Shown: positions 1 to 58,712 of the stretch, in pieces
Layout of the letters: each line of letters begins with the position of its first letter
Position numbering within the stretch: the stretch's first letter is position 1
Assembly (NCBI GenBank): GCA_016840095.1
Contig: JAEOSZ010000114.1
Coordinates: 1 to 58,712 of the forward strand
DNA: 58,712 bases
Direction of reading: 5' to 3'
Source of the DNA: Candidatus Heimdallarchaeota archaeon
Lineage (GTDB): Archaea; Asgardarchaeota; Heimdallarchaeia; Heimdallarchaeales; Heimdallarchaeaceae
Notes under the pieces: model-generated
What the model was told of the DNA's origin: nothing
Databases searched by the model: none
What the model saw: the letters and a program-made list of their open reading frames with translations, nothing else
Program-made: the position numbers and the translations under genes

Positions 1-1115
1 ATTCCAGGTTCTGTAGCACCCTTAATCATGAAAAGGACACTTGGAATACCTTCATGAATAAAAGCCATGCTACTCCCTCTGTTTGTTATACTATTTACAG
101 TTAAAGTGGGATAGTTATTTGACAAACCCTGCTCTCGAATAATGCTGTGTAGATCTTCATCACCAGTAACAATTGATGCAATAAAACCAGGTAGATTATC
201 TATGTTATGAATCTCTAGACAGAGTATGATGTCTTCGAGTCCTCTACTCTCAATGAATTTCCAAGCACCATCAAGCCCTTGTTCTTCTCCCCCAAAAGAT
301 GCGAAGATATATGAAAACTCTGTATCTACTGAAGCTATTTTCTTTGCAAGTTCTACTAGTATCCCTGTCCCTGCTGCGCTGTCTCTAGCTCCAATTGAAT
401 ACTCTACAGTGTCATGATGAGAACATATTAGAATAGTTTCTTTTCTTTTTCCCCTATGTTCTAAAACAATGTTATGAAGCAATCCCTCATTCATTTGTCC
501 TTTAACTTTCAACTTGAATTCCTTATTAAAATCAAATTTTTCTAGATGTGTGAATCTTGCAGCTGGTACAACCATTGTAGGGATTTGAGCAAATATGGAT
601 TCATCTTCGATAAAAGGATCTGAACGAGTTACATTCTGATTAAAATTACTTAAAAGAACAACTCCTTTTGGTTTTAGTCTGTATAATTTCTTTAAGTTGG
701 TAAATACTTCAGGTTCCAAGTAATCTCGAAGGAAGAATACAAAGATGATTTTATCTTGAATGTCAAGAAGCGATATCTCTTCAATTTGGTTAATTGAACC
801 CAAATAATAACCAGTTCCTTCAACTCCTTCCCCTATTGTGCTCTTTGTCATCCACATAGGTTTTCCTCTGATAATATCCCCTTCAGGAAGTTGTGAGATA
901 GTTGCTTCAACTCCTTCATAGTATCGATGAGGATAAACTTCCTTTCGACTATTATCTGGTTCTTTCTCTTTAAATTTTGAAAGAAGAAAATCAGCTGTTA
1001 TCTCTTCTCCAGAAGATCCAGATATTCTTACACCAATATTCTCACACAAGTATTTCAGAAGCTTAAAAGCTTTTTTTTCATCAAAGTCTTCTGGATTAAA
1101 TTTCACAATTGACAC
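1..1115 (-). CDS. M28 family Zn peptidase with probable PA domain (3' end runs off the window)
   Basis: Not in the ORF track. Manual translation from GTG at 1115 (overlaps the upstream TAG) begins MSIVKFNPEDFDEKKAFKLLKYLCENIGVRISGSSGE, and the same frame contains ILICSHHDT..GARDSAAG..FGGEEQGLDG, the M28 metal-binding motifs. Confidence 0.85.
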   Translation of the reverse strand, partial: MSIVKFNPEDFDEKKAFKLLKYLCENIGVRISGSSGEEITADFLLSKFKEKEPDNSRKEVYPHRYYEGVEATISQLPEGDIIRGKPMWMTKSTIGEGVEGTGYYLGSINQIEEISLLDIQDKIIFVFFLRDYLEPEVFTNLKKLYRLKPKGVVLLSNFNQNVTRSDPFIEDESIFAQIPTMVVPAARFTHLEKFDFNKEFKLKVKGQMNEGLLHNIVLEHRGKRKETILICSHHDTVEYSIGARDSAAGTGILVELAKKIASVDTEFSYIFASFGGEEQGLDGAWKFIESRGLEDIILCLEIHNIDNLPGFIASIVTGDEDLHSIIREQGLSNNYPTLTVNSITNRGSSMAFIHEGIPSVLFMIKGATEPG

Positions 1116-2044
1116 TATCCTACAGTATAAAATTCTAATTTTTCTAAATTAATGAAACCGAATGATACTAATGTACTAATCACTGTAATAAAATATGGAA
1201 AGGCTTGGACTTGAACTAATTTTTCCTTAACTTGATCATAAATATCAATGAGTGTTTTATGTTCATTCCCCAAACATGCTTGCATTATCTTCTTGTACAT
1301 CCTATAACTGACAATGTTCAGTTCTGGAAAAAGTTCGTTAACATGATCCTCAAAGATAAAGATGTGTTCTTGAGTTGAGTGAGGTATAGCTTTTGATGAA
1401 TGTAGTAATAAGTTCAACTCTAGAAGTTCCTTTTCTTTGGGCCTTGAAGTAATCATATAATCAAGATAAACTCCTAAGTAGCTTAATAGTGCTTCATCTA
1501 GATATACTAAAGATTCTAAAGTGTTTGCAAGACTAATAACCCACTCTCTCACAAAATTTTCATCTGTATCAGTGGATACTTTTGTTTTGATTTCAACAAA
1601 ACCTAAAGGAGAGATTGAATCAATTATCTTTCCCTCTTTCTCTGTTTTTAGAATATATTTTCTTTGCCTTAGTTTATCCTTAATTTCTAAGCAAAAGAAA
1701 TTATAACCACCAAAATCCTTGGTAGGATTGATTACTTCCTCCAAAAATTCAGTTTTCTTGGGAACTGGAATATTAAATCCAGACATCTCTGTAATTACTG
1801 GAGTCTCTGTTCTCGGTTGACTTTCAACAGTAACTTGAGATCGGACATCATAATTAGTATCAACAAAGAGCTTAATAGCCTTCAATTCATCATTAGAGCA
1901 AATATGTACATCAGCATATTCACTATAACCATGAGATTCTACTTTATCACCTTGTAAAGCAGGTGCAATGAATAATATTCTTTGCTTCCCACAGTTATTA
2001 CACTGATATTCTATCTTCTGACGAATGTTTGATTTTAAGCTCAC
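1115..2044 (-). CDS. Hypothetical protein with N-terminal CxxC...HxC zinc-binding domain and possible C-terminal winged helix
   Basis: 309-aa ORF; CNNC...HIC...LFVDTNYDVRS at the N-terminus; C-terminus TLIDIYDQV...ISTLVSFGFI resembles a wHTH end. Confidence 0.7.
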   Translation of the reverse strand: MSLKSNIRQKIEYQCNNCGKQRILFIAPALQGDKVESHGYSEYADVHICSNDELKAIKLFVDTNYDVRSQVTVESQPRTETPVITEMSGFNIPVPKKTEFLEEVINPTKDFGGYNFFCLEIKDKLRQRKYILKTEKEGKIIDSISPLGFVEIKTKVSTDTDENFVREWVISLANTLESLVYLDEALLSYLGVYLDYMITSRPKEKELLELNLLLHSSKAIPHSTQEHIFIFEDHVNELFPELNIVSYRMYKKIMQACLGNEHKTLIDIYDQVKEKLVQVQAFPYFITVISTLVSFGFINLEKLEFYTVG

Positions 2045-2110
2045 AACTATCCCATGCTCTACAAGATTATAAACTGAGCTGAATCATTATATCTTTTGCT
2101 ATACTTCTAT

Positions 2111-2758
2111 CTATATAAAAGCGTCAAGAACCGCTATATAATGTAGTGCAGCACCTACAATTATCAATACGTGAAATATGTCATGAAAATTGAAAAATTT
2201 GGCAAATTTCTTTCTTTGGTTAATTGCATGAAGTATTGCTCCAATGGTATAAGCTACTCCGCCAAATAATACCAATAACAAAATTCTTAGTGGAAATACT
2301 TTAAACATATAGTCAACTCTGATTACAATCATCCATCCCATAAAAAGATAAATTCCTACATCAATCCAATTAGGAATCTCTATTTTGTATATCTTGAAAA
2401 TACTTCCAGCAAGTGCAAAAATCCATTGAAAAGCAATAATTGTCCATCTGAAATTTCCGTCAGTATAAATATAGGAAATAGCTGTATATGAACCAGCTAT
2501 CATGCAATAAATTGCAACATGATCTACTTTTCTCCAAAAAGAGACTTCATTCTCTTCTTTCTTAAAATTATGATAAATAGCACTTGCTGCAAACATGAAG
2601 CATAGACAGAATGTGTAGATGATTGTAGTTAGAAGAGTACCCACACTCAATCTTGAAAAATAAATTAGAAATATAGAACCTACAAGAGCAACAATTAAAG
2701 CTACATAATGTGAATAGGAAGCAAATATTTCATCAGTTTTTGGTTTTTGTAGATTCAT
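2111..2758 (-). CDS. Hemolysin III / PAQR (CREST superfamily) 7TM protein
   Basis: ASAIYH, DHVAIY..IAGSYT and HDIFH motifs; about 7 TM helices. Start moved to ATG 2758 because a TATA-like box lies about 27 nt upstream. Confidence 0.9.
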   Translation of the reverse strand: MNLQKPKTDEIFASYSHYVALIVALVGSIFLIYFSRLSVGTLLTTIIYTFCLCFMFAASAIYHNFKKEENEVSFWRKVDHVAIYCMIAGSYTAISYIYTDGNFRWTIIAFQWIFALAGSIFKIYKIEIPNWIDVGIYLFMGWMIVIRVDYMFKVFPLRILLLVLFGGVAYTIGAILHAINQRKKFAKFFNFHDIFHVLIIVGAALHYIAVLDAFI

Positions 2759-2808
2759 ACTGAAGAGGATTTTATTGAACTCATATATAACACTTTTCTG
2801 GAAACATT

Positions 2809-4428
2809 TCACTCTTCTTCATTATTCAATGGACTTCCTAAATCCTTCAACCTTTGTTTAACATCAAAGTCCTCATAATCAACTACTTTTTCTTCTTGTT
2901 GTCTTTTCATATGAGCTTCAATTCTGTCTAAGCTATCAAAGTCAGCTCTCTTTTTCTCTACTCTTTCCTTATCTTTCTTCACTTCTTCAGCCCGTGCTTC
3001 GAAATCTAACCTAAATTTGATGTATTCTCTAAGACTCATGTTAGTTGCATTAACTTTGTATCTAAGAATCAACGTTATAGAAAGTAAGGTTAGAATTATA
3101 GTTAGAATCCATAGAATTATTTGATCTGGAATAGGTTCAGAAGATATGATTCTTAAAAGAACAACCATGAAATGTGATAAAATAGCCATCAATATTGGTA
3201 CGATTATAAACATAAATGCTATATCACTTAGAAAAGTCGTTATTGCAAATCCTCTTCCTGTGAAAAATAGTATGATGTAATTTACTACCAAGTAAGTGGT
3301 AAATAGTGCTATTACTACCCATGCATATATTGTTAGTGTAAAATCTCCTGTAACAAAAGCATAAGTAACAAATGCAACTAAGAAGATAGCTACAGTTATT
3401 TGCTGAACTATTTTTTCTCGCTTAGGAGATAGTGTTCTTCTAGTTTTTGTTGAAGTTTCTTCTCTAACAGTAGTCGGTTCTTTATCTAGATGCTTAAGCA
3501 GTTTTTCTCCACAATTCATGCAATGACCAAGGTTTATATCTGTCTTCTCATGACAATAAGTACATTCAACAAAGGTTATTTTACGTTCTTTCTTAGGTAT
3601 TATGGGTTGAGTAATAACCTGCTTCTTTGTAGGTTTATCCTTTGATTTCATTTTCTCGATTCTTGCAGTTCTTTCTTGACTTTTTTGTTGCAATCTTTGA
3701 ATCTGAGATGTTGATTGGAAATGAGCTTTAGTGGTCTGAAGAACAGGAGTTTCTGATCGATCTTTTGTTAGAAAAGCCTTCTTAGCAGAATAAGGTTGAA
3801 TTTCTGAAGTTTCTATAAATTCTCTTATTCTGGTGACATCAATTATTAATTTTAAACCTACAATTATCATTAAAAGTGATTCAATTGAGCCATCAAAAAC
3901 CCTAATAAAAATTTCAAAAGTTACATCATTAGCATAACTGGATACTGCTCCTAAGACTGAAATAATAACTGCAAAATACGCAAACAAAATATAGAAGAAA
4001 CTACCTATTTTAAGATTAAATATACTTTTGATTTTTTCGAATAGCTTGTTTAATTTGAGATAAGCTAAAACTCTACCAAATATTAGAGCTAATCCTACGA
4101 ATCCAGCTGTTACTGGAAATCCAAAAGTTAACATATCAAACAAAACTGATCCTGCATAAATAAAAATCCACATAGCAGTCTGGTTTCCAGCTTTTGTAAT
4201 GTGATCAACAAAGTATATATCAGTAATCTCCCGTAATCCCCAACCTATAGGAAGCAGACTTAGACATACTAAACTAATGAACAAATAACCAACAATTTGA
4301 CTTCGAGCTGACAAGTACCATAATAGTTGATCTGCTATGTTTAGTAATCCAAGAAGCATGAAAGCAATAGAACCATAAATTACAATGTTTGAATATTTCC
4401 TGATTGGAGTTTTTTGTATTTCAGTCAT
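2809..4428 (-). CDS. Multi-pass membrane protein with central double zinc ribbon
   Basis: About 6 TM, then a charged linker, CTYC/CMNC, about 4 more TM and a coiled-coil tail. Confidence 0.75.
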   Translation of the reverse strand: MTEIQKTPIRKYSNIVIYGSIAFMLLGLLNIADQLLWYLSARSQIVGYLFISLVCLSLLPIGWGLREITDIYFVDHITKAGNQTAMWIFIYAGSVLFDMLTFGFPVTAGFVGLALIFGRVLAYLKLNKLFEKIKSIFNLKIGSFFYILFAYFAVIISVLGAVSSYANDVTFEIFIRVFDGSIESLLMIIVGLKLIIDVTRIREFIETSEIQPYSAKKAFLTKDRSETPVLQTTKAHFQSTSQIQRLQQKSQERTARIEKMKSKDKPTKKQVITQPIIPKKERKITFVECTYCHEKTDINLGHCMNCGEKLLKHLDKEPTTVREETSTKTRRTLSPKREKIVQQITVAIFLVAFVTYAFVTGDFTLTIYAWVVIALFTTYLVVNYIILFFTGRGFAITTFLSDIAFMFIIVPILMAILSHFMVVLLRIISSEPIPDQIILWILTIILTLLSITLILRYKVNATNMSLREYIKFRLDFEARAEEVKKDKERVEKKRADFDSLDRIEAHMKRQQEEKVVDYEDFDVKQRLKDLGSPLNNEEE

Positions 4429-4688
4429 TTGCAAAACCTTTCAAATCTGGTGAGTTATAAAGCTAATTAATTGCGCTAATATTCTAAAAATTGATACAAT
4501 TATAAACACTCTCTTCTAACTAAGGTATCTCAAATTTTGATACATACATAAGAAATCACATTTTTTTCAATTGTCGATAGATTTGCTATATAAATTTATT
4601 CATGAAACATTCTCTTTAGGAAAGGAGGATAAGAAGCCTTAAAACTGCTTTTTTCGAGTAAATTCTATAAAAAAGAATAGGGGTTCAA

Positions 4689-7055
4689 ATGAAATTTGTT
4701 GAGAAATATTCTAATTTTCTTAAAAAATATAAATTAATTGTTATTATCGCTTGGGTAGTAATAATAGGTTTCAGTGTTTGGTTAGCTCCCAAATTTATAT
4801 CAGAAACTAGTGGAGATTTCAATGTACCTGAAGATACTCCATCATTTATTGCCAATACAATTTTGAAAGAGGAGTTTCCTGATATAGATACAGAAACAAC
4901 TATAGTATTAGTTATTCAAAATCCCAATGGTACAGTTCTAACTACAGATATTGAAGATTTCAGCTATGATTTTAACTCAACGGTAATGGCATCAAATTTC
5001 TCTGATATTATTGTTAGTATTAATGGTTATTACTATCTAATAGCTAGTGGATTGACTGATGCTGCTATGGGATATGTGAGTGATTCAAATAATACTATGA
5101 TTTTTGAAATCAATATTAATGCTGTATCTGATGATGAGCTGAATGAACTTGTTGAATTTCTAAATCTCTCAATTGATAGCATTGAACCTGAAGGTTACAG
5201 TATCTTACTTACAGGATCACACATACTTTTTGAAGACATGAAAAGAGCTTCTGAGAAAGATATTATTGTTATGGATTCAATTGTACTACCTTTAGCATTA
5301 ATTGTCTTAGCATTAGTTTTGAAAAGTTTTAAACTGATGATAATTCCAATAGTAAGTGTAGCATTTTCTATAGGAACCTCATTTGGATTAATGTATCCTA
5401 TTGCAAGAGCTATGCCAGTATTCAGTTTTGTACCCAGTGTTATGATGTCTCTTGTCATAGCTATGTCAATTGATTATTCCTTATTCTTACTCTCTAGATA
5501 CAGAGAAGAGTTAATCAGAGGAAGAGATAACTATACAGCTGTCACACTTATGCTAGAACATGCAGGTCATACAATTGGTGTAAGTGGAATCACATTAGCT
5601 ATTTGCTTTTTTGGTCTAGTATTTTTCCCCATAGGATTGCTTGCAACTATTGGATTAGGTTCTGCAGTCTGTATTCTAACTACACTGTTAGTTAATTTAA
5701 CATTAACACCTGCACTTCTGTTCCAATTTGGTGGTTTCTTCTCTAAATTTAGATTACTCAAGAAGAAACAAGATGAGCTTCCTAAAACAGAAAAAGAAAG
5801 AAAAGAGCTGGAACTCCAAAATCAGATGAAAAGTATCTGGTACAAAATAGGTAAATTTGCCACAAAATATTCTATTCCAATAATATTAGTAACCTTAGTA
5901 GTAGCTATTCCAGTCTCCATACAAATGTTGAAAATGGATACATCAATAGGTGAGGTACATATACTTCCTAGGCAAGCAGAATCCACGATGGCATTTGATA
6001 TTCTTAAAGAAGAATTCCAACCTGGAATGCTGGCACCTATGTATATTCTTATTGAGACTAATCAGACTAATGGAATAATCAATCCTGCATTCTTTACTCT
6101 TACTCAAACGATAATTATAGATATTGCTAATCAGACGGATATTACTGAACAGTCATTCATAACGATATCTTGGGGACAAGGATTCGCTATTCCTTTCTTC
6201 GTTGCTTATGAGTATCTTAACAATGTATCAGCAGCTTATGATACAGAAAATGCTGTTCTTTACAGAGAAATGATTTTCGCTAGATATACTAATGGAGATA
6301 ACTCTACTGTTATGATTGATGTGCAACCAAGTTTTGATCCATTTGGAAGCTATGTTGAAGACTGGATTAAAGCTACAAGAGAGATTCTAGCAGAGTATGA
6401 AGATTCTTCCGGTTTTAAATTTCATCTTGCTGGAGGAAGCACAGATGTTGTAGATTCTGTTGATTTAGTCTATGAGATGTTTCCATTAATGATAGGGATT
6501 ATAGTTGTTATTGTTTACATCTTAATTGCTTTAATGTTCAAGTCAGTCTTCGTACCACTCAGATTGATTATAACTATTGGTTTAACTTTATCTTGGATTT
6601 ACGGATTAACGGCACTGATTTTTGATGTAGGAATTTTTGATGGAGTTATCCATGTTCTACAAGATATTAATCATCTCTATTGGGCTACTCCAGTAATGTC
6701 ATTTTCAATACTTATAGGCTTGGGGCTTGACTACGACATATTCCTCCTTTCAAGAGTTTCTGAGTATAGAAACAATGGCTATACTGAAAGAGCTTCTGTT
6801 ATCAAGGGATTATATAGAACAGGAGGTATCATTAGTATGGCAGGTGTTATCATGGCTATTGCTTTCAGTGGAATGATGTTTAGCAGTGTAATGATTTTAA
6901 ATGAATTTGGTTTCATTCTTGCATTAGCTGTGTTGATTGATACTTTCATTATAAGAACCATCTTGGTTCCAGCTATAATGAGTCTAGCTTCAAAATGGAA
7001 CTGGTGGCCTAGAAAACTGAAACCACCTACGAAGGATCTTGAAGATGTAGAGTGA
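4689..7055 (+). CDS. MMPL family RND transporter
   Basis: Two MMPL repeats with SIDYSLFLLSRYREE and GLDYDIFLLSRVSE; C-terminal WNWWP. Confidence 0.92.
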   Translation: MKFVEKYSNFLKKYKLIVIIAWVVIIGFSVWLAPKFISETSGDFNVPEDTPSFIANTILKEEFPDIDTETTIVLVIQNPNGTVLTTDIEDFSYDFNSTVMASNFSDIIVSINGYYYLIASGLTDAAMGYVSDSNNTMIFEININAVSDDELNELVEFLNLSIDSIEPEGYSILLTGSHILFEDMKRASEKDIIVMDSIVLPLALIVLALVLKSFKLMIIPIVSVAFSIGTSFGLMYPIARAMPVFSFVPSVMMSLVIAMSIDYSLFLLSRYREELIRGRDNYTAVTLMLEHAGHTIGVSGITLAICFFGLVFFPIGLLATIGLGSAVCILTTLLVNLTLTPALLFQFGGFFSKFRLLKKKQDELPKTEKERKELELQNQMKSIWYKIGKFATKYSIPIILVTLVVAIPVSIQMLKMDTSIGEVHILPRQAESTMAFDILKEEFQPGMLAPMYILIETNQTNGIINPAFFTLTQTIIIDIANQTDITEQSFITISWGQGFAIPFFVAYEYLNNVSAAYDTENAVLYREMIFARYTNGDNSTVMIDVQPSFDPFGSYVEDWIKATREILAEYEDSSGFKFHLAGGSTDVVDSVDLVYEMFPLMIGIIVVIVYILIALMFKSVFVPLRLIITIGLTLSWIYGLTALIFDVGIFDGVIHVLQDINHLYWATPVMSFSILIGLGLDYDIFLLSRVSEYRNNGYTERASVIKGLYRTGGIISMAGVIMAIAFSGMMFSSVMILNEFGFILALAVLIDTFIIRTILVPAIMSLASKWNWWPRKLKPPTKDLEDVE

Positions 7056-7182
7056 AACTTCCACTCTTTTTCTTCTTATTTTGAAATTTTCTTAGCATTA
7101 ATTCAATACAAAAAAGCAGCACACCAGAAACGACTGCTAATGAAGTACCAAGCACAATATTCCATATTTCTTCCACTTTCAT
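7027..7182 (-). CDS. Putative small single-pass membrane protein (51 aa)
   Basis: Manual translation MKVEEIWNIVLGTSLAVVSGVLLFCIELMLRKFQNKKKKSGSFTLHLQDPS*: hydrophobic helix followed by a basic patch; TTTTATA box about 27 nt upstream. Confidence 0.5.
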   Translation of the reverse strand: MKVEEIWNIVLGTSLAVVSGVLLFCIELMLRKFQNKKKKSGSFTLHLQDPS

Positions 7183-7322
7183 CACACAATAATATAGCGA
7201 GAAATTAGTATAAAAGCAAGAATTTTCGTTAAAACTTTAAGAAAACTTATTAGTCACAAAATCATATTTTACAATAACACTCTTTGGGAAAATTAAATTT
7301 CTCTTCTAAATGGGGATAGAAC

Positions 7323-8003
7323 ATGTTTGGAGTATATCTTGACGGTTTGAGACAAGCAGAAGATTTGTTGAACAAAGGAGAACATAGTGAGGCTATGAAT
7401 CAGCTCAATTTGCTAGAGAAAGGAGTTGAACTCGATGAAATTGAGAAACTAGCAGCAATGCTACTTAATTGTCAAATTATGATTAAGCTAGGTGATTATG
7501 AGAAAAGTTTTCTATTAGCAAAAACAGCTTTTAGAAAGAGTATGGAAATATCTCATCCTTTGCTTGTCGTTGATTCTACAATCACTTTTTTGGATGCAAT
7601 CAATGGATTAGGGATGCTTTATGATTCATCAAGTAAAGATCAGAAAGAATTTGTTCAGATGGTTTCACGAAGTGAGGATATTCTGAAGACAATCACTGAT
7701 GTAGGAAAAAAAGATAAAACAATTAGAACCAATCATCTTGGTAGAATCAAAGGAATTATTGAATATTCTAAGGTTAAGACAGTTCCTGTTAAGAAAGAGA
7801 AAACCAAAGCTAAGATCGCCAGTTTACCAATTGAACAAGTTAAAGGAGTTGGTCAAAAAGCTGCAGATCTTAGAAGAGCAGGATTTAAGGATGCTAGTCA
7901 ATTAGCACTAGCAAACCCTGAAGATCTCACTCCCATAAAAGGAATTGGACTGGCTTCAGCTAAGAAACTAATTGACAGTGCAAAAGAATTATTGAATAAG
8001 TGA
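7323..8003 (+). CDS. TPR-like N-terminal module fused to C-terminal tandem helix-hairpin-helix domain
   Basis: C-terminal VKGVG...AGF...IKGIGLASAKKLI (HhH pair); N-terminus resembles the N-termini of the TPR paralogs at 46-58 kb. Confidence 0.75.
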   Translation: MFGVYLDGLRQAEDLLNKGEHSEAMNQLNLLEKGVELDEIEKLAAMLLNCQIMIKLGDYEKSFLLAKTAFRKSMEISHPLLVVDSTITFLDAINGLGMLYDSSSKDQKEFVQMVSRSEDILKTITDVGKKDKTIRTNHLGRIKGIIEYSKVKTVPVKKEKTKAKIASLPIEQVKGVGQKAADLRRAGFKDASQLALANPEDLTPIKGIGLASAKKLIDSAKELLNK

Positions 8004-8117
8004 CAAACATGTTCGATTTTTATTATAGAATCAGCTGAATATTACTAGATAATTAATTATTATCCAAAAAAGAGATATACTACTCCTTTCAAACATCCTT
8101 AACAACGAGGAATATTG

Positions 8118-10913
8118 ATGACTGAAGAGAATATTGTAATTATAGTACCTCATACACATTGGGATAGAGAGTGGTATTTACCATTTCAGAATTTTAGAGT
8201 TAAGTTAGTCAATTTAATAGATAATTTACTAGAAATAACCAAACAAAGGGATTATTTCTTTATGCTAGATGGTCAAACAATCGTTTTAGAAGATTATCTT
8301 GAAATTCGTCCGGAAAAGAAAGATGTACTATTATCCTTGATTAGAGATGGAAAAATCGCAGTTGGTCCCTGGTATTTGCTTCCAGATGAATGGTTAATTG
8401 GTCAAGAGAGTTTTATCAGAAACCTTGAAGTAAGTTTAGATATGGCAAATGAATTTAAAATTCCTCTAATGCAGGTAGGATATCTTCCTGATCAATTTGG
8501 TCATTCTAGAGCTGTTCCCCAGATTCTTTCAAATTTGACTTCGTTCAAAGCAGCTGTAATTTGGAGAGGTGTAGGTAATGAAATTAATACTGTACCTTTC
8601 AAATGGAAAAGTGATTTTCATTCTCATGATTCAATTCTAGGAGTCTATATGCCTAAGGGTTATGGAAATGCAGCTGATTTACCAGATAATGATAAGGATC
8701 TCAAGAATTCAATAGTAGAGAAAATTGAAGAGTTAAAACCATTTTCACCTGTACCGATTTATCTTTTAATGTATGGAACTGATCATCAATTTCCTCATCC
8801 AAACATGAACATTTTAGCTAAACTGGTTCAAATTGAAAATACAGAAATTAATCTAAGTTTACTTTCAAACTATGTAGATGAGCTGCAAGATAAGCTTCAA
8901 CAAACAAATTTCATTATCCCAGAATATTCTGGAGAATTTCGATCTTCAGCAAGAGCTCACTTGTTACAAGATACTTACTCTGCTAGGATGTGGATAAAAC
9001 AATGGAATCAAGATATTGAAGATTTACTCGTTCATTATACAGAACCTATTTTTTCCTTTTTCTGGTTATTTAACAACTATAGATATCCAACTTCATATCT
9101 TAATCTTGCATGGAAGTGGTTGCTCAAAAATCAGACACATGATGGAATTTGTGGATGTTCTGTAGATCAAGTACATGAAGAGATGAAATCAAGATTTCAT
9201 TGGGCAGAAAGTTTAGGAGAGTCACAACTCATTGAGCTAGAAGAAAAAATCGGAAGAATGGAAGAAGAAAAAGCTGAATCTAAATTATTTGTTTTCAATC
9301 CAACAAACAATTTTGAAAATTTGTCATATTTTGAGTTCTCAGCTTCTGCAAAAGATTCTATTCAAGGTCTACAAGATAGTTTTGGCAATAATTATCTTGT
9401 CCAGCCTATGAGCTCTTCAGAAGAAGTTCTTTTTGAGAATACTTTTACTCGCTTAATGCTAAAAACTGGATTGAAAATGTTACCTGGTAGGCAAATTACT
9501 GACTTCTACTTGAATGAGGTTTCAATGTCAGATAACATCAATCCTGAGATATGTGATATAACTCTTATATGTGGTAGAGTACCTATAGGAGAATTTGATG
9601 TTGATGATTTGAAAGAACAAGCAATTGAACTAATAAACAGTAAAAAATACAAGAAATTTCATGTGAAAGCAACCTTAGGTACAAAACAAAAGTATGGTGT
9701 TTTAGCTCCTCTTAAAGGATGGAGTTTTAACAGATTTGAAATCAAAGACAATATTAGTTATGTGGAAGTTGATCAAAAACTCATCTCATCAAAGAATAGA
9801 ATTGAAACAAAATTCTATTCATTGAATTTCAATTCAGATGGGACTTTTAATTTGCTAGATAAACAATCGAATACAGAATTTATTCAACTTCACAAGTTTG
9901 AGGATTTTGGTGATAAGGGAGATGAATATACTTTTGGGAGAATAGGACCGGAACAAGTTAAGATAAAGAAAATTAAAAGAAAACTCACAATTAAAGGTCC
10001 TCTATTTAGTGAAATTGAACAAGAAATGGATTTAGAACTTTTTGAAGAATTGAGCGACGATAGAGATAAGAGAGTAGGTTCTGTTATAGTTCCTGTGAGA
10101 ACAATTTTTAGATTTTACAGAGATATTGAGAGAATAGATATCAGAACTATCTTAACAAATTATGCTAAAGATCACAGACTGCGTATCTGCTTTGACTTGC
10201 CTTATTCTTCTCTTGATACCTTAACTTCTACACACTTTGGAGTAGTAAAACGTAAGAGTGATCCAATAGGAGATGAAACCTATGAGGAAGCCCCATCTGG
10301 CATACAGGCTCAGAGAAGATATATTAGAATTGAAGACAATAGTTCAGATCTAGCTTTCTCTCTTTTCAACAAAGGTTTACCAGAGGTCGAGTTAGCAAAC
10401 AATTCTAGACTTGCTCTCACATTGCTAAGATGTGTTGGTTATCTTTCTAGAGCAGACTATGATGAGAGACCTATGCATGCAGGTCCACCTATGGCTACTC
10501 CAGGTGCACAGGAGGTTGGTTCAGAATATACCTTCGATTATAGTTTTCAAATTCATTCAAAGAAAACACCTCATTATGAAACTGATAATCAATCAGAGTC
10601 ATTCTGCTTAAAACCAAAAACAATGGTGATTAAAAATACTGAACTTCAGGAAAAACTATCAGAATCGATTTTGCACATAGTAAATCCTTGGATTCGAATC
10701 TCATCACTACGAAAACGTTATGAGAAATTATGTGTGACCATGTACAACTTAAGTTCAGAAACTGAATCAACAACTCTTCAAGTTAATCAGAAATTTACTA
10801 AGTTGGAACATTGCAAACTTGATGGAACAATTCTCAATCAAAATGAGATTAAAGATAATCAACTAGAATTAAGCTTCAAGCCTTATGAGATAAAAATGTG
10901 TTTCCTCTCTTAA
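8118..10913 (+). CDS. GH38 alpha-mannosidase / mannosylglycerate hydrolase-like
   Basis: HTHWDREWY, LDGQ, PDQFGH and QTHDGICGCSVD motifs; about 930 aa. Confidence 0.92.
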   Translation: MTEENIVIIVPHTHWDREWYLPFQNFRVKLVNLIDNLLEITKQRDYFFMLDGQTIVLEDYLEIRPEKKDVLLSLIRDGKIAVGPWYLLPDEWLIGQESFIRNLEVSLDMANEFKIPLMQVGYLPDQFGHSRAVPQILSNLTSFKAAVIWRGVGNEINTVPFKWKSDFHSHDSILGVYMPKGYGNAADLPDNDKDLKNSIVEKIEELKPFSPVPIYLLMYGTDHQFPHPNMNILAKLVQIENTEINLSLLSNYVDELQDKLQQTNFIIPEYSGEFRSSARAHLLQDTYSARMWIKQWNQDIEDLLVHYTEPIFSFFWLFNNYRYPTSYLNLAWKWLLKNQTHDGICGCSVDQVHEEMKSRFHWAESLGESQLIELEEKIGRMEEEKAESKLFVFNPTNNFENLSYFEFSASAKDSIQGLQDSFGNNYLVQPMSSSEEVLFENTFTRLMLKTGLKMLPGRQITDFYLNEVSMSDNINPEICDITLICGRVPIGEFDVDDLKEQAIELINSKKYKKFHVKATLGTKQKYGVLAPLKGWSFNRFEIKDNISYVEVDQKLISSKNRIETKFYSLNFNSDGTFNLLDKQSNTEFIQLHKFEDFGDKGDEYTFGRIGPEQVKIKKIKRKLTIKGPLFSEIEQEMDLELFEELSDDRDKRVGSVIVPVRTIFRFYRDIERIDIRTILTNYAKDHRLRICFDLPYSSLDTLTSTHFGVVKRKSDPIGDETYEEAPSGIQAQRRYIRIEDNSSDLAFSLFNKGLPEVELANNSRLALTLLRCVGYLSRADYDERPMHAGPPMATPGAQEVGSEYTFDYSFQIHSKKTPHYETDNQSESFCLKPKTMVIKNTELQEKLSESILHIVNPWIRISSLRKRYEKLCVTMYNLSSETESTTLQVNQKFTKLEHCKLDGTILNQNEIKDNQLELSFKPYEIKMCFLS

Positions 10914-10915
10914 TC

Positions 10916-12157
10916 TTATATTGATGGGATTTCTTCTAATTTCTTAGTTAGGTAGGTTTTCCAATCTTTTTTGTAAACTTCTGTTAAAGTATTTTCAAGA
11001 TCTTCAGTTTCTATCTGTATAGCATCTAAAGATAGCTTAGCAAATTTTGAAAGAAAAAGTTTGAATTTATCTTCCCCAATCAACTCAAATATATCATGGA
11101 AGATCAATGATCCATATTTGTAAAAGAGAATATCTGCTTTGTCATGTTGTCTAGTGATCTTCTTTAAAGGAAGTAAATCAGTAGCATTTTTTATCTTATC
11201 TTTGATCTCTTCTAACTGAACGATGTAGAAATCCTCTCCAAGCTCCTGTCGAGAAATAAAAAGAGCAATATAATCACATAAAGCTTCATCTATCCAATTG
11301 TGATATGATTCTACTGAAGTTTTATTGAACCAGAAATGACCAATTTCATGAACCCACTTGAGTAGAAGGATATCACGTTTTTCAGTAATAACTTGATCAG
11401 AAATGTTGTCTGACATAACAATAATTCCTTGACGTGTGATCATACCTCCTGTTTCTCTAGAAACCAAGACTAGGCTGAAATTATCAAGAGGAGGTTTTCC
11501 AAGTATCTCAACTATTGAGTAATAATATCTCTGAAGAAAATCATCTAAAACACTAAATTTATCATAATTTCTTTTTAGTCCCCAAAATCTAGAAAACTTA
11601 TCTTGACTAATAGCTACATCTGTTGGAACACCTACTATATAGAGGTCTACTTTTGGTTCTTCACTGACCCAAATATCACACTGACAATCTTTTAATCTTT
11701 CACTATTCATTATCCAAGACCAGTTTTTAGGTGCTTGAAGCATTAACGAAAAACTAATCCTGTCAGTTATATTCAGAATTGGATAATAAGCAACATATAT
11801 ACCTAATTCTACACCATCTTCAGAAATGTAATTTGTTGACCAAGGATCAGATTCTATCTCTCCTGAATATCTTATTGAAAGGTGAAATTCATCTAAATTT
11901 TGTATTTCATCAGGAAGATCGATTGACCAAATCTTAGCTGTTTTAAGGAAATGGTCTTCACTAACAATTTTCTCTTGGGGAGTAAAATAATACTTCTTAC
12001 CTCTAACCTCTGCATATATTTCCAGCCATTGAAGGTTTTTATTTATCATTAATTCTATACTCGAAGAAGGATTACTTATAGTTAGAAAGGCTGAACCATA
12101 CAAATCAGGTTCCATTGGATTGATTTTTAATTTCAGATCTATCCTAGTAATTTTCAT
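10916..12157 (-). CDS. M1-like (gluzincin) zinc aminopeptidase
   Basis: HEIGH..WF followed by WIDEAL (third Zn ligand), and YKYGSLIF; the exopeptidase motif is degenerate (GGMIT). Confidence 0.85.
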   Translation of the reverse strand: MKITRIDLKLKINPMEPDLYGSAFLTISNPSSSIELMINKNLQWLEIYAEVRGKKYYFTPQEKIVSEDHFLKTAKIWSIDLPDEIQNLDEFHLSIRYSGEIESDPWSTNYISEDGVELGIYVAYYPILNITDRISFSLMLQAPKNWSWIMNSERLKDCQCDIWVSEEPKVDLYIVGVPTDVAISQDKFSRFWGLKRNYDKFSVLDDFLQRYYYSIVEILGKPPLDNFSLVLVSRETGGMITRQGIIVMSDNISDQVITEKRDILLLKWVHEIGHFWFNKTSVESYHNWIDEALCDYIALFISRQELGEDFYIVQLEEIKDKIKNATDLLPLKKITRQHDKADILFYKYGSLIFHDIFELIGEDKFKLFLSKFAKLSLDAIQIETEDLENTLTEVYKKDWKTYLTKKLEEIPSI

Positions 12158-12356
12158 CTTACTGCCTTCCTTTACGTTTTATTATCAATTTTTAAACTCG
12201 ATTCTCCTAGAATAATATATATTTTTCTTGCTTTTAAGACTTCAAATTTGTGAGAAAGGTTTAAATTATTCAGATGTTTTTAGAACATGTTGTAAGAAAC
12301 AATCAATGAATAGACGTTGAATATCAATTCAGCATCAAATAATTTGAGGTTCTAGA

Positions 12357-13109
12357 ATGTCAGTCGATAAATCTAGTATATTAATTATGAAGATATCTGG
12401 ATATTTATTTTTCTCAGTAGGAATTATAGCTTCAATATTGCAATTATTGAATTTTATCGGTATATTCGGATCGTTCGTATCAGTAATGAGTATAATAACT
12501 ACATCAATTTTAGCTTTAGCTTTATTGTTCCTCGGAATAACAATGATGACACTAGGACGTTATACAGCAGAAGCGAAGGTTGCTAGTGTATTGCTTTTTG
12601 TATATTTAGTTCTTGATATTCTATCTGTAGCACTAACACTTTTTGATCAAGTATTAGCAATAGTTGCACTAGTTTTTAGTTTCTTAATAAGAATATATAC
12701 TTTCAATATGGTCAATAAAACTTTCAAAATACTTGACCCAAGTTTGCAGTCACCACTTTTTCAAATTTATGGTTGGTTTGGTGTTATCTCACTAACAAGT
12801 GTTATACTGTTAATTTCTTCAACTAATTGGGGTTTAAACCTCTTTTTCACAATATTTGTTATACTTGGAAATATAGGTCTGTTAATTGGTATGGGTCTCA
12901 ATCTTTTAGATAATTCAAAGAATATTCCAGATTTACCCTTAAGAGCACTTGAAGAAAAACTTCCCTTTAGAGACAGATTACGTCTTTATATTTTAGGAGG
13001 AGCATTCGGTACTGCTATTGGTTTTGGATATGTTTTAGCAGCTGTAGGTGTAACTATGGGGCTTTTGTACATAATTATGCTTATACATCAGCTAATCGTT
13101 GGTATCTGA
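12357..13109 (+). CDS. Multi-pass membrane protein of unknown function
   Basis: About 7 hydrophobic helices; shares the LN..F...SP.F..YG motif with 14890..15666. Confidence 0.7.
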   Translation: MSVDKSSILIMKISGYLFFSVGIIASILQLLNFIGIFGSFVSVMSIITTSILALALLFLGITMMTLGRYTAEAKVASVLLFVYLVLDILSVALTLFDQVLAIVALVFSFLIRIYTFNMVNKTFKILDPSLQSPLFQIYGWFGVISLTSVILLISSTNWGLNLFFTIFVILGNIGLLIGMGLNLLDNSKNIPDLPLRALEEKLPFRDRLRLYILGGAFGTAIGFGYVLAAVGVTMGLLYIIMLIHQLIVGI

Positions 13110-14810
13110 TTTACTCTCTTTTTTTTCATTTCTGTAAAAATATAATGTCAATCCTATAATCAGAATTATCACAAAATATATAGCAAAAGCAATTATCCAT
13201 TGCCACCAAACATAACTATTAGCCCAACACAAACAAATAATAGAAACTGAAAGAGTCATAAGAAATGCTATTGGTGCTGATTTTTTAATTACTTCTCCTT
13301 CAATTCCAACCTTATCAATTACTGCAGCTGCATTTTGGATTTTAGCTGGCGAAAGAACGGATGCAAGTCCACCGCCTACACCATTTGCTGTACCCACTGC
13401 AATTGCATTTATTCCTAGTGCAGAAGCCGTGGTTTCATGGTACTTCGTGAACATTGCAATTGCAGATGTTTCAGATCCACTAATAAATCCTCCAAACAGA
13501 CCAATAAATGGTACAATTAGTGGATAATAGTTCCCAAAAATGTAACTTGAAGCACCAGCTAAAGCTGTAGTCATAGTATATCCACTTGGACTAGTTCCAG
13601 ATTCCCATATTATGAAAGCTATACCAAAGAAAATTGCAGCTGCATAAACTGGTCGCAATGAACGTCTCCCCCACACTCTCATTGTTTCTTTCAAATCACT
13701 TTTACCAAATCCGAGAAGCGGAACTGAACACAATGTTGCCACAAATACCCAGAAATATGCATGGGAGAGAAATTTTGTATTTATAGAAAAGCTTCCAATG
13801 TTAATTGTGAAAAGAAGTTTTACGTTAAATAAATCATATAGAAAAGGTATGAAATTTACTAAAGCTACAAAAATTATCAAAAAAATCCATGGAGAAAGAG
13901 CCTTCCAAAGTGGAATGTTTCTGTCAATTTCTTTCTCCTCTTCCGTTAATACTGATGAATCTATAATTTTTATTCTTTTGAGTTTGGCAACACCAATTAA
14001 TGCAAGTCCTGTGACAATTCCAGCTATAACGCCTGTTAATTTAACCATTTCCAGGAAGTTGGCTAAAATTGCTGTTCCACCTGCTGTAATACCAGCTGTT
14101 AAACCAAAAATTATCCCATCTCTGCTGAAGAGAAGCTTTCTTCCTCCTCCTAACCATAACATTCCTAAGGCAATACCAATTGTAACTAAAGGCATGTAAA
14201 ATGAAAAAGCTATTCCAGAACCTACTAGTTCTGTTTCAATTATATGATTACTAAGAAGAGATAACTTATCTATTTGTGATACTAGCAGAGAATCTTTCAT
14301 GAAGAAGGCAAAGAATTCAGCAGGAACGGCAAGTAATGCGTAGGTTGTAAGAGGATCATATCCTATTGCAGGAAGAGCAACTGAAGCAAAAGCTGAATAC
14401 CCCATAGCCATGAGTACTGGTGGAAGCATAGTTACTGGTGTTGCTCCAATTGAAACTAGAAAGCACCCAATGGCTAGATTGATCATCATGATTTGAAAAG
14501 CTTTATTTCCTCCTCCAATTTTCTTAAATGAAACAACTATTTTGTCAAGAGCTCCCGTCTTCTGTTGATACGTTATCATTAGAATAGAAGTCAATACCAT
14601 TAATGATATAGGAAAGGAAGCAACTATTCCTGAAAGAGAAGCGAGGAAAGCATCTTTCCAGTTTGTAAGAAAGTAAAAGATTCCAATAATAAGTATCAAA
14701 GCAAATAGTAATGAACCTACAGTATCAGCTTTGAACTTGAAGAATACCAGTAGAACAATTCCAATTACAAAAGGAACCAGTATTAGAATAACATCTACTG
14801 CTAAACTCAT
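13092..14810 (-). CDS. lctP: L-lactate permease family transporter
   Basis: Polytopic 572 aa; GGFISGSETSA, ANGVGGGLASVLSPAKIQNAAA and EGEVIKK are typical of the LctP family. Confidence 0.85.
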   Translation of the reverse strand: MSLAVDVILILVPFVIGIVLLVFFKFKADTVGSLLFALILIIGIFYFLTNWKDAFLASLSGIVASFPISLMVLTSILMITYQQKTGALDKIVVSFKKIGGGNKAFQIMMINLAIGCFLVSIGATPVTMLPPVLMAMGYSAFASVALPAIGYDPLTTYALLAVPAEFFAFFMKDSLLVSQIDKLSLLSNHIIETELVGSGIAFSFYMPLVTIGIALGMLWLGGGRKLLFSRDGIIFGLTAGITAGGTAILANFLEMVKLTGVIAGIVTGLALIGVAKLKRIKIIDSSVLTEEEKEIDRNIPLWKALSPWIFLIIFVALVNFIPFLYDLFNVKLLFTINIGSFSINTKFLSHAYFWVFVATLCSVPLLGFGKSDLKETMRVWGRRSLRPVYAAAIFFGIAFIIWESGTSPSGYTMTTALAGASSYIFGNYYPLIVPFIGLFGGFISGSETSAIAMFTKYHETTASALGINAIAVGTANGVGGGLASVLSPAKIQNAAAVIDKVGIEGEVIKKSAPIAFLMTLSVSIICLCWANSYVWWQWIIAFAIYFVIILIIGLTLYFYRNEKKESKSDTND

Positions 14811-14826
14811 AAGAGTAGAAAATTAT

Positions 14827-14851
14827 CAGTTGTTATAAATTTTTACAACTG
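14827..14851. promoter_or_regulatory. 7-bp inverted repeat enclosing the lctP TATA box
   Basis: CAGTTGT-TATAAATTTTT-ACAACTG, 17-41 nt upstream of the lctP ATG. Confidence 0.5.
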
Positions 14852-14889
14852 GATTTGAGATAAGAGAAAAAGGAGAAGAAAAGAAAATT

Positions 14890-15666
14890 TTATCTTTTAA
14901 CCCCGCATTCTGAACAAAAAGCATCTGAATCTAATATCTTATTCCCACAATTTTGGCAGTAGATTACTTCCTTTGATTCCTCAGTAGTATAATACTTAGC
15001 ACTTGGTTGATCTGGACTATCTGCAACTGGTGATTTAAAAGTCTCACCTGAATATTTCAGTAATTTTTCTGTGTTAAGTATTAGAACTATTCCAACAACT
15101 ATCATAAGAATGAATGTTAGTATCAAATCAATCCATAGAACTGCCATTAAAGCTCCATAAGATCCTGCAAAAGCAGCTATTATTGCCATTGTGAGTTCTA
15201 CTATACCATAGCCACCATATAGAAAGAAAGCTGGTGAATCTATTTTATGTGAGGGATCGAGTGATCTACTAAATTTCTGAAAAGAGATATTTAGACCTAC
15301 AAATCCTGCTAATTGTGTTATAGCTTGTATTACAGCAAAAACAAGAGTAACTGCAACTGGAACTAACACAAATACCAATATGTTGACCACTATAAGCATT
15401 AGCATAAACGAACCCAATCCAATTCTTGTAAAGTTGAATGTTGATTTTTCATCTGGTCTCAATTCATCCAACTTAACTAAGAAGGATATAAGGAATCCAA
15501 TACTAATTAGAATCATTATCAATCCAAGAACTAGAAAGATAATTATGATTGCTAAAACAGGTATCAAATTTCCTAAAAGTATCAGAAATGATGCAATTAG
15601 GAATAATAAACCTGATGTCTTCATTTGATTTGCTGTAGATGCTTCAATTCTTATATTTTGTAACAT
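14890..15666 (-). CDS. Membrane protein with C-terminal zinc ribbon
   Basis: About 6 TM, then CQNCG...FCSECG; start set to ATG 15666 after GGAG. Confidence 0.8.
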   Translation of the reverse strand: MLQNIRIEASTANQMKTSGLLFLIASFLILLGNLIPVLAIIIIFLVLGLIMILISIGFLISFLVKLDELRPDEKSTFNFTRIGLGSFMLMLIVVNILVFVLVPVAVTLVFAVIQAITQLAGFVGLNISFQKFSRSLDPSHKIDSPAFFLYGGYGIVELTMAIIAAFAGSYGALMAVLWIDLILTFILMIVVGIVLILNTEKLLKYSGETFKSPVADSPDQPSAKYYTTEESKEVIYCQNCGNKILDSDAFCSECGVKR

Positions 15667-15838
15667 GAGAAAATTCTCCAACAATTTTAATACTAAAAAT
15701 GTTATTTAATTGTTTCTGAATCTTGTAGTAGTTCTGAAAATAGAGTATCTGTACTTGCACTTATATTGGCTCTTGTGAATATTTATATAATGATAAGTTA
15801 AAGAAGTTTCAAGTTTAACCAGAATATCGGTGTAATTA

Positions 15839-16321
15839 ATGAGCAAAGAAGAAAGAATAGAGTTTTACAACGAGCAAATGGAAGTAGAAAAGAAAATAGT
15901 TGAAACAGCTCAGAAAGCTGTAAAAGGTATTAAGAATCCATTGGTTAGAGAGATGATACTTGCAGTTGCATTAGATTCTCAAAAGCACGAAACTATGCTG
16001 CAAGCATTACTTGACAGATTAACTGGACCAAGTCCTGCAATTGATGAAAAAGTATCTGAAGAGATTGCTCATGCAATACAAGAACATGTAGAGCTAGAAG
16101 CTCTAGCATTGAAGAAATATAAGGAATATATTGATAATGTATCTTTCCTAGATAATAAGGAGAAGATAGTTATTCGAGCTATCTATGAAGATGAGCTTAG
16201 ACATCATGAATTGATGAAATGGATCTATAAGACCATAGTTGAAAAGGAAACACTAATTGAGGAAGATGTTTGGGATCATATGTGGTCAGATGCTTTTACT
16301 CATGGAACTCCTGGTGGATAG
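15839..16321 (+). CDS. Ferritin-like (rubrerythrin-type) four-helix diiron protein
   Basis: E...DSQKH...E..E...DELRHH diiron pattern. Confidence 0.85.
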   Translation: MSKEERIEFYNEQMEVEKKIVETAQKAVKGIKNPLVREMILAVALDSQKHETMLQALLDRLTGPSPAIDEKVSEEIAHAIQEHVELEALALKKYKEYIDNVSFLDNKEKIVIRAIYEDELRHHELMKWIYKTIVEKETLIEEDVWDHMWSDAFTHGTPGG

Positions 16322-16408
16322 TTATAGTTTCACCTATTTATCCATTCTTTCCATTCTTTGTTAGTAAGATTAAATAATGAAATCTTTTCTGTATACAAGT
16401 GATAGTAA

Positions 16409-17104
16409 ATGAAGATTGATCTTGATTCGGAGAATGAGTGGGGTCATTTCATAGATCCTCATTCCTTTCAAATCGTAGAAATAATTGATGAAGTTCCACT
16501 AGGTTCGTTTGTTGTAATAAAGGAACGAGAATTTATAGAAGATATTGATAGGACTGTTATTCAAACAATCTATGGGATTGTTGAGGAAAAAAAATTCCAA
16601 CCAATGAATAAAAGAGAATTAAGTAAGCTTATGTCTAAGGCTTGCGGGAAATATATCCTAGATTTTAATCAGCTACCTCCTAAAGTCATGGTTAAAAAGA
16701 AACTTCAGATTGACAAACCAGCACAATTGGCGTTTATTATGTCAAATCGCGATACTTTCCATTTGAAACTAGACAAAGATGATTTAGATGGCGGGAATCC
16801 TTATGAAATTATCAATTCTATTATAGAAAATCAAGACTTTAAATCAACAATGTATGATAGAGAAGAGAAGTGGAAGATTGAATATGCAAAAAGCAGTAGA
16901 TCAAAGTGTAGAACTTGTAGTTCTAATATCGAAAAGGATACTGTTAGGTTAGGTGAACCTCATTATTTTGAAGAGCATCTTAATTATCGGTGGCATCATG
17001 AAGATTGTGTTTTCTTCCAAAGAATGGACAAAGAAAACATAAAAGGTCTTGATACCTTAAACGATGAAGATAGAAAAAGAATAGAAGAGAAACTGGATGT
17101 ATAA
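16409..17104 (+). CDS. Protein with C-terminal PARP-type zinc finger (zf-PARP)
   Basis: WKIEYAKSSRSKCRTC...IEKDTVRLG...WHHEDC...IKGLDTLNDEDRKRI matches the PARP1/DNA ligase III CCHC finger pattern. Confidence 0.85.
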   Translation: MKIDLDSENEWGHFIDPHSFQIVEIIDEVPLGSFVVIKEREFIEDIDRTVIQTIYGIVEEKKFQPMNKRELSKLMSKACGKYILDFNQLPPKVMVKKKLQIDKPAQLAFIMSNRDTFHLKLDKDDLDGGNPYEIINSIIENQDFKSTMYDREEKWKIEYAKSSRSKCRTCSSNIEKDTVRLGEPHYFEEHLNYRWHHEDCVFFQRMDKENIKGLDTLNDEDRKRIEEKLDV

Positions 17105-17124
17105 GTCCAGTTATTAATTTTGTT

Positions 17125-18837
17125 TTATTTTTTAATTACTTCTTTTTTTACATCAGGAGCTTTTGTTGTACTCTTAGCAGCTGCAGAAGCTTCTCGTAAA
17201 TCCTTACGTGATACTTTGCCAACAACAGTTCGGGGTAAGTCATCTTTGTATTCAATTATAGTTGGTATTTTGTAAGGAGCTAGTTTGTCTTTACAGTAAG
17301 CTTTGAGCTCAGCTCGAGTAAGTTCTTTTGATCCAGGTTCAGCAACTAAGAAAGCTTTAACTTTTTCGGCTGTTCCTTCTTTAACTTGAACAACACCAGC
17401 CATATTAATATCAGGATGAGCAAAAAGAACATCTTCAACATCACTAGGCCAAACTTTGTAACCAGATACAATGATCATGTCTTTGGCTCTGTCAACTATT
17501 GAGAAGTAACCTTTCTCATCCATTGATGCTACATCTCCAGTTCGTAACCAACCTTTGACTAAAACATCATCAGAAGCTTCTTTGTTATTCCAGTAACCTT
17601 TCATTACACTAGGACCTCGTACCCAAAGCTCACCTTCTTTTCCGTATTCAGTGATTTCTTCGTGAGTGTCTTGATCAACAACCATAGCTAGAGTATTTGG
17701 TATAGGAATACCTATCGAATTTAATTTCTTAAGCTCTGGAGTAGCAGGATTAACGTGAGTTACGGGAGAGGACTCAGAGAGACCATATCCTTCAACTAAG
17801 GTAGCTCCAGTTACTTCCTCAAATTTGTTTGAAGTGGTTGCGGGTAAACCTTCTCCTCCTGAAATACACAGATAGAGTGAGGATAAATCGAAGTCTCCTA
17901 CTTTAGGATGTTCTGCAATCTTCTGATAGAGAACTGGAACAGCAAACATGAAGTGAATTTTATGCTTGTGAATGCTTTGCATAACTTCTTCAAGTTGTCT
18001 GGGATCAGGTATAAGATAAAGTAATCCAGTAAGAGCTATTGTCCAAAGGAATGAGGTTGAAAAACCAAAAATGTGAGACATAGGTAAACAACCAGAAATC
18101 TTATACTGTCCATCTGGAAGTTCAGGAAGCCATTCAATCCAATAGGGAAGAATAGTAGCTTGGGCCATGAGGTTATAGTTTGTAAGCATTGCACCTTTCA
18201 TCACCCCTGTTGTTCCTCCTGTGTACTGTAGCACAGCAATATCCTCTTTCACATCGATTTTTGTTTTTATTGCTTTATTTTCTCCTTTCTTTATCAAATC
18301 TGTGTAAACGTGTTCATCAATTACTTTAGGATTCTTTCTTGCAATAATCTTCTTATACAGAAACGCAGTTATTCCTGGTAACTCATCGCCTATTGAAGAT
18401 ATAATTACATGTTTAAGCTTGGTATCATCTTGTACTTCTCTTATCTTATCCAGATAAAGGTCAACTGAGACTATTACTTTAGCTTCACTATCTTGTAATT
18501 GATATCTTATCTCTTTAGAGGTGTATAAGACACTGATTGCAGTAAAAATTGCTCCAAGCGAATTAGTTGCAAAAAATGCTACTATGTACTGAGGACAATT
18601 TGGCATCAGACATGCAACTCTATCACCCTTCTTCACGCCTAATTTTTTCAGAGAATTTGCAAATCTGTTGATTTCCTCTTCCATTTCGCTATACTTCTTG
18701 AATTTTCCTTTGAATTCAGTGATATATCGATCTGGGTACTTCTTAGCTGATTCCCTAAACAATCCTATAACACTGATTTCTGGTATGTCTACTGGATCAG
18801 GAATTCCATCACAGTAGCTCCAAATCTTTTTCGGCAT
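17125..18837 (-). CDS. fadD: Long-chain fatty acid--CoA ligase
   Basis: YTGGTTGVMKG, EGYGLSE, WLRTGD, DRAKDMI and GKV adenylation motifs. Confidence 0.92.
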   Translation of the reverse strand: MPKKIWSYCDGIPDPVDIPEISVIGLFRESAKKYPDRYITEFKGKFKKYSEMEEEINRFANSLKKLGVKKGDRVACLMPNCPQYIVAFFATNSLGAIFTAISVLYTSKEIRYQLQDSEAKVIVSVDLYLDKIREVQDDTKLKHVIISSIGDELPGITAFLYKKIIARKNPKVIDEHVYTDLIKKGENKAIKTKIDVKEDIAVLQYTGGTTGVMKGAMLTNYNLMAQATILPYWIEWLPELPDGQYKISGCLPMSHIFGFSTSFLWTIALTGLLYLIPDPRQLEEVMQSIHKHKIHFMFAVPVLYQKIAEHPKVGDFDLSSLYLCISGGEGLPATTSNKFEEVTGATLVEGYGLSESSPVTHVNPATPELKKLNSIGIPIPNTLAMVVDQDTHEEITEYGKEGELWVRGPSVMKGYWNNKEASDDVLVKGWLRTGDVASMDEKGYFSIVDRAKDMIIVSGYKVWPSDVEDVLFAHPDINMAGVVQVKEGTAEKVKAFLVAEPGSKELTRAELKAYCKDKLAPYKIPTIIEYKDDLPRTVVGKVSRKDLREASAAAKSTTKAPDVKKEVIKK

Positions 18838-18949
18838 AATTCTTCCCTACTTTAATTTACTAATTTTGATAACTAGTTATTTAAAACATTTTCCTTAAAA
18901 TAACGCTGTTCATTAAAAAAATAGAAAAATAAGGAAATTTAATTTATCG

Positions 18950-19681
18950 TCAGCTTAGTTTTAAGAATTTCTTCAACCAATCTGGAAAAATGTATCCCAA
19001 ATACCCACAAAAAACTCCTACTCCTGCAGATATCCAAGCTGCATAATAGAATGGTGAGTAGCCTTCAGGCATGATTAAATCCAGTGCAAATAGAACAAAT
19101 ACTGAAGACACAAAAACACCATAAAATCCAATCAAAACAAATCCTACTTTTGGCATTGCTTGATCACTTTTTGCTGCTTCTCTAAAAGCAAAGAATGCTA
19201 ATAACCCAAATGTAATCAAAGATAGAGCTGCATGATAGATCACGTATGGTTGTGTCTCAGAATAAACTTCATCTTGGAAACGATTTATTACAATTAAACA
19301 TCCTACTGTAATTCCATTTGCTATCCCTGAAAGTGCTACAGAAATTCCTCCTAGATTAAGAAATACCTCATCTAGAAATGCAAAAAGAAACACATTTGCA
19401 ATTGCTGTTACTGTATATGCAATAACTATCCATCCTCCAGCATAATCAATTAGAGGTGAAGGTGATGGATGATAGAAGTTTATCCATTTTCCGAGAGCAC
19501 TTGCTCCGACTCCTAGTGATAAAAAAAGAAAACTTAACGATAAATAGAGGGTGGGTTTTCTCTTTCTTTGAAAGAACTTTTGTATTGTTCTTACAGTTAG
19601 AATTATCATACAAATAGCAATAATTGTTTCAATTATTACTGCTAGTATAGGTATCTCGTTACTCATTGTTTGCCAAACCAT
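18950..19681 (-). CDS. Seven-transmembrane protein of unknown function
   Basis: Seven hydrophobic helices, ending GYIFPDWLKK; a GGTGA ribosome site overlaps the stop codon of the upstream longin gene. Confidence 0.8.
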   Translation of the reverse strand: MVWQTMSNEIPILAVIIETIIAICMIILTVRTIQKFFQRKRKPTLYLSLSFLFLSLGVGASALGKWINFYHPSPSPLIDYAGGWIVIAYTVTAIANVFLFAFLDEVFLNLGGISVALSGIANGITVGCLIVINRFQDEVYSETQPYVIYHAALSLITFGLLAFFAFREAAKSDQAMPKVGFVLIGFYGVFVSSVFVLFALDLIMPEGYSPFYYAAWISAGVGVFCGYLGYIFPDWLKKFLKLS

Positions 19682-19686
19682 AATTT

Positions 19687-20133
19687 TCACCAAAATGAAT
19701 CTTTAATCTTCTTTAGCGCTTGACTATCCTTAACTGAATCTTCCCACTTAGCCATAAGATCTTCAATGATGTTTGCCATTTGAATTTCTTGCTCAAAACT
19801 TAGTATTCCAACTTCTGGAAGTTCAATAAAATTGAAAGTTATTTGTGTAATTAATTCAGCTATCATATCATTGATTGATTCTCTTTCAAAATTATCCTTT
19901 ATGTCTTTTACAAGTGCTACAGCAAAGTCGCTAGTTGCTTCAACATAAACTTCATGTGTTTGAGTAGTTAGATAGTTTGCTTCTCCAGCATCAATTTCCT
20001 GCAATACAGTTCTGATTGCTGAAATTACTCCAGAAAATAAAGTTACTTTAGTTACATCATCTTCTTCAGGTGTTCTTTCTTTGAAATATATGGGAACACC
20101 GGTCCTTGAGATAATGTAAACAGCTTGAATCAT
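19687..20133 (-). CDS. Stand-alone longin-domain protein
   Basis: MIQAVYIISRTGVPIY...LFSGVISAI...three beta strands...helix: longin (sigma-adaptin/TRAPP-like) pattern. Confidence 0.75.
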   Translation of the reverse strand: MIQAVYIISRTGVPIYFKERTPEEDDVTKVTLFSGVISAIRTVLQEIDAGEANYLTTQTHEVYVEATSDFAVALVKDIKDNFERESINDMIAELITQITFNFIELPEVGILSFEQEIQMANIIEDLMAKWEDSVKDSQALKKIKDSFW

Positions 20134-20248
20134 TACGTAATAGTATTCAACAAATTTACTTTTAAATCTGGTGAGACTGACAATAGGATATTTTTTTACA
20201 ATTGATACAATCAGAAATGTTTTTGTTTAACCAAGTAATTTTACTATC

Positions 20249-20452
20249 ATGCATATAGTAGTTAATTCAAAACGAGAAAGAGATGCTCTTATTGAACTTT
20301 TCAAAAGTCTTGAGAAGAAAGATATGAACTTCTTTTTGGACTTTGATGAAGAATCCCTTACTTTCTTAGTTGAGATGTTTTTTGATGAGCTTTGTAATTG
20401 TGAGATAGTTATAGACAAAGATGAAGAACCAACAGGAATAATAGAAGATTGA
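20249..20452 (+). CDS. Small acidic hypothetical protein (67 aa)
   Basis: ORF fills the intergenic gap and has a protein-like composition. Confidence 0.55.
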   Translation: MHIVVNSKRERDALIELFKSLEKKDMNFFLDFDEESLTFLVEMFFDELCNCEIVIDKDEEPTGIIED

Positions 20453-20493
20453 TTATGCAATAAAGTTATATTGATTTTTTCTAATTATCTTTT

Positions 20494-21837
20494 ATGAGGA
20501 GCGAACAGATTGTATGCAACAGCTGTGGAAGTTTACATATAGCAACTTCTTTGAGATGTTCGAAGTGTAAAAAACTCATATCTATTCCTCCTATATCTGG
20601 ACCTGAAAAATCCAAAATCCAAGTAAATTCTATGTGGTCTTTCATAGATTTTCTCCCAACATACTCTCATCCGGTTTCACTGCTAGAAGGAAACACTCCT
20701 TTGTTGAAGGTAAATAACATTGAACGTCTTAAGAATCTTAGTTTGAAATTGGAGTTCAGAAATCCAACAGGTTCGTTTAGAGATAGAGCTAGTTCATTGG
20801 TTGTATCAGATGTAGTCCATAGAGAAATTACTAAGGTAATAGGTGCAAGTACGGGTTCTTTTAACATCAGTTTATCTGCATATGCTGCAAAAGCTGGAAT
20901 ACAATCTTATAGTGTCATTCCCCATAATCTAGAACTTAGTAAAATTGAACAAATGAAGATATATGGTAGTGAGATAATTGAAAGAGGAAGTACTGTTGAA
21001 GAATCAATTTTAGAAGCAGAGCAACTCAGTGTTGAATTGAATGCATATTTAGCTACACCAGAAAACAATATTTTAGCTATTGAAGGTCAGAAAACCTTAG
21101 GTTTAGAATTGGCTTTGCAGAAAAGAAATTTCGATGCACTAATTGTACCTCGAGGTTCAGGTTCGCTTATTTACTCTGTTTATAGAGGTTTTGAGGATGC
21201 AATTGCATCAGGTTGGATCAGTAAAATCCCCCGGATTTATGCTATATCTCTTGAAAAATCAAAGAGTGCATCACTTGCTGAATCACTTGAAATTGATCAA
21301 CCATTTCTTCTTGAAGAAGTTAGAGAAACTATTAATTTAACCAAAGGACGAGAAATTGAAATCGGTGCTCAAAAGATGATAGATGAAGCACTACATCTAT
21401 CAAAGAGAGAAGGTTTGTTTATAGAACCAGCTTCAGCTTCTGTTCTTGTTGCAGCTACTGAGTTAGTGGAACAAGAAGAGATTGAAACACAGAATACAAT
21501 CGCCATTCTTTCTGGTACAGGTTTCAATGCACTCAATATATATGCCTCTCAAATGAGAGACCAGAAAAAAGTAGTCTGGGGTTTATCTGAAGGATCAACA
21601 ACTAAATTTGAAATACTTAATCTAATTTCTGAAGGTAAGGCAACTTATGGTATTTCTATCTGGGAATCACTTGGAAAAGCAAAATCCAAGCAATCTATCT
21701 ATCAACATCTCAATGAACTTCAAGATAAAGGATTGATTGTTCTAACTGATAAAGAAACTAAAATTAAAGAGTTCAAAGTAACTAAGAAAGGTTTTGAAAC
21801 AATAGAAAAAATGAAAGATCTAATTGATTTTATCTAG
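20494..21837 (+). CDS. Threonine-synthase-like (PLP fold II) domain lacking the PLP lysine, fused to C-terminal winged HTH; probable transcription regulator
   Basis: CxxC/CxxC N-terminus; EGNTPL; NPTGSFRDR (canonical SFKDR); EGQKT; EPASA; C-terminal FEILNLISEG..YG..IW...QSIYQHLNELQDKGLI. Confidence 0.85.
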   Translation: MRSEQIVCNSCGSLHIATSLRCSKCKKLISIPPISGPEKSKIQVNSMWSFIDFLPTYSHPVSLLEGNTPLLKVNNIERLKNLSLKLEFRNPTGSFRDRASSLVVSDVVHREITKVIGASTGSFNISLSAYAAKAGIQSYSVIPHNLELSKIEQMKIYGSEIIERGSTVEESILEAEQLSVELNAYLATPENNILAIEGQKTLGLELALQKRNFDALIVPRGSGSLIYSVYRGFEDAIASGWISKIPRIYAISLEKSKSASLAESLEIDQPFLLEEVRETINLTKGREIEIGAQKMIDEALHLSKREGLFIEPASASVLVAATELVEQEEIETQNTIAILSGTGFNALNIYASQMRDQKKVVWGLSEGSTTKFEILNLISEGKATYGISIWESLGKAKSKQSIYQHLNELQDKGLIVLTDKETKIKEFKVTKKGFETIEKMKDLIDFI

Positions 21838-21903
21838 CAAATTACACTGTTCTACAGAACTTCAAGAAAATGGTTTTAAAAAATAAAAATAGATGGATTT
21901 TGA

Positions 21904-22239
21904 TTAATTTGTACAATTTCCATCGTGTAATCTTTCTTGAATCATTTCTTGGATCATTTCTTGTAATCTGTCCTGAATCATTTCTTGAATTCTGTCCTGA
22001 ATTCTTTCTTGAAACTGATCACAGTCACAATCACATTCATTTTCACAATCACAATCACATTCACTTAAGCGATTTTGAAGTTGATATCTTTCTTGAATTT
22101 GTTCTTTATCAACATCGCCAAATCTGAAGAATGAGAAATATTCATTATAATTCAGGGCTTGATTTGCTGAAGTAATCTGGACTGTAAAAGTTAGTAGAAC
22201 AGCTAAACTAATGAATAAAGATAATCTTTTTACTTTCAT
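21904..22239 (-). CDS. Small secreted protein with Cys-acidic and QE/QD tetrad repeats
   Basis: Signal peptide MKVKRLSLFISLAVLLTFTVQITSA; ECDCDCENECDCDCD; (Q-E/D-R/M-I/L)n; ends HDGNCTN. Confidence 0.7.
   Translation of the reverse strand: MKVKRLSLFISLAVLLTFTVQITSANQALNYNEYFSFFRFGDVDKEQIQERYQLQNRLSECDCDCENECDCDCDQFQERIQDRIQEMIQDRLQEMIQEMIQERLHDGNCTN
21928..22063. repeat. Coding tandem repeats (12-bp period and 6-bp period)
   Basis: Imperfect TCTTGAATCATT-like units followed by ATCACA units. Confidence 0.7.
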
Positions 22240-22363
22240 GTGTTTTACCAAGGAAATGTCATAATTAATTTATTAATACATTTTTCTTTAGAAAACTAAA
22301 GTATCGATGATTCAGTATCAATCTAAATTAGTTCATCTGCACACCAAAACAGTTATATTTATT

Positions 22364-22385
22364 TATTCAAGTTACAACTTGAATA
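22364..22385. promoter_or_regulatory. Perfect 22-bp palindromic operator upstream of the ECF operon
   Basis: TATTCAAGTT-AC-AACTTGAATA, immediately downstream of the TATA-like TTATATTT (22353-22360). Confidence 0.75.
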
Positions 22386-22398
22386 TTTGTTAGGTGTG

Positions 22399-23199
22399 AT
22401 GATTGTGGAGAAGGAAGTAGGTTTAGGAGAAGTCTTCTTGAGAGAAGTTACTTCGATAAGAAATTTAGCATTAATTGTGACTTTTACTGGATTAGTATTT
22501 CTTTCAACATCGATATTTTTTATAGCAATCCCTACCTCTAGCGGTTTTTTTAACATTGGAGAGGTGTTTATTTATCTTGCTGCGCTAATTGGAGGACCTA
22601 TAACTGGAGCAATTAGTGGAGGATTAGGAGCTTCAATGGCTGATCTAGCTCTTGGATATGGATTCTTTGCACCTGGAACAGCTGTAATAAAATTAGTTGA
22701 AGGATTTGTAGTAGGATTGATTTTTCACTATGGTCGTAAATTACCAAGTCAGATAAAAAATTTCTCCATGGGAGTCTCCAGTGGTGTATTGGTTAGCATT
22801 TCAGCCTTCTATGTTAAAGAGGATTTTGTATTCGGTTTTTCATTCTATTCTACTAAGACATTTGAACTAACTGTACCCGGTTATGTGTTTCTAATAATAG
22901 CTTTATTCTTGAGCATATTAATTTTAATAGTTATTACATTCTTAAAAGAGAAAGGAGAAATGGCTCTAGCTTGCATTATTGGTGGAGTATTTATGGTGCT
23001 TGGGTACTTTATCTATGAGAGATTTATCTTAGGCTATCCAACAGGAGCTGCAGCATCAGAAATACCTTTCAATATAGCTCAAGTAGTACTAAGCGCTTCA
23101 ATAGTGATCCCAATAGTATCCTATCTAAATGATCTTGGAATTTTAAGACGTTCTCAAGAAAAGGAAATTGAAGAGGAAATAGAAATCCCAGCTAAATAA
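22399..23199 (+). CDS. ECF transporter S component (HmpT/PdxU2-like) with extra hydrophobic insertion
   Basis: GFFNIGEVFIYLAALIGGP..GGLGASMADLALGY..FAPGT..IK..EG; C-terminal EIPFNIAQ. Confidence 0.85.
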   Translation: MIVEKEVGLGEVFLREVTSIRNLALIVTFTGLVFLSTSIFFIAIPTSSGFFNIGEVFIYLAALIGGPITGAISGGLGASMADLALGYGFFAPGTAVIKLVEGFVVGLIFHYGRKLPSQIKNFSMGVSSGVLVSISAFYVKEDFVFGFSFYSTKTFELTVPGYVFLIIALFLSILILIVITFLKEKGEMALACIIGGVFMVLGYFIYERFILGYPTGAAASEIPFNIAQVVLSASIVIPIVSYLNDLGILRRSQEKEIEEEIEIPAK

Positions 23200-23228
23200 T
23201 ATTAGTACTAAAGTAACTTGGTGCAACA

Positions 23229-24866
23229 ATGCTAAAGATAGAGAATCTAAATGTTAAATATCCAACTAATAAAGAAAATGCTCTAAATAATATAAGTTTA
23301 GAAGCTTCAAAAGGAGAATTTATTGTTGTAGCAGGTTCAAGTGGAAGTGGAAAAAGTACTTTAGCTCAAGTGTTAATGACTCTAATTCCAAATTTTGTTA
23401 ATGCAAAAATTACTGGAGATATCTATTTTGATAATCAACCTTTAAACAAAATCTCAAGAAAAGAACTCTCTAGGATATTAGGATATGTTCCGCAATATCC
23501 AAGTGATTTTACAACTTCATTATTAGTAGAAGAGGAAATAGTTTTTCTTTTGGAAAATCTTGGTATATCTCCTGAACAAATAGAATCTAGACTGACTACA
23601 GTTTTATCTGAATTAGAAATTAAAAAACTAAGGGGAAGAGTAATACCCGAGTTAAGTTCTGGAGAATTACAAAGAGTATTTCTTGCAGCTGCTTTAGCAT
23701 ATACACCACCGATAATTATATTGGATGAACCTATTGCAAGAATCGATCCAAAAACAGAAGTCAAACTTGTTAATATTCTCAGAAGTATTGCAGATAAAGG
23801 TAATCTTGTGATAGCATTTGAACATAGATTAGATTATATTGTTCAAAAGGCAGATCGCTTAATTGTCCTTGAGAAAGGAACAATAGTAAGTGATGGACTA
23901 CCCTTGGAATCGATTAATTTACTTAAGGATATTGACCCTCCTGAGCTATCTCGTTTAGAAATTGAAGAAGATGACCTTCTGTTAAATCTTGAAAAGAAGA
24001 TTGAATCATCAAAGATTACAGAAAAACTTGAACGAATAATTGAACAAGAAAATACTCGGAAATCAAGCAAATCAGGCAAGGAACCAATAATCTCTTTAGA
24101 AAAACTCTGCTTCAAATACAATAATAAGACTAATTTGATATTGGATAATGTTGACATCAACTTCCATGAAGGAGAATCTATTGGGTTAATGGGAATCAAC
24201 GGTTCAGGCAAGTCAACTCTGCTAAAGCTCATTTTAGGCATAATTAAAGCTAATAAGGGAGAAGTGATTGTAGATAAATCTAAAGTTAAAAGGATTAGAG
24301 CTGGAAAAAAACAAAGTGTCTTTGTTCCAGAAAATGCAAAACTATTTCTTGTTGGACCAACACCTTTGATAGATTTAGAGAGACTAACTAATGATAAAGA
24401 TGAAGCAAATAAAATCTATAAGAAACTAGAATTGAGAAGATTAATGAAAAGAAAACTCTATCATCTAAGTGAAGGTGAAAGAAGACTCTATGCAATTGTT
24501 AACTCATTTCATTTGCAAAAGAAAATAGTTCTACTAGATGAGCCTACTATTGCTTTAGATAAAAAAGGTAGAGAGATTCTTGAACAGCTAATAGTGCAAG
24601 CAAAAGAGGAAAAGAAAACAATTATTCTTGCCACAAATGATCCAAGAATAGTTACTACTTTTGATAGGTTAATAGTGTTAGAAAATGGTAAAATGTGTTT
24701 AGAAGGAACACCTAGAGAGGTATTGTATAAACTTGAAAAGGAAACAAATCTAATCCCTAATAGAACAGTAAGATTATTACAAAAACTCGAAGAAGAGAGA
24801 GGAATTACGATTCCCAAAATAATCAATCCTGAAGAATTTAACCAACTATTGATGGAGGAAGCATAA
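23229..24866 (+). CDS. ECF transporter fused double ATPase (A-A')
   Basis: Two Walker A motifs (GSSGSGKS, GINGSGKS), LSSGE/LSEGE signatures and two LDEP motifs. Confidence 0.9.
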   Translation: MLKIENLNVKYPTNKENALNNISLEASKGEFIVVAGSSGSGKSTLAQVLMTLIPNFVNAKITGDIYFDNQPLNKISRKELSRILGYVPQYPSDFTTSLLVEEEIVFLLENLGISPEQIESRLTTVLSELEIKKLRGRVIPELSSGELQRVFLAAALAYTPPIIILDEPIARIDPKTEVKLVNILRSIADKGNLVIAFEHRLDYIVQKADRLIVLEKGTIVSDGLPLESINLLKDIDPPELSRLEIEEDDLLLNLEKKIESSKITEKLERIIEQENTRKSSKSGKEPIISLEKLCFKYNNKTNLILDNVDINFHEGESIGLMGINGSGKSTLLKLILGIIKANKGEVIVDKSKVKRIRAGKKQSVFVPENAKLFLVGPTPLIDLERLTNDKDEANKIYKKLELRRLMKRKLYHLSEGERRLYAIVNSFHLQKKIVLLDEPTIALDKKGREILEQLIVQAKEEKKTIILATNDPRIVTTFDRLIVLENGKMCLEGTPREVLYKLEKETNLIPNRTVRLLQKLEEERGITIPKIINPEEFNQLLMEEA

Positions 24867-25603
24867 TGTCATTCATGCTTAAGAGAATTTATGATGGGTT
24901 TCTGTATAAGCCAGATAAATTGAATATTCATCCATTAATTGGTATTCTAATCATCTCGATTCAGTTTGGATTTATGATATTGAATCGGAATTGGATTCTT
25001 GCTCTTCTCCTGATTTTAATTGTAATTGAAGTAATTGTTTTTAGAAACATAAGAGGTGCTTTAAGCATTCTTTGGGCTCTTTCTCCAATTATTATTATAG
25101 TTGGAGGATTATCTTTTGCTTTTGGAGGTTGGGTTATTTTGTATCGAGTATTAATGAGGATATTAATAGGTGGTTTGGGATTTTCTCTGCTTTTTACTTT
25201 GGTAAATCCTTCAGATTTAACTCGAAGCTTTGAGAAACTTAGAATTCCTACAAAAATAGCTCTTATACCTTCTCTTGCTTTAACAATGATTCCTAGAATA
25301 GCAAAAGATGCAGAAGATACATTTTCAACACTCAAAATTAGAGGAGAAATTAAAGGATTTTTTTTAAGATGGTTACCTAAAGTTTTAGCAATTTTTATTG
25401 CATCAATCATCTATAGATCGGAATTTCTAGCACAATCTCTCTATTTCAAGGGATTAGGAATTCAGAAAAGAACTCACTACAAGAAAATTCCAATAAGATG
25501 GATTGATATTTTTCGCATTTTCTTATGGTTAAGTTTCATTATAGGCTTTATATTGATTGAAAGGTTCAATATTCTAGAATATTTTCCAGCTTTCTTTATT
25601 TAG
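24866..25603 (+). CDS. ecfT: ECF transporter T component
   Basis: Membrane protein with coupling-helix motifs (LKIRG; LYFKG); coupled to the ATPase gene by a TAATG overlap. Confidence 0.85.
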   Translation: MSFMLKRIYDGFLYKPDKLNIHPLIGILIISIQFGFMILNRNWILALLLILIVIEVIVFRNIRGALSILWALSPIIIIVGGLSFAFGGWVILYRVLMRILIGGLGFSLLFTLVNPSDLTRSFEKLRIPTKIALIPSLALTMIPRIAKDAEDTFSTLKIRGEIKGFFLRWLPKVLAIFIASIIYRSEFLAQSLYFKGLGIQKRTHYKKIPIRWIDIFRIFLWLSFIIGFILIERFNILEYFPAFFI

Positions 25604-27099
25604 AAGAATTTTGAGAACTTTCTTCCATGTTTTTCTTCTAGTTTCTTACGAGATAAGTCGTACATAAAAATCATCATAATTATACCGATTGTGAAACAAA
25701 AAGATGGTACACCTACAAGAAGTATTTTTATTCCAGTTTTAGCTAAACTAGATTGCATTTCAGCACTAGGATCATAATTTGTTGCTTTTAGAACTATGGT
25801 TATCAAATAGGATTGGAAAACAATTGCAATTCTCATTGCGAAACCATAGAAACCATAGTAGATTCCTTCTCTTCTTTTACCCGTTTCTTTGATATCTTTG
25901 TCAATTACTTGAGATATGAGTACATCCGGTACTAAAAGTAAACCTGATATTGAGAAGCCTACAAAGAACATAGCAACAAGAACAATCCACTGCCAACCTT
26001 CTTTAGCAAAGATTAGAGGAAATAGTGCTATAGAGAAAAGTGTTCCACTAACTATGTAAACAAATTTGGGACCTCTCTTTATAGAAATTTTAGCCCATAC
26101 AATAAATGTCAACAATCCAACACCAAAAGCGATCCCACTGAAATACGTTTCAAATTGAGGTCTCTCTAGTAGTATCCATTTGTTAACATACCTTATAACC
26201 GCCATAAGTGTCAGAAAAGCAATCTGTGACAAACTGAATGTCACCATAAAGGCTATGAAGTTTTTATTCGATAATATAGTTGAAATAGACTTCTTGAAAC
26301 TAAGTTTTTCTGATATTTCAAGTGTCTCTTCATTTTTAGTATTTTCTTTCTCATCTTTTTTGAAATCACGAATACCGTAAATTGATAAAAGAAAACCTAT
26401 CATTGCAACAATAATTAATATCAATATAGGAAGTCGGTAAGAATCAATGTTTCCATATTGAATTAACAATGGAGGAATAACTATAGCTACAACTGAACCT
26501 AGCATGTTCAGTGTTTGTCTTACAGCTGCTGCATGATTTCTTTGTTTTTCAGTTTTGAATTTCTCAGGAAAGAGTGAACTCCAAGAAACAAATACAATAG
26601 TGAAAAGAGTATCGAATATTAGAAGAAAAGATAACATATAAGCAAATATACTATATTGCACTGACTTATTCATAAAAGGAGCAAACATCTTAAATGGCGA
26701 GTAATGTAACCAGACATCATATACAGTATTCTTCCATAAAAGAGGTATATTTCCTTTTGCAACTACAGTTATACTCTGGTTAGTAAGAGTTAATGACTGA
26801 GGAAGATACCAAAGAAGTAAAAAAGAAGCCAATAAAGGAATGAATCCGAAGACTATATACGGGAATCTTCTCCCGATTCTTGTTTTTGTTCTATCAGAAA
26901 TTGATCCGAAGAAAGGATCATTTACAGCATTCCAAATAGCATAAATTGTAATAACAATTGGAATGAAAATTATGTCTAAAAGAACTTCATCTGTATAGAA
27001 ATTATAGATGTTTACGTTTAGGAAATTTATCAAAATCGCATTCGACATCGATAATGAACAATAAGAAAACATACCCAATAATTTCTTTTCTCTTCTCAA
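25600..27099 (-). CDS. MFS glycoside-pentoside-hexuronide (GPH) cation symporter
   Basis: WNAVNDPFFGSISDRTKTRIGRRFPY and TGKRREGIYYG. Confidence 0.9.
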   Translation of the reverse strand: MRREKKLLGMFSYCSLSMSNAILINFLNVNIYNFYTDEVLLDIIFIPIVITIYAIWNAVNDPFFGSISDRTKTRIGRRFPYIVFGFIPLLASFLLLWYLPQSLTLTNQSITVVAKGNIPLLWKNTVYDVWLHYSPFKMFAPFMNKSVQYSIFAYMLSFLLIFDTLFTIVFVSWSSLFPEKFKTEKQRNHAAAVRQTLNMLGSVVAIVIPPLLIQYGNIDSYRLPILILIIVAMIGFLLSIYGIRDFKKDEKENTKNEETLEISEKLSFKKSISTILSNKNFIAFMVTFSLSQIAFLTLMAVIRYVNKWILLERPQFETYFSGIAFGVGLLTFIVWAKISIKRGPKFVYIVSGTLFSIALFPLIFAKEGWQWIVLVAMFFVGFSISGLLLVPDVLISQVIDKDIKETGKRREGIYYGFYGFAMRIAIVFQSYLITIVLKATNYDPSAEMQSSLAKTGIKILLVGVPSFCFTIGIIMMIFMYDLSRKKLEEKHGRKFSKFF

Positions 27100-27145
27100 G
27101 ATAATATTATGGAAATCAATGAATGTTTAAAAGTTTTCGAGTACC

Positions 27146-27604
27146 CTAAACAAGCAATTTTATTACTTCATCAACTGCATCATGAATTTCTAATGAAGGT
27201 TCTTTCAAGAATTCTACTGTTTTTGCTTGTGCACCAATAAACAGAAATTGTTTATTCTGTTTTTCGATCAGGAATTTAATTTCAGGTAAAGGTATTGAAT
27301 GACTAGTTAGTGGTCTTACATAATCTGCTATATCAGAAGTTACTAGTAATGTTCCTGGTTTTGAACCCGAATCTATTGAATCAACAATAACAACTACATC
27401 ATAGATATCTTGACTAACAACATCTACAAGAAAAACAGAAATATCTTCATCTTCTTCTGAAAATACATTTTTAGGGTAAAAGCCAGCTAATTTCTCAGCT
27501 ACTAATAATCCGAAAGCATCATCAGCTCTGTCTCTATTTCCAAAACAAAAAAATACAATTTTAGAAGGTTCTATATTTTGAAAAAAAGAGAGGGTAGGTG
27601 ACAA
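27146..27604 (-). CDS. Hydrogenase maturation endopeptidase (HycI-like)
   Basis: FGNRDRADDAFG, IVDS and TSHSIPL; directly downstream of the large subunit. Confidence 0.88.
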   Translation of the reverse strand: MSPTLSFFQNIEPSKIVFFCFGNRDRADDAFGLLVAEKLAGFYPKNVFSEEDEDISVFLVDVVSQDIYDVVVIVDSIDSGSKPGTLLVTSDIADYVRPLTSHSIPLPEIKFLIEKQNKQFLFIGAQAKTVEFLKEPSLEIHDAVDEVIKLLV

Positions 27605-28891
27605 TTATTGTTTCACCAATTTAACCATATGACACGAGCAAGAGATACAAGGATCATATGCACGTGCAATCATTTCTAGTTGAAGTTCGGTATCTGGATG
27701 ATCTTCTGCAAGAAGTTTATCTGCAGCTACATGAATGAATTCCTCAACATCATCTAGGAATTGTGCGGTTGGTGTAATAATGTCAGCATGTTCAATTTTA
27801 CCATCTTTAATGTTGTATGTGTGATATAATATTCCTCTTGGAGCTTCGACAGCAGCTGTTCCTTTTCCATCAAGTTTGTAATCAGTGACTATTTCTGAAT
27901 CAGGTAAAGCTTTGATTTGTTCAATCAATCTTGGTATTTGTTCAAAACACCATAGGGTTTCTATCAACTGAGCCATATTGTTATAGATGGGGTTAACTTT
28001 CCACTTCTCATTGTAGTATTTGTCGAATTTCTCCTTGGCTTCACCAGTTAGTCTATCTCCTATAAGGTTTAATCTAGCTAAAGCTCCTACTGTAAATGGT
28101 TTGTCTTTGTATAATGATCGTTTGGCATAACTATGTTCAACAACACGTTCATTTGTAAGCTTCTTATAATCTTCAACCGGATATTCTTCACCAGTGGAGA
28201 TAAGAATAGAGGGGCCTTCGAAACCAAACTTTCCATCTGCAGGATTGCAGCACATGAATGTTGTTTCTCTTTCACAATAATCAGGTATAGGTAATGTCCC
28301 CCAAACGTCAATGAAAGCAGATATCTTGTCTTTGTATTCAACAGCTTTTTCTGCAAAATAATCTAGTTCTTCATTGGTTGGGATTCTTCCAAAACCACCA
28401 ATTTGAGCATTTTCTCCGTGGATTTTTCTACCATGTAAGAGTTTCATCAATTCAGTACCATATTTTTTCAACACGACAGCTTCAACAACTGTATCACCAT
28501 GTGTTGGTAGTAAAGCAATAGCTGATGGTTGTTTGAACCAATCTGGGAGGGCTAGATAATATACGTGAAGCACATGGCTTTCTATATACTCTGCATAATG
28601 CCAAAGGTGTCTAAGTAAAGCAGTTTTTTCAGGTACTTTAACCTCTAAAGCTTTCTCAATTGCACTAACTGAAGCATGTCTATGAGAAACAGTACAAATA
28701 GCACAAATTCTTGCAACTAGAGAAATATTTTCATGAATTGTTTTTCCTCTAACTAGAGCTTCAATCATTCTTGGACCTTCAAAGATATCTACTAGGACTT
28801 TGTCTACTTTACCATCCTTAGTATATACTTGAATTCCCCCATCACCTTCAACTCTAGCCAATACATCAACACTGATTGTTTTTTCACTCAT
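27605..28891 (-). CDS. hydA: Group 3b NiFe-hydrogenase (sulfhydrogenase) large/alpha subunit
   Basis: ARVEG; L1 RICAICTVSH; EAPRG; L2 DPCISCSCH with a short cleavable tail. Confidence 0.93.
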   Translation of the reverse strand: MSEKTISVDVLARVEGDGGIQVYTKDGKVDKVLVDIFEGPRMIEALVRGKTIHENISLVARICAICTVSHRHASVSAIEKALEVKVPEKTALLRHLWHYAEYIESHVLHVYYLALPDWFKQPSAIALLPTHGDTVVEAVVLKKYGTELMKLLHGRKIHGENAQIGGFGRIPTNEELDYFAEKAVEYKDKISAFIDVWGTLPIPDYCERETTFMCCNPADGKFGFEGPSILISTGEEYPVEDYKKLTNERVVEHSYAKRSLYKDKPFTVGALARLNLIGDRLTGEAKEKFDKYYNEKWKVNPIYNNMAQLIETLWCFEQIPRLIEQIKALPDSEIVTDYKLDGKGTAAVEAPRGILYHTYNIKDGKIEHADIITPTAQFLDDVEEFIHVAADKLLAEDHPDTELQLEMIARAYDPCISCSCHMVKLVKQ

Positions 28892-28892
28892 T

Positions 28893-29684
28893 TTAATCAC
28901 TCCTTAAGGCAAGCTCTACAGCTTCCCCACCAAACATTCTAAGTTTCCGTTTAGCATCTTCTTCAGTCAAACCAATTTCAACCAATTTAGCAATCATTGA
29001 TGGATAATTAGCTCCTTCATATGTGCCAAAACATCCAACACATGAAACGCCAAAAGTTGGACAGCAAGCATCACAACCTCCAGCTGTAACTGGTCCTAGA
29101 CAGTATTTGCCATGTAACAAGAAACAATCGTTTCCTTGAAACTTACATTCTACGCAAACTGGGTAAGGATATTTTGTAGGTTTTAGACCACTGATTAATT
29201 TAGTATAGATTGGAATGAAATTTTCTTTAGCAACTGGACATCCAGGAATTGAATAATCTACTTCTATGAATTTATGAATTGGTTCAGCAGGTTGAGCATT
29301 CCCTACTAATTCACTGAATTGAGGAACCTTACCATCTTTACCATAAACATGTGCTATTCTTTCTTCGAATTCTTTCTGGTTATCGCCTAGATACTGAATA
29401 CCACCATGGGTAGCGCAAGTACCGAGGGCAACTACGATGTCAGCTTTTTCTCTGATTTCTTTTAGCTCAGCTAGTTGTTTATCAGTATTAATACTACCTT
29501 CAATTACAGCTACATCAACATGATCTACTTCTTGATGAGATTGAGCCATGTGGAAGAATTTTATATCTGCACTTGTAAAGAAATCTACTAGTTCATCTTC
29601 CATATGAATGACAGCTAATTGATCTCCAGCGCATCCTGAAAATCCAAAAATACCAACAACCGGTTTTCTTTCTCTCTGCCACAT
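28893..29684 (-). CDS. hydD: Group 3b hydrogenase small/delta subunit
   Basis: GCAGD, GTCATHGG, PGCP, VCVEC, CLGPVT.GGC...CP...C.GC. Confidence 0.92.
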   Translation of the reverse strand: MWQRERKPVVGIFGFSGCAGDQLAVIHMEDELVDFFTSADIKFFHMAQSHQEVDHVDVAVIEGSINTDKQLAELKEIREKADIVVALGTCATHGGIQYLGDNQKEFEERIAHVYGKDGKVPQFSELVGNAQPAEPIHKFIEVDYSIPGCPVAKENFIPIYTKLISGLKPTKYPYPVCVECKFQGNDCFLLHGKYCLGPVTAGGCDACCPTFGVSCVGCFGTYEGANYPSMIAKLVEIGLTEEDAKRKLRMFGGEAVELALRSD

Positions 29685-29685
29685 A

Positions 29686-30543
29686 TTAGATCAACTCCTT
29701 AATATGTTGAACGTCATAGTAAGTGAATACTGGACCTTCTAAACAGGTATATCTTCCACCAATTGCACAATGTCCACAGTGTCCTTGACCACATTTCATT
29801 CTGCGTTCAAGTGTCATTAAAATCTGATCTTTTGGGATATCAAGTTTGAGTAATTCTTTAATCACATTTTTATACATTACTGGGGGTCCGCAAATTATAG
29901 CAGTTGTTTTTTCTTTAACTACTCTATTAGTTATTTTTGGAAATAATGCTGTAACAAATCCTTCATTGTATGGCCACTCACCAGTATCATCTTTATCAAC
30001 TGATAAATGAGTTTCAACAATATCTCTTTGAGCCATTGCTATGAAATCTGCCTTGTAGAGCATATCAGCTGGACTTCTTGCACCATTCAAGAAGAATACT
30101 TGATCATATTCTTCTCTTCTGTCTTCGACGTAAAGCAGTACTGATCTTAAAGGAACAGCTCCTAAACCACCTGAAACAATTATCAGATCTCTTCCTTTCA
30201 GGCTTTCCATGTCAAAACCATCACCATAAGGACCTCGAAGATATACTGTATCTCCAACTTTGAGATTGAATAGCGCTTCTGTAAATGAACCCACTTTTCT
30301 TATACCAAATTCTATGAAATCAGTTCTTGTCGGTGGAGATGATATAGAAAACACTGCTTCGCCTACACCTGGAAGTGACATAATTGCAAATTGACCAGGC
30401 TTATAATTTTCTTCAACAATACTCTCATCTAGGAATTTAATCTTGAAATATCTTGTATCTGAGGTCAGATCTTTCATAGCAACTATTCTTGCAGGATGAG
30501 CTTTGTATGTATGTTCTCCTTCTTCTTTTGTTGTTATTGTCAT
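29686..30543 (-). CDS. hydG: Group 3b hydrogenase gamma subunit (FAD/NAD(P), 2Fe-2S)
   Basis: PGQF, RGPYG, GGLG, CGPP, ERRMKCGQGHCGHC..CLEGPV. Confidence 0.92.
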   Translation of the reverse strand: MTITTKEEGEHTYKAHPARIVAMKDLTSDTRYFKIKFLDESIVEENYKPGQFAIMSLPGVGEAVFSISSPPTRTDFIEFGIRKVGSFTEALFNLKVGDTVYLRGPYGDGFDMESLKGRDLIIVSGGLGAVPLRSVLLYVEDRREEYDQVFFLNGARSPADMLYKADFIAMAQRDIVETHLSVDKDDTGEWPYNEGFVTALFPKITNRVVKEKTTAIICGPPVMYKNVIKELLKLDIPKDQILMTLERRMKCGQGHCGHCAIGGRYTCLEGPVFTYYDVQHIKELI

Positions 30544-31586
30544 AAATCACATGCCTCCGGTAGTTCACAAACTTCTCCAAATAATGCTTCAGAGACAGTT
30601 ATTACATTAATATCTACAGGGCAGAAAGTAACACATCTTCCACAACCAACGCAGCCTGGAGTTCCCCATCGACCAATATATTCTTTCAATTTATGAGTAT
30701 AATAGAGCTTCAAACGTGATGTTCTATCTGGTCTGAAATTATGATCACCTGCAACCATTGAATAATAAGGTAGTGTACAGCTGTCTAGAACTCTTTCTCT
30801 AACTCCACCTTCTGCATTCATATCAATTCTATCTTCTACATTGAAACAATTACAAGTAGGACACACTAAACTGCATGTTCCACAAGAGAGACATTTGTCT
30901 CCGAATTGTTCCCAAACCTTGCTATCATAATTCAGATGAATTATATCTGCTAGATACTTGAAGGAAGGTATTTCACTCTTGAACATGCTTGATCTTTTCT
31001 GTTGCCATCTAACATATTCTTGAATTTCTTCATCTGATATTTCTTCAGTAAGAATATCTTCAGCTTCAATAGCTATGCTAAGCCCTTTATCTGACCCTAC
31101 CCAAACTAAATAGTATCCGTTTAGTTCTGTAAAGAACAGATCAAATCCATCTTCTACCATATCTGTGCCTGTAGATTGGCATACACAGTTATCATCTGGG
31201 AAGCAAGAATGACCTATAATTATGAGATTGTTTCTTCGTTTTTCATAGTAAGGATCTTTGATGTTTCCTAAAAACAATCTGTCAAGGATGTTAATCCCAT
31301 GAATATCACAGGGATGTACTCCCATGATGATTTGAGGTTCATCACTGACAAAAACATCTGCTTGTCCTGACTTTATGAAACGAAGAGTTGGATATCTGGA
31401 TGGTGTAAGGAATTTTTTAGGACTAACTACTGTTCTTTGATAATCGAAATCTAGTTCTTCATAACTACTGATTTCTTCAAAGGAGTATTTGCCATTTCCT
31501 TTTACTGGTCCATAGAGTTGACCCTTGGTCTTCACTAACTCAATGAACGCTGGAAACTTTTCCTTAGACATCTTATACGTTTTCAT
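30540..31586 (-). CDS. hydB: Group 3b hydrogenase beta subunit (4Fe-4S)
   Basis: HPCD, CLSCGTCSLVCPTCNCF and CVGCGRCVTFCP. Confidence 0.92.
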   Translation of the reverse strand: MKTYKMSKEKFPAFIELVKTKGQLYGPVKGNGKYSFEEISSYEELDFDYQRTVVSPKKFLTPSRYPTLRFIKSGQADVFVSDEPQIIMGVHPCDIHGINILDRLFLGNIKDPYYEKRRNNLIIIGHSCFPDDNCVCQSTGTDMVEDGFDLFFTELNGYYLVWVGSDKGLSIAIEAEDILTEEISDEEIQEYVRWQQKRSSMFKSEIPSFKYLADIIHLNYDSKVWEQFGDKCLSCGTCSLVCPTCNCFNVEDRIDMNAEGGVRERVLDSCTLPYYSMVAGDHNFRPDRTSRLKLYYTHKLKEYIGRWGTPGCVGCGRCVTFCPVDINVITVSEALFGEVCELPEACDL

Positions 31587-31896
31587 GTCATGAGAATTTT
31601 TGTGATATACTTATAAGGTAAACTATAGGGATATACAAATAGAATCTAAAATTTAAAAATAGTAAAACCACTTTTCAACGCGAGAAACTTAAGAACTTAT
31701 AACTTCTGATTTATGGAAAAAACCTATAAAACTGTGCGTTTTTTAAACACATTTAAAGGCGCTTGAAATTACTTCTAAAAAACTTAAAATATGTATTAGC
31801 GATATGTATGATTCCATGTAAAATAGCTTATAATACCTTTTAACAGCCTATTATTTATACTAACTTTTTATTTAATTATTCAAACGCATTATTTGT

Positions 31897-32079
31897 AAGA
31901 AAGGTTTATAACACATTGTATAAAAGATTCATTAATAAAACAGCGACAGAATGTTTGAAAGAACATCATATAAACCACTTTATAACACAAATCACCGTTG
32001 TGTTGTAAGCCCTTGATTTCTTAGTTTCCTTTGTTACTTCATTACTCTACTACATCTATTACCTCCCAAAGGTGAATGA
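31897..32079 (+). promoter_or_regulatory. mvh operon promoter (BRE-TATA) and long structured 5' leader
   Basis: AAGAAAGG-TTTATAA at about 31897-31911; TTTATAACACA repeated at 31905 and 31979; hairpin TTATAACACAA-ATCACCG-TTGTGTTGTAA at 31980-32008; GGTGA ribosome site. Confidence 0.5.
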
Positions 32080-33093
32080 ATGAATATAGAAGAAATTGAA
32101 GCTGAAAGCAGTACTAATAGTGGTAACAAGTTACAATTGGCATTTTATTGGGCAGCTAGTTGTGGCGGTTGTGAAATTGCAGTACTGGATATAAATGAAA
32201 AAATATTAGATGTTGTTGCTCTGGCGGATATTCTCTTTTGGCCAGTAGCTATGGACTTTAAGTACAAAGATGTTGAAGCAATGGAAGATAATTTAATTGA
32301 TGTCTGTTTCTTTAATGGCTCAATTAGAACTTCTGAGCAAAAACATCTTGCTGAACTACTTAGAAAAAAATCGAAAATCATGGTAGCTTTTGGATCTTGT
32401 GCTACAACTGGTGGTATACCTGGTTTAGCAAACTTAGCAAACAGAGAAGAAATTTTCAATGTTTCTTACATAGATAATCCTTCTACAGCAAATCCTAAAA
32501 GAACTTTACCAAAAACAGAAGTTGAAGTTGAAGAAGGAACTCTAATTCTTCCTGAATTTTATGATGAAGTAAGAAGTCTCAATCAAGTTATAGATGTAGA
32601 TTATTACTTACCTGGTTGTCCCCCTCATCCAGATTTAATTATGACTGCAGTTGGTGCAATTGCAGAAGGTAATCTTCCTGGTAAGGGATCTGTTATTGGA
32701 CCTCTCAAATCAGTTTGTGATGAGTGTAGATTTGAAAAATCTGAAAAGAAAATAAAATCAATCAAGAGAATCTATGAGCTAGAAACAATAGAGGAAAAAT
32801 GTCTTCTTGAACAAGGAGTTATTTGCTTAGGACCAGCAACTCGAGGTAGTTGTCAAGCACAGTGCTTAGATGCTAATATGCCTTGTACTGGCTGCGGAGG
32901 ACCTGCTCCTAATTCCATCGATCAAGGAGCAAGTATGATGTCTGCACTTGCATCAATTTTAGGTCTTGAAGGAGAAGAGGAAATGCCAGATGAGGAAGTT
33001 GAGAAGCTCATTGAACAAATAGTTGATCCAGTTGGAACTTTTTACAAGTATGGTTTGCCAACTGCAATTATTAATAGGAGGAAAGAACAATGA
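32080..33093 (+). CDS. mvhG: Group 3c NiFe-hydrogenase small subunit
   Basis: WAASCGGCE, GSCATTGG, PGCPP, VCDEC, CLLEQGVICLGPATRGSC. Confidence 0.93.
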   Translation: MNIEEIEAESSTNSGNKLQLAFYWAASCGGCEIAVLDINEKILDVVALADILFWPVAMDFKYKDVEAMEDNLIDVCFFNGSIRTSEQKHLAELLRKKSKIMVAFGSCATTGGIPGLANLANREEIFNVSYIDNPSTANPKRTLPKTEVEVEEGTLILPEFYDEVRSLNQVIDVDYYLPGCPPHPDLIMTAVGAIAEGNLPGKGSVIGPLKSVCDECRFEKSEKKIKSIKRIYELETIEEKCLLEQGVICLGPATRGSCQAQCLDANMPCTGCGGPAPNSIDQGASMMSALASILGLEGEEEMPDEEVEKLIEQIVDPVGTFYKYGLPTAIINRRKEQ

Positions 33094-34556
33094 CAACAAT
33101 TACAATAGATCCAATTACTAGATTGGAAGGTCATGGAAAAATCGTTATTTTTCTAGATGAAAAAGGAGATGTAAAAAATGTCTATCTTCAAATTCCAGAA
33201 TTGAGAGGTTTTGAAAGATTTGCTCAAGGAAGAAGAGCAGAAGATATGCCTCAGATCACTTCAAGGATATGCGGTGTATGCCCAGTAGCTCATCATTTTG
33301 CAGCGACTAAGGCATTGGATAGGGCTTTCAATGTTGACCCTCCAATAGTAGCAAAAAAACTCAGAGAATTGATGTATAGCGGTTACTATATTTATGATCA
33401 CATCTTGCACTTTTACTATCTTGGAGGACCTGATTTTGTTGTTGGTCCTGATGCTCCAGCAGCTAAGAGAAATGTTCTTGGTGTTATAGAAAAAGCAGGA
33501 ATTGAGATCGGTAAAGAAGTTATAAAGCATAGGGCTTATGGTCAAAAAATAACTGCTATTTTGGGTGGAAAAGCTACACATCCCGTATGTGGTCTTCCTG
33601 GAGGAGTCTCTAAACCACTTTCAGCTGACGAAGTTGGTGAAATAAAAACAATGGTTCAATCTTGTGTTAACTTTGCACAATTCTCATTAAAGCTGTTTGA
33701 TGATATTGTCCTTCAAAATGAGGATTATGTCAATCTAATTCTTAGTGATCCTTACACTTTGAAGACCTACAATATGGGCTTAGTAGATGAAAACAATAAA
33801 GTAAACTTCTATGACGGTCTAATTAGAATTACTGATACCCAAGGAAAAGAGTTTCTGAAGTTTGATGTTAATGATTACTTCAAACATATCGACGAACATG
33901 TAGAGGAGTGGAGTTATATCAAATTCCCATATCTCAAAAAGATTGGTTGGAAAGGGTTTACTGCAGGTCAAGAGAGTGGAGTTTATCGAGTCGGTCCCCT
34001 TGGAAGACTCAATGCTGCTGATGGAATGGCAACTCCTTTAGCCGATGCAGAATACAAACGGATGTATGAAACCTTAGGTGGAATACCTGTTAATTCAACT
34101 TTAGCTTTTCACTGGGCAAGACTAATTGAATTGCTTTACGCTACTGAAAGAGCTCAGGAACTAATTAATGAGCCAGATATTACTTCAAAAGAAATAAGGA
34201 ATCCGGTAGGAGAACCAGGTGAGGGGATAGGAGTAACTGAAGCAGCTCGTGGAACACTCATCCATCATTATAAACTGGATGAGAAAGGATTGATAGAGAA
34301 AGCAAATCTCATAGTAGCAACAACAAATAATTCTGCTGCAATTAGTATGTCTATCAGAGAAGCAGCTAAGGGACTTATAAAAAAGGGTGAAGTAAATGAT
34401 GGTCTTTTGAATATGGTTGAGATGGCATTTCGAGCATATGATCCCTGTTTTGCATGTGCGACTCACTCACTACCTGGTAAGATGCCTTTGGAAGTTCAGA
34501 TCTATTCTCATGATGAGAAATTGATCAAGTCTATTAAGAGAGGTGATTCAAAATGA
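33090..34556 (+). CDS. mvhA: Group 3c NiFe-hydrogenase large subunit
   Basis: TRLEGHG; L1 RICGVCPVAH; L2 DPCFACATH with a C-terminal extension. Confidence 0.95.
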   Translation: MTTITIDPITRLEGHGKIVIFLDEKGDVKNVYLQIPELRGFERFAQGRRAEDMPQITSRICGVCPVAHHFAATKALDRAFNVDPPIVAKKLRELMYSGYYIYDHILHFYYLGGPDFVVGPDAPAAKRNVLGVIEKAGIEIGKEVIKHRAYGQKITAILGGKATHPVCGLPGGVSKPLSADEVGEIKTMVQSCVNFAQFSLKLFDDIVLQNEDYVNLILSDPYTLKTYNMGLVDENNKVNFYDGLIRITDTQGKEFLKFDVNDYFKHIDEHVEEWSYIKFPYLKKIGWKGFTAGQESGVYRVGPLGRLNAADGMATPLADAEYKRMYETLGGIPVNSTLAFHWARLIELLYATERAQELINEPDITSKEIRNPVGEPGEGIGVTEAARGTLIHHYKLDEKGLIEKANLIVATTNNSAAISMSIREAAKGLIKKGEVNDGLLNMVEMAFRAYDPCFACATHSLPGKMPLEVQIYSHDEKLIKSIKRGDSK

Positions 34557-35005
34557 CTATTACGGAAACTAAAACGGAACAACAAGAATTTGAACCAAAT
34601 ATCATTGGCTTTTTATGTAATTGGTGTTCCTATGCAGGTGCTGATCTTGCAGGAACTAGCAGAATCCAATACCCCCCGAATATCAAGATTATCAAAGTTA
34701 TGTGTTCTGGTAGAGTAAATCCAATGTATGTAGTTAATGCACTTCAACAAGGAGCTGATGGAGTTCTAATTGGAGGATGTCATCCTGGTGATTGTCACTA
34801 TCAGCATGGAAATCTGCTGGCTAGACGTCGAATAGCGATTTTAAAGAACCTCTTAGAATTCATAGGTATTGACTCAAGAAGAGTTAGAATGACATGGGTA
34901 AGTGCAGCAGAAGGAAGAAAATTTGCTGAGGTAGTTAAAGAAGTAACTGAAGAGATCAAGAAACTTGGTCCCATGGAAAAAATTCAAAGGGGAAATAAAT
35001 GGTAG
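34553..35005 (+). CDS. mvhD: MvhD/FlxD 2Fe-2S adaptor subunit (copy 1)
   Basis: FLCNWCSYAGAD, MCSGRV, GCHPGDCHY. Confidence 0.93.
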   Translation: MTITETKTEQQEFEPNIIGFLCNWCSYAGADLAGTSRIQYPPNIKIIKVMCSGRVNPMYVVNALQQGADGVLIGGCHPGDCHYQHGNLLARRRIAILKNLLEFIGIDSRRVRMTWVSAAEGRKFAEVVKEVTEEIKKLGPMEKIQRGNKW

Positions 35006-35982
35006 ACCAGCAGTTACTTATAGAAGAAGCAAAGAAAGTTGTTTCTCGTGATGATGTAAAATACGTTATTGGTTACAAGAAAGGAACTTACGGTTTTGCT
35101 ATAAGTCCAGCATTTGCTTATTCAGAAGAATATGTGGACAAATTCATCTTCAATCCTTTATGTAAAAAGAATTTAACAGCTTATCCAATTTTAGAAGATA
35201 AGCTTCCCCTACAGAGAGGAGAAGAAGAAGATAAAAGAAAAATAGGTATTGTAGCTAAAGGTTGTGATACTCGAGCATTAGTTCAAATAATTCAAGAAAA
35301 AGGTCTCAAGAGGGAAGATGTGGTAATAATAGGTATTCCTTGTACTGGTGTTATTGACCAAAAGAAGATAATCTCTCGTTTTCCAAATGAACCTTCTTAT
35401 TCTGAATTAAAGGAAGAAAATGGAATTTACAAAATTACTATCAATGGAACAGTCCATGACATTGAGAAAAAAGAATTATTGGCTGATTATTGTACAAGTT
35501 GTGTTGCTCCAAATCCAGTTCTCTATGATGTTCTTATTGGTCAAGAAGTTGAACCATGGGAACAACAAGAGCACAAGAATCTAGACATATTAGAAAAGAA
35601 AAATGTAGAAGATAGATGGAAATACTGGGAGAAGCATTTTCAAAACTGTATTCGATGTTATGCCTGCAGAGAAGCCTGTCCATTATGCTATTGTAAGGAA
35701 TGTATGGCAGATCTCCTTAAACCACAGTGGATTAGAAGATCTGTAAATACATCTGAAAATACGGCTTGGAATATTATGAGAGCATATCATCTCGTGGGAC
35801 GATGTGTAGGATGTGGAGAATGTGAGACAGTTTGTCCAGCAAATATTCCACTTATGGAATTGAACAAAGAAATCGAGAAAGATGTGAAAAACATGTACAA
35901 TTATACAGCTGGAATGGATTCAGAGGAAAAACCACTCTTTGGTACTTTCCGTCCTGATGATCCAGAGGAGTTTATAATGTGA
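34999..35982 (+). CDS. FlxC-like 4Fe-4S protein
   Basis: KGCD, CIRCYACREACPLCYC and GRCVGCGECETVCP; lies between mvhD and the AsrA-like gene as in flxDCBA. Confidence 0.8.
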   Translation: MVDQQLLIEEAKKVVSRDDVKYVIGYKKGTYGFAISPAFAYSEEYVDKFIFNPLCKKNLTAYPILEDKLPLQRGEEEDKRKIGIVAKGCDTRALVQIIQEKGLKREDVVIIGIPCTGVIDQKKIISRFPNEPSYSELKEENGIYKITINGTVHDIEKKELLADYCTSCVAPNPVLYDVLIGQEVEPWEQQEHKNLDILEKKNVEDRWKYWEKHFQNCIRCYACREACPLCYCKECMADLLKPQWIRRSVNTSENTAWNIMRAYHLVGRCVGCGECETVCPANIPLMELNKEIEKDVKNMYNYTAGMDSEEKPLFGTFRPDDPEEFIM

Positions 35983-35988
35983 GGTGTT

Positions 35989-37017
35989 ATGATGGAGAAT
36001 TTAGTTTTACAAAAAGATCAATTTCCTGATTTCATTAAGGGATTAACTTCAAATCATATAGTATATGGACCTGTCAAAGAAGATGGATTTTCATTATTTA
36101 AAAATATCAAAGAAGCTGGAGAATTAAATCTAAAATACTTACTCACCCGAGTTTCTCCAAAATCTTTAATCTTCAAGCAAACAGAAACTCTATTCAAGTT
36201 TACTCCTGGAAGAAAAGGATCTGTTTCATCTTCAGAGATTTATGATGAAAAGAGTATAATCTTCGCAATCAGACCTTGTGATGCTAGAAGTTTCAAGATA
36301 CTTGATCCAGTGTTTAATGGTGATTTCGAAGATCCCTTTTACATATCTAAACGTGAAAACACCATTCTCATAGGACTCACTTGCAACAAACCAGAGAGAA
36401 ACTGTTTCTGCACATCATTTGATGATAGTCCAGGTTCAACTGAAAATGTTGACATCTTATTCACAGATTTAGATAATCGTTTTTATATTGAAGTTGTAAC
36501 TGAAAAGGGTAAGAACCTTATTGAACCAATGAGTAAACTTCTAGCTAAATCATCTTCAGATGAAGAAGAAGCAAAGAAAATTATTGTAAATAGTTCAGTA
36601 GAAACAATCTCAAGAGAAATGAACCTAAAAGGGATAGTACCAAAACTTGACGGTATGTTTGATCATGAACTTTGGTTCAACACAGCTTTGAAATGTATTG
36701 GTTGTGGAATTTGTACTTTCTTGTGTCCAACTTGTCATTGCTTTGATATGCAAGATGAAAGCACTTTGAGAGAAGGTGCAAGAATTCGAGTTTGGGACTC
36801 TTGTATGTATCCTGAATATACGCATCATGCTTCTGGTCATAATCCACGTCCATCAAGAATGAATAGAGTTCGAAATAGAGTATATCATAAGTTTAGTTAT
36901 TTCCCCAAGAATGAGGATGTTACGGCTTGTACGGGATGCGGAAGGTGTATAGACTTTTGCCCAGTCAATATCGATATTATTGACTTGATTGAAAAGGTGG
37001 AGGTTTTGGCAAAATGA
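35989..37017 (+). CDS. FlxB-like (AsrA/HydB family) 4Fe-4S protein
   Basis: RPCD, CFC, CIGCGICTFLCPTCHCF, WDSC, CTGCGRCIDFCP. Confidence 0.85.
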   Translation: MMENLVLQKDQFPDFIKGLTSNHIVYGPVKEDGFSLFKNIKEAGELNLKYLLTRVSPKSLIFKQTETLFKFTPGRKGSVSSSEIYDEKSIIFAIRPCDARSFKILDPVFNGDFEDPFYISKRENTILIGLTCNKPERNCFCTSFDDSPGSTENVDILFTDLDNRFYIEVVTEKGKNLIEPMSKLLAKSSSDEEEAKKIIVNSSVETISREMNLKGIVPKLDGMFDHELWFNTALKCIGCGICTFLCPTCHCFDMQDESTLREGARIRVWDSCMYPEYTHHASGHNPRPSRMNRVRNRVYHKFSYFPKNEDVTACTGCGRCIDFCPVNIDIIDLIEKVEVLAK

Positions 37018-37853
37018 CTGTAAATCCTTATAGTCCAATATCGGCAACAATCTTGGAAATACGAGAGGAAGCTATTGGAGAGAGACCAATTAAGACTTTC
37101 AAATTAGTATTTGATGATCAAGAAGAAATGAAGAATTTTGATTTTATTCCTGGACAGTGTATAATGGTTAGTCTATATGGTTCAGGAGAATGTTTCTTTG
37201 CAATTTCATCATCACCAACTCAGAAAGATTATCTAGAAGTTAGTGTATTGAGGTTGGGCAAAGTTACATCTGAATTTCATCAATATGCACCAGGGGATTC
37301 TGTAGGATTAAGAGGTCCATATGGAAACCATTTCGATGTCAAAGGTTGGGAAGGAAAGAATCTATTGTTTATTGGAGGAGGAATAGGACAAGCCCCACTT
37401 CGGTCAATAATTAATTATGCGATAGATAATCGAGATAAATATAATGATTTAACTATCATTTATGGAGCAAGATCTACAAGCGATTTGTGCTATAAAGATG
37501 AATTTATTGAATTAAAGAAAAGAGATGATGTAAATGTACATCTCTCAATAGATGTTGAAGAAGAAGGGTGGGAAGAATTTGTTGGTTTTGTGCCCGATAA
37601 TCTCAAACAACTGGATCCTTCTCCAGAAAATACTATTGCGATTACTTGTGGTCCTCCAATAATGATCAAATATGTAATTCAGAATTTAATTGAACTTGGG
37701 TTCAAAGACGAACAAATATTCACTACATTGGAAATGAGAATGAAATGTGGTGTTGGTGTTTGTGGACGCTGTAATATTGGAAATCTCTATGTCTGTAAAG
37801 ATGGTCCAGTCTTTTCGTATGAGCAGCTAAAAAATCTAGAAGGAGATATGTAG
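37014..37853 (+). CDS. FlxA-like (AsrB/HydG family) FAD/NAD(P)-binding 2Fe-2S protein
   Basis: PGQ, RGPYG, GGGIG, CGPP, EMRMKCGVGVCGRC..CKDGPV. Confidence 0.87.
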   Translation: MTVNPYSPISATILEIREEAIGERPIKTFKLVFDDQEEMKNFDFIPGQCIMVSLYGSGECFFAISSSPTQKDYLEVSVLRLGKVTSEFHQYAPGDSVGLRGPYGNHFDVKGWEGKNLLFIGGGIGQAPLRSIINYAIDNRDKYNDLTIIYGARSTSDLCYKDEFIELKKRDDVNVHLSIDVEEEGWEEFVGFVPDNLKQLDPSPENTIAITCGPPIMIKYVIQNLIELGFKDEQIFTTLEMRMKCGVGVCGRCNIGNLYVCKDGPVFSYEQLKNLEGDM

Positions 37854-37861
37854 GTGGTATT

Positions 37862-39808
37862 ATGAAAATAGGTGTATATGTATGTGAATGTGGGATTAAT
37901 ATTGGTGCAACTGTCGATGTACCAGAAGTTGTAGAAAGAATAAAATCACTTCCAAATGTAGAAATTAGCCGTTATAATAGATACACTTGTTCTGATCCTG
38001 GTCAAGAATCAATCAGGAAAGATATTAGGGAACTTAATCTAGATAGAGTTGTTGTTGCTTCCTGTTCTCCTCGAATGCATGAATCTACATTCAGGGGGGT
38101 TGTTGAAGAAACAGGTATCAATCCCTATTGTTTCGAAATGGTCAATATTCGAGAACATGTTTCATGGGTTCATAAAGATAAGGAAAAGGCAACCGAAAAA
38201 GCTTTTGAACTTATTTCTGGAGCAGTAGCAAGAGCACAATTTCTTGAACCTTTAGAACGAAAAGAAGTTAGTGTTATTCCAAAATCATTAGTGATTGGTG
38301 GTGGAGTATCGGGTATTCAAACAGCTCTAGAAATCGCTAATGATGGTTTTCAGGTTTATCTAGTTGAGAACTATCCAAGCATAGGAGGAAGGATGGCACA
38401 ATTAGATAAAACTTTTCCAACACTTGACTGTTCAGCTTGTATTTTGACTCCTAAAATGGTAGATGCTGCAAGACATCCAAATATTGAACTCATGACCTAT
38501 TCAGAAATTGAGAAAGTTGATGGTTATATTGGTAATTTCAAAGTTACTGTAAAGAAGAAACCTAGGTATGTTGATGTTGAGAAATGTGTTGGATGTGGAT
38601 TATGTGCTGAAGCATGTAGATTGAAAGGTAGATCTCTAAATGAATTTGATGAAAATCTAAGCAAAAGAAGCTCAATCTATGTTCCATTCCCTCAAGCTGT
38701 TCCATTGAAATATACTGTTGATCCAAATCGATGCAATATGCTAAAACATGGAAAATGTGGAGATGAACTACTCTGTGTTGCTGCATGTGAACAAAATGCG
38801 ATAGATTTCGACCAGAAAGAAGAGTTAGTTGAGATAGATGTTGGAACAATAGTTGTTGCAACTGGATTTGATAATTATGATCCTTCAAATGATTTAGAAT
38901 ATGGATATGGTGAATTAGATAATGTCATCACTGCTATGGAATTTGAGAGGATTGTAAATGCAGCAGGACCAACTGAAGGACATCTCGAAATTAATGGTAA
39001 GGAACCAAATAATGTAGTATTCATCCAGTGTGTTGGATCACGTGACAAAGAAGGACATGAATACTGCTCTAGAGTTTGCTGTATGTATACTGCTAAGCAA
39101 GCTCACATGGTTAGAGACAAATATCCTGACTCTGATGTAACGGTATATTTCACAGACGTCAGAGCTTTTGGAAAAGGTTTCGAAGAATTTTACAATCGGG
39201 TCAAAGATGAAGATATAATTTATAGAAGAAGAGATCTTGATGATTCAATTCAAGTTGTTGGCAATGAAGAAGGAGTGTTAGTTAAAGCTGAAGGACATCC
39301 TGATATTCATGCAGATTTAGTTGTTCTAGCCACAGGTTTAGTACCCAGAAATGATACTAAAGAGCTTGCCAGAAAACTCAACATAAGTTTGAGTGGTGAT
39401 GGCTTTATGCTAGAAGCTCATCCCAAGTTACGTCCTGTAGATACTTTTACTGATGGAATATTCATAGCTGGTTGTTGTCAAAGTCCCAAAGATATTCCAG
39501 ATTCAGTTGCACAAGCAAGTGGTGCAGCTGTTAGAGCTGCAGCTCCATTAGCACAAGGAAAAGTTCTAGTGGAAGCTATAACTGCTAAAATCAATGATGA
39601 TTTGTGCAGTGGATGTCGAATTTGTGAGAAACTCTGTGCCTATTCAGCATTAGAATATTCTAGTGAAGACAAGATAGTGAAAATTAATGATGTGTTGTGT
39701 AAAGGCTGTGGAAGTTGTGCAGCTGCCTGTCCAACGGGTGCAATAACTATGCAGCACTATAGCAATAAGCAAGTGCTTGCTCAAATAGGAGGTATTCTTT
39801 CAAAATAG
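37862..39808 (+). CDS. hdrA: Heterodisulfide reductase subunit A (FAD, 4Fe-4S)
   Basis: YVCECG, GGGVSG, KTFPTLDCSAC, CVGSRD...YCSRVCC, plus inserted and C-terminal ferredoxin domains. Confidence 0.95.
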   Translation: MKIGVYVCECGINIGATVDVPEVVERIKSLPNVEISRYNRYTCSDPGQESIRKDIRELNLDRVVVASCSPRMHESTFRGVVEETGINPYCFEMVNIREHVSWVHKDKEKATEKAFELISGAVARAQFLEPLERKEVSVIPKSLVIGGGVSGIQTALEIANDGFQVYLVENYPSIGGRMAQLDKTFPTLDCSACILTPKMVDAARHPNIELMTYSEIEKVDGYIGNFKVTVKKKPRYVDVEKCVGCGLCAEACRLKGRSLNEFDENLSKRSSIYVPFPQAVPLKYTVDPNRCNMLKHGKCGDELLCVAACEQNAIDFDQKEELVEIDVGTIVVATGFDNYDPSNDLEYGYGELDNVITAMEFERIVNAAGPTEGHLEINGKEPNNVVFIQCVGSRDKEGHEYCSRVCCMYTAKQAHMVRDKYPDSDVTVYFTDVRAFGKGFEEFYNRVKDEDIIYRRRDLDDSIQVVGNEEGVLVKAEGHPDIHADLVVLATGLVPRNDTKELARKLNISLSGDGFMLEAHPKLRPVDTFTDGIFIAGCCQSPKDIPDSVAQASGAAVRAAAPLAQGKVLVEAITAKINDDLCSGCRICEKLCAYSALEYSSEDKIVKINDVLCKGCGSCAAACPTGAITMQHYSNKQVLAQIGGILSK

Positions 39809-39817
39809 GAGTTGATT

Positions 39818-42800
39818 ATGATGAAAGTAGGAGTATATGTATGTGAATGTGGGATCAATATAAGTGCGACAGTAGATGTAGAGAAAGTTGCTGAAGTAGC
39901 TAAAGATTTTCCCAATGTTGAAGTGAGTAGGTTTTACAAGTACATGTGTTCTGATCCAGGTCAAGAACTGATTAAGCAAGATATCGATGACTTGCAGCTG
40001 GATAGAATTGTAGTTGCATCCTGTTCTCCTCGAATGCATGAACCAACATTTAGAGCAGTTGTTGAAGATAAAGGAATGAATGCTTATTGTCTTGAAATGG
40101 TCAATATCCGAGAACAAGATTCTTGGGTTCATAAAGATAAGAAATCTGGAACAGAGAAAGCAATTGCTTTAGTAAGAAGTGGAGTTCTCAAAGCATCTCT
40201 TCTCAAACCTTTAATCAAGAAGAAAGTAGGAGTGACTCCAAATGCCTTAGTAATTGGTGGAGGAATAGCAGGCATTCAAGCAGCTTTAGATATAGGGAAT
40301 ATGGGTTTTCAAACATATCTAGTAGAAAAAACTCCAAGTATAGGAGGGGTAATGGCTCAATTAGACAAAACTTTTCCAACTTTAGATTGTTCAGCTTGTA
40401 TCTTGACACCTAAGATGGTAGATGTTGCACGTCATCCTAACGTTGAATTAATGACATACTCAGAAATTGAAAATGTTGAAGGTTATACAGGTAATTTCAA
40501 AGTAACAGTTAAGAGAAAAGCTCGTTATGTTGATGTAACCAAATGTACTGCTTGCGGTGATTGTACAGAGAATTGTCCCGTAATTGAACTAGATGATTAC
40601 AATGCAAATATGATGGATAGGAAAGCAATCTATATTCCGTTTCCACAAGCTGTTCCTCAGAAGTATACAATTGCTAAAACAGATGAATACTCACCATGCA
40701 AGGTAACTTGTCCTGCTAATAATAACGCTCAGGGCTATGTCCAACTTATTGGTATGGGTAAATTCAAAGAAGCACTTGGAGTAATTCGTGATAAGAATCC
40801 TTTCCCATCCGTTTGTGGAAGAGTTTGTCATCATCCTTGTGAAGAGGTATGTAAAAGAGCGGATATCGATGAACCAATTTCTATCATGCAGCTGAAGAGA
40901 TTTGCAGCTGATTATAATAGAACTCATGATGAACCAACTCCTGAGGTAATCGAACCAACACAGAAGGAAAAAATTGCCATTATAGGTGCAGGACCTTCAG
41001 GTTTATCTTGTGCAATAAGATTACTTGAGAGAGGATATTCAGTTACTGTTTATGATGAAACAGATGTTCCTGGAGGTATAATGACCAGTTGTCTACCCTC
41101 ATATCGTCTTCCTGTAGAAATTGCAATGTATGATATTAATCGACTCTTAGAACAGGGTATAGAACTTATTAAGAATACTAAGGTAGGAAGAGACATTTCT
41201 TTTGATGAAATCCGCAAAATGTATGATGCAGTTTATGTAGGAATAGGAGCTCAACTTCCAGCATCTCTATATGTGGAAGGATCAGGCGTTTCAGGAATTT
41301 TACAAGGAATGACATTCTTGAAGGAAGCTAAAGTTGGTATAAAATCCCCAGAATTTGGCGAGAAAATTACTGTAATCGGTGGTGGAAATGTTGCCATGGA
41401 TTGTGCTAAAGTTGCTTTGAGAATGGGTGGAGTTAAAGAAGTTAATGTTGTATGTCTTGAAACCAGAGACCTCGCACTAAAAGATAGGATGCCAGCAGAC
41501 ATCTGGGAAATTGAAGAATCAGAAGAAGAAGGAGTTATTTTCTACAATGAATTAGGTCCGAAGAAAATTGTTAGTAAGGGTGGAAAAGTTACAGGTTTAG
41601 AAACTATGATTTGTACTTCAGTCTATGAAGAAGATGGATCATTTAAACCAGAATTTTGTGATGATCCTGCACCAATTATTGAGTGTGATACAATTATCTT
41701 TGCAATAGGACAAAAATCTGACCTTACAGGGTTTGAATTATTAGAGACCAATCCAGGAGGTCAAACTCTAAGAGTAGACCCAATAACATTTGAGACAAGT
41801 GTTCCCGGAGTATTTGCTGGAGGAGACATAGTACCTGGAATTCCTTCAGTTGTAAATGCTATCGGAACTGGAGCTGAAGCAGCTGTTTCTATTGATAGAT
41901 ATCTCAAAAAAGAGGATATTAGAGGTGGAAGAGTTAGAGATATTACCAAAATTGATGTTGTTAGATTAGAGAAAGATAAACGACCTCGTATGAAGATGAA
42001 TCGAGCTCCAGTAGAAGAAAGAATAAAGGATTTCAGAGAAATAGATTTAGGTTATACTGAAGAACAAGCAGTACAAGAAGCTCTAAGATGTATATCTTGT
42101 TCAATCTGTTCTGAATGTATGCAATGTGTTGAAACATGTCAAGCAGAAGCTATTAATCATGAACAAGAACATGAATACATAGACCTAGATATTGGGGCAA
42201 TTGTCGTCGCAACAGGATTTGATAATTTTGACCCATCTACTAAACCTGAGTATGGTTATGGAAAAACACCAAATGTCATAAGTGCGATAGAATTCGAAAG
42301 GCTAGTTTCTGCATCTGGACCTACCTTAGGTCACATAGAAATTAACGGAAAAGAACCAGAAAATGTTGTATTTATTCAATGTGTAGGATCACGTGATAAA
42401 GAAGGACACGAGTATTGTTCACGAGTGTGCTGTATGTATACTGCTAAACAAGCTCACATGGTTAGAGATAAATTACCAAATTCAAAATTAACAGTTTATA
42501 ATACCGATGTAAGGGCTTTTGGTAAAGGCTTCGAGGAATTTTACAATCGGGTTCAAGCTGAAGATATTGATTATCGACGACGAGAATTAGAAGATGCCAT
42601 TGAAGTTGTAGGTAATGAAAAGAGTGTAATTGTTAAAGCAGAAGGTCACCCAGATATTCATGCAGATCTTGTTGTATTAGCAACTGGTTTAGAACCTCGA
42701 GAAGATTCAAAAGAGCTATCCAGATTACTCAATATCAACATGAGTGAGGATGGATTTTTCTTAGAAGCACATCCGAAGCTTAGACCTGTAGATACCTTTA

Positions 42801-43177
42801 CCGATGGTGTGTTCTTAGCTGGTTGTTGTCAGAGTCCAAAAGATATACCTGATACAGTAGCTCAAGCAAGTAGTGCAGCTTCAAGAGCTTGTAACATTCT
42901 ATCACAAGATGAGTTAGAAATTGAAGCAACAGTTGCACAAGTTGATGAAGAGCTATGTAGAGGTTGTGGATTCTGCGTAGAATCATGTCCATACTTAGCA
43001 ATTGAACTAAAAACAATCAATCAATATGGCTATGAAACAGAAGTAGCTTTTGTTAATGAAGCTCTGTGTAAAGGATGTGGAAGTTGTGCTGCAGCTTGTT
43101 TGAATGCAGCTATCAGTCACCTAGGATATACAGACGATCAAATACTTGCACAAATTAAAGCATTAGGAGAAAGATAA
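39818..43177 (+). CDS. HdrL-type HdrA carrying an inserted GltD/NfnB-like FAD/NAD(P) oxidoreductase module
   Basis: All HdrA motifs plus an insert with PCKVTCP..CGRVCHHPCEEVC, GAGPSG, GGGNVAMD and FAGGD. Confidence 0.9.
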   Translation: MMKVGVYVCECGINISATVDVEKVAEVAKDFPNVEVSRFYKYMCSDPGQELIKQDIDDLQLDRIVVASCSPRMHEPTFRAVVEDKGMNAYCLEMVNIREQDSWVHKDKKSGTEKAIALVRSGVLKASLLKPLIKKKVGVTPNALVIGGGIAGIQAALDIGNMGFQTYLVEKTPSIGGVMAQLDKTFPTLDCSACILTPKMVDVARHPNVELMTYSEIENVEGYTGNFKVTVKRKARYVDVTKCTACGDCTENCPVIELDDYNANMMDRKAIYIPFPQAVPQKYTIAKTDEYSPCKVTCPANNNAQGYVQLIGMGKFKEALGVIRDKNPFPSVCGRVCHHPCEEVCKRADIDEPISIMQLKRFAADYNRTHDEPTPEVIEPTQKEKIAIIGAGPSGLSCAIRLLERGYSVTVYDETDVPGGIMTSCLPSYRLPVEIAMYDINRLLEQGIELIKNTKVGRDISFDEIRKMYDAVYVGIGAQLPASLYVEGSGVSGILQGMTFLKEAKVGIKSPEFGEKITVIGGGNVAMDCAKVALRMGGVKEVNVVCLETRDLALKDRMPADIWEIEESEEEGVIFYNELGPKKIVSKGGKVTGLETMICTSVYEEDGSFKPEFCDDPAPIIECDTIIFAIGQKSDLTGFELLETNPGGQTLRVDPITFETSVPGVFAGGDIVPGIPSVVNAIGTGAEAAVSIDRYLKKEDIRGGRVRDITKIDVVRLEKDKRPRMKMNRAPVEERIKDFREIDLGYTEEQAVQEALRCISCSICSECMQCVETCQAEAINHEQEHEYIDLDIGAIVVATGFDNFDPSTKPEYGYGKTPNVISAIEFERLVSASGPTLGHIEINGKEPENVVFIQCVGSRDKEGHEYCSRVCCMYTAKQAHMVRDKLPNSKLTVYNTDVRAFGKGFEEFYNRVQAEDIDYRRRELEDAIEVVGNEKSVIVKAEGHPDIHADLVVLATGLEPREDSKELSRLLNINMSEDGFFLEAHPKLRPVDTFTDGVFLAGCCQSPKDIPDTVAQASSAASRACNILSQDELEIEATVAQVDEELCRGCGFCVESCPYLAIELKTINQYGYETEVAFVNEALCKGCGSCAAACLNAAISHLGYTDDQILAQIKALGER

Positions 43178-43180
43178 AGT

Positions 43181-43672
43181 TTGAAATCAGTAATCATTGG
43201 ATTAGGAAACCCTATTGTTGGAGATGATGCAGTAGGCATCAAAGTTGTTGAATACATTAGGGATACTCTTTCTCTTCCAAGTTATGCTGATGTTATGGCT
43301 GATATTTCTATAGCAGGTGTGGGATTAGTTGAACTTTTTAGAGGATATAAACAAGTTATACTTATTGACTCTATTCAGTCTGGAGCGTTTCCAATTGGAA
43401 CAGTAAAATTACTTGCGCCAGATCAATTTTCACTTGCTTTGCACACTTCTGATTACCATAACATGGATCTATTTACAGCTTTAGAATTTAGTAATCAGAT
43501 GTATGATGATATTCCAGAAGAAATCAAAATTATAGGAATAGAGATAATCAGTCCTATAGAATTTAGTGATGAATTATCAACTGATATCTCAAAGAAATTT
43601 GAAGATATTGTTGATGAAGTGTATAAAATAATCACTCAAGAATTAGAAATGGAGATAAATCAAACAATATGA
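43181..43672 (+). CDS. Hydrogenase maturation endopeptidase
   Basis: GLGNPIVGDDAVG, LIDS, DYHN. Confidence 0.9.
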   Translation: MKSVIIGLGNPIVGDDAVGIKVVEYIRDTLSLPSYADVMADISIAGVGLVELFRGYKQVILIDSIQSGAFPIGTVKLLAPDQFSLALHTSDYHNMDLFTALEFSNQMYDDIPEEIKIIGIEIISPIEFSDELSTDISKKFEDIVDEVYKIITQELEMEINQTI

Positions 43673-43697
43673 AATTAGAATTTAAGGAGATAGAAAA

Positions 43698-44114
43698 ATG
43701 GAAGAATTTGAACCAAACATAATTGGATTCTTATGCAATTGGTGCTCCTATGCAGGAGCTGATTTAGCAGGAACCAGCAGAATAAAGTATCCCACAAATA
43801 TCAAGATAATACGCGTTATGTGCTCAGGCAGAGTAGATCCTGCATTTGTTCTGGAGTCATTGAAGAAAGGAGCTGATGGTGTACTTATTTCTGGCTGTCA
43901 TTTTGGGGAATGTCATTATAAATCTGGGAACTACAAAGCAAGTCGTAGAATAAAGCTTACTAAGAAGTTTCTGGAGGAGATGGGTATCGATCCTAATCGA
44001 GTTAGATTCGAGTTTGTCTCCGCATCTGAAGGAAATAAGTTTGCTGATATTGTTACAGATTTTGTTGAACAATTAAAGGAACTAGGTCCATTGACTTTGC
44101 AGTTAATACAATGA
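43698..44114 (+). CDS. mvhD: MvhD 2Fe-2S adaptor subunit (copy 2)
   Basis: FLCNWCSYAGAD, MCSGRVD, GCHFGECHY. Confidence 0.93.
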   Translation: MEEFEPNIIGFLCNWCSYAGADLAGTSRIKYPTNIKIIRVMCSGRVDPAFVLESLKKGADGVLISGCHFGECHYKSGNYKASRRIKLTKKFLEEMGIDPNRVRFEFVSASEGNKFADIVTDFVEQLKELGPLTLQLIQ

Positions 44115-44159
44115 AAGAGTAGCAGAAGAATTTTATATTACTTAATTTTCCTTAAGTCG

Positions 44160-45143
44160 ATGCCAAGGATATTAGTAACTGGTGCTAATGGATGTACAGG
44201 AAGGGGAGTACTACAGTATCTAGTTTCTAAAGGTTATACAGATGTCTTTGGTATGGTACGTAAAGATCCTAAAGATAAAATTTCTAATATCAATTATGTA
44301 GTTGGAGATCTAACTGATAAGAACTCAATATTCAAAGTTCTACGAGAGAATGAAATTGAGTCTATCTGGCATATTGCTGCAGCTGTTCATAGACATGTTA
44401 GGAAAAAGGATTTTGCAAGAGTTAATTTTGAGGGAACAAATAATCTGATCCAAGCTGCAGTAGATTGTGGAGTCAAGTCAATCGTTTTTGCAAGCACTAC
44501 ATCTGTATACGGAAAAATTATTGATTCTCCTGCATCTGAAGAACATAGAATCAAACCACTAGGTCTTTACTCAAAATCAAAGTACAATGCAGAAGTCTTA
44601 ACAAAACTCCTGTGTGAAGAAAATGGGATTAAGGGAAGTATTGTTCGAATACCTATAATAATGGGAAAACATGATCGTCATTTTTCCCCAGTTGTAACTA
44701 AATTAGTTAAAGCAAATATCATGCCAATTATTGGTAAACCAAAGCATAGAGTTTCCATAGTACACCCGTACGATATTGGTCAAGCTTTTGAAATTCTTAA
44801 TGGAAATGGTAAAGAGAAAATAGAGTGTTATAATATTGCTTCTTGTAATAGTCCATACAAAGAACTGATATTAGTCATAGAGAAACAACTTGTTGGTAAA
44901 AAGAGGTTAAAATATTATGTTCCATACCCGATAGTTTTTGCAGTATTTGCATTTTATGAGTGGTTTCATTGGTTAATCTTTCCGAAGAAACAACCTCTTA
45001 TTAATCGAGAATATGCGAGAATGATAGGAAAGGAATGGATTTTTGATACAGAAAAACTTGAGCAGTTAGGGTATACCCCTAAGATGAAACTTGAGGATAT
45101 TGTTAAAGATACAGTTACTGAAGAAGTATATCCTGTTTCATAG
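44160..45143 (+). CDS. Extended SDR NAD-dependent epimerase/dehydratase (3-beta-HSD-like)
   Basis: TGANGCTG, HIAA, NFEGT, YSKSK. Confidence 0.88.
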   Translation: MPRILVTGANGCTGRGVLQYLVSKGYTDVFGMVRKDPKDKISNINYVVGDLTDKNSIFKVLRENEIESIWHIAAAVHRHVRKKDFARVNFEGTNNLIQAAVDCGVKSIVFASTTSVYGKIIDSPASEEHRIKPLGLYSKSKYNAEVLTKLLCEENGIKGSIVRIPIIMGKHDRHFSPVVTKLVKANIMPIIGKPKHRVSIVHPYDIGQAFEILNGNGKEKIECYNIASCNSPYKELILVIEKQLVGKKRLKYYVPYPIVFAVFAFYEWFHWLIFPKKQPLINREYARMIGKEWIFDTEKLEQLGYTPKMKLEDIVKDTVTEEVYPVS

Positions 45144-45196
45144 GTCAATATTTCCTCTCTTACTCACAAAACTTTTGAAGAAGTCAAATCAATTCC

Positions 45197-46087
45197 ATGT
45201 TAATGAGTACTGAAATCATTTCTATTACAGATGATTGTATAGGTTGTGGAAGCTGTTCAGATGTTTGTCCGAGATATATCTTTGACATAGTTGAGAAGAA
45301 AGCTGTAACCAACCAAAATCTGTTTCGCTGTCATGACTGTGGTCATTGTGTTGCAGTATGCCCAGAGAATGCCATAATTCAACATAGAATGCAAGAAAAA
45401 ACTCTAGATGAAGATTTCCCCATGAGAGGTAAAACAATTACTTACGAACAGGCATTGGAAACAATTCGACAAAGAAGATCAATAAGAAGTTTCTCTGATA
45501 AAAAAGTTACTAAGGAACAGCTGGACAAACTTATTCTTTTGGGAAGATACGCACCTACAGGGCATAATGATAGGAAGGTATGCTATACAATTATCAATGA
45601 TAGAGAAAAACTCGAATATCTTTTAGATACAATGATAGGTTTGTTCAAGAAACTTAAGAAACAGCTGAAGAATCCTTTGTGGAACCTAATTGCAATTCTA
45701 GCTGGGAAAAAGCACACATTAGATCGAGCTAAAAAAAGTGAATACCGATTGGACAGTCACATCTATCATTGGGAAAGAGGCATTGACAAGGTTTTACATA
45801 GTTCTTCTACTTTGTTCCTGATTCATACACATAAAGATACTTCAGCTCCCATTGAAGACTGTAACATAGCTGCACAGAATATTGCTCTAGGAGCACCATC
45901 ATTAGGATTAGGTGCAACTTTTATTGGGTATGTACAGAAAAGTTGGGAAATGTCTAAGAAGATAAAAGTGTTATTAAATCTACCAAAAGATCATAAATTG
46001 CTTGCAGTATTGGCTATTGGTTATCCAAAGAATAAATATAGAAGACTAGTGCCCAGACCTGAACCTAGAATAAAAATAGTTTCTTGA
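45197..46087 (+). CDS. Nitroreductase family protein with N-terminal 2x[4Fe-4S] ferredoxin
   Basis: CIGCGSCSDVCP, CHDCGHCVAVCP, RRSIRSF, APTGHN, IGYP. Confidence 0.9.
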   Translation: MLMSTEIISITDDCIGCGSCSDVCPRYIFDIVEKKAVTNQNLFRCHDCGHCVAVCPENAIIQHRMQEKTLDEDFPMRGKTITYEQALETIRQRRSIRSFSDKKVTKEQLDKLILLGRYAPTGHNDRKVCYTIINDREKLEYLLDTMIGLFKKLKKQLKNPLWNLIAILAGKKHTLDRAKKSEYRLDSHIYHWERGIDKVLHSSSTLFLIHTHKDTSAPIEDCNIAAQNIALGAPSLGLGATFIGYVQKSWEMSKKIKVLLNLPKDHKLLAVLAIGYPKNKYRRLVPRPEPRIKIVS

Positions 46088-46162
46088 GGAAATAGCTCTT
46101 CTTAAGGAAAAAGTTTTAGTTAATAAAATCTATAGTATTAATGATTCACTTTAGTGATAATC

Positions 46163-48127
46163 ATGTCAGAAACTTATACTTATAGACTTAATCATTTGTT
46201 CGAGGAAATTGTTCAAGGGAAGTATTATGAAGTAATTGCTCAAGTAGATGAGATTTTAAAAGCAAAAGACATATCTGTCGAAGAACGAATTGAAGCTTTA
46301 CTAGCTAAGAGTATGAGTTTCGAATACTTAGCATTATTTGAATTCAGTAATGAATATGATGATCAAATATTGGAACTTATTTCGGAAGCTTATAGACTTA
46401 GTACGGAAATTGATGAAATCATACTTATTTTTGATACGATTTTTGTTAGAAGCTCGTTCTTTTCTAGAAATAATGAACATAGAGAAGTAGATGATGATAT
46501 AGAGACAGCTATTCAAATCTATGAAAGAATAAAGAAAGAACATAAAGATTTAGCAGTTGAAAAGAAGGCGATCTTGCTCAGTCTAATGGATTTACGTCTA
46601 TTTCATAAGGAAAGTCTTGAAACGGATTATAAATGGAATTTCAAAGAATCAATTAGTTTTTTAGAAGAAGCTCTAGAAATAAATACTGAATCAATTGAGA
46701 TAGGTACCGTACTAAATAAAATTCTAACATTTGTTGTTCATTCACAAATAAGCTTAGCTTATGGGAGAATAGGTGATTTCAAAAAAGCTATAGAATACAG
46801 AAACAAGCAATTTGAACTTGCAAAAAGAGAGAATAATAAATATATAATGAGCTTCATGCTCCGAATGATAGGAGAGAGTTATTGGGCAAAAGGAGAACTG
46901 GATTTATTATTGAAGTATATTGAGGAATCTAAAGAAATTTCTGAGAAACAGAATAATATTAGAGGAGTAGGAGCAGCTCATCACCGAATAGCTGTCTATT
47001 ATGGAAGCAGTGGAGATTGGAAAGAATGTCTCAAACACAATCAAAAAGCATATTCTATTCTCTCAGAAGATGGAAAAAATGAAAGTAGCGATATCGTTAC
47101 TGGGCTTATAAATAACATGGCTGTATGTTATTATAACTTTGGTGAATATGATGAATCTCTAAATTATTATGATAAGGCAATAGAAATCAACACTATGCTT
47201 GGTAATGAAATTGGTGTCCAATTAAATTACACAAATAAGGCTCTAATATATTCCATAAAAGGAGATTTCGAAAAAGCTCTTGAACTTCAAGAAGAAAATC
47301 TTGAATACTATGAGAGGAGAGGGTTTAAAATAGCTTTGTCCAAAACTCTCGCAAATATTGGTTGGATTTATAAATACAAAGGATTATTTAACAAAGCTCA
47401 TGAAAATCTTAAGGAAGCTCTACGGATTGTGGAAGAAATAGATAGTAAAAATGTAATTACTACTAATTTGTTTTTTCTAGTTTTGCTTGCTATTGAGTTT
47501 AATAAACTGGAGTTAGCAAGAGACTATTTTCTGGAATTGGAGAGAAAATCAGATGAGATTGAATATAAAATTACAAGAAATCAAGTTCTCCAAGCTGAAG
47601 CTTTAATACTTGCTAAGAGCACAGAAATAAGAGATAGGCTTAGGGCTGAATTGATTTTCGAACAATTATTAGATGAAAGACAAGAATATGATGTTAGATT
47701 GGGCATTATTTTCCATCTTTGTGAACTTCTCTTATCTGAATTGAAAAACAGCTCGGATGTAAAAGTCTTAGCCAAACTTCAGAAATATATTAATAAAATG
47801 ATTGATTTGGCAACAAAAAATCACATATCCAATCTCATTGTTGAAAGTCTTTGGTTTAAAGCACAACTTTCTATGATAATTTTAGATTTCGAAAAAACAA
47901 ATGAATTACTGAATCAAGCCCAATCTCTAGCAGAACAAAAAGGATTAAACAGACTTACTTTGAAGATAATAAAAACAAAGGAACAAACAATTCAACAACA
48001 GATTGAATTGGAAGATCTTGAGAAAGAATCTCCTTCAATATCAAAGAGAATGGAAAAGATCAAAATTGAAAATGGATTAAGAGAAATTACTAATTCGCCT
48101 ATGTATCAATTTAAACAAAATATCTAA
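46163..48127 (+). CDS. Tetratricopeptide repeat protein
   Basis: Multiple TPR-like units (e.g. NNMAVCYYNFGEYDESLNYYDKAIEI) and a C-terminal helical module shared with paralogs. Confidence 0.88.
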   Translation: MSETYTYRLNHLFEEIVQGKYYEVIAQVDEILKAKDISVEERIEALLAKSMSFEYLALFEFSNEYDDQILELISEAYRLSTEIDEIILIFDTIFVRSSFFSRNNEHREVDDDIETAIQIYERIKKEHKDLAVEKKAILLSLMDLRLFHKESLETDYKWNFKESISFLEEALEINTESIEIGTVLNKILTFVVHSQISLAYGRIGDFKKAIEYRNKQFELAKRENNKYIMSFMLRMIGESYWAKGELDLLLKYIEESKEISEKQNNIRGVGAAHHRIAVYYGSSGDWKECLKHNQKAYSILSEDGKNESSDIVTGLINNMAVCYYNFGEYDESLNYYDKAIEINTMLGNEIGVQLNYTNKALIYSIKGDFEKALELQEENLEYYERRGFKIALSKTLANIGWIYKYKGLFNKAHENLKEALRIVEEIDSKNVITTNLFFLVLLAIEFNKLELARDYFLELERKSDEIEYKITRNQVLQAEALILAKSTEIRDRLRAELIFEQLLDERQEYDVRLGIIFHLCELLLSELKNSSDVKVLAKLQKYINKMIDLATKNHISNLIVESLWFKAQLSMIILDFEKTNELLNQAQSLAEQKGLNRLTLKIIKTKEQTIQQQIELEDLEKESPSISKRMEKIKIENGLREITNSPMYQFKQNI

Positions 48128-48137
48128 CACTACTGGA

Positions 48138-50078
48138 TTATTTCTTCTTATGGTAGAAACTAACTCTTGCAAAGTATATAAGAGAAACCACTGCAACTGC
48201 TAAGAAAATTGATGAACCTGTATTCTCAATTTCTCTTACAGTATATCCAGCAGCTTCTAACCACTTATTTGCTGCTTCAAGGTCATAATTGTACTTGATG
48301 ATGTCATTGTAGTAGTAAAAAGCTTGTGATGGATAGAACGTGCTATGACAAATCGTCAACTCCCCATCATGTAGAACCTGATTTATCTCATATCTATCAA
48401 TGGCATAATTTATTGCTTTGCGAACGGCTATTCCTTTGGTATAGTTTACCAAATCTGGATCCTCCAAGTATTGGAAATTATTTTCACCTCCAATAAAAGG
48501 ACGACGAAGATTGTAAAACATAAACTCAAGGTTTCCACCTTGTATACTCTGTACATCAAATCTTGGATCATTTTCCATTTGTTTTCTTTCAGCAGGAAAA
48601 CTTCCCATACGAGCATAATCTAATTTTCCAGCTTTGAATTCTTGTAACATTGAATTTGAGTCACCAAAAACACGAAGATTAATCTTCTTGACAAATGGTG
48701 TCATACCTGATTGTCCATCTATACAACCAACTCCAAACCAATTTGGGTTTCTTTCCAAAACTATAATTGAATTAATAGTATGATAATCAAGCATATATTT
48801 CCCAGGCCCAAAAGCTGAGTAACTATAAGATACCCATTGAGGAGTACTACGAATACCAGGATACAAACCCACGCACTTAACTCCACCATTAGTGTAACTT
48901 ATAGCTGGATTTGATGAGTTGAGAAAGAATTCAGGTAACACACCCAATCCTAAATCATACCAAAAATCAATATATTGCTCTAGTTCGGGAGTATCTGGAT
49001 TTCTATCTATGTGTATGTGGAATGAAAGTTCATCAACTGGATCGACATAACAATCTGAAATCCATTCGTTGCTACCAAAAGTGTCTGTTGTAAGATCATT
49101 TGCCCAAGCTAAGAGAGTAAAAACTGCATCCTTAGCTGTAATCTTCATATTAGAGCCATCGCTATACTCTCCAGCTTTTAAGCCAATCATAAGTTCATTA
49201 GTTGGTATGTCACTCAATGGTTCAGAACTTATAGATCTTGATGAAATGTTGTAAGATGGTGTCCAATATACATTATCTCTCAAATAGAACTTGTAGTGAA
49301 AATCATCAATTTGTTCCCAATTATTAATCAAACCATTTTTCGTTGGATGGTCATCAACATTGAATTTTAACATCCTTTCTGTAATCATGCTCCAAATAAA
49401 TGAATCACTTGATGCTTTAGTAAATAAAGGATTGAGATCTTCTATAGCATCGCTAGCCATATTGTATTCGTCAAGAGAATTTTGTCCAAAATGAGAACCA
49501 TCATACCACATGTAAGGTAAGCTGTTGATTATTCCATAGCGTATATCAAAACCTTTGACATTAGACCAGTGAACTGAATAAGATTTAAAAGTAAATAAAG
49601 GTAGAAATGGGATGATTTTGTCCATCATTAACTGCTGCCATGTATAGTAATGTTGTTGCCTTTCTTCAAGATCTGTAATGACAAGTCCATTTTCTTGCAT
49701 TTTTTGCGATTCATTACAGTATGGTATATCATTTCCTATACCAAATAGATTCAGAGAACCTACTTCTGTGAATACATCTCTAACATCTGTACCCCCTCCT
49801 GTCAATCTAATAACACCGATGTCATAATTGTGAGTTGCTAAAACTGTTCCAAGAAATACTGTCCATTCTTCGACTCTTATCTTTACATTAATCCCTAAAT
49901 CACCTAGATATTGGGCTATAAATAATCCATAACTTGGACGTACTCCCCCTCCATTAGTTTTAAAGACCAAATTGGCAATAGCTTTAGGTCTATTTACATC
50001 TGCCCCTACATTCACAGAACTCATAATTATTAAGCATGATAAAAGAAGAAAAGTGAATTTCATAATTCTTTTTTTCAT
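48138..50078 (-). CDS. Family 5 (Opp/Dpp-type) solute-binding protein, circularly permuted, with C-terminal membrane anchor
   Basis: Signal peptide; LNPL, KFYLRDNVYW, ITAKDAVFT, GPGKY, VRKAINYAIDR and YDLEAANKWLEAAGY; C-terminal TM plus KKK. Confidence 0.85.
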   Translation of the reverse strand: MKKRIMKFTFLLLSCLIIMSSVNVGADVNRPKAIANLVFKTNGGGVRPSYGLFIAQYLGDLGINVKIRVEEWTVFLGTVLATHNYDIGVIRLTGGGTDVRDVFTEVGSLNLFGIGNDIPYCNESQKMQENGLVITDLEERQQHYYTWQQLMMDKIIPFLPLFTFKSYSVHWSNVKGFDIRYGIINSLPYMWYDGSHFGQNSLDEYNMASDAIEDLNPLFTKASSDSFIWSMITERMLKFNVDDHPTKNGLINNWEQIDDFHYKFYLRDNVYWTPSYNISSRSISSEPLSDIPTNELMIGLKAGEYSDGSNMKITAKDAVFTLLAWANDLTTDTFGSNEWISDCYVDPVDELSFHIHIDRNPDTPELEQYIDFWYDLGLGVLPEFFLNSSNPAISYTNGGVKCVGLYPGIRSTPQWVSYSYSAFGPGKYMLDYHTINSIIVLERNPNWFGVGCIDGQSGMTPFVKKINLRVFGDSNSMLQEFKAGKLDYARMGSFPAERKQMENDPRFDVQSIQGGNLEFMFYNLRRPFIGGENNFQYLEDPDLVNYTKGIAVRKAINYAIDRYEINQVLHDGELTICHSTFYPSQAFYYYNDIIKYNYDLEAANKWLEAAGYTVREIENTGSSIFLAVAVVSLIYFARVSFYHKKK

Positions 50079-50194
50079 TTATTGCACCTTCTTTAAGAAG
50101 AATAACACAAACGTTATCACTGCATAATATATAAAAATATTGTAGAATTAATTAAATCATTTAGTGTCTTTAGAAACAAGAAGAATTCTTATTT

Positions 50195-52660
50195 TCACAG
50201 GAAAACATTATCGACATACTGATTTAGTATTATGTTACTTGTATATTCCAAAGCTGTTTCTTCAGTAAATGCTGAAACAAGTGTTTTAATGTCAAAATCT
50301 GTTGATAATGAGATTTTAGATAATTCCTCTAACTCCTCCCAAACTTCTGCTGTACCATAAACTAGTTGAGAAAACTCTTCCAATTTCTTAATTCCTTCAT
50401 ATGAATGTCCAATAAAGATATAGCAAAAAACTAATTTCTCAATTTTCTTTACAACATAAGTATAATCTCTTATTTTCATTCGTTCTATAATTCCAGCTTT
50501 TGTATCTTCTTCTTTGACATTTTTGAGTACTTTTACCCAAATCTCCTCAATCATGTCAGGGTCTATATCACTATCAATTCGTTCTAAATATAAAACTGAA
50601 CCTGTAGTCGAAAATATAGAGACTAGTAATGGATCTTCCTTTTCCTGTTTATCCTCAGGATAGATAATCCCCTTACCTTTTATCATTTCATTCAAGACAG
50701 TCTCAATATGAGTTAATTCCATTCTTTCAGCTATATTGGGAAGCATATAAGTAAATTCATCCCATTGTTTAAGTTGACTTAAAAGGATATCATGGTAATT
50801 GGAAATTCTTCTAGCTAAATTGTAAAACTCTTTAGCTTCTGCCATAACTTGTGCACTTTTTAGTAACCTTCTTGCTTTTATTACATCTAGTTCAAGTAAG
50901 GAAATGTTTGCCTGTAACCAGATTGCATGTACTAGAAGTGGGTATGCTAATTCCGCAGAACCTTCCTTGTGCAAACGTTCTACATATAATTTCAATTCCT
51001 CTAATCGTTCCAGATCTTCAGTTTCTCTAAGTTCAACCAAGAGTATCTCACAGAGATTTAGAATTGCTGTAGTCAAGAATTTCCTTTCAATATGTTCTTC
51101 ATCTATAATCTTCTTGAGTAATTTTTTTGCTTCTTCTCTCTTCTCTTTATCTTGTTTCTTGACAATTAACGAAACACGAGCCAGATTAATCATTGTGGTA
51201 GTTTTTACTGCATCTTCTTTTTGATTTATCTCTTTCATTCTTTCTAAATATTTCTCAGCTTCATTGATTCGATCAAGGTCTAAATATAGTGAGAGAAGGT
51301 TAAAAGATAATTCGATTTTTACCGAATTATACTCAATCGCAGTAGCTAGATTTTCTCCTCTTTTGTAATATTTCAAAGCAAGCTCATAATCTCCCTTTAG
51401 ATGATGGATTTCAGCAATATTATTTAGAACAATACAAACACTAGCCAACCTATCTTCCTTTTCATAATATTCTTGACTTAAGATATAATTTTGGAGAGCA
51501 TTCTTGAGATCTCCTTTGAGAACTAGAATATCAGCCAATCTTTCTCTTGACCAAGCTACATCTTGGATTAGATTCTTTTCTTCAAAGAAGTCTATTGCTT
51601 CTTCTAAGAATTTCAAAGCACGATTTAACTCTCCTCTTCTCATATATAATGTGTTTAGTGCATATTGTATTAGATAATAAGGTCTCTGAAAATCAATTTC
51701 CTTGGAAAGTGATAAACCTTCATGAAGGTATTTCAATGCATTTTCACTATCCATCTCTGTAATATACAGTTGTCCGATGTTATAGAGTATAGTAATTAAC
51801 CCTGGTTTATCACCTATTTTTCTCTTAATTTCAGTAGCTCTGTTTAGGTACTTCAAGCCTTCCTCTTTCTTGTCTGTTAAAAATAGTGAACATCCAATTG
51901 AGTTGAGAACCTTAGATTCTGTTAATTTTGCTTCTAATTCCTGAGAAAGTGATAAAGCTTGTTTGTATGTCTTAATGGCAGCTTCAGGATTCGAATGTAT
52001 AAGATGCAAACCTTTGAGAAACGAATTATATGCTAATCCTCTCTTATTTCCAATTTGCACCCATAATTCATAAGCTACATCTACACACTTCTCTGCTTCA
52101 GCTCTGTTTCCTATTTCAATATAATAATCAAACAGTCTTTCTAAAGTGTGTGCTTTTCCAACGTTATAATTAGTTTCAATAGAAAATCTGAGACACATAT
52201 CTAACAATTCAAAGAGCTTTTCTATATACCCATAAACATTTGAAATTAATTTAGACTGCAAAATTAGTAGATCTATCTTTCTGTGATTTACATCATCAGT
52301 TTCTTTATCTGCTATATTTTGAAGAATTTTTTCTGCTTTTTTGTTTAATTCCATTCCTAAATCTGTTTTCCCAAAGATGAGTAGATTTTCTATTTTACAG
52401 ATAATAAAATCTAATTTTTGAAAATCATCACCTGTTTTAAAAACAATCTCCTCAATTTCATCAAGAATGCTCGTAGCGTGATAATAGTCATCTAACTGAG
52501 TTAAAGCTTTTGCTTGGAAAATTTGATAACTCAGTTTTGTTAGTTTTGCTAGAGATTTAGAATCAATTAAAGAATTTATTTTCTTTAGAGCTGTCTGTCC
52601 TTCCCCTTTAAAGAGTAGTTGTTTTACTTCATCCAGAATATCAAGGTGAGAATCAGACAT
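50195..52660 (-). CDS. TPR protein with C-terminal longin-like domain
   Basis: TPR array, then PLLVSIFSTTGSVLY...IERMKIRDYTYVVKKIEKLVFCYIFIG..Y..IKKL. Confidence 0.85.
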   Translation of the reverse strand: MSDSHLDILDEVKQLLFKGEGQTALKKINSLIDSKSLAKLTKLSYQIFQAKALTQLDDYYHATSILDEIEEIVFKTGDDFQKLDFIICKIENLLIFGKTDLGMELNKKAEKILQNIADKETDDVNHRKIDLLILQSKLISNVYGYIEKLFELLDMCLRFSIETNYNVGKAHTLERLFDYYIEIGNRAEAEKCVDVAYELWVQIGNKRGLAYNSFLKGLHLIHSNPEAAIKTYKQALSLSQELEAKLTESKVLNSIGCSLFLTDKKEEGLKYLNRATEIKRKIGDKPGLITILYNIGQLYITEMDSENALKYLHEGLSLSKEIDFQRPYYLIQYALNTLYMRRGELNRALKFLEEAIDFFEEKNLIQDVAWSRERLADILVLKGDLKNALQNYILSQEYYEKEDRLASVCIVLNNIAEIHHLKGDYELALKYYKRGENLATAIEYNSVKIELSFNLLSLYLDLDRINEAEKYLERMKEINQKEDAVKTTTMINLARVSLIVKKQDKEKREEAKKLLKKIIDEEHIERKFLTTAILNLCEILLVELRETEDLERLEELKLYVERLHKEGSAELAYPLLVHAIWLQANISLLELDVIKARRLLKSAQVMAEAKEFYNLARRISNYHDILLSQLKQWDEFTYMLPNIAERMELTHIETVLNEMIKGKGIIYPEDKQEKEDPLLVSIFSTTGSVLYLERIDSDIDPDMIEEIWVKVLKNVKEEDTKAGIIERMKIRDYTYVVKKIEKLVFCYIFIGHSYEGIKKLEEFSQLVYGTAEVWEELEELSKISLSTDFDIKTLVSAFTEETALEYTSNIILNQYVDNVFL

Positions 52661-52723
52661 AATAATTCCTCTATTCCAGAATAATTATAAGTAAATCATA
52701 GTTTTAACTCTTTTCCATAAGAA

Positions 52724-54685
52724 CTAAATAGTATGTTTTAATTGTAAATCAATTGCTGATTTCTTTATTTCTTCAAAACTTTCTTGAATTTCAATAATTT
52801 CAACTCTTTCAGATATCTTTGTTGTTTTAACCTTTAATTTCTCAAGCATTATAGCTTCTGCAGAAATCCTTTCCTGTTGAAACAATATTGTTTGTATTAG
52901 ATTTTCTAATTTATTTTCTTGAGCAATTCTCAATGCTTCAAATAAAAGGGATCTAGACTGATTTATATCCAATGTAAGTAATTGCAATTTTGATTGAAGA
53001 ATTAAAACTTGGATCTGAATAATTGTAGATTTTTTGTCCTTAGTAATTTTCTGTAACTGTTCAGTATACTTATTCAATCTATTCAAATATTCTTCCTTTT
53101 CTGTTGCTTTGAATTCCTTAAATAGATACTCTGTTAAAATTAAGAGAACATCTATCAAAATCGGGTATTCTATTTCTTCTTCTACTAATAATTGTTCAGA
53201 AATCACTTCTGCTCTGATTTTTTCCTTTAAAATTGTACTTCTAAATAGGTAGTTTATTTCTGCTAACAAAATTCGATGCTTACTTGGTTTGTGTTTAACT
53301 AATTCTTTCAGTTCTATTATTTTGGTATAATATATTTCTGCCTTGTTTACACTGTCTATTTCATAACAGAAACGTACAAGAATTGATAAGTATTTAGCAA
53401 CCATATCATTAAGATTAAATTTCTCAGCTAGAACTAGCCCTTCTTCAAGCAAGCATATAGCTTCTTCTTTCAATCCTTTGTACCAAAGAATGTTTGATTT
53501 AATATCTAGTATTTCTGCAACAAAGATGTAACTTTCACCTTTACTATATGCACTTATAGCTTCATCAATATATTCAAGAGCAGAATCTAAATCCCCTAAA
53601 AGAAAACGGACACTTGCCAAATATCTCACAATCATATGCCAATATTCAGTGTTTTTATGTTTTGAAGCCATATCATAGGCTTCTAGATATTTATCATGTG
53701 CTTTATTCAAGTTTCCTTCATTTTCATGAACCTTCCCAATTTGGGCTAAAATCATAGGTAAGTAGTATTCATCCTTACACATAGACATGCTCTTTTCAAA
53801 GTAAATTATGCTTTTAGCATGTTCTCCTTTATCAAGGTAATAGGTTCCAATATTGAAAATTGCATCATAAATTCCCTCTTCCCAATCTAGTTCTTCACAT
53901 ATTTCCAAATACTTTTGCGTATATTTGTAAAAGTTTTCATAATCTTTTTTAGCCCTATAAAAATAAGCTAGATGGTTATATCTTTCTCCTATATCTAGCA
54001 AGTAACCCATCCTTTTACTAACATCCAAAGATTCCTCATAATAACTTAGAGCTTTTTCAAATTCTCCTTTGTTTCTATAATGAATAGCTAAAGAACCAGT
54101 ATTATACATTAAAATCCTTTTGAAATCGTTTTTCTTACACAACTCTGCACTTCTTTTCCAACTCTCAACAAAATCACTTTTTTCTATATCACCTCTCCGA
54201 ATCCGAATCCATGGTTGTAAAAATAAGTAGAAAGCTTTTCTAACCAAATAGTCCATTTCATCTTTAGGTTCTATTAACTCTAGTTTTTCAGGAAGTCTGT
54301 CAATTAATTCATTAAATCTTGCTATCTTGTTTTCAGGAATATAGGAATGACCAAAACTGACACTTTCTTGGTAATTTCTATATATCATAGTAAGTGCATC
54401 AAATGCTAGTAAAGGATTTTTCAACTGTTCACTTCTATTGAAGACCTCTTCTGCTAGTTCAAGAGATTCTAGTGTTTTCTCTTCTGGAGGTCTGATTATT
54501 ACTATTTCTTCCAGAATATAGCTTTTGATAATCTTACCTTGTAAAAAGGCTTCTTCATCTAGATCTGTTCTTGAAAGAAATTCATTTATCCTATCTAATG
54601 CTAACTGCTCTTTTCTTTCAAAGAATATTCTCTCAATATCTCGTAATTCTTGAACAGGATAATAAAAGATAAGGTCTTCAGACAT
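52724..54685 (-). CDS. Tetratricopeptide repeat protein
   Basis: TPR units (GEFEKALSYYEESL, GNLNKAHDKY, GDLDSALEY) and the shared C-terminal module; start at ATG 54685. Confidence 0.88.
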   Translation of the reverse strand: MSEDLIFYYPVQELRDIERIFFERKEQLALDRINEFLSRTDLDEEAFLQGKIIKSYILEEIVIIRPPEEKTLESLELAEEVFNRSEQLKNPLLAFDALTMIYRNYQESVSFGHSYIPENKIARFNELIDRLPEKLELIEPKDEMDYLVRKAFYLFLQPWIRIRRGDIEKSDFVESWKRSAELCKKNDFKRILMYNTGSLAIHYRNKGEFEKALSYYEESLDVSKRMGYLLDIGERYNHLAYFYRAKKDYENFYKYTQKYLEICEELDWEEGIYDAIFNIGTYYLDKGEHAKSIIYFEKSMSMCKDEYYLPMILAQIGKVHENEGNLNKAHDKYLEAYDMASKHKNTEYWHMIVRYLASVRFLLGDLDSALEYIDEAISAYSKGESYIFVAEILDIKSNILWYKGLKEEAICLLEEGLVLAEKFNLNDMVAKYLSILVRFCYEIDSVNKAEIYYTKIIELKELVKHKPSKHRILLAEINYLFRSTILKEKIRAEVISEQLLVEEEIEYPILIDVLLILTEYLFKEFKATEKEEYLNRLNKYTEQLQKITKDKKSTIIQIQVLILQSKLQLLTLDINQSRSLLFEALRIAQENKLENLIQTILFQQERISAEAIMLEKLKVKTTKISERVEIIEIQESFEEIKKSAIDLQLKHTI

Positions 54686-54854
54686 CTCTAACAATAATAT
54701 TAGCACAGATTTCTTTAAAATCTTTTTCAATAAATTAAAATTGATTAGATATCTGAACTATGACTTTACTTCACTTACTTCCTCAAATTATGAGAAAAAT
54801 GTACATTTCCGTATTAATAAAACATATATTGTAATCTCAATTAACTATTATTAT

Positions 54855-55415
54855 ATGAAAAATACAACAAAACAATCCTTCTTGCTTTTAAGCGTATTTT
54901 TAATTGTAATTGCCTTTCCTTTAACTTCAGTTCAAGCTGCAACAAAGACTTTGAACTATGATACAGCAACAGGTACACTCTATGATATCGTAATTTCAAT
55001 TGATTCAACAAAAGTTATAGACGGCAACAATACTTTCTTTGGGATGATTAGGATTACTGATTTGAGTGCTGATACTATAAGTATTCATCATATACAATTC
55101 TTCTACAGATTGGGAAATTATTTTGAAGATAACGAAATGACAATAGATACTCTAACAGCTGATGGTATGGCTAGTACTGCTGAATTAACTTTTGAATATA
55201 ACTCAACTTGGGGAAATGTTGATCTGGAAGTTTTAATCAAATTCCAAGAAGAAGTAAATGATAATGGTGGAGTTGTTACTCACTATTATGAAACCAATTG
55301 GATAAGTATATTCACTCTTAAGCCAAGTTCAGGAGCTAGTTGGTCAGCAATTTCAGCTATAGCTGCGACAATATTACTTGGAAGTTTATGGTATAATAGA
55401 ACTAAAAGAAAATAG
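54855..55415 (+). CDS. Secreted/surface beta-rich protein with C-terminal TM anchor
   Basis: Signal peptide from MKNTTKQ..VQA; beta-rich body; C-terminal hydrophobic helix plus RTKRK. Confidence 0.75.
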   Translation: MKNTTKQSFLLLSVFLIVIAFPLTSVQAATKTLNYDTATGTLYDIVISIDSTKVIDGNNTFFGMIRITDLSADTISIHHIQFFYRLGNYFEDNEMTIDTLTADGMASTAELTFEYNSTWGNVDLEVLIKFQEEVNDNGGVVTHYYETNWISIFTLKPSSGASWSAISAIAATILLGSLWYNRTKRK

Positions 55416-55430
55416 ATTCAGATACTGAGT

Positions 55431-56372
55431 CTATTTACCATTCTTTTTAACAAATTCAAGTAAATTTAAAATTATTTGAGAATCAGACTCAGGAAGGATT
55501 ACTAGTTTTTCTATACCCTCTCTACCCTTAATGGTTATCTCAAGTCTCCCATCAGGATTAAGTTCATATGTTTCAAGAGCTAGAATAGGTCTAGCATAAG
55601 TAGTACCTCCAGGGATTTTAACAAATATCCTCTTATTCGATATCCATATGGTGCCATTTTGACCAATTATAGGACCCACTACATCTCGAATAGAATCAAT
55701 ATAGAGTATTTTTTCTCCTTCTAATTCCTGATAATCTCTCATTTCTGTGGTAAGTGTTCGATTAACAGAAGATAATGCCATTAACTGATCTATTGCTAGT
55801 GAAAACAATGGGTCTTCTACTGAAACAAATTGTACTCTATCTCCCTTATCAATCAAAGCAATTAATCTGTGTCGTGCAAATGCAACAATTGCATCTGAAT
55901 CTCCACCAGTTGTAAAGAAGTTAAACTTAGTTCCTGTAAAGAATCTATTAAACAGACTTTCATCACTACCAAAGATGTAGATATAATCCTCTGTTCTTAG
56001 CTTTTCAGTGAAGTTACCTACAGAATGAAAACCATATTCATGGGCTCCACCAGCTGTTTCATACAATCTTTCTATTGCGTCAGAAAGACTATTTGATGCT
56101 TCACTAAACTGTTTAGTAAATTCCTTAAATCTCTTTATTGGTTTGTCAGCAAAGTAAATTGATGGTTTAGTATCTTCATCTTTACCTACGAATCCCTTAT
56201 TGTATAGCTCTTCTAATACTCCATAGATCTTAGCTTGAGGTATCTTTGATTCTTTTGCTAATTCAGGAGCACTGGCTTTACCTAGTTTAACTATTTCTAT
56301 AAAGGCTTTTGATTCGTATTCAGAGAATCCAAGTAACTTCAGTTTGTCTACTAAATCACTTTGCTTTGACAT
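55431..56372 (-). CDS. TrmB family transcriptional regulator with C-terminal PH/GRAM-like domain
   Basis: LGFSEYESKAF..ASAPELAKESKIPQAKIYGVLEELYNKGFV; C-terminal GTIWISNKRIFV and terminal helix. Confidence 0.85.
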   Translation of the reverse strand: MSKQSDLVDKLKLLGFSEYESKAFIEIVKLGKASAPELAKESKIPQAKIYGVLEELYNKGFVGKDEDTKPSIYFADKPIKRFKEFTKQFSEASNSLSDAIERLYETAGGAHEYGFHSVGNFTEKLRTEDYIYIFGSDESLFNRFFTGTKFNFFTTGGDSDAIVAFARHRLIALIDKGDRVQFVSVEDPLFSLAIDQLMALSSVNRTLTTEMRDYQELEGEKILYIDSIRDVVGPIIGQNGTIWISNKRIFVKIPGGTTYARPILALETYELNPDGRLEITIKGREGIEKLVILPESDSQIILNLLEFVKKNGK

Positions 56373-56417
56373 TCTAATTACAGTAAAGTTATTTGTCTTT
56401 ATAAATGTTGGTATTTA

Positions 56418-56485
56418 GTTACTACTGCGGTGGTTACAAATGTGAACATTTATATATATCTTCGACTTACTACTGTAGTAGTAAC
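56418..56485. promoter_or_regulatory. Two copies of a palindromic operator flanking a TATA box in the divergent promoter
   Basis: GTTACTACTGCGGTGGTTAC (56418-56437) and CTTACTACTGTAGTAGTAAC (56466-56485); TTTATATATAT lies between them. Confidence 0.75.
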
Positions 56486-56550
56486 AAAAAATCGAGAGTT
56501 ACAAAGTCCCTCGGGACAAATAAAGATTAACTATCTCGGTGGTAAAAAAA

Positions 56551-57942
56551 ATGGCAAAATCACGAATTTCCTACCTGAACGGACTGGCAATAGTCTGTAT
56601 AGTCTTCATTAGTCTATCAGTTGTGCCAGTAGGTGTATTGGCTGGTGTCGCTTTCAGTGAAGGTGGTTATAACAGTCATGAATTTGATGTAGCTCCTGAA
56701 TCAAATTATACTTTATTTCTAGATATTAAAGGTGATTTAGTATTCTATTATGATATCTATGATTACCCTCATACTAATGAATTTGAAATAGCTATAGTTA
56801 GTGATACTTCCTATTATGACTGGAATGCTTCAGCAGATCCTAAACCTGCTCCAGAATTAGTTGTTATAGGAGACGAAGATCACTTTAGATGGATCAGAGC
56901 ATTTGGTGAAGATAAGTATTTCATAATATATAATGATGATAATGAAACAACCTTACAAGTTGAGTTTTATTACTTTACAGCTGATAGAGCTCAAATTATT
57001 GGAGGTTTGGCTGTAGGTTTAGTATTCTCAACATTTACAGCTATTCTAGCATTGCACACTGCATTCTATATTCTAAGAGTATTGATATTCATACCAATCT
57101 TTGGATTTAGATATTCCAATGGTGATGATCGAAGAAAAGGAAGAAGCTACAATTACGATTACCGTGCAGCTCCAAGAGCTCCCGCAGCACCTGCTACCCC
57201 TGCTGTAAAAGCTGCTCCAGCTACACCTGCTGCTCCTGCAGCACCTGCTGTGCCTTCTATCAGAAGTACTCCAGTTGTACCTGTTAGAAGAGGTCCTGCT
57301 ATTCAAAACATATCTAAAACATATGTTGTTGCAGGACAAGCTAAACAGTACCCAGACTCTGATTTCAAAAGAGTGGTAATGAAAACATGGGATGCAACTT
57401 CAATTGCAGAGAGAGTACTTGTTGTTATCGCATTATTCTTTCTCTTAACCGGTGCAGTTACTACAACTTGGTACATTTTGGTAGTCTTCCCATTAACTTT
57501 GATTGGTATTGCAATCATAGTATATTTCGCTGGACGTAATAGACGTGAAAAACTAATTAGATTAGTTGAGAGTAATAAAGCAGTCTATATTACTGAAGCT
57601 GCAAGAATCCTACGATCTGCATCTGAAATTATCCGAATGGATGCCTGGAAGATAATCAACCTAGGATTAGCTCCAATTGGTTTTGATACTCAGAATCACA
57701 TCTTATTTGATATATCCCAAATTGATCCTAGCAAAATCCAAGATGTTTCCCCTGAAGCACAAAAAATTCACGATGAGTTAGTATCTGAAGTCGCTGAAAA
57801 AGTAGATGTAAAAGAAGAAAAGAAAGTTGAGGAAGTTGTTATTGAAGGCGTAGAAGTCAAATGCCCATTCTGTGACAGCAATAACCCCCCTGACTCTTCA
57901 TTCTGCATAAAATGTGGTGCAAGCCTTAAGCCTGCAAAATAA
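56551..57942 (+). CDS. Membrane protein: extracellular domain, Pro/Ala-rich linker, PCI-like winged helix and C-terminal double zinc ribbon
   Basis: Signal peptide; TM segments; APAAPATPA repeats; VYITEAARIL...KIINLG...GFD; CPFC/CIKC. Confidence 0.8.
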   Translation: MAKSRISYLNGLAIVCIVFISLSVVPVGVLAGVAFSEGGYNSHEFDVAPESNYTLFLDIKGDLVFYYDIYDYPHTNEFEIAIVSDTSYYDWNASADPKPAPELVVIGDEDHFRWIRAFGEDKYFIIYNDDNETTLQVEFYYFTADRAQIIGGLAVGLVFSTFTAILALHTAFYILRVLIFIPIFGFRYSNGDDRRKGRSYNYDYRAAPRAPAAPATPAVKAAPATPAAPAAPAVPSIRSTPVVPVRRGPAIQNISKTYVVAGQAKQYPDSDFKRVVMKTWDATSIAERVLVVIALFFLLTGAVTTTWYILVVFPLTLIGIAIIVYFAGRNRREKLIRLVESNKAVYITEAARILRSASEIIRMDAWKIINLGLAPIGFDTQNHILFDISQIDPSKIQDVSPEAQKIHDELVSEVAEKVDVKEEKKVEEVVIEGVEVKCPFCDSNNPPDSSFCIKCGASLKPAK

Positions 57943-57992
57943 CCTCACTTTCTTCTTCTTTCCTCGTTTTTTTATTCCTTTTTTCTTTTTCT
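57943..57992 (+). terminator. Archaeal oligo-T/pyrimidine-rich terminator
   Basis: Long pyrimidine tract with T runs immediately after the stop codon. Confidence 0.55.
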
Positions 57993-58048
57993 AGAAACAG
58001 TTTTAAGATAGAACAGACAAATTTTCATATTTCAATTTGGTGCAAATA

Positions 58049-58712
58049 TTGACAATTAAACAAGAGCTAATTAAACTTAAACATGAGTATCTTAGTGGCA
58101 AATATGATGAAGTCGTAGAAAAATCAGACAGTTTACTTAAAGAGGAAATACCTGAGAAAGAAAGAATTGAGCTACTAATTTTGAAGAGTAGATGCTATTT
58201 CTTTCTGCAGCAACGTGACAAGAATCCTGACCATCGATTTAAAGGTTTAGAGATAGCTAAAGATGCTTATAATCAAAGCAAGAAATTTGGAGACAATCTC
58301 CTAATTTTTGAATCAAGTTATTGGTGTTTGTGGTTGTATAAAATAACCCGTCATCAAAAAGAAATAATTGAGCTTTTTGAGGAAATAAAAGAAGTCTTCT
58401 TCGAATTAGAGAAATCTCATCCAAATTGTAAGAATCTAAGAGAAATAATGTTTCGAGAGATGGAAAGTGAAAGCATTTTTCAGTCAAAAGGGTTAGAAGG
58501 TAAAGCTGAAGCAGATAGTTGGGAAAGCAATCATCAAATATTGCTGGAAGCTGTTTCTTTGATTGAGCTTGAAGAAGATCCAGAAGACATTCTTTACATT
58601 GAATCAAAAATGAGATATTATTCACATTTAGGTGGAAGTTGGTCAGAAGCAGGAGAATATGAAAAAGCGGTTGAATGGTTTGAGAAATCATTAGAACTTG
58701 TTGACAAAATGA
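58049..58712 (+). CDS. TPR protein, same family as 46163..48127 (runs off the window)
   Basis: Not in the ORF track. The frame is open from TTG 58049 (after GGTG) to the window end: LTIKQELIKLKHEYLSGKYDEVVEK...ERIELLILKS...LGGSWSEAGEYEKAVEWFEKSLEL. Confidence 0.82.
   Translation, partial: MTIKQELIKLKHEYLSGKYDEVVEKSDSLLKEEIPEKERIELLILKSRCYFFLQQRDKNPDHRFKGLEIAKDAYNQSKKFGDNLLIFESSYWCLWLYKITRHQKEIIELFEEIKEVFFELEKSHPNCKNLREIMFREMESESIFQSKGLEGKAEADSWESNHQILLEAVSLIELEEDPEDILYIESKMRYYSHLGGSWSEAGEYEKAVEWFEKSLELVDKM

Follow-up and report, generated by a model that had tools for sequence, protein, structure and literature searches.

The window, that is, the whole stretch of 58,712 nucleotides that was analysed, encodes a small two-domain protein between a ferritin-like gene and a convergent acyl-CoA ligase gene. 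The features of this locus are the following:

15839..16321, + strand: ferritin-like gene (rubrerythrin-type), 87 bp upstream of the finger gene
16366..16377, + strand: purine-rich and TATA-like element, 32-43 nt before the ATG; close orthologues have one at a similar position
16409..17104, + strand: gene of the two-domain protein (231 aa, ATG start), comprising an N-terminal domain (NTD) and one PARP-type zinc finger
16409..16828, + strand: NTD (aa 1-140), alpha/beta, without family or fold match
16838..16864, + strand: flexible linker (aa 144-152), pLDDT under 50
16871..17095, + strand: zf-PARP finger (aa 155-229, W155 to L229)
17091..17112, no strand assigned: hairpin with T-rich tails on both strands, between the finger gene and the convergent acyl-CoA ligase gene

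In this AT-rich genome, the element at 16366..16377 is probably the finger gene's own promoter, and the hairpin at 17091..17112 is probably a terminator.

The first-pass annotation had described a zf-PARP signature at 16871-17095, joined to an unrecognised N-terminal domain of about 150 aa and to no PARP catalytic or ligase domain. All of this holds, with the coordinates exact. The Pfam search that it had proposed matches zf-PARP (PF00645) at aa 158-228, over positions 1-86 of the 87 of the profile (E 3.5e-17, 63.3 bits against a gathering cut-off of 39.3 bits), and this is the sole Pfam match in the protein; the same scan found no PARP catalytic, WGR, BRCT, Zn3 or ligase domain in the 231-aa chain. 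What precedes the finger is an NTD of about 140 aa plus the linker, and neither Pfam nor an NCBIfam scan gave a match there or, in the case of NCBIfam, anywhere in the protein. The four zinc ligands are C167 (nt 16907), C170 (16916), H197 (16997) and C200 (17006). In a sequence search of the PDB, the top matches were PARP1 Zn1/Zn2 (E 5e-12) and DNA ligase III (E 0.006). The AlphaFold2 model consists of two confident domains (mean pLDDT 89.8) with a disordered linker between them, and its finger superimposes on PARP1 Zn1/Zn2 with a target TM of 0.69-0.81 and an rmsd of about 2.3 A (Foldseek E 6.5e-6 to 2e-4). Purifying selection acts on both domains (pN 0.07-0.22 and pS 0.53-0.84 against five orthologues). 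The protein belongs to the zf-PARP family and is neither a PARP nor a ligase III.

In the fingers of PARP1, R18 grips the backbone, F44 stacks on the exposed base pair and D45 relays activation (PMC8150716). By alignment, R164, F187 and E188 of the window protein correspond to R18, F44 and D45, respectively. R34 and V48 are further contact residues of the PARP1 finger, and they align with R180 and L191. Across 46 family members, C167, C170 and H197 are found in all 46 and C200 in 45, while R180 is kept in 45, R164 in 43, and F or Y at position 187 and L or V at position 191 in 40 each. As a separate observation, the fourth zinc ligand is replaced by Tyr in the orthologue of genome G005 (L176:4284-4979). 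The Pfam and fold matches, together with the retention of the zinc ligands and DNA-contact residues and with the fusions, ligase and HhH neighbours and PARP searches described below, speak for a stand-alone Asgard protein that serves, without catalysis, as a DNA-break binder or adaptor, a role that we consider somewhat probable from sequence and model. Against it stand the net acidic character of the protein (pI 5.4), the patchiness of the family, the lack of a conserved repair-gene neighbourhood in the loci compared (see below) and the existence of altered paralogues.

One such paralogue is found in the same genome (contig C138; L002:1015-1719). This second NTD-finger copy, 29% identical to that of the window, keeps the zinc ligands, whereas its AKS grip motif and its stacking loop are altered, as is the position of R180. 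It falls in a separate paralogue clade, in which the AKS motif and the stacking loop are changed clade-wide and which is a natural control. That paralogues tolerate changes in grip and loop would also suit a general structure-preferring nucleic-acid binder, or a chromatin or regulatory protein (acting on ssDNA, hairpins or RNA ends), with no dedicated role at DNA breaks. However, the residues for stacking on an exposed base pair are retained in the main orthologue group, and we regard such a general binder as rather unlikely.

Regarding possible partners, the PARP catalytic domain (PF00644) was not found in the own genome, which is 89% complete, nor above the cut-off in 301 Asgard genomes, in searches that had no positive control, and no WGR domain was found in the own genome. 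This genome has one ATP-dependent DNA ligase, encoded by a separate gene on contig C95 and devoid of a finger.

The conserved residues of the NTD are W11, F20, K38, Y55, K68, P90, D115 and F117. Fold searches of the PDB (with Foldseek, as had been proposed, and with VIA), the ESM Atlas and BFVD brought up no clear match. They hardly covered aa 67-140 and fall short of proving a new fold. Two candidate assignments were rejected. A strand-strand-strand-helix pattern prompted a comparison with WGR, for which hhalign gave 0.4% against a shallow PARP1 WGR alignment, and no Pfam WGR match was found among 34 NTDs. Similarly, there is a weak match to the PH region of Bem3 (E 0.03, aa 12-75), but the order of elements in the model differs. 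When 112 NTDs were scanned with PADLOC and PHROG, only single-member matches came out, no NTD copies were found in viral contigs, phages or plasmids, and a homodimer prediction scored 0.00, which has no bearing either way. The domain is present in 74 of the 301 Asgard genomes, and its partners swap: zf-PARP, SWIM, an OB-like tail, winged-helix modules and tandem NTD copies have been seen. It appears to be an undescribed, Asgard-centred family with a confident model and without a catalogued fold and is, for these reasons, a ready target for structure determination. G224, a closed Asgard genome from another class (a single 4.36-Mb contig), also encodes a distant NTD with an OB-like tail (L159:4577-5458) and would offer an in vivo handle if the strain is a cultured one.

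The NTD could itself be an end-processing enzyme, that is, a phosphatase, lyase or nuclease of new fold steered to breaks by the finger, as in plant ZDP. In eukaryotes, the finger is as a rule attached to the enzyme that it serves (PARP1, or ZDP with PF08645), and several NTD residues are well kept across 137 diverse copies (K38 in 85%, Y55 and D115 in 81% each, K68 in 71%). Nevertheless, no polar residue is invariant in the NTD, no His/Asp/Glu metal cluster and no enzyme fold match were found, and tandem and finger-less copies suit a binding module. We consider an enzymatic NTD unlikely.

The gene just upstream on the same strand had been described as ferritin-like, and this is borne out, although its match to Rubrerythrin (21 bits) lies below the 22.8 cut-off and the gene is thus weakly ferritin-like. 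By contrast, the idea that both genes form a co-regulated unit for oxidative stress and DNA protection fares poorly. Proximity, shared strand and adjacency in 12 loci would favour it, but all of these belong to close orthologues and, since they share the whole block (acyl-CoA ligase, ThrC-like, longin), the adjacency is ordinary synteny. No such neighbour adjoins the 56%-identical orthologue of G005 or any of the paralogues, and it is also missing in three other genera of the family. Furthermore, the 87-bp gap between the two genes contains a T-rich tract and the TATA-like box at a conserved distance, so that the finger gene has a box of its own. An unrelated bacterioferritin (PF00210) is the gene directly upstream in L110, a Thorarchaeia-type locus, and two more loci have it within 4 kb, which leaves room for a loose link to stress. 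In any case, we find a co-regulated unit very improbable.

Other details of this block deserve mention. The ferritin-like protein (15839-16321) ends in GTPGG, a C-terminal diglycine, in all orthologues seen, and a 45%-identical paralogue on contig C13 lacks this ending. The conserved block also takes in window positions 18950-21837, where a Roadblock/longin-like gene and a multi-TM gene overlap and where a ThrC-like PLP protein with a winged HTH at its C-terminus is encoded.

No neighbour is conserved across the wider family. The adjoining genes differ between loci, and most of them are metabolic or membrane genes, as would be expected for the general binder discussed above. Scattered neighbours, in single or paired cases, point to nucleic-acid end joining: a NAD-dependent DNA ligase gene was found twice, once with a shortened, finger-less NTD gene directly 3′ of it (L024:3006-5314) and once two genes after an NTD-SWIM gene (L179:5001-7966), and an HhH protein gene precedes the NTD-finger gene in a related genus. 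Additionally, an RtcB gene adjoins one NTD-finger gene and an archease gene lies directly downstream of one NTD-SWIM gene; both hint at RNA ends, which again would suit a general binder, but they are two isolated cases. In another locus (L181:5001-7864), an NTD-SWIM gene faces two convergently oriented ARPP-1 (PF20208) genes, and an Ssb-like OB gene lies nearby.

Close homologues of the window protein are named Heimdallarchaeota or Heimdallarchaeaceae. The zf-PARP domain occurs in 94 of the 301 Asgard genomes, all of which belong either to the Thorarchaeia family or to the class of the window's host. The counts are 21/28 for the host's family, 9/11 and 3/3 for two others of the same order, 19/21 for Hodarchaeales (f5) and 40/76 for Thorarchaeia (f11), the last two families being identified by the names of member proteins. 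In family f14 it was found in 0/68. Because the family is so patchy (40/76 in Thorarchaeia, none in f14), the window gene can be taken as dispensable. According to the supplement (section 4.1.3) of Eme et al. 2023 (Nature 618:992; PMC10307638), zf-PARP homologues were detected only in Heimdall- and Thorarchaeia; keyword searches of the papers covered returned nothing on Asgard zf-PARP, this supplement being the one place where a prior report turned up. Consequently, zf-PARP in Asgard archaea is an already published eukaryotic signature, going by that section.

Several architectures exist in these archaea, namely NTD-finger (own family and Thorarchaeia), finger-OB, finger-OB-finger (one member is named Kariarchaeaceae) and finger-finger-winged helix. 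Otherwise, the partners of Asgard fingers are OB folds (Ssb-like PF21473, PF01336), winged helices (RPA_C on P0077) and one PD-(D/E)XK-like domain, the latter fused to zf-PARP in a Thorarchaeia genome (L147:2708-3484; weak Pfam match, E 0.04). In Hodarchaeales, a finger-finger-winged-helix-like protein of about 264 aa is found in 19 of 21 genomes with conserved synteny (L135-L144, L149-L154). This twin-finger protein recalls PARP1 Zn1-Zn2, and in one copy (L141:3591-4718) the two fingers flank an Ssb-like OB fold, a link to the Kariarchaeaceae-type finger-OB-finger proteins.

In bacteria zf-PARP is sporadic, with copies named Polyangiaceae, Obscuribacterales and Planctomycetota. The twin-finger family of Polyangiaceae and Obscuribacterales was found in 5 of 121 genomes in the phylum of the Polyangiaceae genome. 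Bacterial NTD-finger copies are few; one comes from a named Planctomycetota MAG, and several other rows were labelled bacterial by composition and neighbours, not by name. The NTD was found in 0/121 genomes of the Polyangiaceae phylum and in 1/201 of the phylum of the Planctomycetota MAG. Given this distribution, the NTD-finger protein is Asgard-centred and its bacterial copies are most simply late transfers. As to the suggestion that the window gene encodes a candidate eukaryotic-signature protein, the presence of the finger in Asgard archaea and eukaryotes stands, but the label needs qualifying because named bacteria carry it too.

The finger tree (93 fingers, 82 columns, LG+C20+F+G4) included mostly plants and animals on the eukaryotic side, with one ligase III-like finger and no fungi. 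In it, the eukaryotic fingers come out together (99/99), those of the bacterial twin-finger proteins are split between two clades (99/98, 100/98), and Hodarchaeales and Kariarchaeaceae-type fingers stand apart. The window copy is nested neither among the bacterial twin fingers nor inside the eukaryotes, as judged from this sequence tree. The phylogeny proposed with the first-pass annotation thus upholds a placement outside the bacterial copies, but not firmly a sister relationship to eukaryotes: the NTD-finger family adjoins them with a support of 82/45, and AU tests rejected neither a grouping of eukaryotes with bacterial first fingers (p 0.44) nor one with Hodarchaeales/Kariarchaeaceae-type fingers (p 0.32). 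In a tree of NTD plus finger, in which NTD-SWIM rows have no finger columns, the window protein falls with members of its own family (100/98), and NTD-SWIM proteins from the same order join this clade (97/92), which suggests vertical descent with finger swapping. A placement of bacterial NTD-finger copies inside Thorarchaeia, seen in the finger tree (95/92) and in a quick tree, was not adopted, since an alternative with the archaeal copies in one group was not rejected (p-AU 0.87); as the NTD+finger tree also leaves this placement open, the trees do not fix the direction of transfer. A genome titled Thorarchaeota (L109) shares the gene block of the window, and its protein clusters with that of the window; it is apparently a misnamed genome of the window's genus.

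The end of the finger offers an additional character. The window finger has a C-terminal cap, G-x-x-x-L...D, and the corresponding pattern (hydrophobic-x-G-x-x-x-L...D/E-Q/K), which was defined after viewing the alignment and has a looser form in some Kariarchaeaceae-type first fingers, is present in 24/26 eukaryotic fingers and, among NTD-finger proteins, in 39/51 archaeal and 6/11 bacterial ones, and in 0/45 bacterial twin fingers, 0/21 Hodarchaeales and 0/16 Kariarchaeaceae-type fingers. This cap may be ancestral. Hodarchaeales are the order proposed as sister to eukaryotes, and the occurrence of a eukaryote-type cap in the NTD-finger family, not in the Hodarchaeales twin-finger protein, bears on the origin of PARP1 fingers. 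Regarding another part of the finger, the first-finger loop (PNPF/NPY) of the bacterial twin-finger proteins P0202, P0250 and their kin is closer to that of the ligase III-like P0320 than the Asgard loop is.

If the window protein is a break binder, R164 and R180 would hold the backbone beside a nick, gap or end, and F187 and L191 would stack on the exposed base pair independently of sequence, as in PARP1 and ligase III. In the model, the finger hangs by the flexible linker from the separately folded NTD. This domain, with its conserved basic and aromatic residues, might provide a second nucleic-acid contact or, perhaps, hand the break over to a repair enzyme; a candidate recipient would be the finger-less ATP-dependent DNA ligase of the genome. 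No ADP-ribose signalling through a PARP would be involved.

More tentatively, it is possible that the NTD is a new fold handling nucleic-acid ends and, jointly, that the Asgard NTD-finger family is the closest prokaryotic kin of the PARP1/ligase III/ZDP finger, closer than Hodarchaeales or bacterial twin-finger proteins. If true, break sensing by this finger would predate eukaryotes, would be independent of PARP, and would have been grafted later onto PARP and ligase. At 231 aa the protein is small, it looks soluble and its DNA-contact residues are retained, so that whether the PARP1 finger sensed nicks before PARP signalling could be tested on it directly. What appears to be new here is the NTD as a partner domain, zf-PARP in these archaea being known before from a one-line domain report in the supplementary section cited above.

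In comparison with known systems, the Asgard zf-PARP of Eme et al. 2023 (PMC10307638) is the same domain in the same lineages (Heimdall- and Thorarchaeia); the supplementary passage gives no architecture, phylogeny or bacterial comparison, whereas several architectures are described here. The bacterial twin zf-PARP proteins (Polyangiaceae, Obscuribacterales; 170-215 aa) are likewise non-catalytic and prokaryotic and have the same finger, but they have two fingers and no NTD, fall in their separate clades (99/98, 100/98) and lack the eukaryote-type cap. With PARP1 Zn1/Zn2 (PDB 3od8, 3odc, 2n8a), the window protein has in common the fold, the CCHC ligands, the R18/F44/D45 equivalents and the C-terminal cap, although it has one finger, at the C-terminus, and is devoid of Zn3, BRCT, WGR and catalytic domains. 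Plant ZDP (zinc-finger DNA 3′-phosphatase; zf-PARP and PF08645) also carries the finger outside a PARP or ligase, in this case as 2-5 fingers with a known phosphatase domain, in contrast to one finger and an NTD without family match. Finally, the window protein differs from DNA ligase III (PDB 1uw0) in the absence of a ligase core and in the position of the finger, which comes after its partner and not before it, but in both a single finger is connected by a flexible linker to another domain.

Follow-up and report, generated by a model that had tools for sequence, protein, structure and literature searches.

The gene at positions 20494-21837 of the window (by which we mean the whole stretch analysed here, 58,712 nucleotides of a contig from a Candidatus Heimdallarchaeota archaeon) encodes a protein that has the fold of threonine synthase, but in which the Schiff-base lysine position reads arginine and a winged helix-turn-helix (wHTH) is fused to the C-terminus. 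The question raised by this locus is whether such a protein is still an enzyme, the product of a decaying gene, or a transcriptional regulator and, if the last, which genes it controls and what it senses. We consider it likely that the protein, referred to below as the regulator, acts as a homodimer to repress vitamin B6 supply, with a B6 phosphate, bound non-covalently, as its co-repressor. Its parts are as follows:

20494-21837, + strand: regulator gene, 447 aa, with a zinc ribbon, a putative sensor of threonine-synthase fold and a PadR-like wHTH; PRK05638-like family, Arg clade
20515-20568, + strand: N-terminal zinc ribbon, CxxC...CxxC (C8, C11, C22, C25), common to archaeal threonine synthases
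20674-21516, + strand: PALP domain (fold-type II PLP enzyme; Pfam), residues 61-341, with the predicted homodimer interface
20779-20781, + strand: codon AGA for Arg96 at the Schiff-base lysine position, aligned to Lys61 of the T. thermophilus enzyme
21148-21168, + strand: cofactor-phosphate loop, P219-L225, with G221 and G223 retained family-wide
21589-21831, + strand: PadR-like wHTH, residues about 366-446, under strong purifying selection

The PALP domain was matched by Pfam with an E-value of 1e-50, and AlphaFold2 predicted a fold-type II domain (pLDDT 84), threonine synthases being the best Foldseek matches of the model (E 4e-22). In the same model, a low-confidence linker (residues 343-364) is followed by a C-terminal H-H-H-wing-H element. 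When the whole protein was compared with PadR (PF03551), residues 374-438 scored 22.6 bits (E 1e-4; gathering score 27), and the wHTH alone scored 26.6 bits (E 6e-6), slightly below the gathering score. Moreover, PadR was matched by 16/16 family wHTHs tested (best E 3e-14), and a profile built from these 16 reached E about 1e-8 against PadR/RosR proteins of solved structure. The wHTH fusion described in the original prediction was thus upheld as a predicted domain, PadR-like by its relatives and by the AlphaFold2 element. The best NCBIfam model was PRK05638 (NF004170), labelled 'threonine synthase', which aligned with residues 6-440 (model positions 2-441; E 4e-81). The score of 272.8 bits is below the curated cut-off of 421 and, as judged from sequence, the regulator is of the same clade as the PRK05638 members but outside the narrow equivalog. 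Its named close relatives are Heimdallarchaeia.

The loss of the lysine was examined by alignment with threonine synthase 1uim of T. thermophilus, in which Arg96 of the regulator falls on Lys61, in agreement with what had been read from the codon at 20779-20781. Arg occupied this position in 96/96 nearest homologs, as the original prediction had proposed to check, and it was encoded by AGA, CGA, AGG and CGT. The reading frames were intact, and dN/dS was 0.07-0.19 in the PALP fold and 0.03-0.08 in the wHTH, the latter being, by these sequence comparisons, the most constrained part of the protein. A private mutation, a sequencing error or a decaying pseudogene would account for a single unusual codon, but Arg96 is neither error nor decay, because Arg is universal among the nearest homologs, is written with four codons and lies in a gene with dN/dS far below 1; we regard the chance of such an artefact as negligible.

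In a wider set made up of the nearest homologs and 50%-identity representatives, which gives an unbiased count of Lys, the position was occupied among 199 wHTH-fused proteins by Arg in 116, Ile in 30, Leu in 21, Val in 9, Thr in 5 and Met in 5; Lys was present in 70 of the 77 unfused proteins. (In our comparison of active-site conservation the value of 100% Lys for threonine synthases is so by construction.) A family profile matched up to 143/251 Asgard genomes (a few of these matches being unfused enzymes), 27/31 Thermococcaceae and many Thermoproteota, and the nearest ESM Atlas cluster had 1978 members, 99% of them archaeal and bearing only an automatic name. The regulator therefore belongs to a widespread archaeal family, found in Asgard archaea, Thermococcaceae and Thermoproteota, in which the lysine is mostly replaced by Arg, Ile, Leu or Val, and the conversion from enzyme to regulator is an old, family-wide event that is not local to this gene. 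The Thermococcaceae members score above the PRK05638 cut-off. The label 'threonine synthase' for PRK05638 is very probably wrong, because the lysine and substrate residues are lost, a wHTH is fused, and Arg was read in 26/27 Thermococcaceae regulator loci (one partial).

Trees of the family were built without the Schiff-base alignment position itself. An Arg clade containing the regulator and the Thermococcus member was recovered with SH-aLRT 100, and a separate aliphatic clade was also found. Monophyly of the fused family received SH-aLRT 76-88 with IQ-TREE and was left without resolution by FastTree, so that a single origin of the fusion is neither demonstrated nor rejected. Some fused proteins do carry Lys, namely one Lokiarchaeia subclade and two Thermococcaceae genomes. 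Because these proteins nest among Arg-bearing relatives inside the Arg clade (their grouping with true synthases was rejected, p-AU 0.006), the lysine was probably regained or repeatedly lost within the family, as far as the trees can tell. With few lineages carrying Lys, loss is typical but not required. The Lys-bearing fused loci L198, L200, L204-L206, L049, L300 and L352:3046-3444 were seen to retain the importer and a palindrome (both described below), and such members can serve as natural controls when covalent and non-covalent sensing are compared.

Pocket positions were taken from the alignment with 1uim, and residues were assigned the roles that their counterparts have in the Thermus enzyme. 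Most cofactor contacts are retained in the regulator (F95, G221, G223, E311 and S/T340), and the substrate-phosphate positions Thr88, Asn154 and Arg160 of T. thermophilus are altered to F123, T188 and A195, respectively. The ASTGSFNIS and VPRGSGSL motifs are present as had been described. In the substrate-carboxylate loop, S119 and T120 are retained at 93% and 98% in the near clade, and at 44% and 22% in the wider family. At the position that contacts O3' of PLP, which is Asn87 in the Thermus enzyme, the near clade has Ser and the wider family has Asn or Asp; this Ser would count against the B6-phosphate model, as it bears on affinity or on the choice of vitamer. About 18 residues after position 255 are absent from the near clade. 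Arg, Ile, Leu and Val can neither form an aldimine nor take an acid-base role. The residue pattern suggests a domain that binds cofactor and is non-catalytic. A two-copy model of the regulator scored 0.88 (best control 0.15), with contact through the enzyme domain, and its runs had at least 62% of contacts in common and pLDDT of at least 84. The mark taken to indicate a dimer was reached by 20/30 solved pairs and by 1/23 single chains; the score may reflect likeness to solved threonine-synthase dimers.

The genes that lie beside the regulator indicate what it may control. The following features were found downstream of it:

21904-22251, - strand: 115-aa ORF that separates the regulator from the importer and is conserved within the genus
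22345-22360, + strand: promoter elements of the importer, a BRE-like A-run and a TATA-like box, placed by alignment with related promoters (a sigma-70 promoter scan is unsuited to archaea)
22364-22385, unstranded: candidate operator, 22-bp palindrome TATTCAAG-N6-CTTGAATA, between TATA box and ribosome-binding site
22387-23199, + strand: ECF S component (PF07155), PdxU2/HmpT-like, likely start ATG 22399; predicted B6 importer and regulated target
23229-24866, + strand: ECF fused A-A' ATPase, following the S component
24866-25603, + strand: ECF T component, a weak CbiQ-like match

PF07155 includes PdxU and PdxU2 (PMC9997740), and pyridoxamine is the preferred substrate of HmpT/PdxU2 (PMC4860826). 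The only solved relative found for the S component was chain S of 4HZU, the HmpT/PdxU2 protein, which is distant (E 2e-7). Of the HmpT pocket residues E41, H84, Q87, Y120, N140 and Q143, 4/6 are identical in the S component; these four are almost invariant among its relatives, and H84 is replaced by K and Q87 by E in 40/40 of them. From this distant relative, we infer that the S component is a B6 importer. At locus L166 (G084:C242:5131-6586), a PF07155 S gene immediately precedes pdxS in the same orientation, an arrangement that adds to the case for a B6 substrate. S gene and regulator are neighbours in Heimdall, Loki, Asgardarchaeum and Desulfurococcales loci; counted over diverse loci, the two adjoin in 14/20 from Asgard archaea and 15/23 from Thermoproteota. 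In other genomes the neighbour of the regulator is pdxST. Among Asgard genomes S gene and pdxS are close to complementary, a PF07155 S being present in 194/213 genomes without pdxS vs 10/38 with it (kin are not independent in these counts); in the genus of the regulator, the four pdxS genomes fall among the five that lack the S gene. In the source genome (89% complete), pdxS was not found, nor was a PdxK-type kinase above cut-off. In T. chitonophagus (L105:5414-10131), the regulator is unlinked to its predicted targets and stands among housekeeping genes, after those for proteasome beta and aCPSF1 and before one for an amino-acid-kinase-family protein.

The palindrome lies a few bases downstream of the BRE/TATA-like element and upstream of the ribosome-binding site. 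It is the sole match in the window and the top site of the 3.4-Mb genome (33.0 vs 20.7), and a matrix made from Thermococcaceae pdxS sites alone also ranked it first in the source genome. Some of the other weak matches in that genome lay in coding regions, and a possible second target at G000 C85 (score 17.9) was rejected, as it was seen in 2/19 genus genomes. No autoregulation site was found upstream of the regulator in the source genome (best score, -11.8). The palindrome recurs before S genes across Asgard archaea and, in another Asgard family, in the divergent spacer between pdxST and the regulator. The exact pattern occurred in 35/251 genomes, and 27/30 of the loci fetched precede an S gene or pdxS.

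Site and regulator were also compared across target genes and phyla. With a matrix derived from Asgard S-gene sites alone, a score above 7 was obtained before pdxS in 11/19 Asgard genomes with a family match and in 0/11 without one. Eight of the 19 promoters had no site; two of these genomes held only unfused matches, in two others pdxS was inside an operon, and one promoter had a variant palindrome. The same matrix gave scores of at least 5 before pdxS in 14/21 Thermococcaceae vs 0/329 control windows; four further promoters had a degenerate palindrome core, and the three promoters without a site belonged to G295, G278 and G287, genomes without a fused regulator. When a matrix from the Thermococcaceae pdxS sites was used, 26/27 regulator genomes had a site scoring at least 9.7 in front of the S gene, which is unlinked there (control maximum, 6.9 among 326), and the regulator-less G295 and G278 had none. 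In G279, an apparent exception, the family member is cut by the contig end. The regulator-less genomes may represent few independent losses. Operator variants follow the subclades of the regulator. The Loki Lys-bearing and aliphatic-clade loci have variants with the same spacing, a relaxed palindrome (at least 15/16 positions; a pattern written after such sites had been seen) being found in 16/40 S promoters vs 1/261 control promoters. Many Thermoproteota importer promoters match the palindrome only weakly. Two complete Heimdallarchaeum-type genomes (L139:1481-1522 and L140:1481-1522) have a double site between the importer and a divergent panB; control of panB through this double site may be incidental.

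Other conserved genes were seen near the regulator and in its genus. The 115-aa ORF has a signal-peptide-like start, a Cys/Asp-rich stretch and Q/E-rich four-residue repeats, and it yielded no family match; it adjoins the regulator in many genus loci and is divergent from the operator-bearing promoter. A gene for a Roadblock/longin-like small protein (19687-20133, - strand) adjoins one for a multi-pass membrane protein (18950-19693, - strand), the pair being divergent from the regulator in a linkage confined to the genus. Elsewhere (L385:1040-1975, - strand), a 311-aa protein encoded upstream of a PTPS-family gene is 71-93% identical across 23/24 genus genomes, which is unusual conservation for a protein with no Pfam match.

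In the model that we propose, the regulator would act as a one-component transcription factor and repress the genes of vitamin B6 supply. The threonine-synthase fold would have lost catalysis, would dimerise, and would retain the cofactor pocket, in which a B6 vitamer carrying a phosphate (PLP, or PMP/PNP) would be held with no Schiff base. The homodimer would use its pair of wHTH domains to bind the 22-bp palindrome, which closely follows the TATA box and overlies the probable start of transcription. When B6 is sufficient, the bound regulator would block initiation at the ECF importer operon in the source genome and likewise at pdxST in relatives that synthesise B6. That the regulator binds the palindrome is very likely, and that it represses the target genes is held only a little less firmly. 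A B6 phosphate as the co-repressor is probable, because the targets supply B6, and the placing of the site across the start of transcription of such genes is consistent with co-repression by the end product. The original prediction of an enzyme fold turned regulator is supported by the conserved candidate operator and regulon. Of the two ligands then offered, a B6 vitamer is now favoured and a phospho-amino acid disfavoured, for two reasons: pdxST and an importer of the PdxU2/HmpT type are the targets, and the subsite for the substrate phosphate is lost.

Regulator, operator and targets could be as proposed and the effector a different one: an external aldimine of PLP with an amino acid, a vitamer that lacks the phosphate, or a phospho-amino acid. 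Alternatively, the ligand could release the protein from DNA. A lysine-less fold-type II pocket could trap an external aldimine, as with Lys mutants, and the near clade both retains S119/T120 of the carboxylate loop and has Ser rather than Asn at the O3' contact. We nevertheless regard these options as unlikely, given that the carboxylate loop varies in the wider family, the substrate-phosphate subsite is lost, and the targets are genes of B6 synthesis and uptake and include no threonine genes; for the reversed polarity, the position of the site over the transcription start argues in favour of co-repression. Threonine and O-phosphohomoserine were likewise disfavoured as ligands, the recurrent neighbours including no threonine genes and the subsite being lost. 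The source genome contains a homoserine dehydrogenase and no ThrB above cut-off.

Another factor might read the palindrome, with the regulator linked to B6 genes for some other reason, for example as a B6 storage or chaperone protein. This would be compatible with losses of the regulator in few events and with the weak sites of some Thermoproteota. It becomes very unlikely once it is considered that site presence tracks the regulator gene in two phyla, at unlinked targets too, that site variants follow the regulator's subclades, and that the wHTH is its most constrained part. Even less probable is that the protein still works as an enzyme, be it threonine synthase or another, and moonlights in DNA binding as RbkR, which is bifunctional, does. 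Its database label and the Lys of some members speak for such an enzyme, which would apply at most to that Lys-bearing minority; against it stand the chemistry of Arg, Ile, Leu and Val, the loss of the R160 and T88 equivalents, and the presence of two Lys-bearing paralogs of the regulator in the source genome. The repressor of B6 supply that responds to a B6 phosphate thus remains our preferred reading.

Among known systems, the closest parallel is bacterial PdxR of the MocR group, a one-component factor in which a PLP-enzyme fold is joined to a wHTH and which controls pdxST and pdxU-type transport (PMC5320631). In MocR sensors, an N-terminal GntR wHTH is joined to a fold-type I domain in which PLP forms a Schiff base with Lys309 (PMC10450172); the apo-form of MocR/PdxR activates pdxST, its sites are mostly direct or mixed repeats, and the group is reported to be absent from Archaea (PMC5320631). 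In contrast, the regulator is archaeal, of fold-type II, comes from a family in which the Lys is mostly lost, and has a single palindrome placed for repression. None of the MocR hallmarks (fold-type I domain, N-terminal GntR wHTH, PLP-binding Lys) was found in it; no GntR-type wHTH was among the families listed for it, its wHTH being C-terminal and PadR-like. By comparative genomics only, it shares the pdxST/pdxU-type regulon of PdxR. The proposed analogy to MocR/GabR on a different PLP fold therefore holds as a likeness and not as membership. From threonine synthase ThrC, with which it shares the fold, the Zn-ribbon and the predicted dimer interface, the regulator differs in the loss of the Schiff-base Lys (motif NPTGSFKDR) and of the substrate-phosphate residues, and in the fused wHTH. 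PadR, LmrR and RosR resemble it in the DNA-binding domain only, whereas its predicted dimer and ligand site are in the enzyme-fold domain. RbkR, in which an enzyme domain is likewise joined to one that binds DNA, also governs an archaeal vitamin regulon of synthesis and uptake genes (PMC5397151). However, RbkR has a riboflavin kinase fold that is still an active kinase, serves a different vitamin, and has its DNA-binding domain at the N-terminus. ThiR is another archaeal enzyme-derived vitamin regulator of this kind, with a ThiN enzyme fold and an N-terminal DNA-binding domain.

In the open-access literature, we found no description of an archaeal B6 regulator or of a function for this family. 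The PALP+wHTH architecture itself is already visible in databases, and the surveys of archaeal HTH fusions by Aravind & Koonin in 1999 and Aravind et al. in 2005 may list an archaeal threonine synthase-HTH architecture. The current 'threonine synthase' label can inflate predictions of threonine prototrophy, and its correction matters for that reason. Few substrates have been verified for the ECF S-component class (PMC9997740), and the operator adds to the evidence that an S component widespread in archaea has B6 as its substrate. The Lys, Arg and aliphatic series offers natural material for comparing covalent with non-covalent B6 sensing, and the model is directly testable in the genetically tractable Thermococcus. 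Taken together, it is probable that the family is the vitamin B6 regulator of Archaea, a fold-type II protein that gave up its lysine and reads B6 phosphates non-covalently. If this is right, the archaeal gap left by the absence of MocR would be filled with a named protein, operator and targets, PLP-fold sensors would have arisen twice from different folds, and the family would stand as an independent mirror image of PdxR in Bacteria, with a single operator that can be recognised from phylum to phylum.

Follow-up and report, generated by a model that had tools for sequence, protein, structure and literature searches.

How a Mvh-type hydrogenase might couple hydrogen to NAD(P)H and ferredoxin when no HdrB is encoded beside it is the question raised by a ten-gene operon in a Heimdallarchaeial metagenome-assembled genome. 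The operon lies in a window of 58,712 nucleotides (the whole stretch of DNA that was analysed). A first-pass annotation had proposed that its two HdrA-type proteins form an asymmetric HdrA:HdrL heterodimer, with one arm to H2 through MvhAG, the other to NAD(P)H through Flx, and a GltD/NfnB-like insert in HdrL replacing HdrBC. The comparative sequence evidence assembled here suggests that the operon probably provides a direct link between hydrogen, NAD(P)H and ferredoxin, and that some of these proposals need revision.

Operon organization and conservation

The operon (32080-44114, + strand) consists of ten tightly packed genes whose called ORFs coincide exactly with the gene coordinates of the first-pass annotation; adjacent frames either share 4-7 nt or leave gaps of 3-25 nt. 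The features of the locus are as follows.

31587..32079, no strand: AT-rich divergent intergenic region, 493 bp, presumed promoter region (sequence reading and flanking genes)
32080..33093, +: MvhG/VhuG-like [NiFe]-hydrogenase small subunit, 337 aa, 13 Cys (Pfam Oxidored_q6 1.3e-26; best NCBIfam match VhuG 2.8e-62, under the equivalog cut-off)
33090..34556, +: MvhA/VhuA-like (group 3c-like) [NiFe]-hydrogenase large subunit, 488 aa (Pfam NiFeSe_Hases; best NCBIfam match VhuA 2.3e-128)
34553..35005, +: MvhD1, [2Fe-2S] adaptor, ortholog of the canonical-cluster FlxD (Pfam FlpD 1.3e-57; 78% identity to FlxD of contig C29)
34999..35982, +: FlxC-like Fe-S protein, 327 aa (Pfam; 67% identity to C29 FlxC)
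35989..37017, +: FlxB-like Fe-S protein, homolog of the sulfhydrogenase beta subunit and AsrA, 342 aa (Pfam Fer4_22 1.1e-34; PDB 9NEZ_B 3.4e-50; NCBIfam ShyB/HydB/AsrA under cut-offs)
37014..37853, +: FlxA-like FAD / NAD(P)H / [2Fe-2S] subunit, 279 aa (Pfam NAD_binding_1, DHODB_Fe-S_bind, FAD_binding_6; NCBIfam HydG-like)
37862..39808, +: full-length HdrA (PDB 8RVU_a 1.7e-230 across residues 2-646; motif comparison)
39812..43177, +: HdrL, or type III HdrA, a complete HdrA split by a GltD/NfnB-type module, 1121 aa (PDB alignment to 5ODC_A)
40679..42106, +: GltD/NfnB-like insert of HdrL, ~aa 290-765 (Pfam Fer4_20 1.3e-20, Pyr_redox_2 6e-41)
43181..43672, +: HycI/HyaD-type hydrogenase maturation endopeptidase (Pfam HycI 8.1e-11; NCBIfam TIGR00072 3.4e-26, over cut-off)
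43698..44114, +: MvhD2, second [2Fe-2S] adaptor (Pfam FlpD 1.6e-57)
44160-45143, +: NAD-dependent epimerase/dehydratase-family gene, possibly co-transcribed downstream (Pfam)
45197-46087, +: 2x[4Fe-4S]-nitroreductase fusion gene, possibly co-transcribed downstream (Pfam)

ORFs, Pfam and NCBIfam all agree on the packed gene order first read from the letters (MvhG, MvhA, MvhD1, FlxC, FlxB, FlxA, HdrA, HdrL, HycI-type protease, MvhD2), a stoichiometric set of two HdrA-type subunits, two MvhD adaptors, one hydrogenase module and one Flx module. The intergenic region upstream is shared with a back-to-back group-3b-like hydrogenase operon on the - strand. Downstream, the epimerase and nitroreductase-fusion pair also lies 3′ of mvhD2 in G001, G010, G011 and G013; only the epimerase follows the operon in G051, and neither gene was found in the ~2.2 kb of G012 sequence 3′ of mvhD2.

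A survey of operon conservation, which the first-pass annotation had recommended, found the operon in ~11 of 25 genomes of the same genus. It is also present, with its gene order kept, in a second genus (G051) and in an ENA metagenome assembly of independent origin. Congeners G001, G012 and G013 have identical gene order with 74-93% protein identity, G010 and G014 carry part of the operon on short contigs, and G008, G018 and G022 have HdrL pieces only, at contig ends. The operon is not a product of chance or assembly.

Hydrogenase and Flx modules

The large subunit carries the motifs RICGVCPVAHH and DPCFACATH and ends in a 26-aa extension of the kind that a maturation protease removes. Its best PDB match is 7T2R_D (2.5e-119), with MvhA (5ODC_F) at 6.6e-111 and sulfhydrogenase alpha at merely ~1e-32; it is nearest to MvhA and the bifurcating NiFe-HydL of Acetomicrobium mobile, and far from group 3b. 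Of the adaptors, MvhD1 has the conserved Cys and GCHPGDCH motif and lies in the same flxD-C-B-A-hdrA order as C29 FlxD. MvhD2, which is ~65% identical to MvhD1 and 66% to C29 FlxD, is closer than MvhD1 (58% vs 53% identity) to the MvhD of an hdrC'B'-hdrL'-mvhD-mvhGA cluster in G006, and we infer that it is the hydrogenase-side adaptor. An mvhD gene after hdrL has been described as the HdrL signature (PMC2702500).

Within the Flx module, the C-terminal dicluster domain of FlxC is of the FdhB / HdrC (Fer4_8/Fer4_17) type, and PDB matches to residues 202-315 fall in the C-terminal portion of FdhB from Fdh/Elp-Hdr complexes (9T1S_M 4.7e-23, 7BKB_E 3.2e-22, 8RVU_E 7.9e-21). Since this FdhB-type domain docks on MvhD in solved Fdh-Hdr complexes, the proposed division into an H2 arm and an NAD(P)H arm is plausible, with the contacts themselves drawn from homology and synteny. 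FlxA is a homolog of sulfhydrogenase gamma (9NEZ_C, 5e-62) and more distantly of NfnA/PyrK (NfnA 4YLF_A, 7.1e-17).

HdrA, HdrL and the inserted module

HdrL residues 5-289 and 766-1117 align to residues 5-290 and 293-648 of 5ODC_A, which places the insert between residues 290 and 293 of the latter, within the inserted ferredoxin domain and between its two Cys motifs. In HdrA, HA5/HA6, which form the low-potential exit, are housed in this domain (PMC13580544). The PDB matches of the insert are StnA/NfnB/GltD chains (2e-99 to 1e-48), and it contains a Fer4_20 two-cluster region (Cys 296, 300, 335, 339, 343 and 347), a predicted FAD site (GAGPSG) and a predicted NAD(P)H site (GGGNVA, GxGxxA, as against the GxGxxG of PMC12054007). 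Inserts of other HdrLs share 54-58% identity with it. More than 7000 homologs of HdrL were found, and most of the HdrL genes sampled in other lineages adjoin hdrCB. The neighbouring HdrA has the inserted ferredoxin domain without the NAD(P)H module.

Because the insert sits in the ferredoxin branch of HdrA and most HdrLs elsewhere adjoin hdrCB, it does not replace HdrBC as had been supposed. In G011, G051 and G004 the same position of the same domain is occupied by a split NADH module, encoded as HdrA(N)-NuoE, NuoF and NuoG(N)-HdrA(C); the position can therefore take either of two unrelated modules that oxidise NAD(P)H, and we infer from this swap that it marks a pyridine-nucleotide port. Equivalents of E356/K409, residues tied to bifurcation (PMC12054007), are kept in both HdrA and HdrL. 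These two proteins and the canonical HdrA form one clade (SH-aLRT 100), in which the HdrA core of HdrL groups as a local paralog with the HdrA next to it, outside other HdrL clades.

Both HdrA and HdrL are complete, each with a Cys197-type ligand and an N-terminal domain, and a heterodimer is therefore not forced. Among Thorarchaeial relatives, by contrast, HdrA paralogs in Mvh clusters show complementary loss of the N-terminal domain and of Cys197, which indicates that heteromers exist in the HdrA family. The claimed asymmetric HdrA:HdrL heterodimer is accordingly plausible but not enforced.

HdrB and HdrC in the genome and its relatives

When all six frames of the entire assembly were searched with the CCG model PF02754, no HdrB match appeared on the window's contig (C126), as first claimed for the window. 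The genome-wide search for hdrB/hdrC suggested at the same time gave a different answer: PF02754 matches occur on contigs C29 and C165 only, and HdrBC is not absent from the genome. Contig C29 carries a canonical, hydrogenase-free flxDCBA-hdrA-hdrC-hdrB cluster, a paralog of the operon block. Of 25 congeners, 22 also carry this cluster, whether they have the operon or not. The first-pass annotation had held that strict co-occurrence of HdrBC with the operon would count against an HdrBC-free complex; what is found is HdrBC near-universal in the genus, operon present or absent. In G010, an operon-bearing genome of 90% completeness, the query used found no HdrB, and none of the genomes with the operon yielded a second one. 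Congeners G006 and G004 lack the window-type operon and carry hdrC'B'-hdrL'-mvhD-mvhGA instead; the presence of hdrC'B' in cis in this sister cluster makes its absence from the operon look real. A role for Flx-HdrA as the third partner in place of HdrBC would fit both these clusters and the want of a second HdrB.

Discussion

The reading we favour, to which we give roughly an even chance (about 0.5), is that the operon specifies a soluble complex of several subunits, a [NiFe]-hydrogenase / flavin-iron-sulfur assembly built from known modules and predicted to couple H2, NAD(P)(H) and ferredoxin without a dedicated disulfide sink. FlxCBA would dock via MvhD1 (equivalent to FlxD), and MvhAG via MvhD2, each on one HdrA-type subunit, contacts that are suggested by homology and synteny. 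The HdrL insert would be the port for pyridine nucleotides, with wiring to clusters HA5/HA6, the HdrA without an insert would retain the ferredoxin site, and flavin-based confurcation/bifurcation at the HdrA-type FAD(s) would couple H2/H+ reversibly with NAD(P)(H) and ferredoxin. Several points weigh against this arrangement. With HdrC missing, no partner is assigned to the HA4 exit in either HdrA-type subunit, and an insert on the low-potential branch of the Hdr framework is awkward for NAD(P)+ as high-potential acceptor. For every group 3c enzyme with characterised biochemistry, the reported direction is H2 oxidation (PMC11216029).

The canonical HdrBC encoded elsewhere could also act in trans: HdrC and HdrB of the C29 cluster would bind operon HdrA and/or HdrL as well, giving an Mvh/Flx-HdrABC-type enzyme that reduces some disulfide. 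HdrBC is available to nearly all operon carriers, the single HdrA clade means that the HdrC-binding surface may be kept, and the hdrCB neighbours of most HdrL genes in other lineages point the same way. Nevertheless, HdrBC is equally frequent in operon-less genomes and so shows no specific co-occurrence, the canonical cluster already has its own HdrA and Flx module, and HdrBC-less hdrL-flxDCBA(-hdrA) units recur independently (L027 and five bacterial loci); together with G010 and the sister clusters, these observations make the trans arrangement unlikely. Somewhat less doubtful, though still the weaker reading, is a pair of separate, co-transcribed homodimeric complexes, (FlxABC-MvhD1-HdrA)2 acting as NAD(P)H:ferredoxin and (MvhAG-MvhD2-HdrL)2 as H2:NAD(P)+ enzymes. 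Each complete HdrA-type subunit can in principle homodimerise, the hdrC'B'-hdrL'-mvhD-mvhGA clusters manage without a second HdrA, and canonical Flx-Hdr manages without HdrL. Against this, hdrA adjoins hdrL (or its NuoEF variant) in every operon copy across two genera, neither half has three redox partners without HdrBC and so neither could bifurcate alone, and heteromers of HdrA paralogs, indicated by the Thorarchaeial domain loss, have been proposed for ANME (PMC9012536).

That the operon encodes a non-bifurcating NAD(P)+-reducing hydrogenase, with MvhAG and FlxBA resembling group 3b/3d and HdrA/HdrL confined to wiring electrons or to an Nfn-like transhydrogenase role that does not involve H2, appears improbable. 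Homology ties FlxB and FlxA to P. furiosus sulfhydrogenase (beta and gamma subunits, respectively), the adjacent divergent operon is a true 3b operon, and FlxA (NfnA-like) and the HdrL insert (NfnB-like) recall NfnAB. The large subunit, however, is 3c-like and not 3b-like (1e-111 vs 1e-32), the flxDCBA-hdrA block has its paralog in a Flx-Hdr cluster free of hydrogenase genes, bifurcation-linked residues are kept at both HdrA-type flavin sites, and a dedicated 3b enzyme is already encoded next door.

Comparison with known systems delimits what is new. Like MvhAGD-HdrABC of hydrogenotrophic methanogens (PDB 5ODC, 9SW2), the operon has group-3c-type large and small subunits, an MvhD adaptor and a full-length HdrA with all cluster domains and E356/K409 equivalents; it differs in lacking HdrB/HdrC, in having HdrL, a second MvhD and an Flx NAD(P)H module, and in its Asgard archaeal host. 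Its flxD-flxC-flxB-flxA-hdrA block has the order and gene sizes of FlxABCD-HdrABC (Hdr-Flox) of Desulfovibrio vulgaris (Ramos et al. 2015, as cited in PMC12054007 and PMC5947623) and of the C29 paralog, with 52-78% identity to the latter, but hdrL-hycI-mvhD2 stands in place of hdrC-hdrB and mvhG-mvhA is added upstream. HdrL resembles published HdrL/type III HdrA proteins, namely D. autotrophicum HdrL-MvhD (PMC2702500), ANME-1 HdrA9-11 (PMC9012536) and Bathyarchaeota type III hdrA with mvhADG (PMC12054007), in the ~470-aa GltD/NfnB module inside the inserted ferredoxin domain, the mvhD gene that follows and the Mvh association, while the operon differs from those systems in lacking HdrBC and in its extra unmodified HdrA and Flx. 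Relative to NfnAB/NfnSL transhydrogenase (PDB 4YLF, 5JCA), the NfnB-like part (5.3e-72 to 1.4e-65) is embedded in HdrA, and FlxA is far nearer sulfhydrogenase gamma and belongs to an Flx module. The tandem or fused HdrA paralogs of ANME (PMC9012536) share with the operon two adjacent hdrA-type genes and the idea of an asymmetric dimer, but the ANME pairs, like the Thorarchaeial ones, have complementary losses of the N-terminal domain and Cys197, whereas the operon's HdrA and HdrL are each intact. Several of the concepts involved are already in print, including HdrA-NfnB fusions with two possible bifurcating flavins, HdrA-paralog heterodimers, HdrL and type III HdrA clustered with mvhADG (PMC9012536, PMC12054007, PMC2702500); every part is already known, and the combination is not described.

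Bfu-type FeFe-HydABC / NiFe-HydABCSL of A. mobile (PDB 7T2R; PMC8880783), the source of the best PDB match of the large subunit, is linked further by the NuoE/NuoF/NuoG(N) modules of G011, G051 and G004, and shares the net reaction proposed for the operon, H2 <-> NAD(P)H + reduced ferredoxin, in which no disulfide takes part. The flavin/Fe-S core here is HdrA-type and not NuoEF-type, and the likeness is one of possible mode of action, not of family. In a fermenting Asgard archaeon, the predicted complex would evolve H2 from NAD(P)H and reduced ferredoxin, as a functional analog of Bfu-type HydABC(SL).

Gene content and conservation of the operon

The ten open reading frames of the operon lie at exactly the positions assigned by the first-pass annotation (32080-44114), all on the + strand, and neighbouring frames either overlap by 4-7 nt or are separated by gaps of 3-25 nt.

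Genes of the operon at 32080-44114, in order, with Pfam and NCBIfam assignments
Gene 1 (mvhG), +: [NiFe] small subunit; best NCBIfam family VhuG, score below the equivalog cut-off
Gene 2 (mvhA), +: [NiFe] large subunit; best NCBIfam family VhuA, score below the equivalog cut-off
Gene 3 (mvhD1), +: MvhD
Gene 4 (flxC), +: Fe-S protein, FlxC-like
Gene 5 (flxB), +: FlxB, a Fer4_22 protein homologous to sulfhydrogenase beta and AsrA
Gene 6 (flxA), +: FlxA, a FAD/NAD/[2Fe-2S] protein homologous to sulfhydrogenase gamma
Gene 7 (hdrA), +: HdrA, 648 aa
Gene 8 (hdrL), +: HdrL, a 1121-aa HdrA with Fer4_20 and Pyr_redox_2 mid-protein
Gene 9, +: HycI-type protease
Gene 10 (mvhD2), +: second MvhD

As in MvhADG-HdrABC, the large and small subunits are of the Mvh/Vhu type with NiFe-binding CxxC pairs. 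The large subunit carries the nickel-iron motifs RICGVC and DPCFAC and a C-terminal tail of 26 residues, of the type cleaved off by a HycI-like protease. Its best solved relatives in a PDB search are the A. mobile bifurcating NiFe-HydL (7T2R, 2.5e-119) and MvhA (5ODC_F, 6.6e-111), versus only ~1e-32 for the alpha subunit of sulfhydrogenase (SHI), and on this comparison we reject the reading of the operon as a 3b-like hydrogenase plus extras. The 3b-type alpha/delta pair is absent from the operon, though beta and gamma homologs are present. Two neighbouring gene groups flank it.

27146-31586, -: complete group-3b-like (sulfhydrogenase-type) operon hydB-hydG-hydD-hydA-protease, back-to-back with the Mvh-Flx operon
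44160-46087, 3' of mvhD2: epimerase/dehydratase-family gene and a 2x[4Fe-4S]-nitroreductase fusion, with gaps of 45 and 53 nt

The two hydrogenase operons diverge from the same 493-bp intergenic region, a pairing kept in the congeneric genomes G001, G012 and G013. The downstream pair is kept in four congeners, and its Fe-S nitroreductase could be a redox partner of the operon.

As far as the contigs allowed, the full gene order was confirmed in G001, G012 and G013 and, in part, in G010, G011 and G014, the contigs of G010 and G014 being short. G011 and G051, the latter from a second genus, have the same order with a variant at the HdrL position, and an independent ENA assembly shows the same order again, the divergent 3b operon accompanying it in these places; the operon is real and conserved. 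The source assembly, a MAG, comprises 165 contigs and 3.44 Mb (89% complete, 7.8% contamination) and encodes a tRNA-splicing endonuclease and Arf-family GTPases. HdrL proteins of congeners carry the NCBI label 'Candidatus Heimdallarchaeota archaeon', and the organism thus belongs to the Heimdall group of Asgard archaea.

HdrBC in the genome

When the whole assembly was searched in six frames with the CCG model, no match fell on the window's contig, which upholds the earlier description of the operon as lacking HdrBC. The search of the remaining genome for hdrB and hdrC, proposed in the same annotation, found CCG matches at two loci on other contigs, C29 and C165, and thus the operon is without HdrBC while the genome is not.

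L006 (contig C29), 1773-13447: canonical cluster flxD-flxC-flxB-flxA-hdrA-hdrC-hdrB, with pyruvate:ferredoxin oxidoreductase genes upstream and an Fe-S protein and a 556-aa FAD_binding_2 flavoprotein downstream
L005 (contig C165), 6526-9562: fused HdrC-HdrB-like protein (397 aa) beside a FAD_binding_4 oxidase-like protein and GcvH, with a tRNA-splicing endonuclease and two Arf-family GTPase genes in the surroundings

Gene sizes in the canonical cluster match those of the operon's flx-hdrA block, at 52-78% identity, and its flanking genes hint at the role of the canonical HdrBC. The sole HdrCB pair of the genome is part of this separate flx-hdr cluster. The operon has neither the hdrB and hdrC dedicated to, or encoded with, the MvhADG-HdrABC complex nor the hdrB and hdrC that share a cluster with flx genes in FlxABCD-HdrABC (Hdr-Flox).

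HdrBC from elsewhere in the genome may nevertheless serve the operon in trans. Canonical HdrB occurs in 22 of the 25 genomes of the genus and HdrL-type matches in about half, so that HdrBC is present whether or not a genome has the operon, a distribution that speaks neither for nor against use in trans. Genomes of the genus that carry the operon yielded no second HdrB. The HdrB matches of seven congeners (G004, G005, G006, G007, G011, G017 and G022) were reported with one in-frame TAG, which may be mere read-through at the gene end.

Anatomy of HdrA and HdrL

The operon HdrA aligns over its full length with methanogen HdrA (8RVU_a, 1.7e-230). The alignment of HdrL with 5ODC_A falls into two parts, residues 5-289 on 5-290 and residues 766-1117 on 293-648, and this break places an insert of ~470 residues inside the inserted ferredoxin domain, between its two cysteine motifs. 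In a PDB search the insert matches StnA/NfnB/GltD chains (2e-99 to 1e-48), so that the protein is an otherwise complete HdrA with a GltD/NfnB-type module within its inserted ferredoxin domain, the arrangement of HdrL or type III HdrA. The insert contains a FAD motif and a GGGNVA (GxGxxA) dinucleotide motif, the latter leaning towards NADP(H) by a rule of thumb (PMC12054007). Clusters HA5/HA6, which form the low-potential exit to ferredoxin or MvhB, lie in the inserted ferredoxin domain; HA4 leads to HdrC, and MvhD feeds the FAD of the partner protomer (PMC13580544; PMC9012536).

Both HdrA and HdrL keep the N-terminal cluster domain, the C-terminal ferredoxin domain, the equivalents of E356 and K409 and the DCSAC pair (Cys197/Cys200 of M. 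thermolithotrophicus). The asymmetric HdrA:HdrL heterodimer of the first-pass annotation is thus not forced by the sequences. With two FlpD proteins as MvhD adaptors and the E356/K409 equivalents, the operon has the adaptor and the predicted bifurcating-FAD site of MvhADG-HdrABC.

38730-38790, + (HdrA residues ~289-312): second cluster motif of the inserted ferredoxin domain, Cx7Cx5Cx3C

In the first motif of the same domain the usual Pro is absent. Both features are kept in all operon HdrA orthologs; the canonical HdrA of C29 has Cx7Cx2Cx3C.

In a tree of the HdrA core, built with the insert columns removed, operon HdrA, operon HdrL and the canonical C29 HdrA form one clade (SH-aLRT 100) that leaves out every other sampled HdrL, including HdrL' from the congeneric hdrC'B' cluster. 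The operon HdrL insert is 54-58% identical to other HdrL inserts. With its core among the local HdrAs and its insert resembling those of other HdrLs, the protein is a mosaic that arose either through a separate insertion or through gene conversion with the neighbouring gene; plain vertical descent from other Asgard HdrLs is rejected by the placement of the core. More than one insertion event has already been inferred for type III HdrA (PMC12054007).

Adaptors and the Flx module

MvhD1 is the ortholog of canonical FlxD (78% identity, same gene order). The MvhD of the congeneric hdrC'-hdrB'-hdrL'-mvhD-mvhG-mvhA cluster is 58% identical to MvhD2 versus 53% to MvhD1. FlxA (FAD/NAD/2Fe-2S), FlxB, FlxC and FlxD stand beside hdrA as in Hdr-Flox, their order being that of the genome's canonical flxDCBA-hdrA (59-78% identity), and the C-terminal Fe-S domain of FlxC matches that of FdhB from solved Fdh/Elp-Hdr complexes (E 1e-21 to 1e-23). 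Since FdhB is the partner of MvhD in those structures, FlxC is by analogy likely the docking subunit for MvhD1. An mvhD lies downstream of hdrL, as is typical of HdrL, with the protease gene between them in the window and direct adjacency in G014 and G051. Homologs of both subunits of the transhydrogenase NfnAB are present, the NfnB-like one being the HdrL insert and the NfnA-like one FlxA, which by synteny is part of the Flx module. With two each of input modules, adaptors and HdrA-type subunits, the operon would fit the two-armed picture drawn earlier, one arm for MvhAG and one for Flx, a picture built on homology and synteny.

A module swap at the HdrL position

At the HdrL position, G011 (same genus) and G051 (other genus, full operon) have three overlapping open reading frames instead, and the same three occupy that position in G004, within an hdrC'B'-type cluster.

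Split HdrA-NuoEF variant: frames and loci
Frame 1: HdrA N-half fused to a NuoE-type [2Fe-2S] domain
Frame 2: NuoF-type FMN/NADH subunit
Frame 3: NuoG-N-terminal [2Fe-2S] domain fused to the HdrA C-half
L025 (G011, contig C34): 5975-10930
L139 (G051, contig C15): 6798-11786
L140 (G004, contig C107): 8483-13447

Here too the inserted ferredoxin domain is broken between its two Cys motifs, ~25 residues away from the point where GltD is inserted, and the variant can be described as a split HdrA whose inserted ferredoxin domain houses a Bfu-like NADH module. That orthologous operons carry two unrelated modules for NAD(P)H oxidation at the same position is the strongest evidence for a pyridine-nucleotide port on the HA5/HA6 arm. 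The ten operon genes include neither the NuoF-like FMN/NADH nor the NuoE-like subunit expected of a Bfu-type enzyme; NuoE/NuoF-type domains occur only in the G011, G051 and G004 variants. The literature searched, with incomplete coverage, yielded no description of the operon or of the split variant.

HdrL in other genomes

HdrL-type genes occur in 136 of the 400 Asgard genomes sampled and in many bacterial phyla. We annotated 26 HdrL neighbourhoods (20 from a phylum survey and 6 others, not all Asgard), most of which have hdrCB and/or mvhD beside hdrL. In five of them hdrCB, mvhD and mvhGA share a cluster with an HdrL-type gene; the target genus supplies one of the five, and Thorarchaeota or a family taken as Thorarchaeia the others. 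Among the 57 HdrL loci, mostly bacterial, in the matches listed by a scan with an HdrL alignment, the same cluster type appears in 5 and HdrL with HdrBC but without Mvh or Flx in 25. At least five bacterial loci have hdrL-flxDCBA without an adjacent HdrB, three with an HdrC-like frame nearby; L027 (GCA_030615625.1) reads hdrL-flxDCBA-hdrA-hypF, likewise with no adjacent HdrB. Mvh, Flx, HdrA and HdrL without HdrBC were found only in the target family among the matches listed. The co-clustering of many HdrLs with hdrCB argues that the insert is in general no stand-in for HdrBC, and the earlier proposal that it replaces HdrBC does not hold as a general rule. Within the genus, comparison of hdrC'B'-hdrL'-mvhDGA with the operon shows Flx-HdrA in place of HdrC'B'.

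In two Thorarchaeota Mvh clusters there are three or four genes of the HdrA type, and the domain losses among them are complementary.

L028, 15119-19608: Thorarchaeota Mvh cluster
L040, 8886-16341: Thorarchaeota Mvh cluster

Their HdrL (913-930 aa) and a 443-aa HdrA are without terminal domains and keep DCSxC, whereas a 579-582-aa HdrA keeps the terminal domains and is missing DCSxC and the inserted ferredoxin domain. Such sequences imply obligate heteromers, the complementary pattern described for ANME and unlike the complete HdrA and HdrL of the operon.

Implications for hydrogen metabolism

The operon is a new arrangement of known parts. The definition of HdrL followed by mvhD dates from 2009 (PMC2702500), HdrABC/HdrL is among the proteins detected in the proteomes of S. 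fumaroxidans (PMC5947623), type III HdrA is reported to cluster with mvhADG in Bathyarchaeota (PMC12054007), and HdrA-NfnB fusions with possibly two bifurcation sites, together with HdrA-paralog heterodimers, were proposed for ANME (PMC9012536). Asgard papers treat the group 3c enzymes as MvhADG-HdrABC (PMC11291895), an annotation applied routinely though no heterodisulfide is known there; characterised 3c enzymes only oxidise H2 (PMC11291895; PMC11216029).

Because the operon encodes no disulfide reductase, the partners left would be H2, ferredoxin (through the unmodified HdrA) and NAD(P)H, for which both FlxA and the HdrL port are available. The most likely reaction would be reversible H2/NAD(P)(H)/ferredoxin coupling at HdrA-type flavins, functionally analogous to Bfu-type HydABC(SL); an Nfn-like NADH/NADPH component may be involved as well. 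This proposal has weak points: HA4 exits without an apparent partner, the port lies on what in methanogen Hdr is the low-potential branch, and HdrBC may act in trans. We advance the HdrA:HdrL heterodimer and HdrBC-independent bifurcation as hypotheses from sequence. In their fullest form, to which we give roughly a one-in-five chance, a single asymmetric HdrA:HdrL heterodimer with two bifurcation-competent flavins would link H2, NAD(H) via Flx, NADP(H) via the HdrL port and ferredoxin via the unmodified HdrA, with no thiol/disulfide, the port evolving by swaps between GltD-type and NuoEF-type modules.

For the study of electron bifurcation the operon would be a test case of whether the HdrA flavin bifurcates without HdrBC, and the GltD-to-NuoEF swap is a natural comparative experiment on the role of the second HdrA-type subunit. 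H2 production or use by Asgard archaea is central to syntrophy models of eukaryogenesis, and in this operon Heimdallarchaeia have a conserved candidate, concrete and expressible, for an H2/NAD(P)H/ferredoxin route that needs no disulfide. If true, the four-pool particle would combine a confurcating hydrogenase and an Nfn-like transhydrogenase on an HdrA base, in the lineage of archaea most closely related to eukaryotes.
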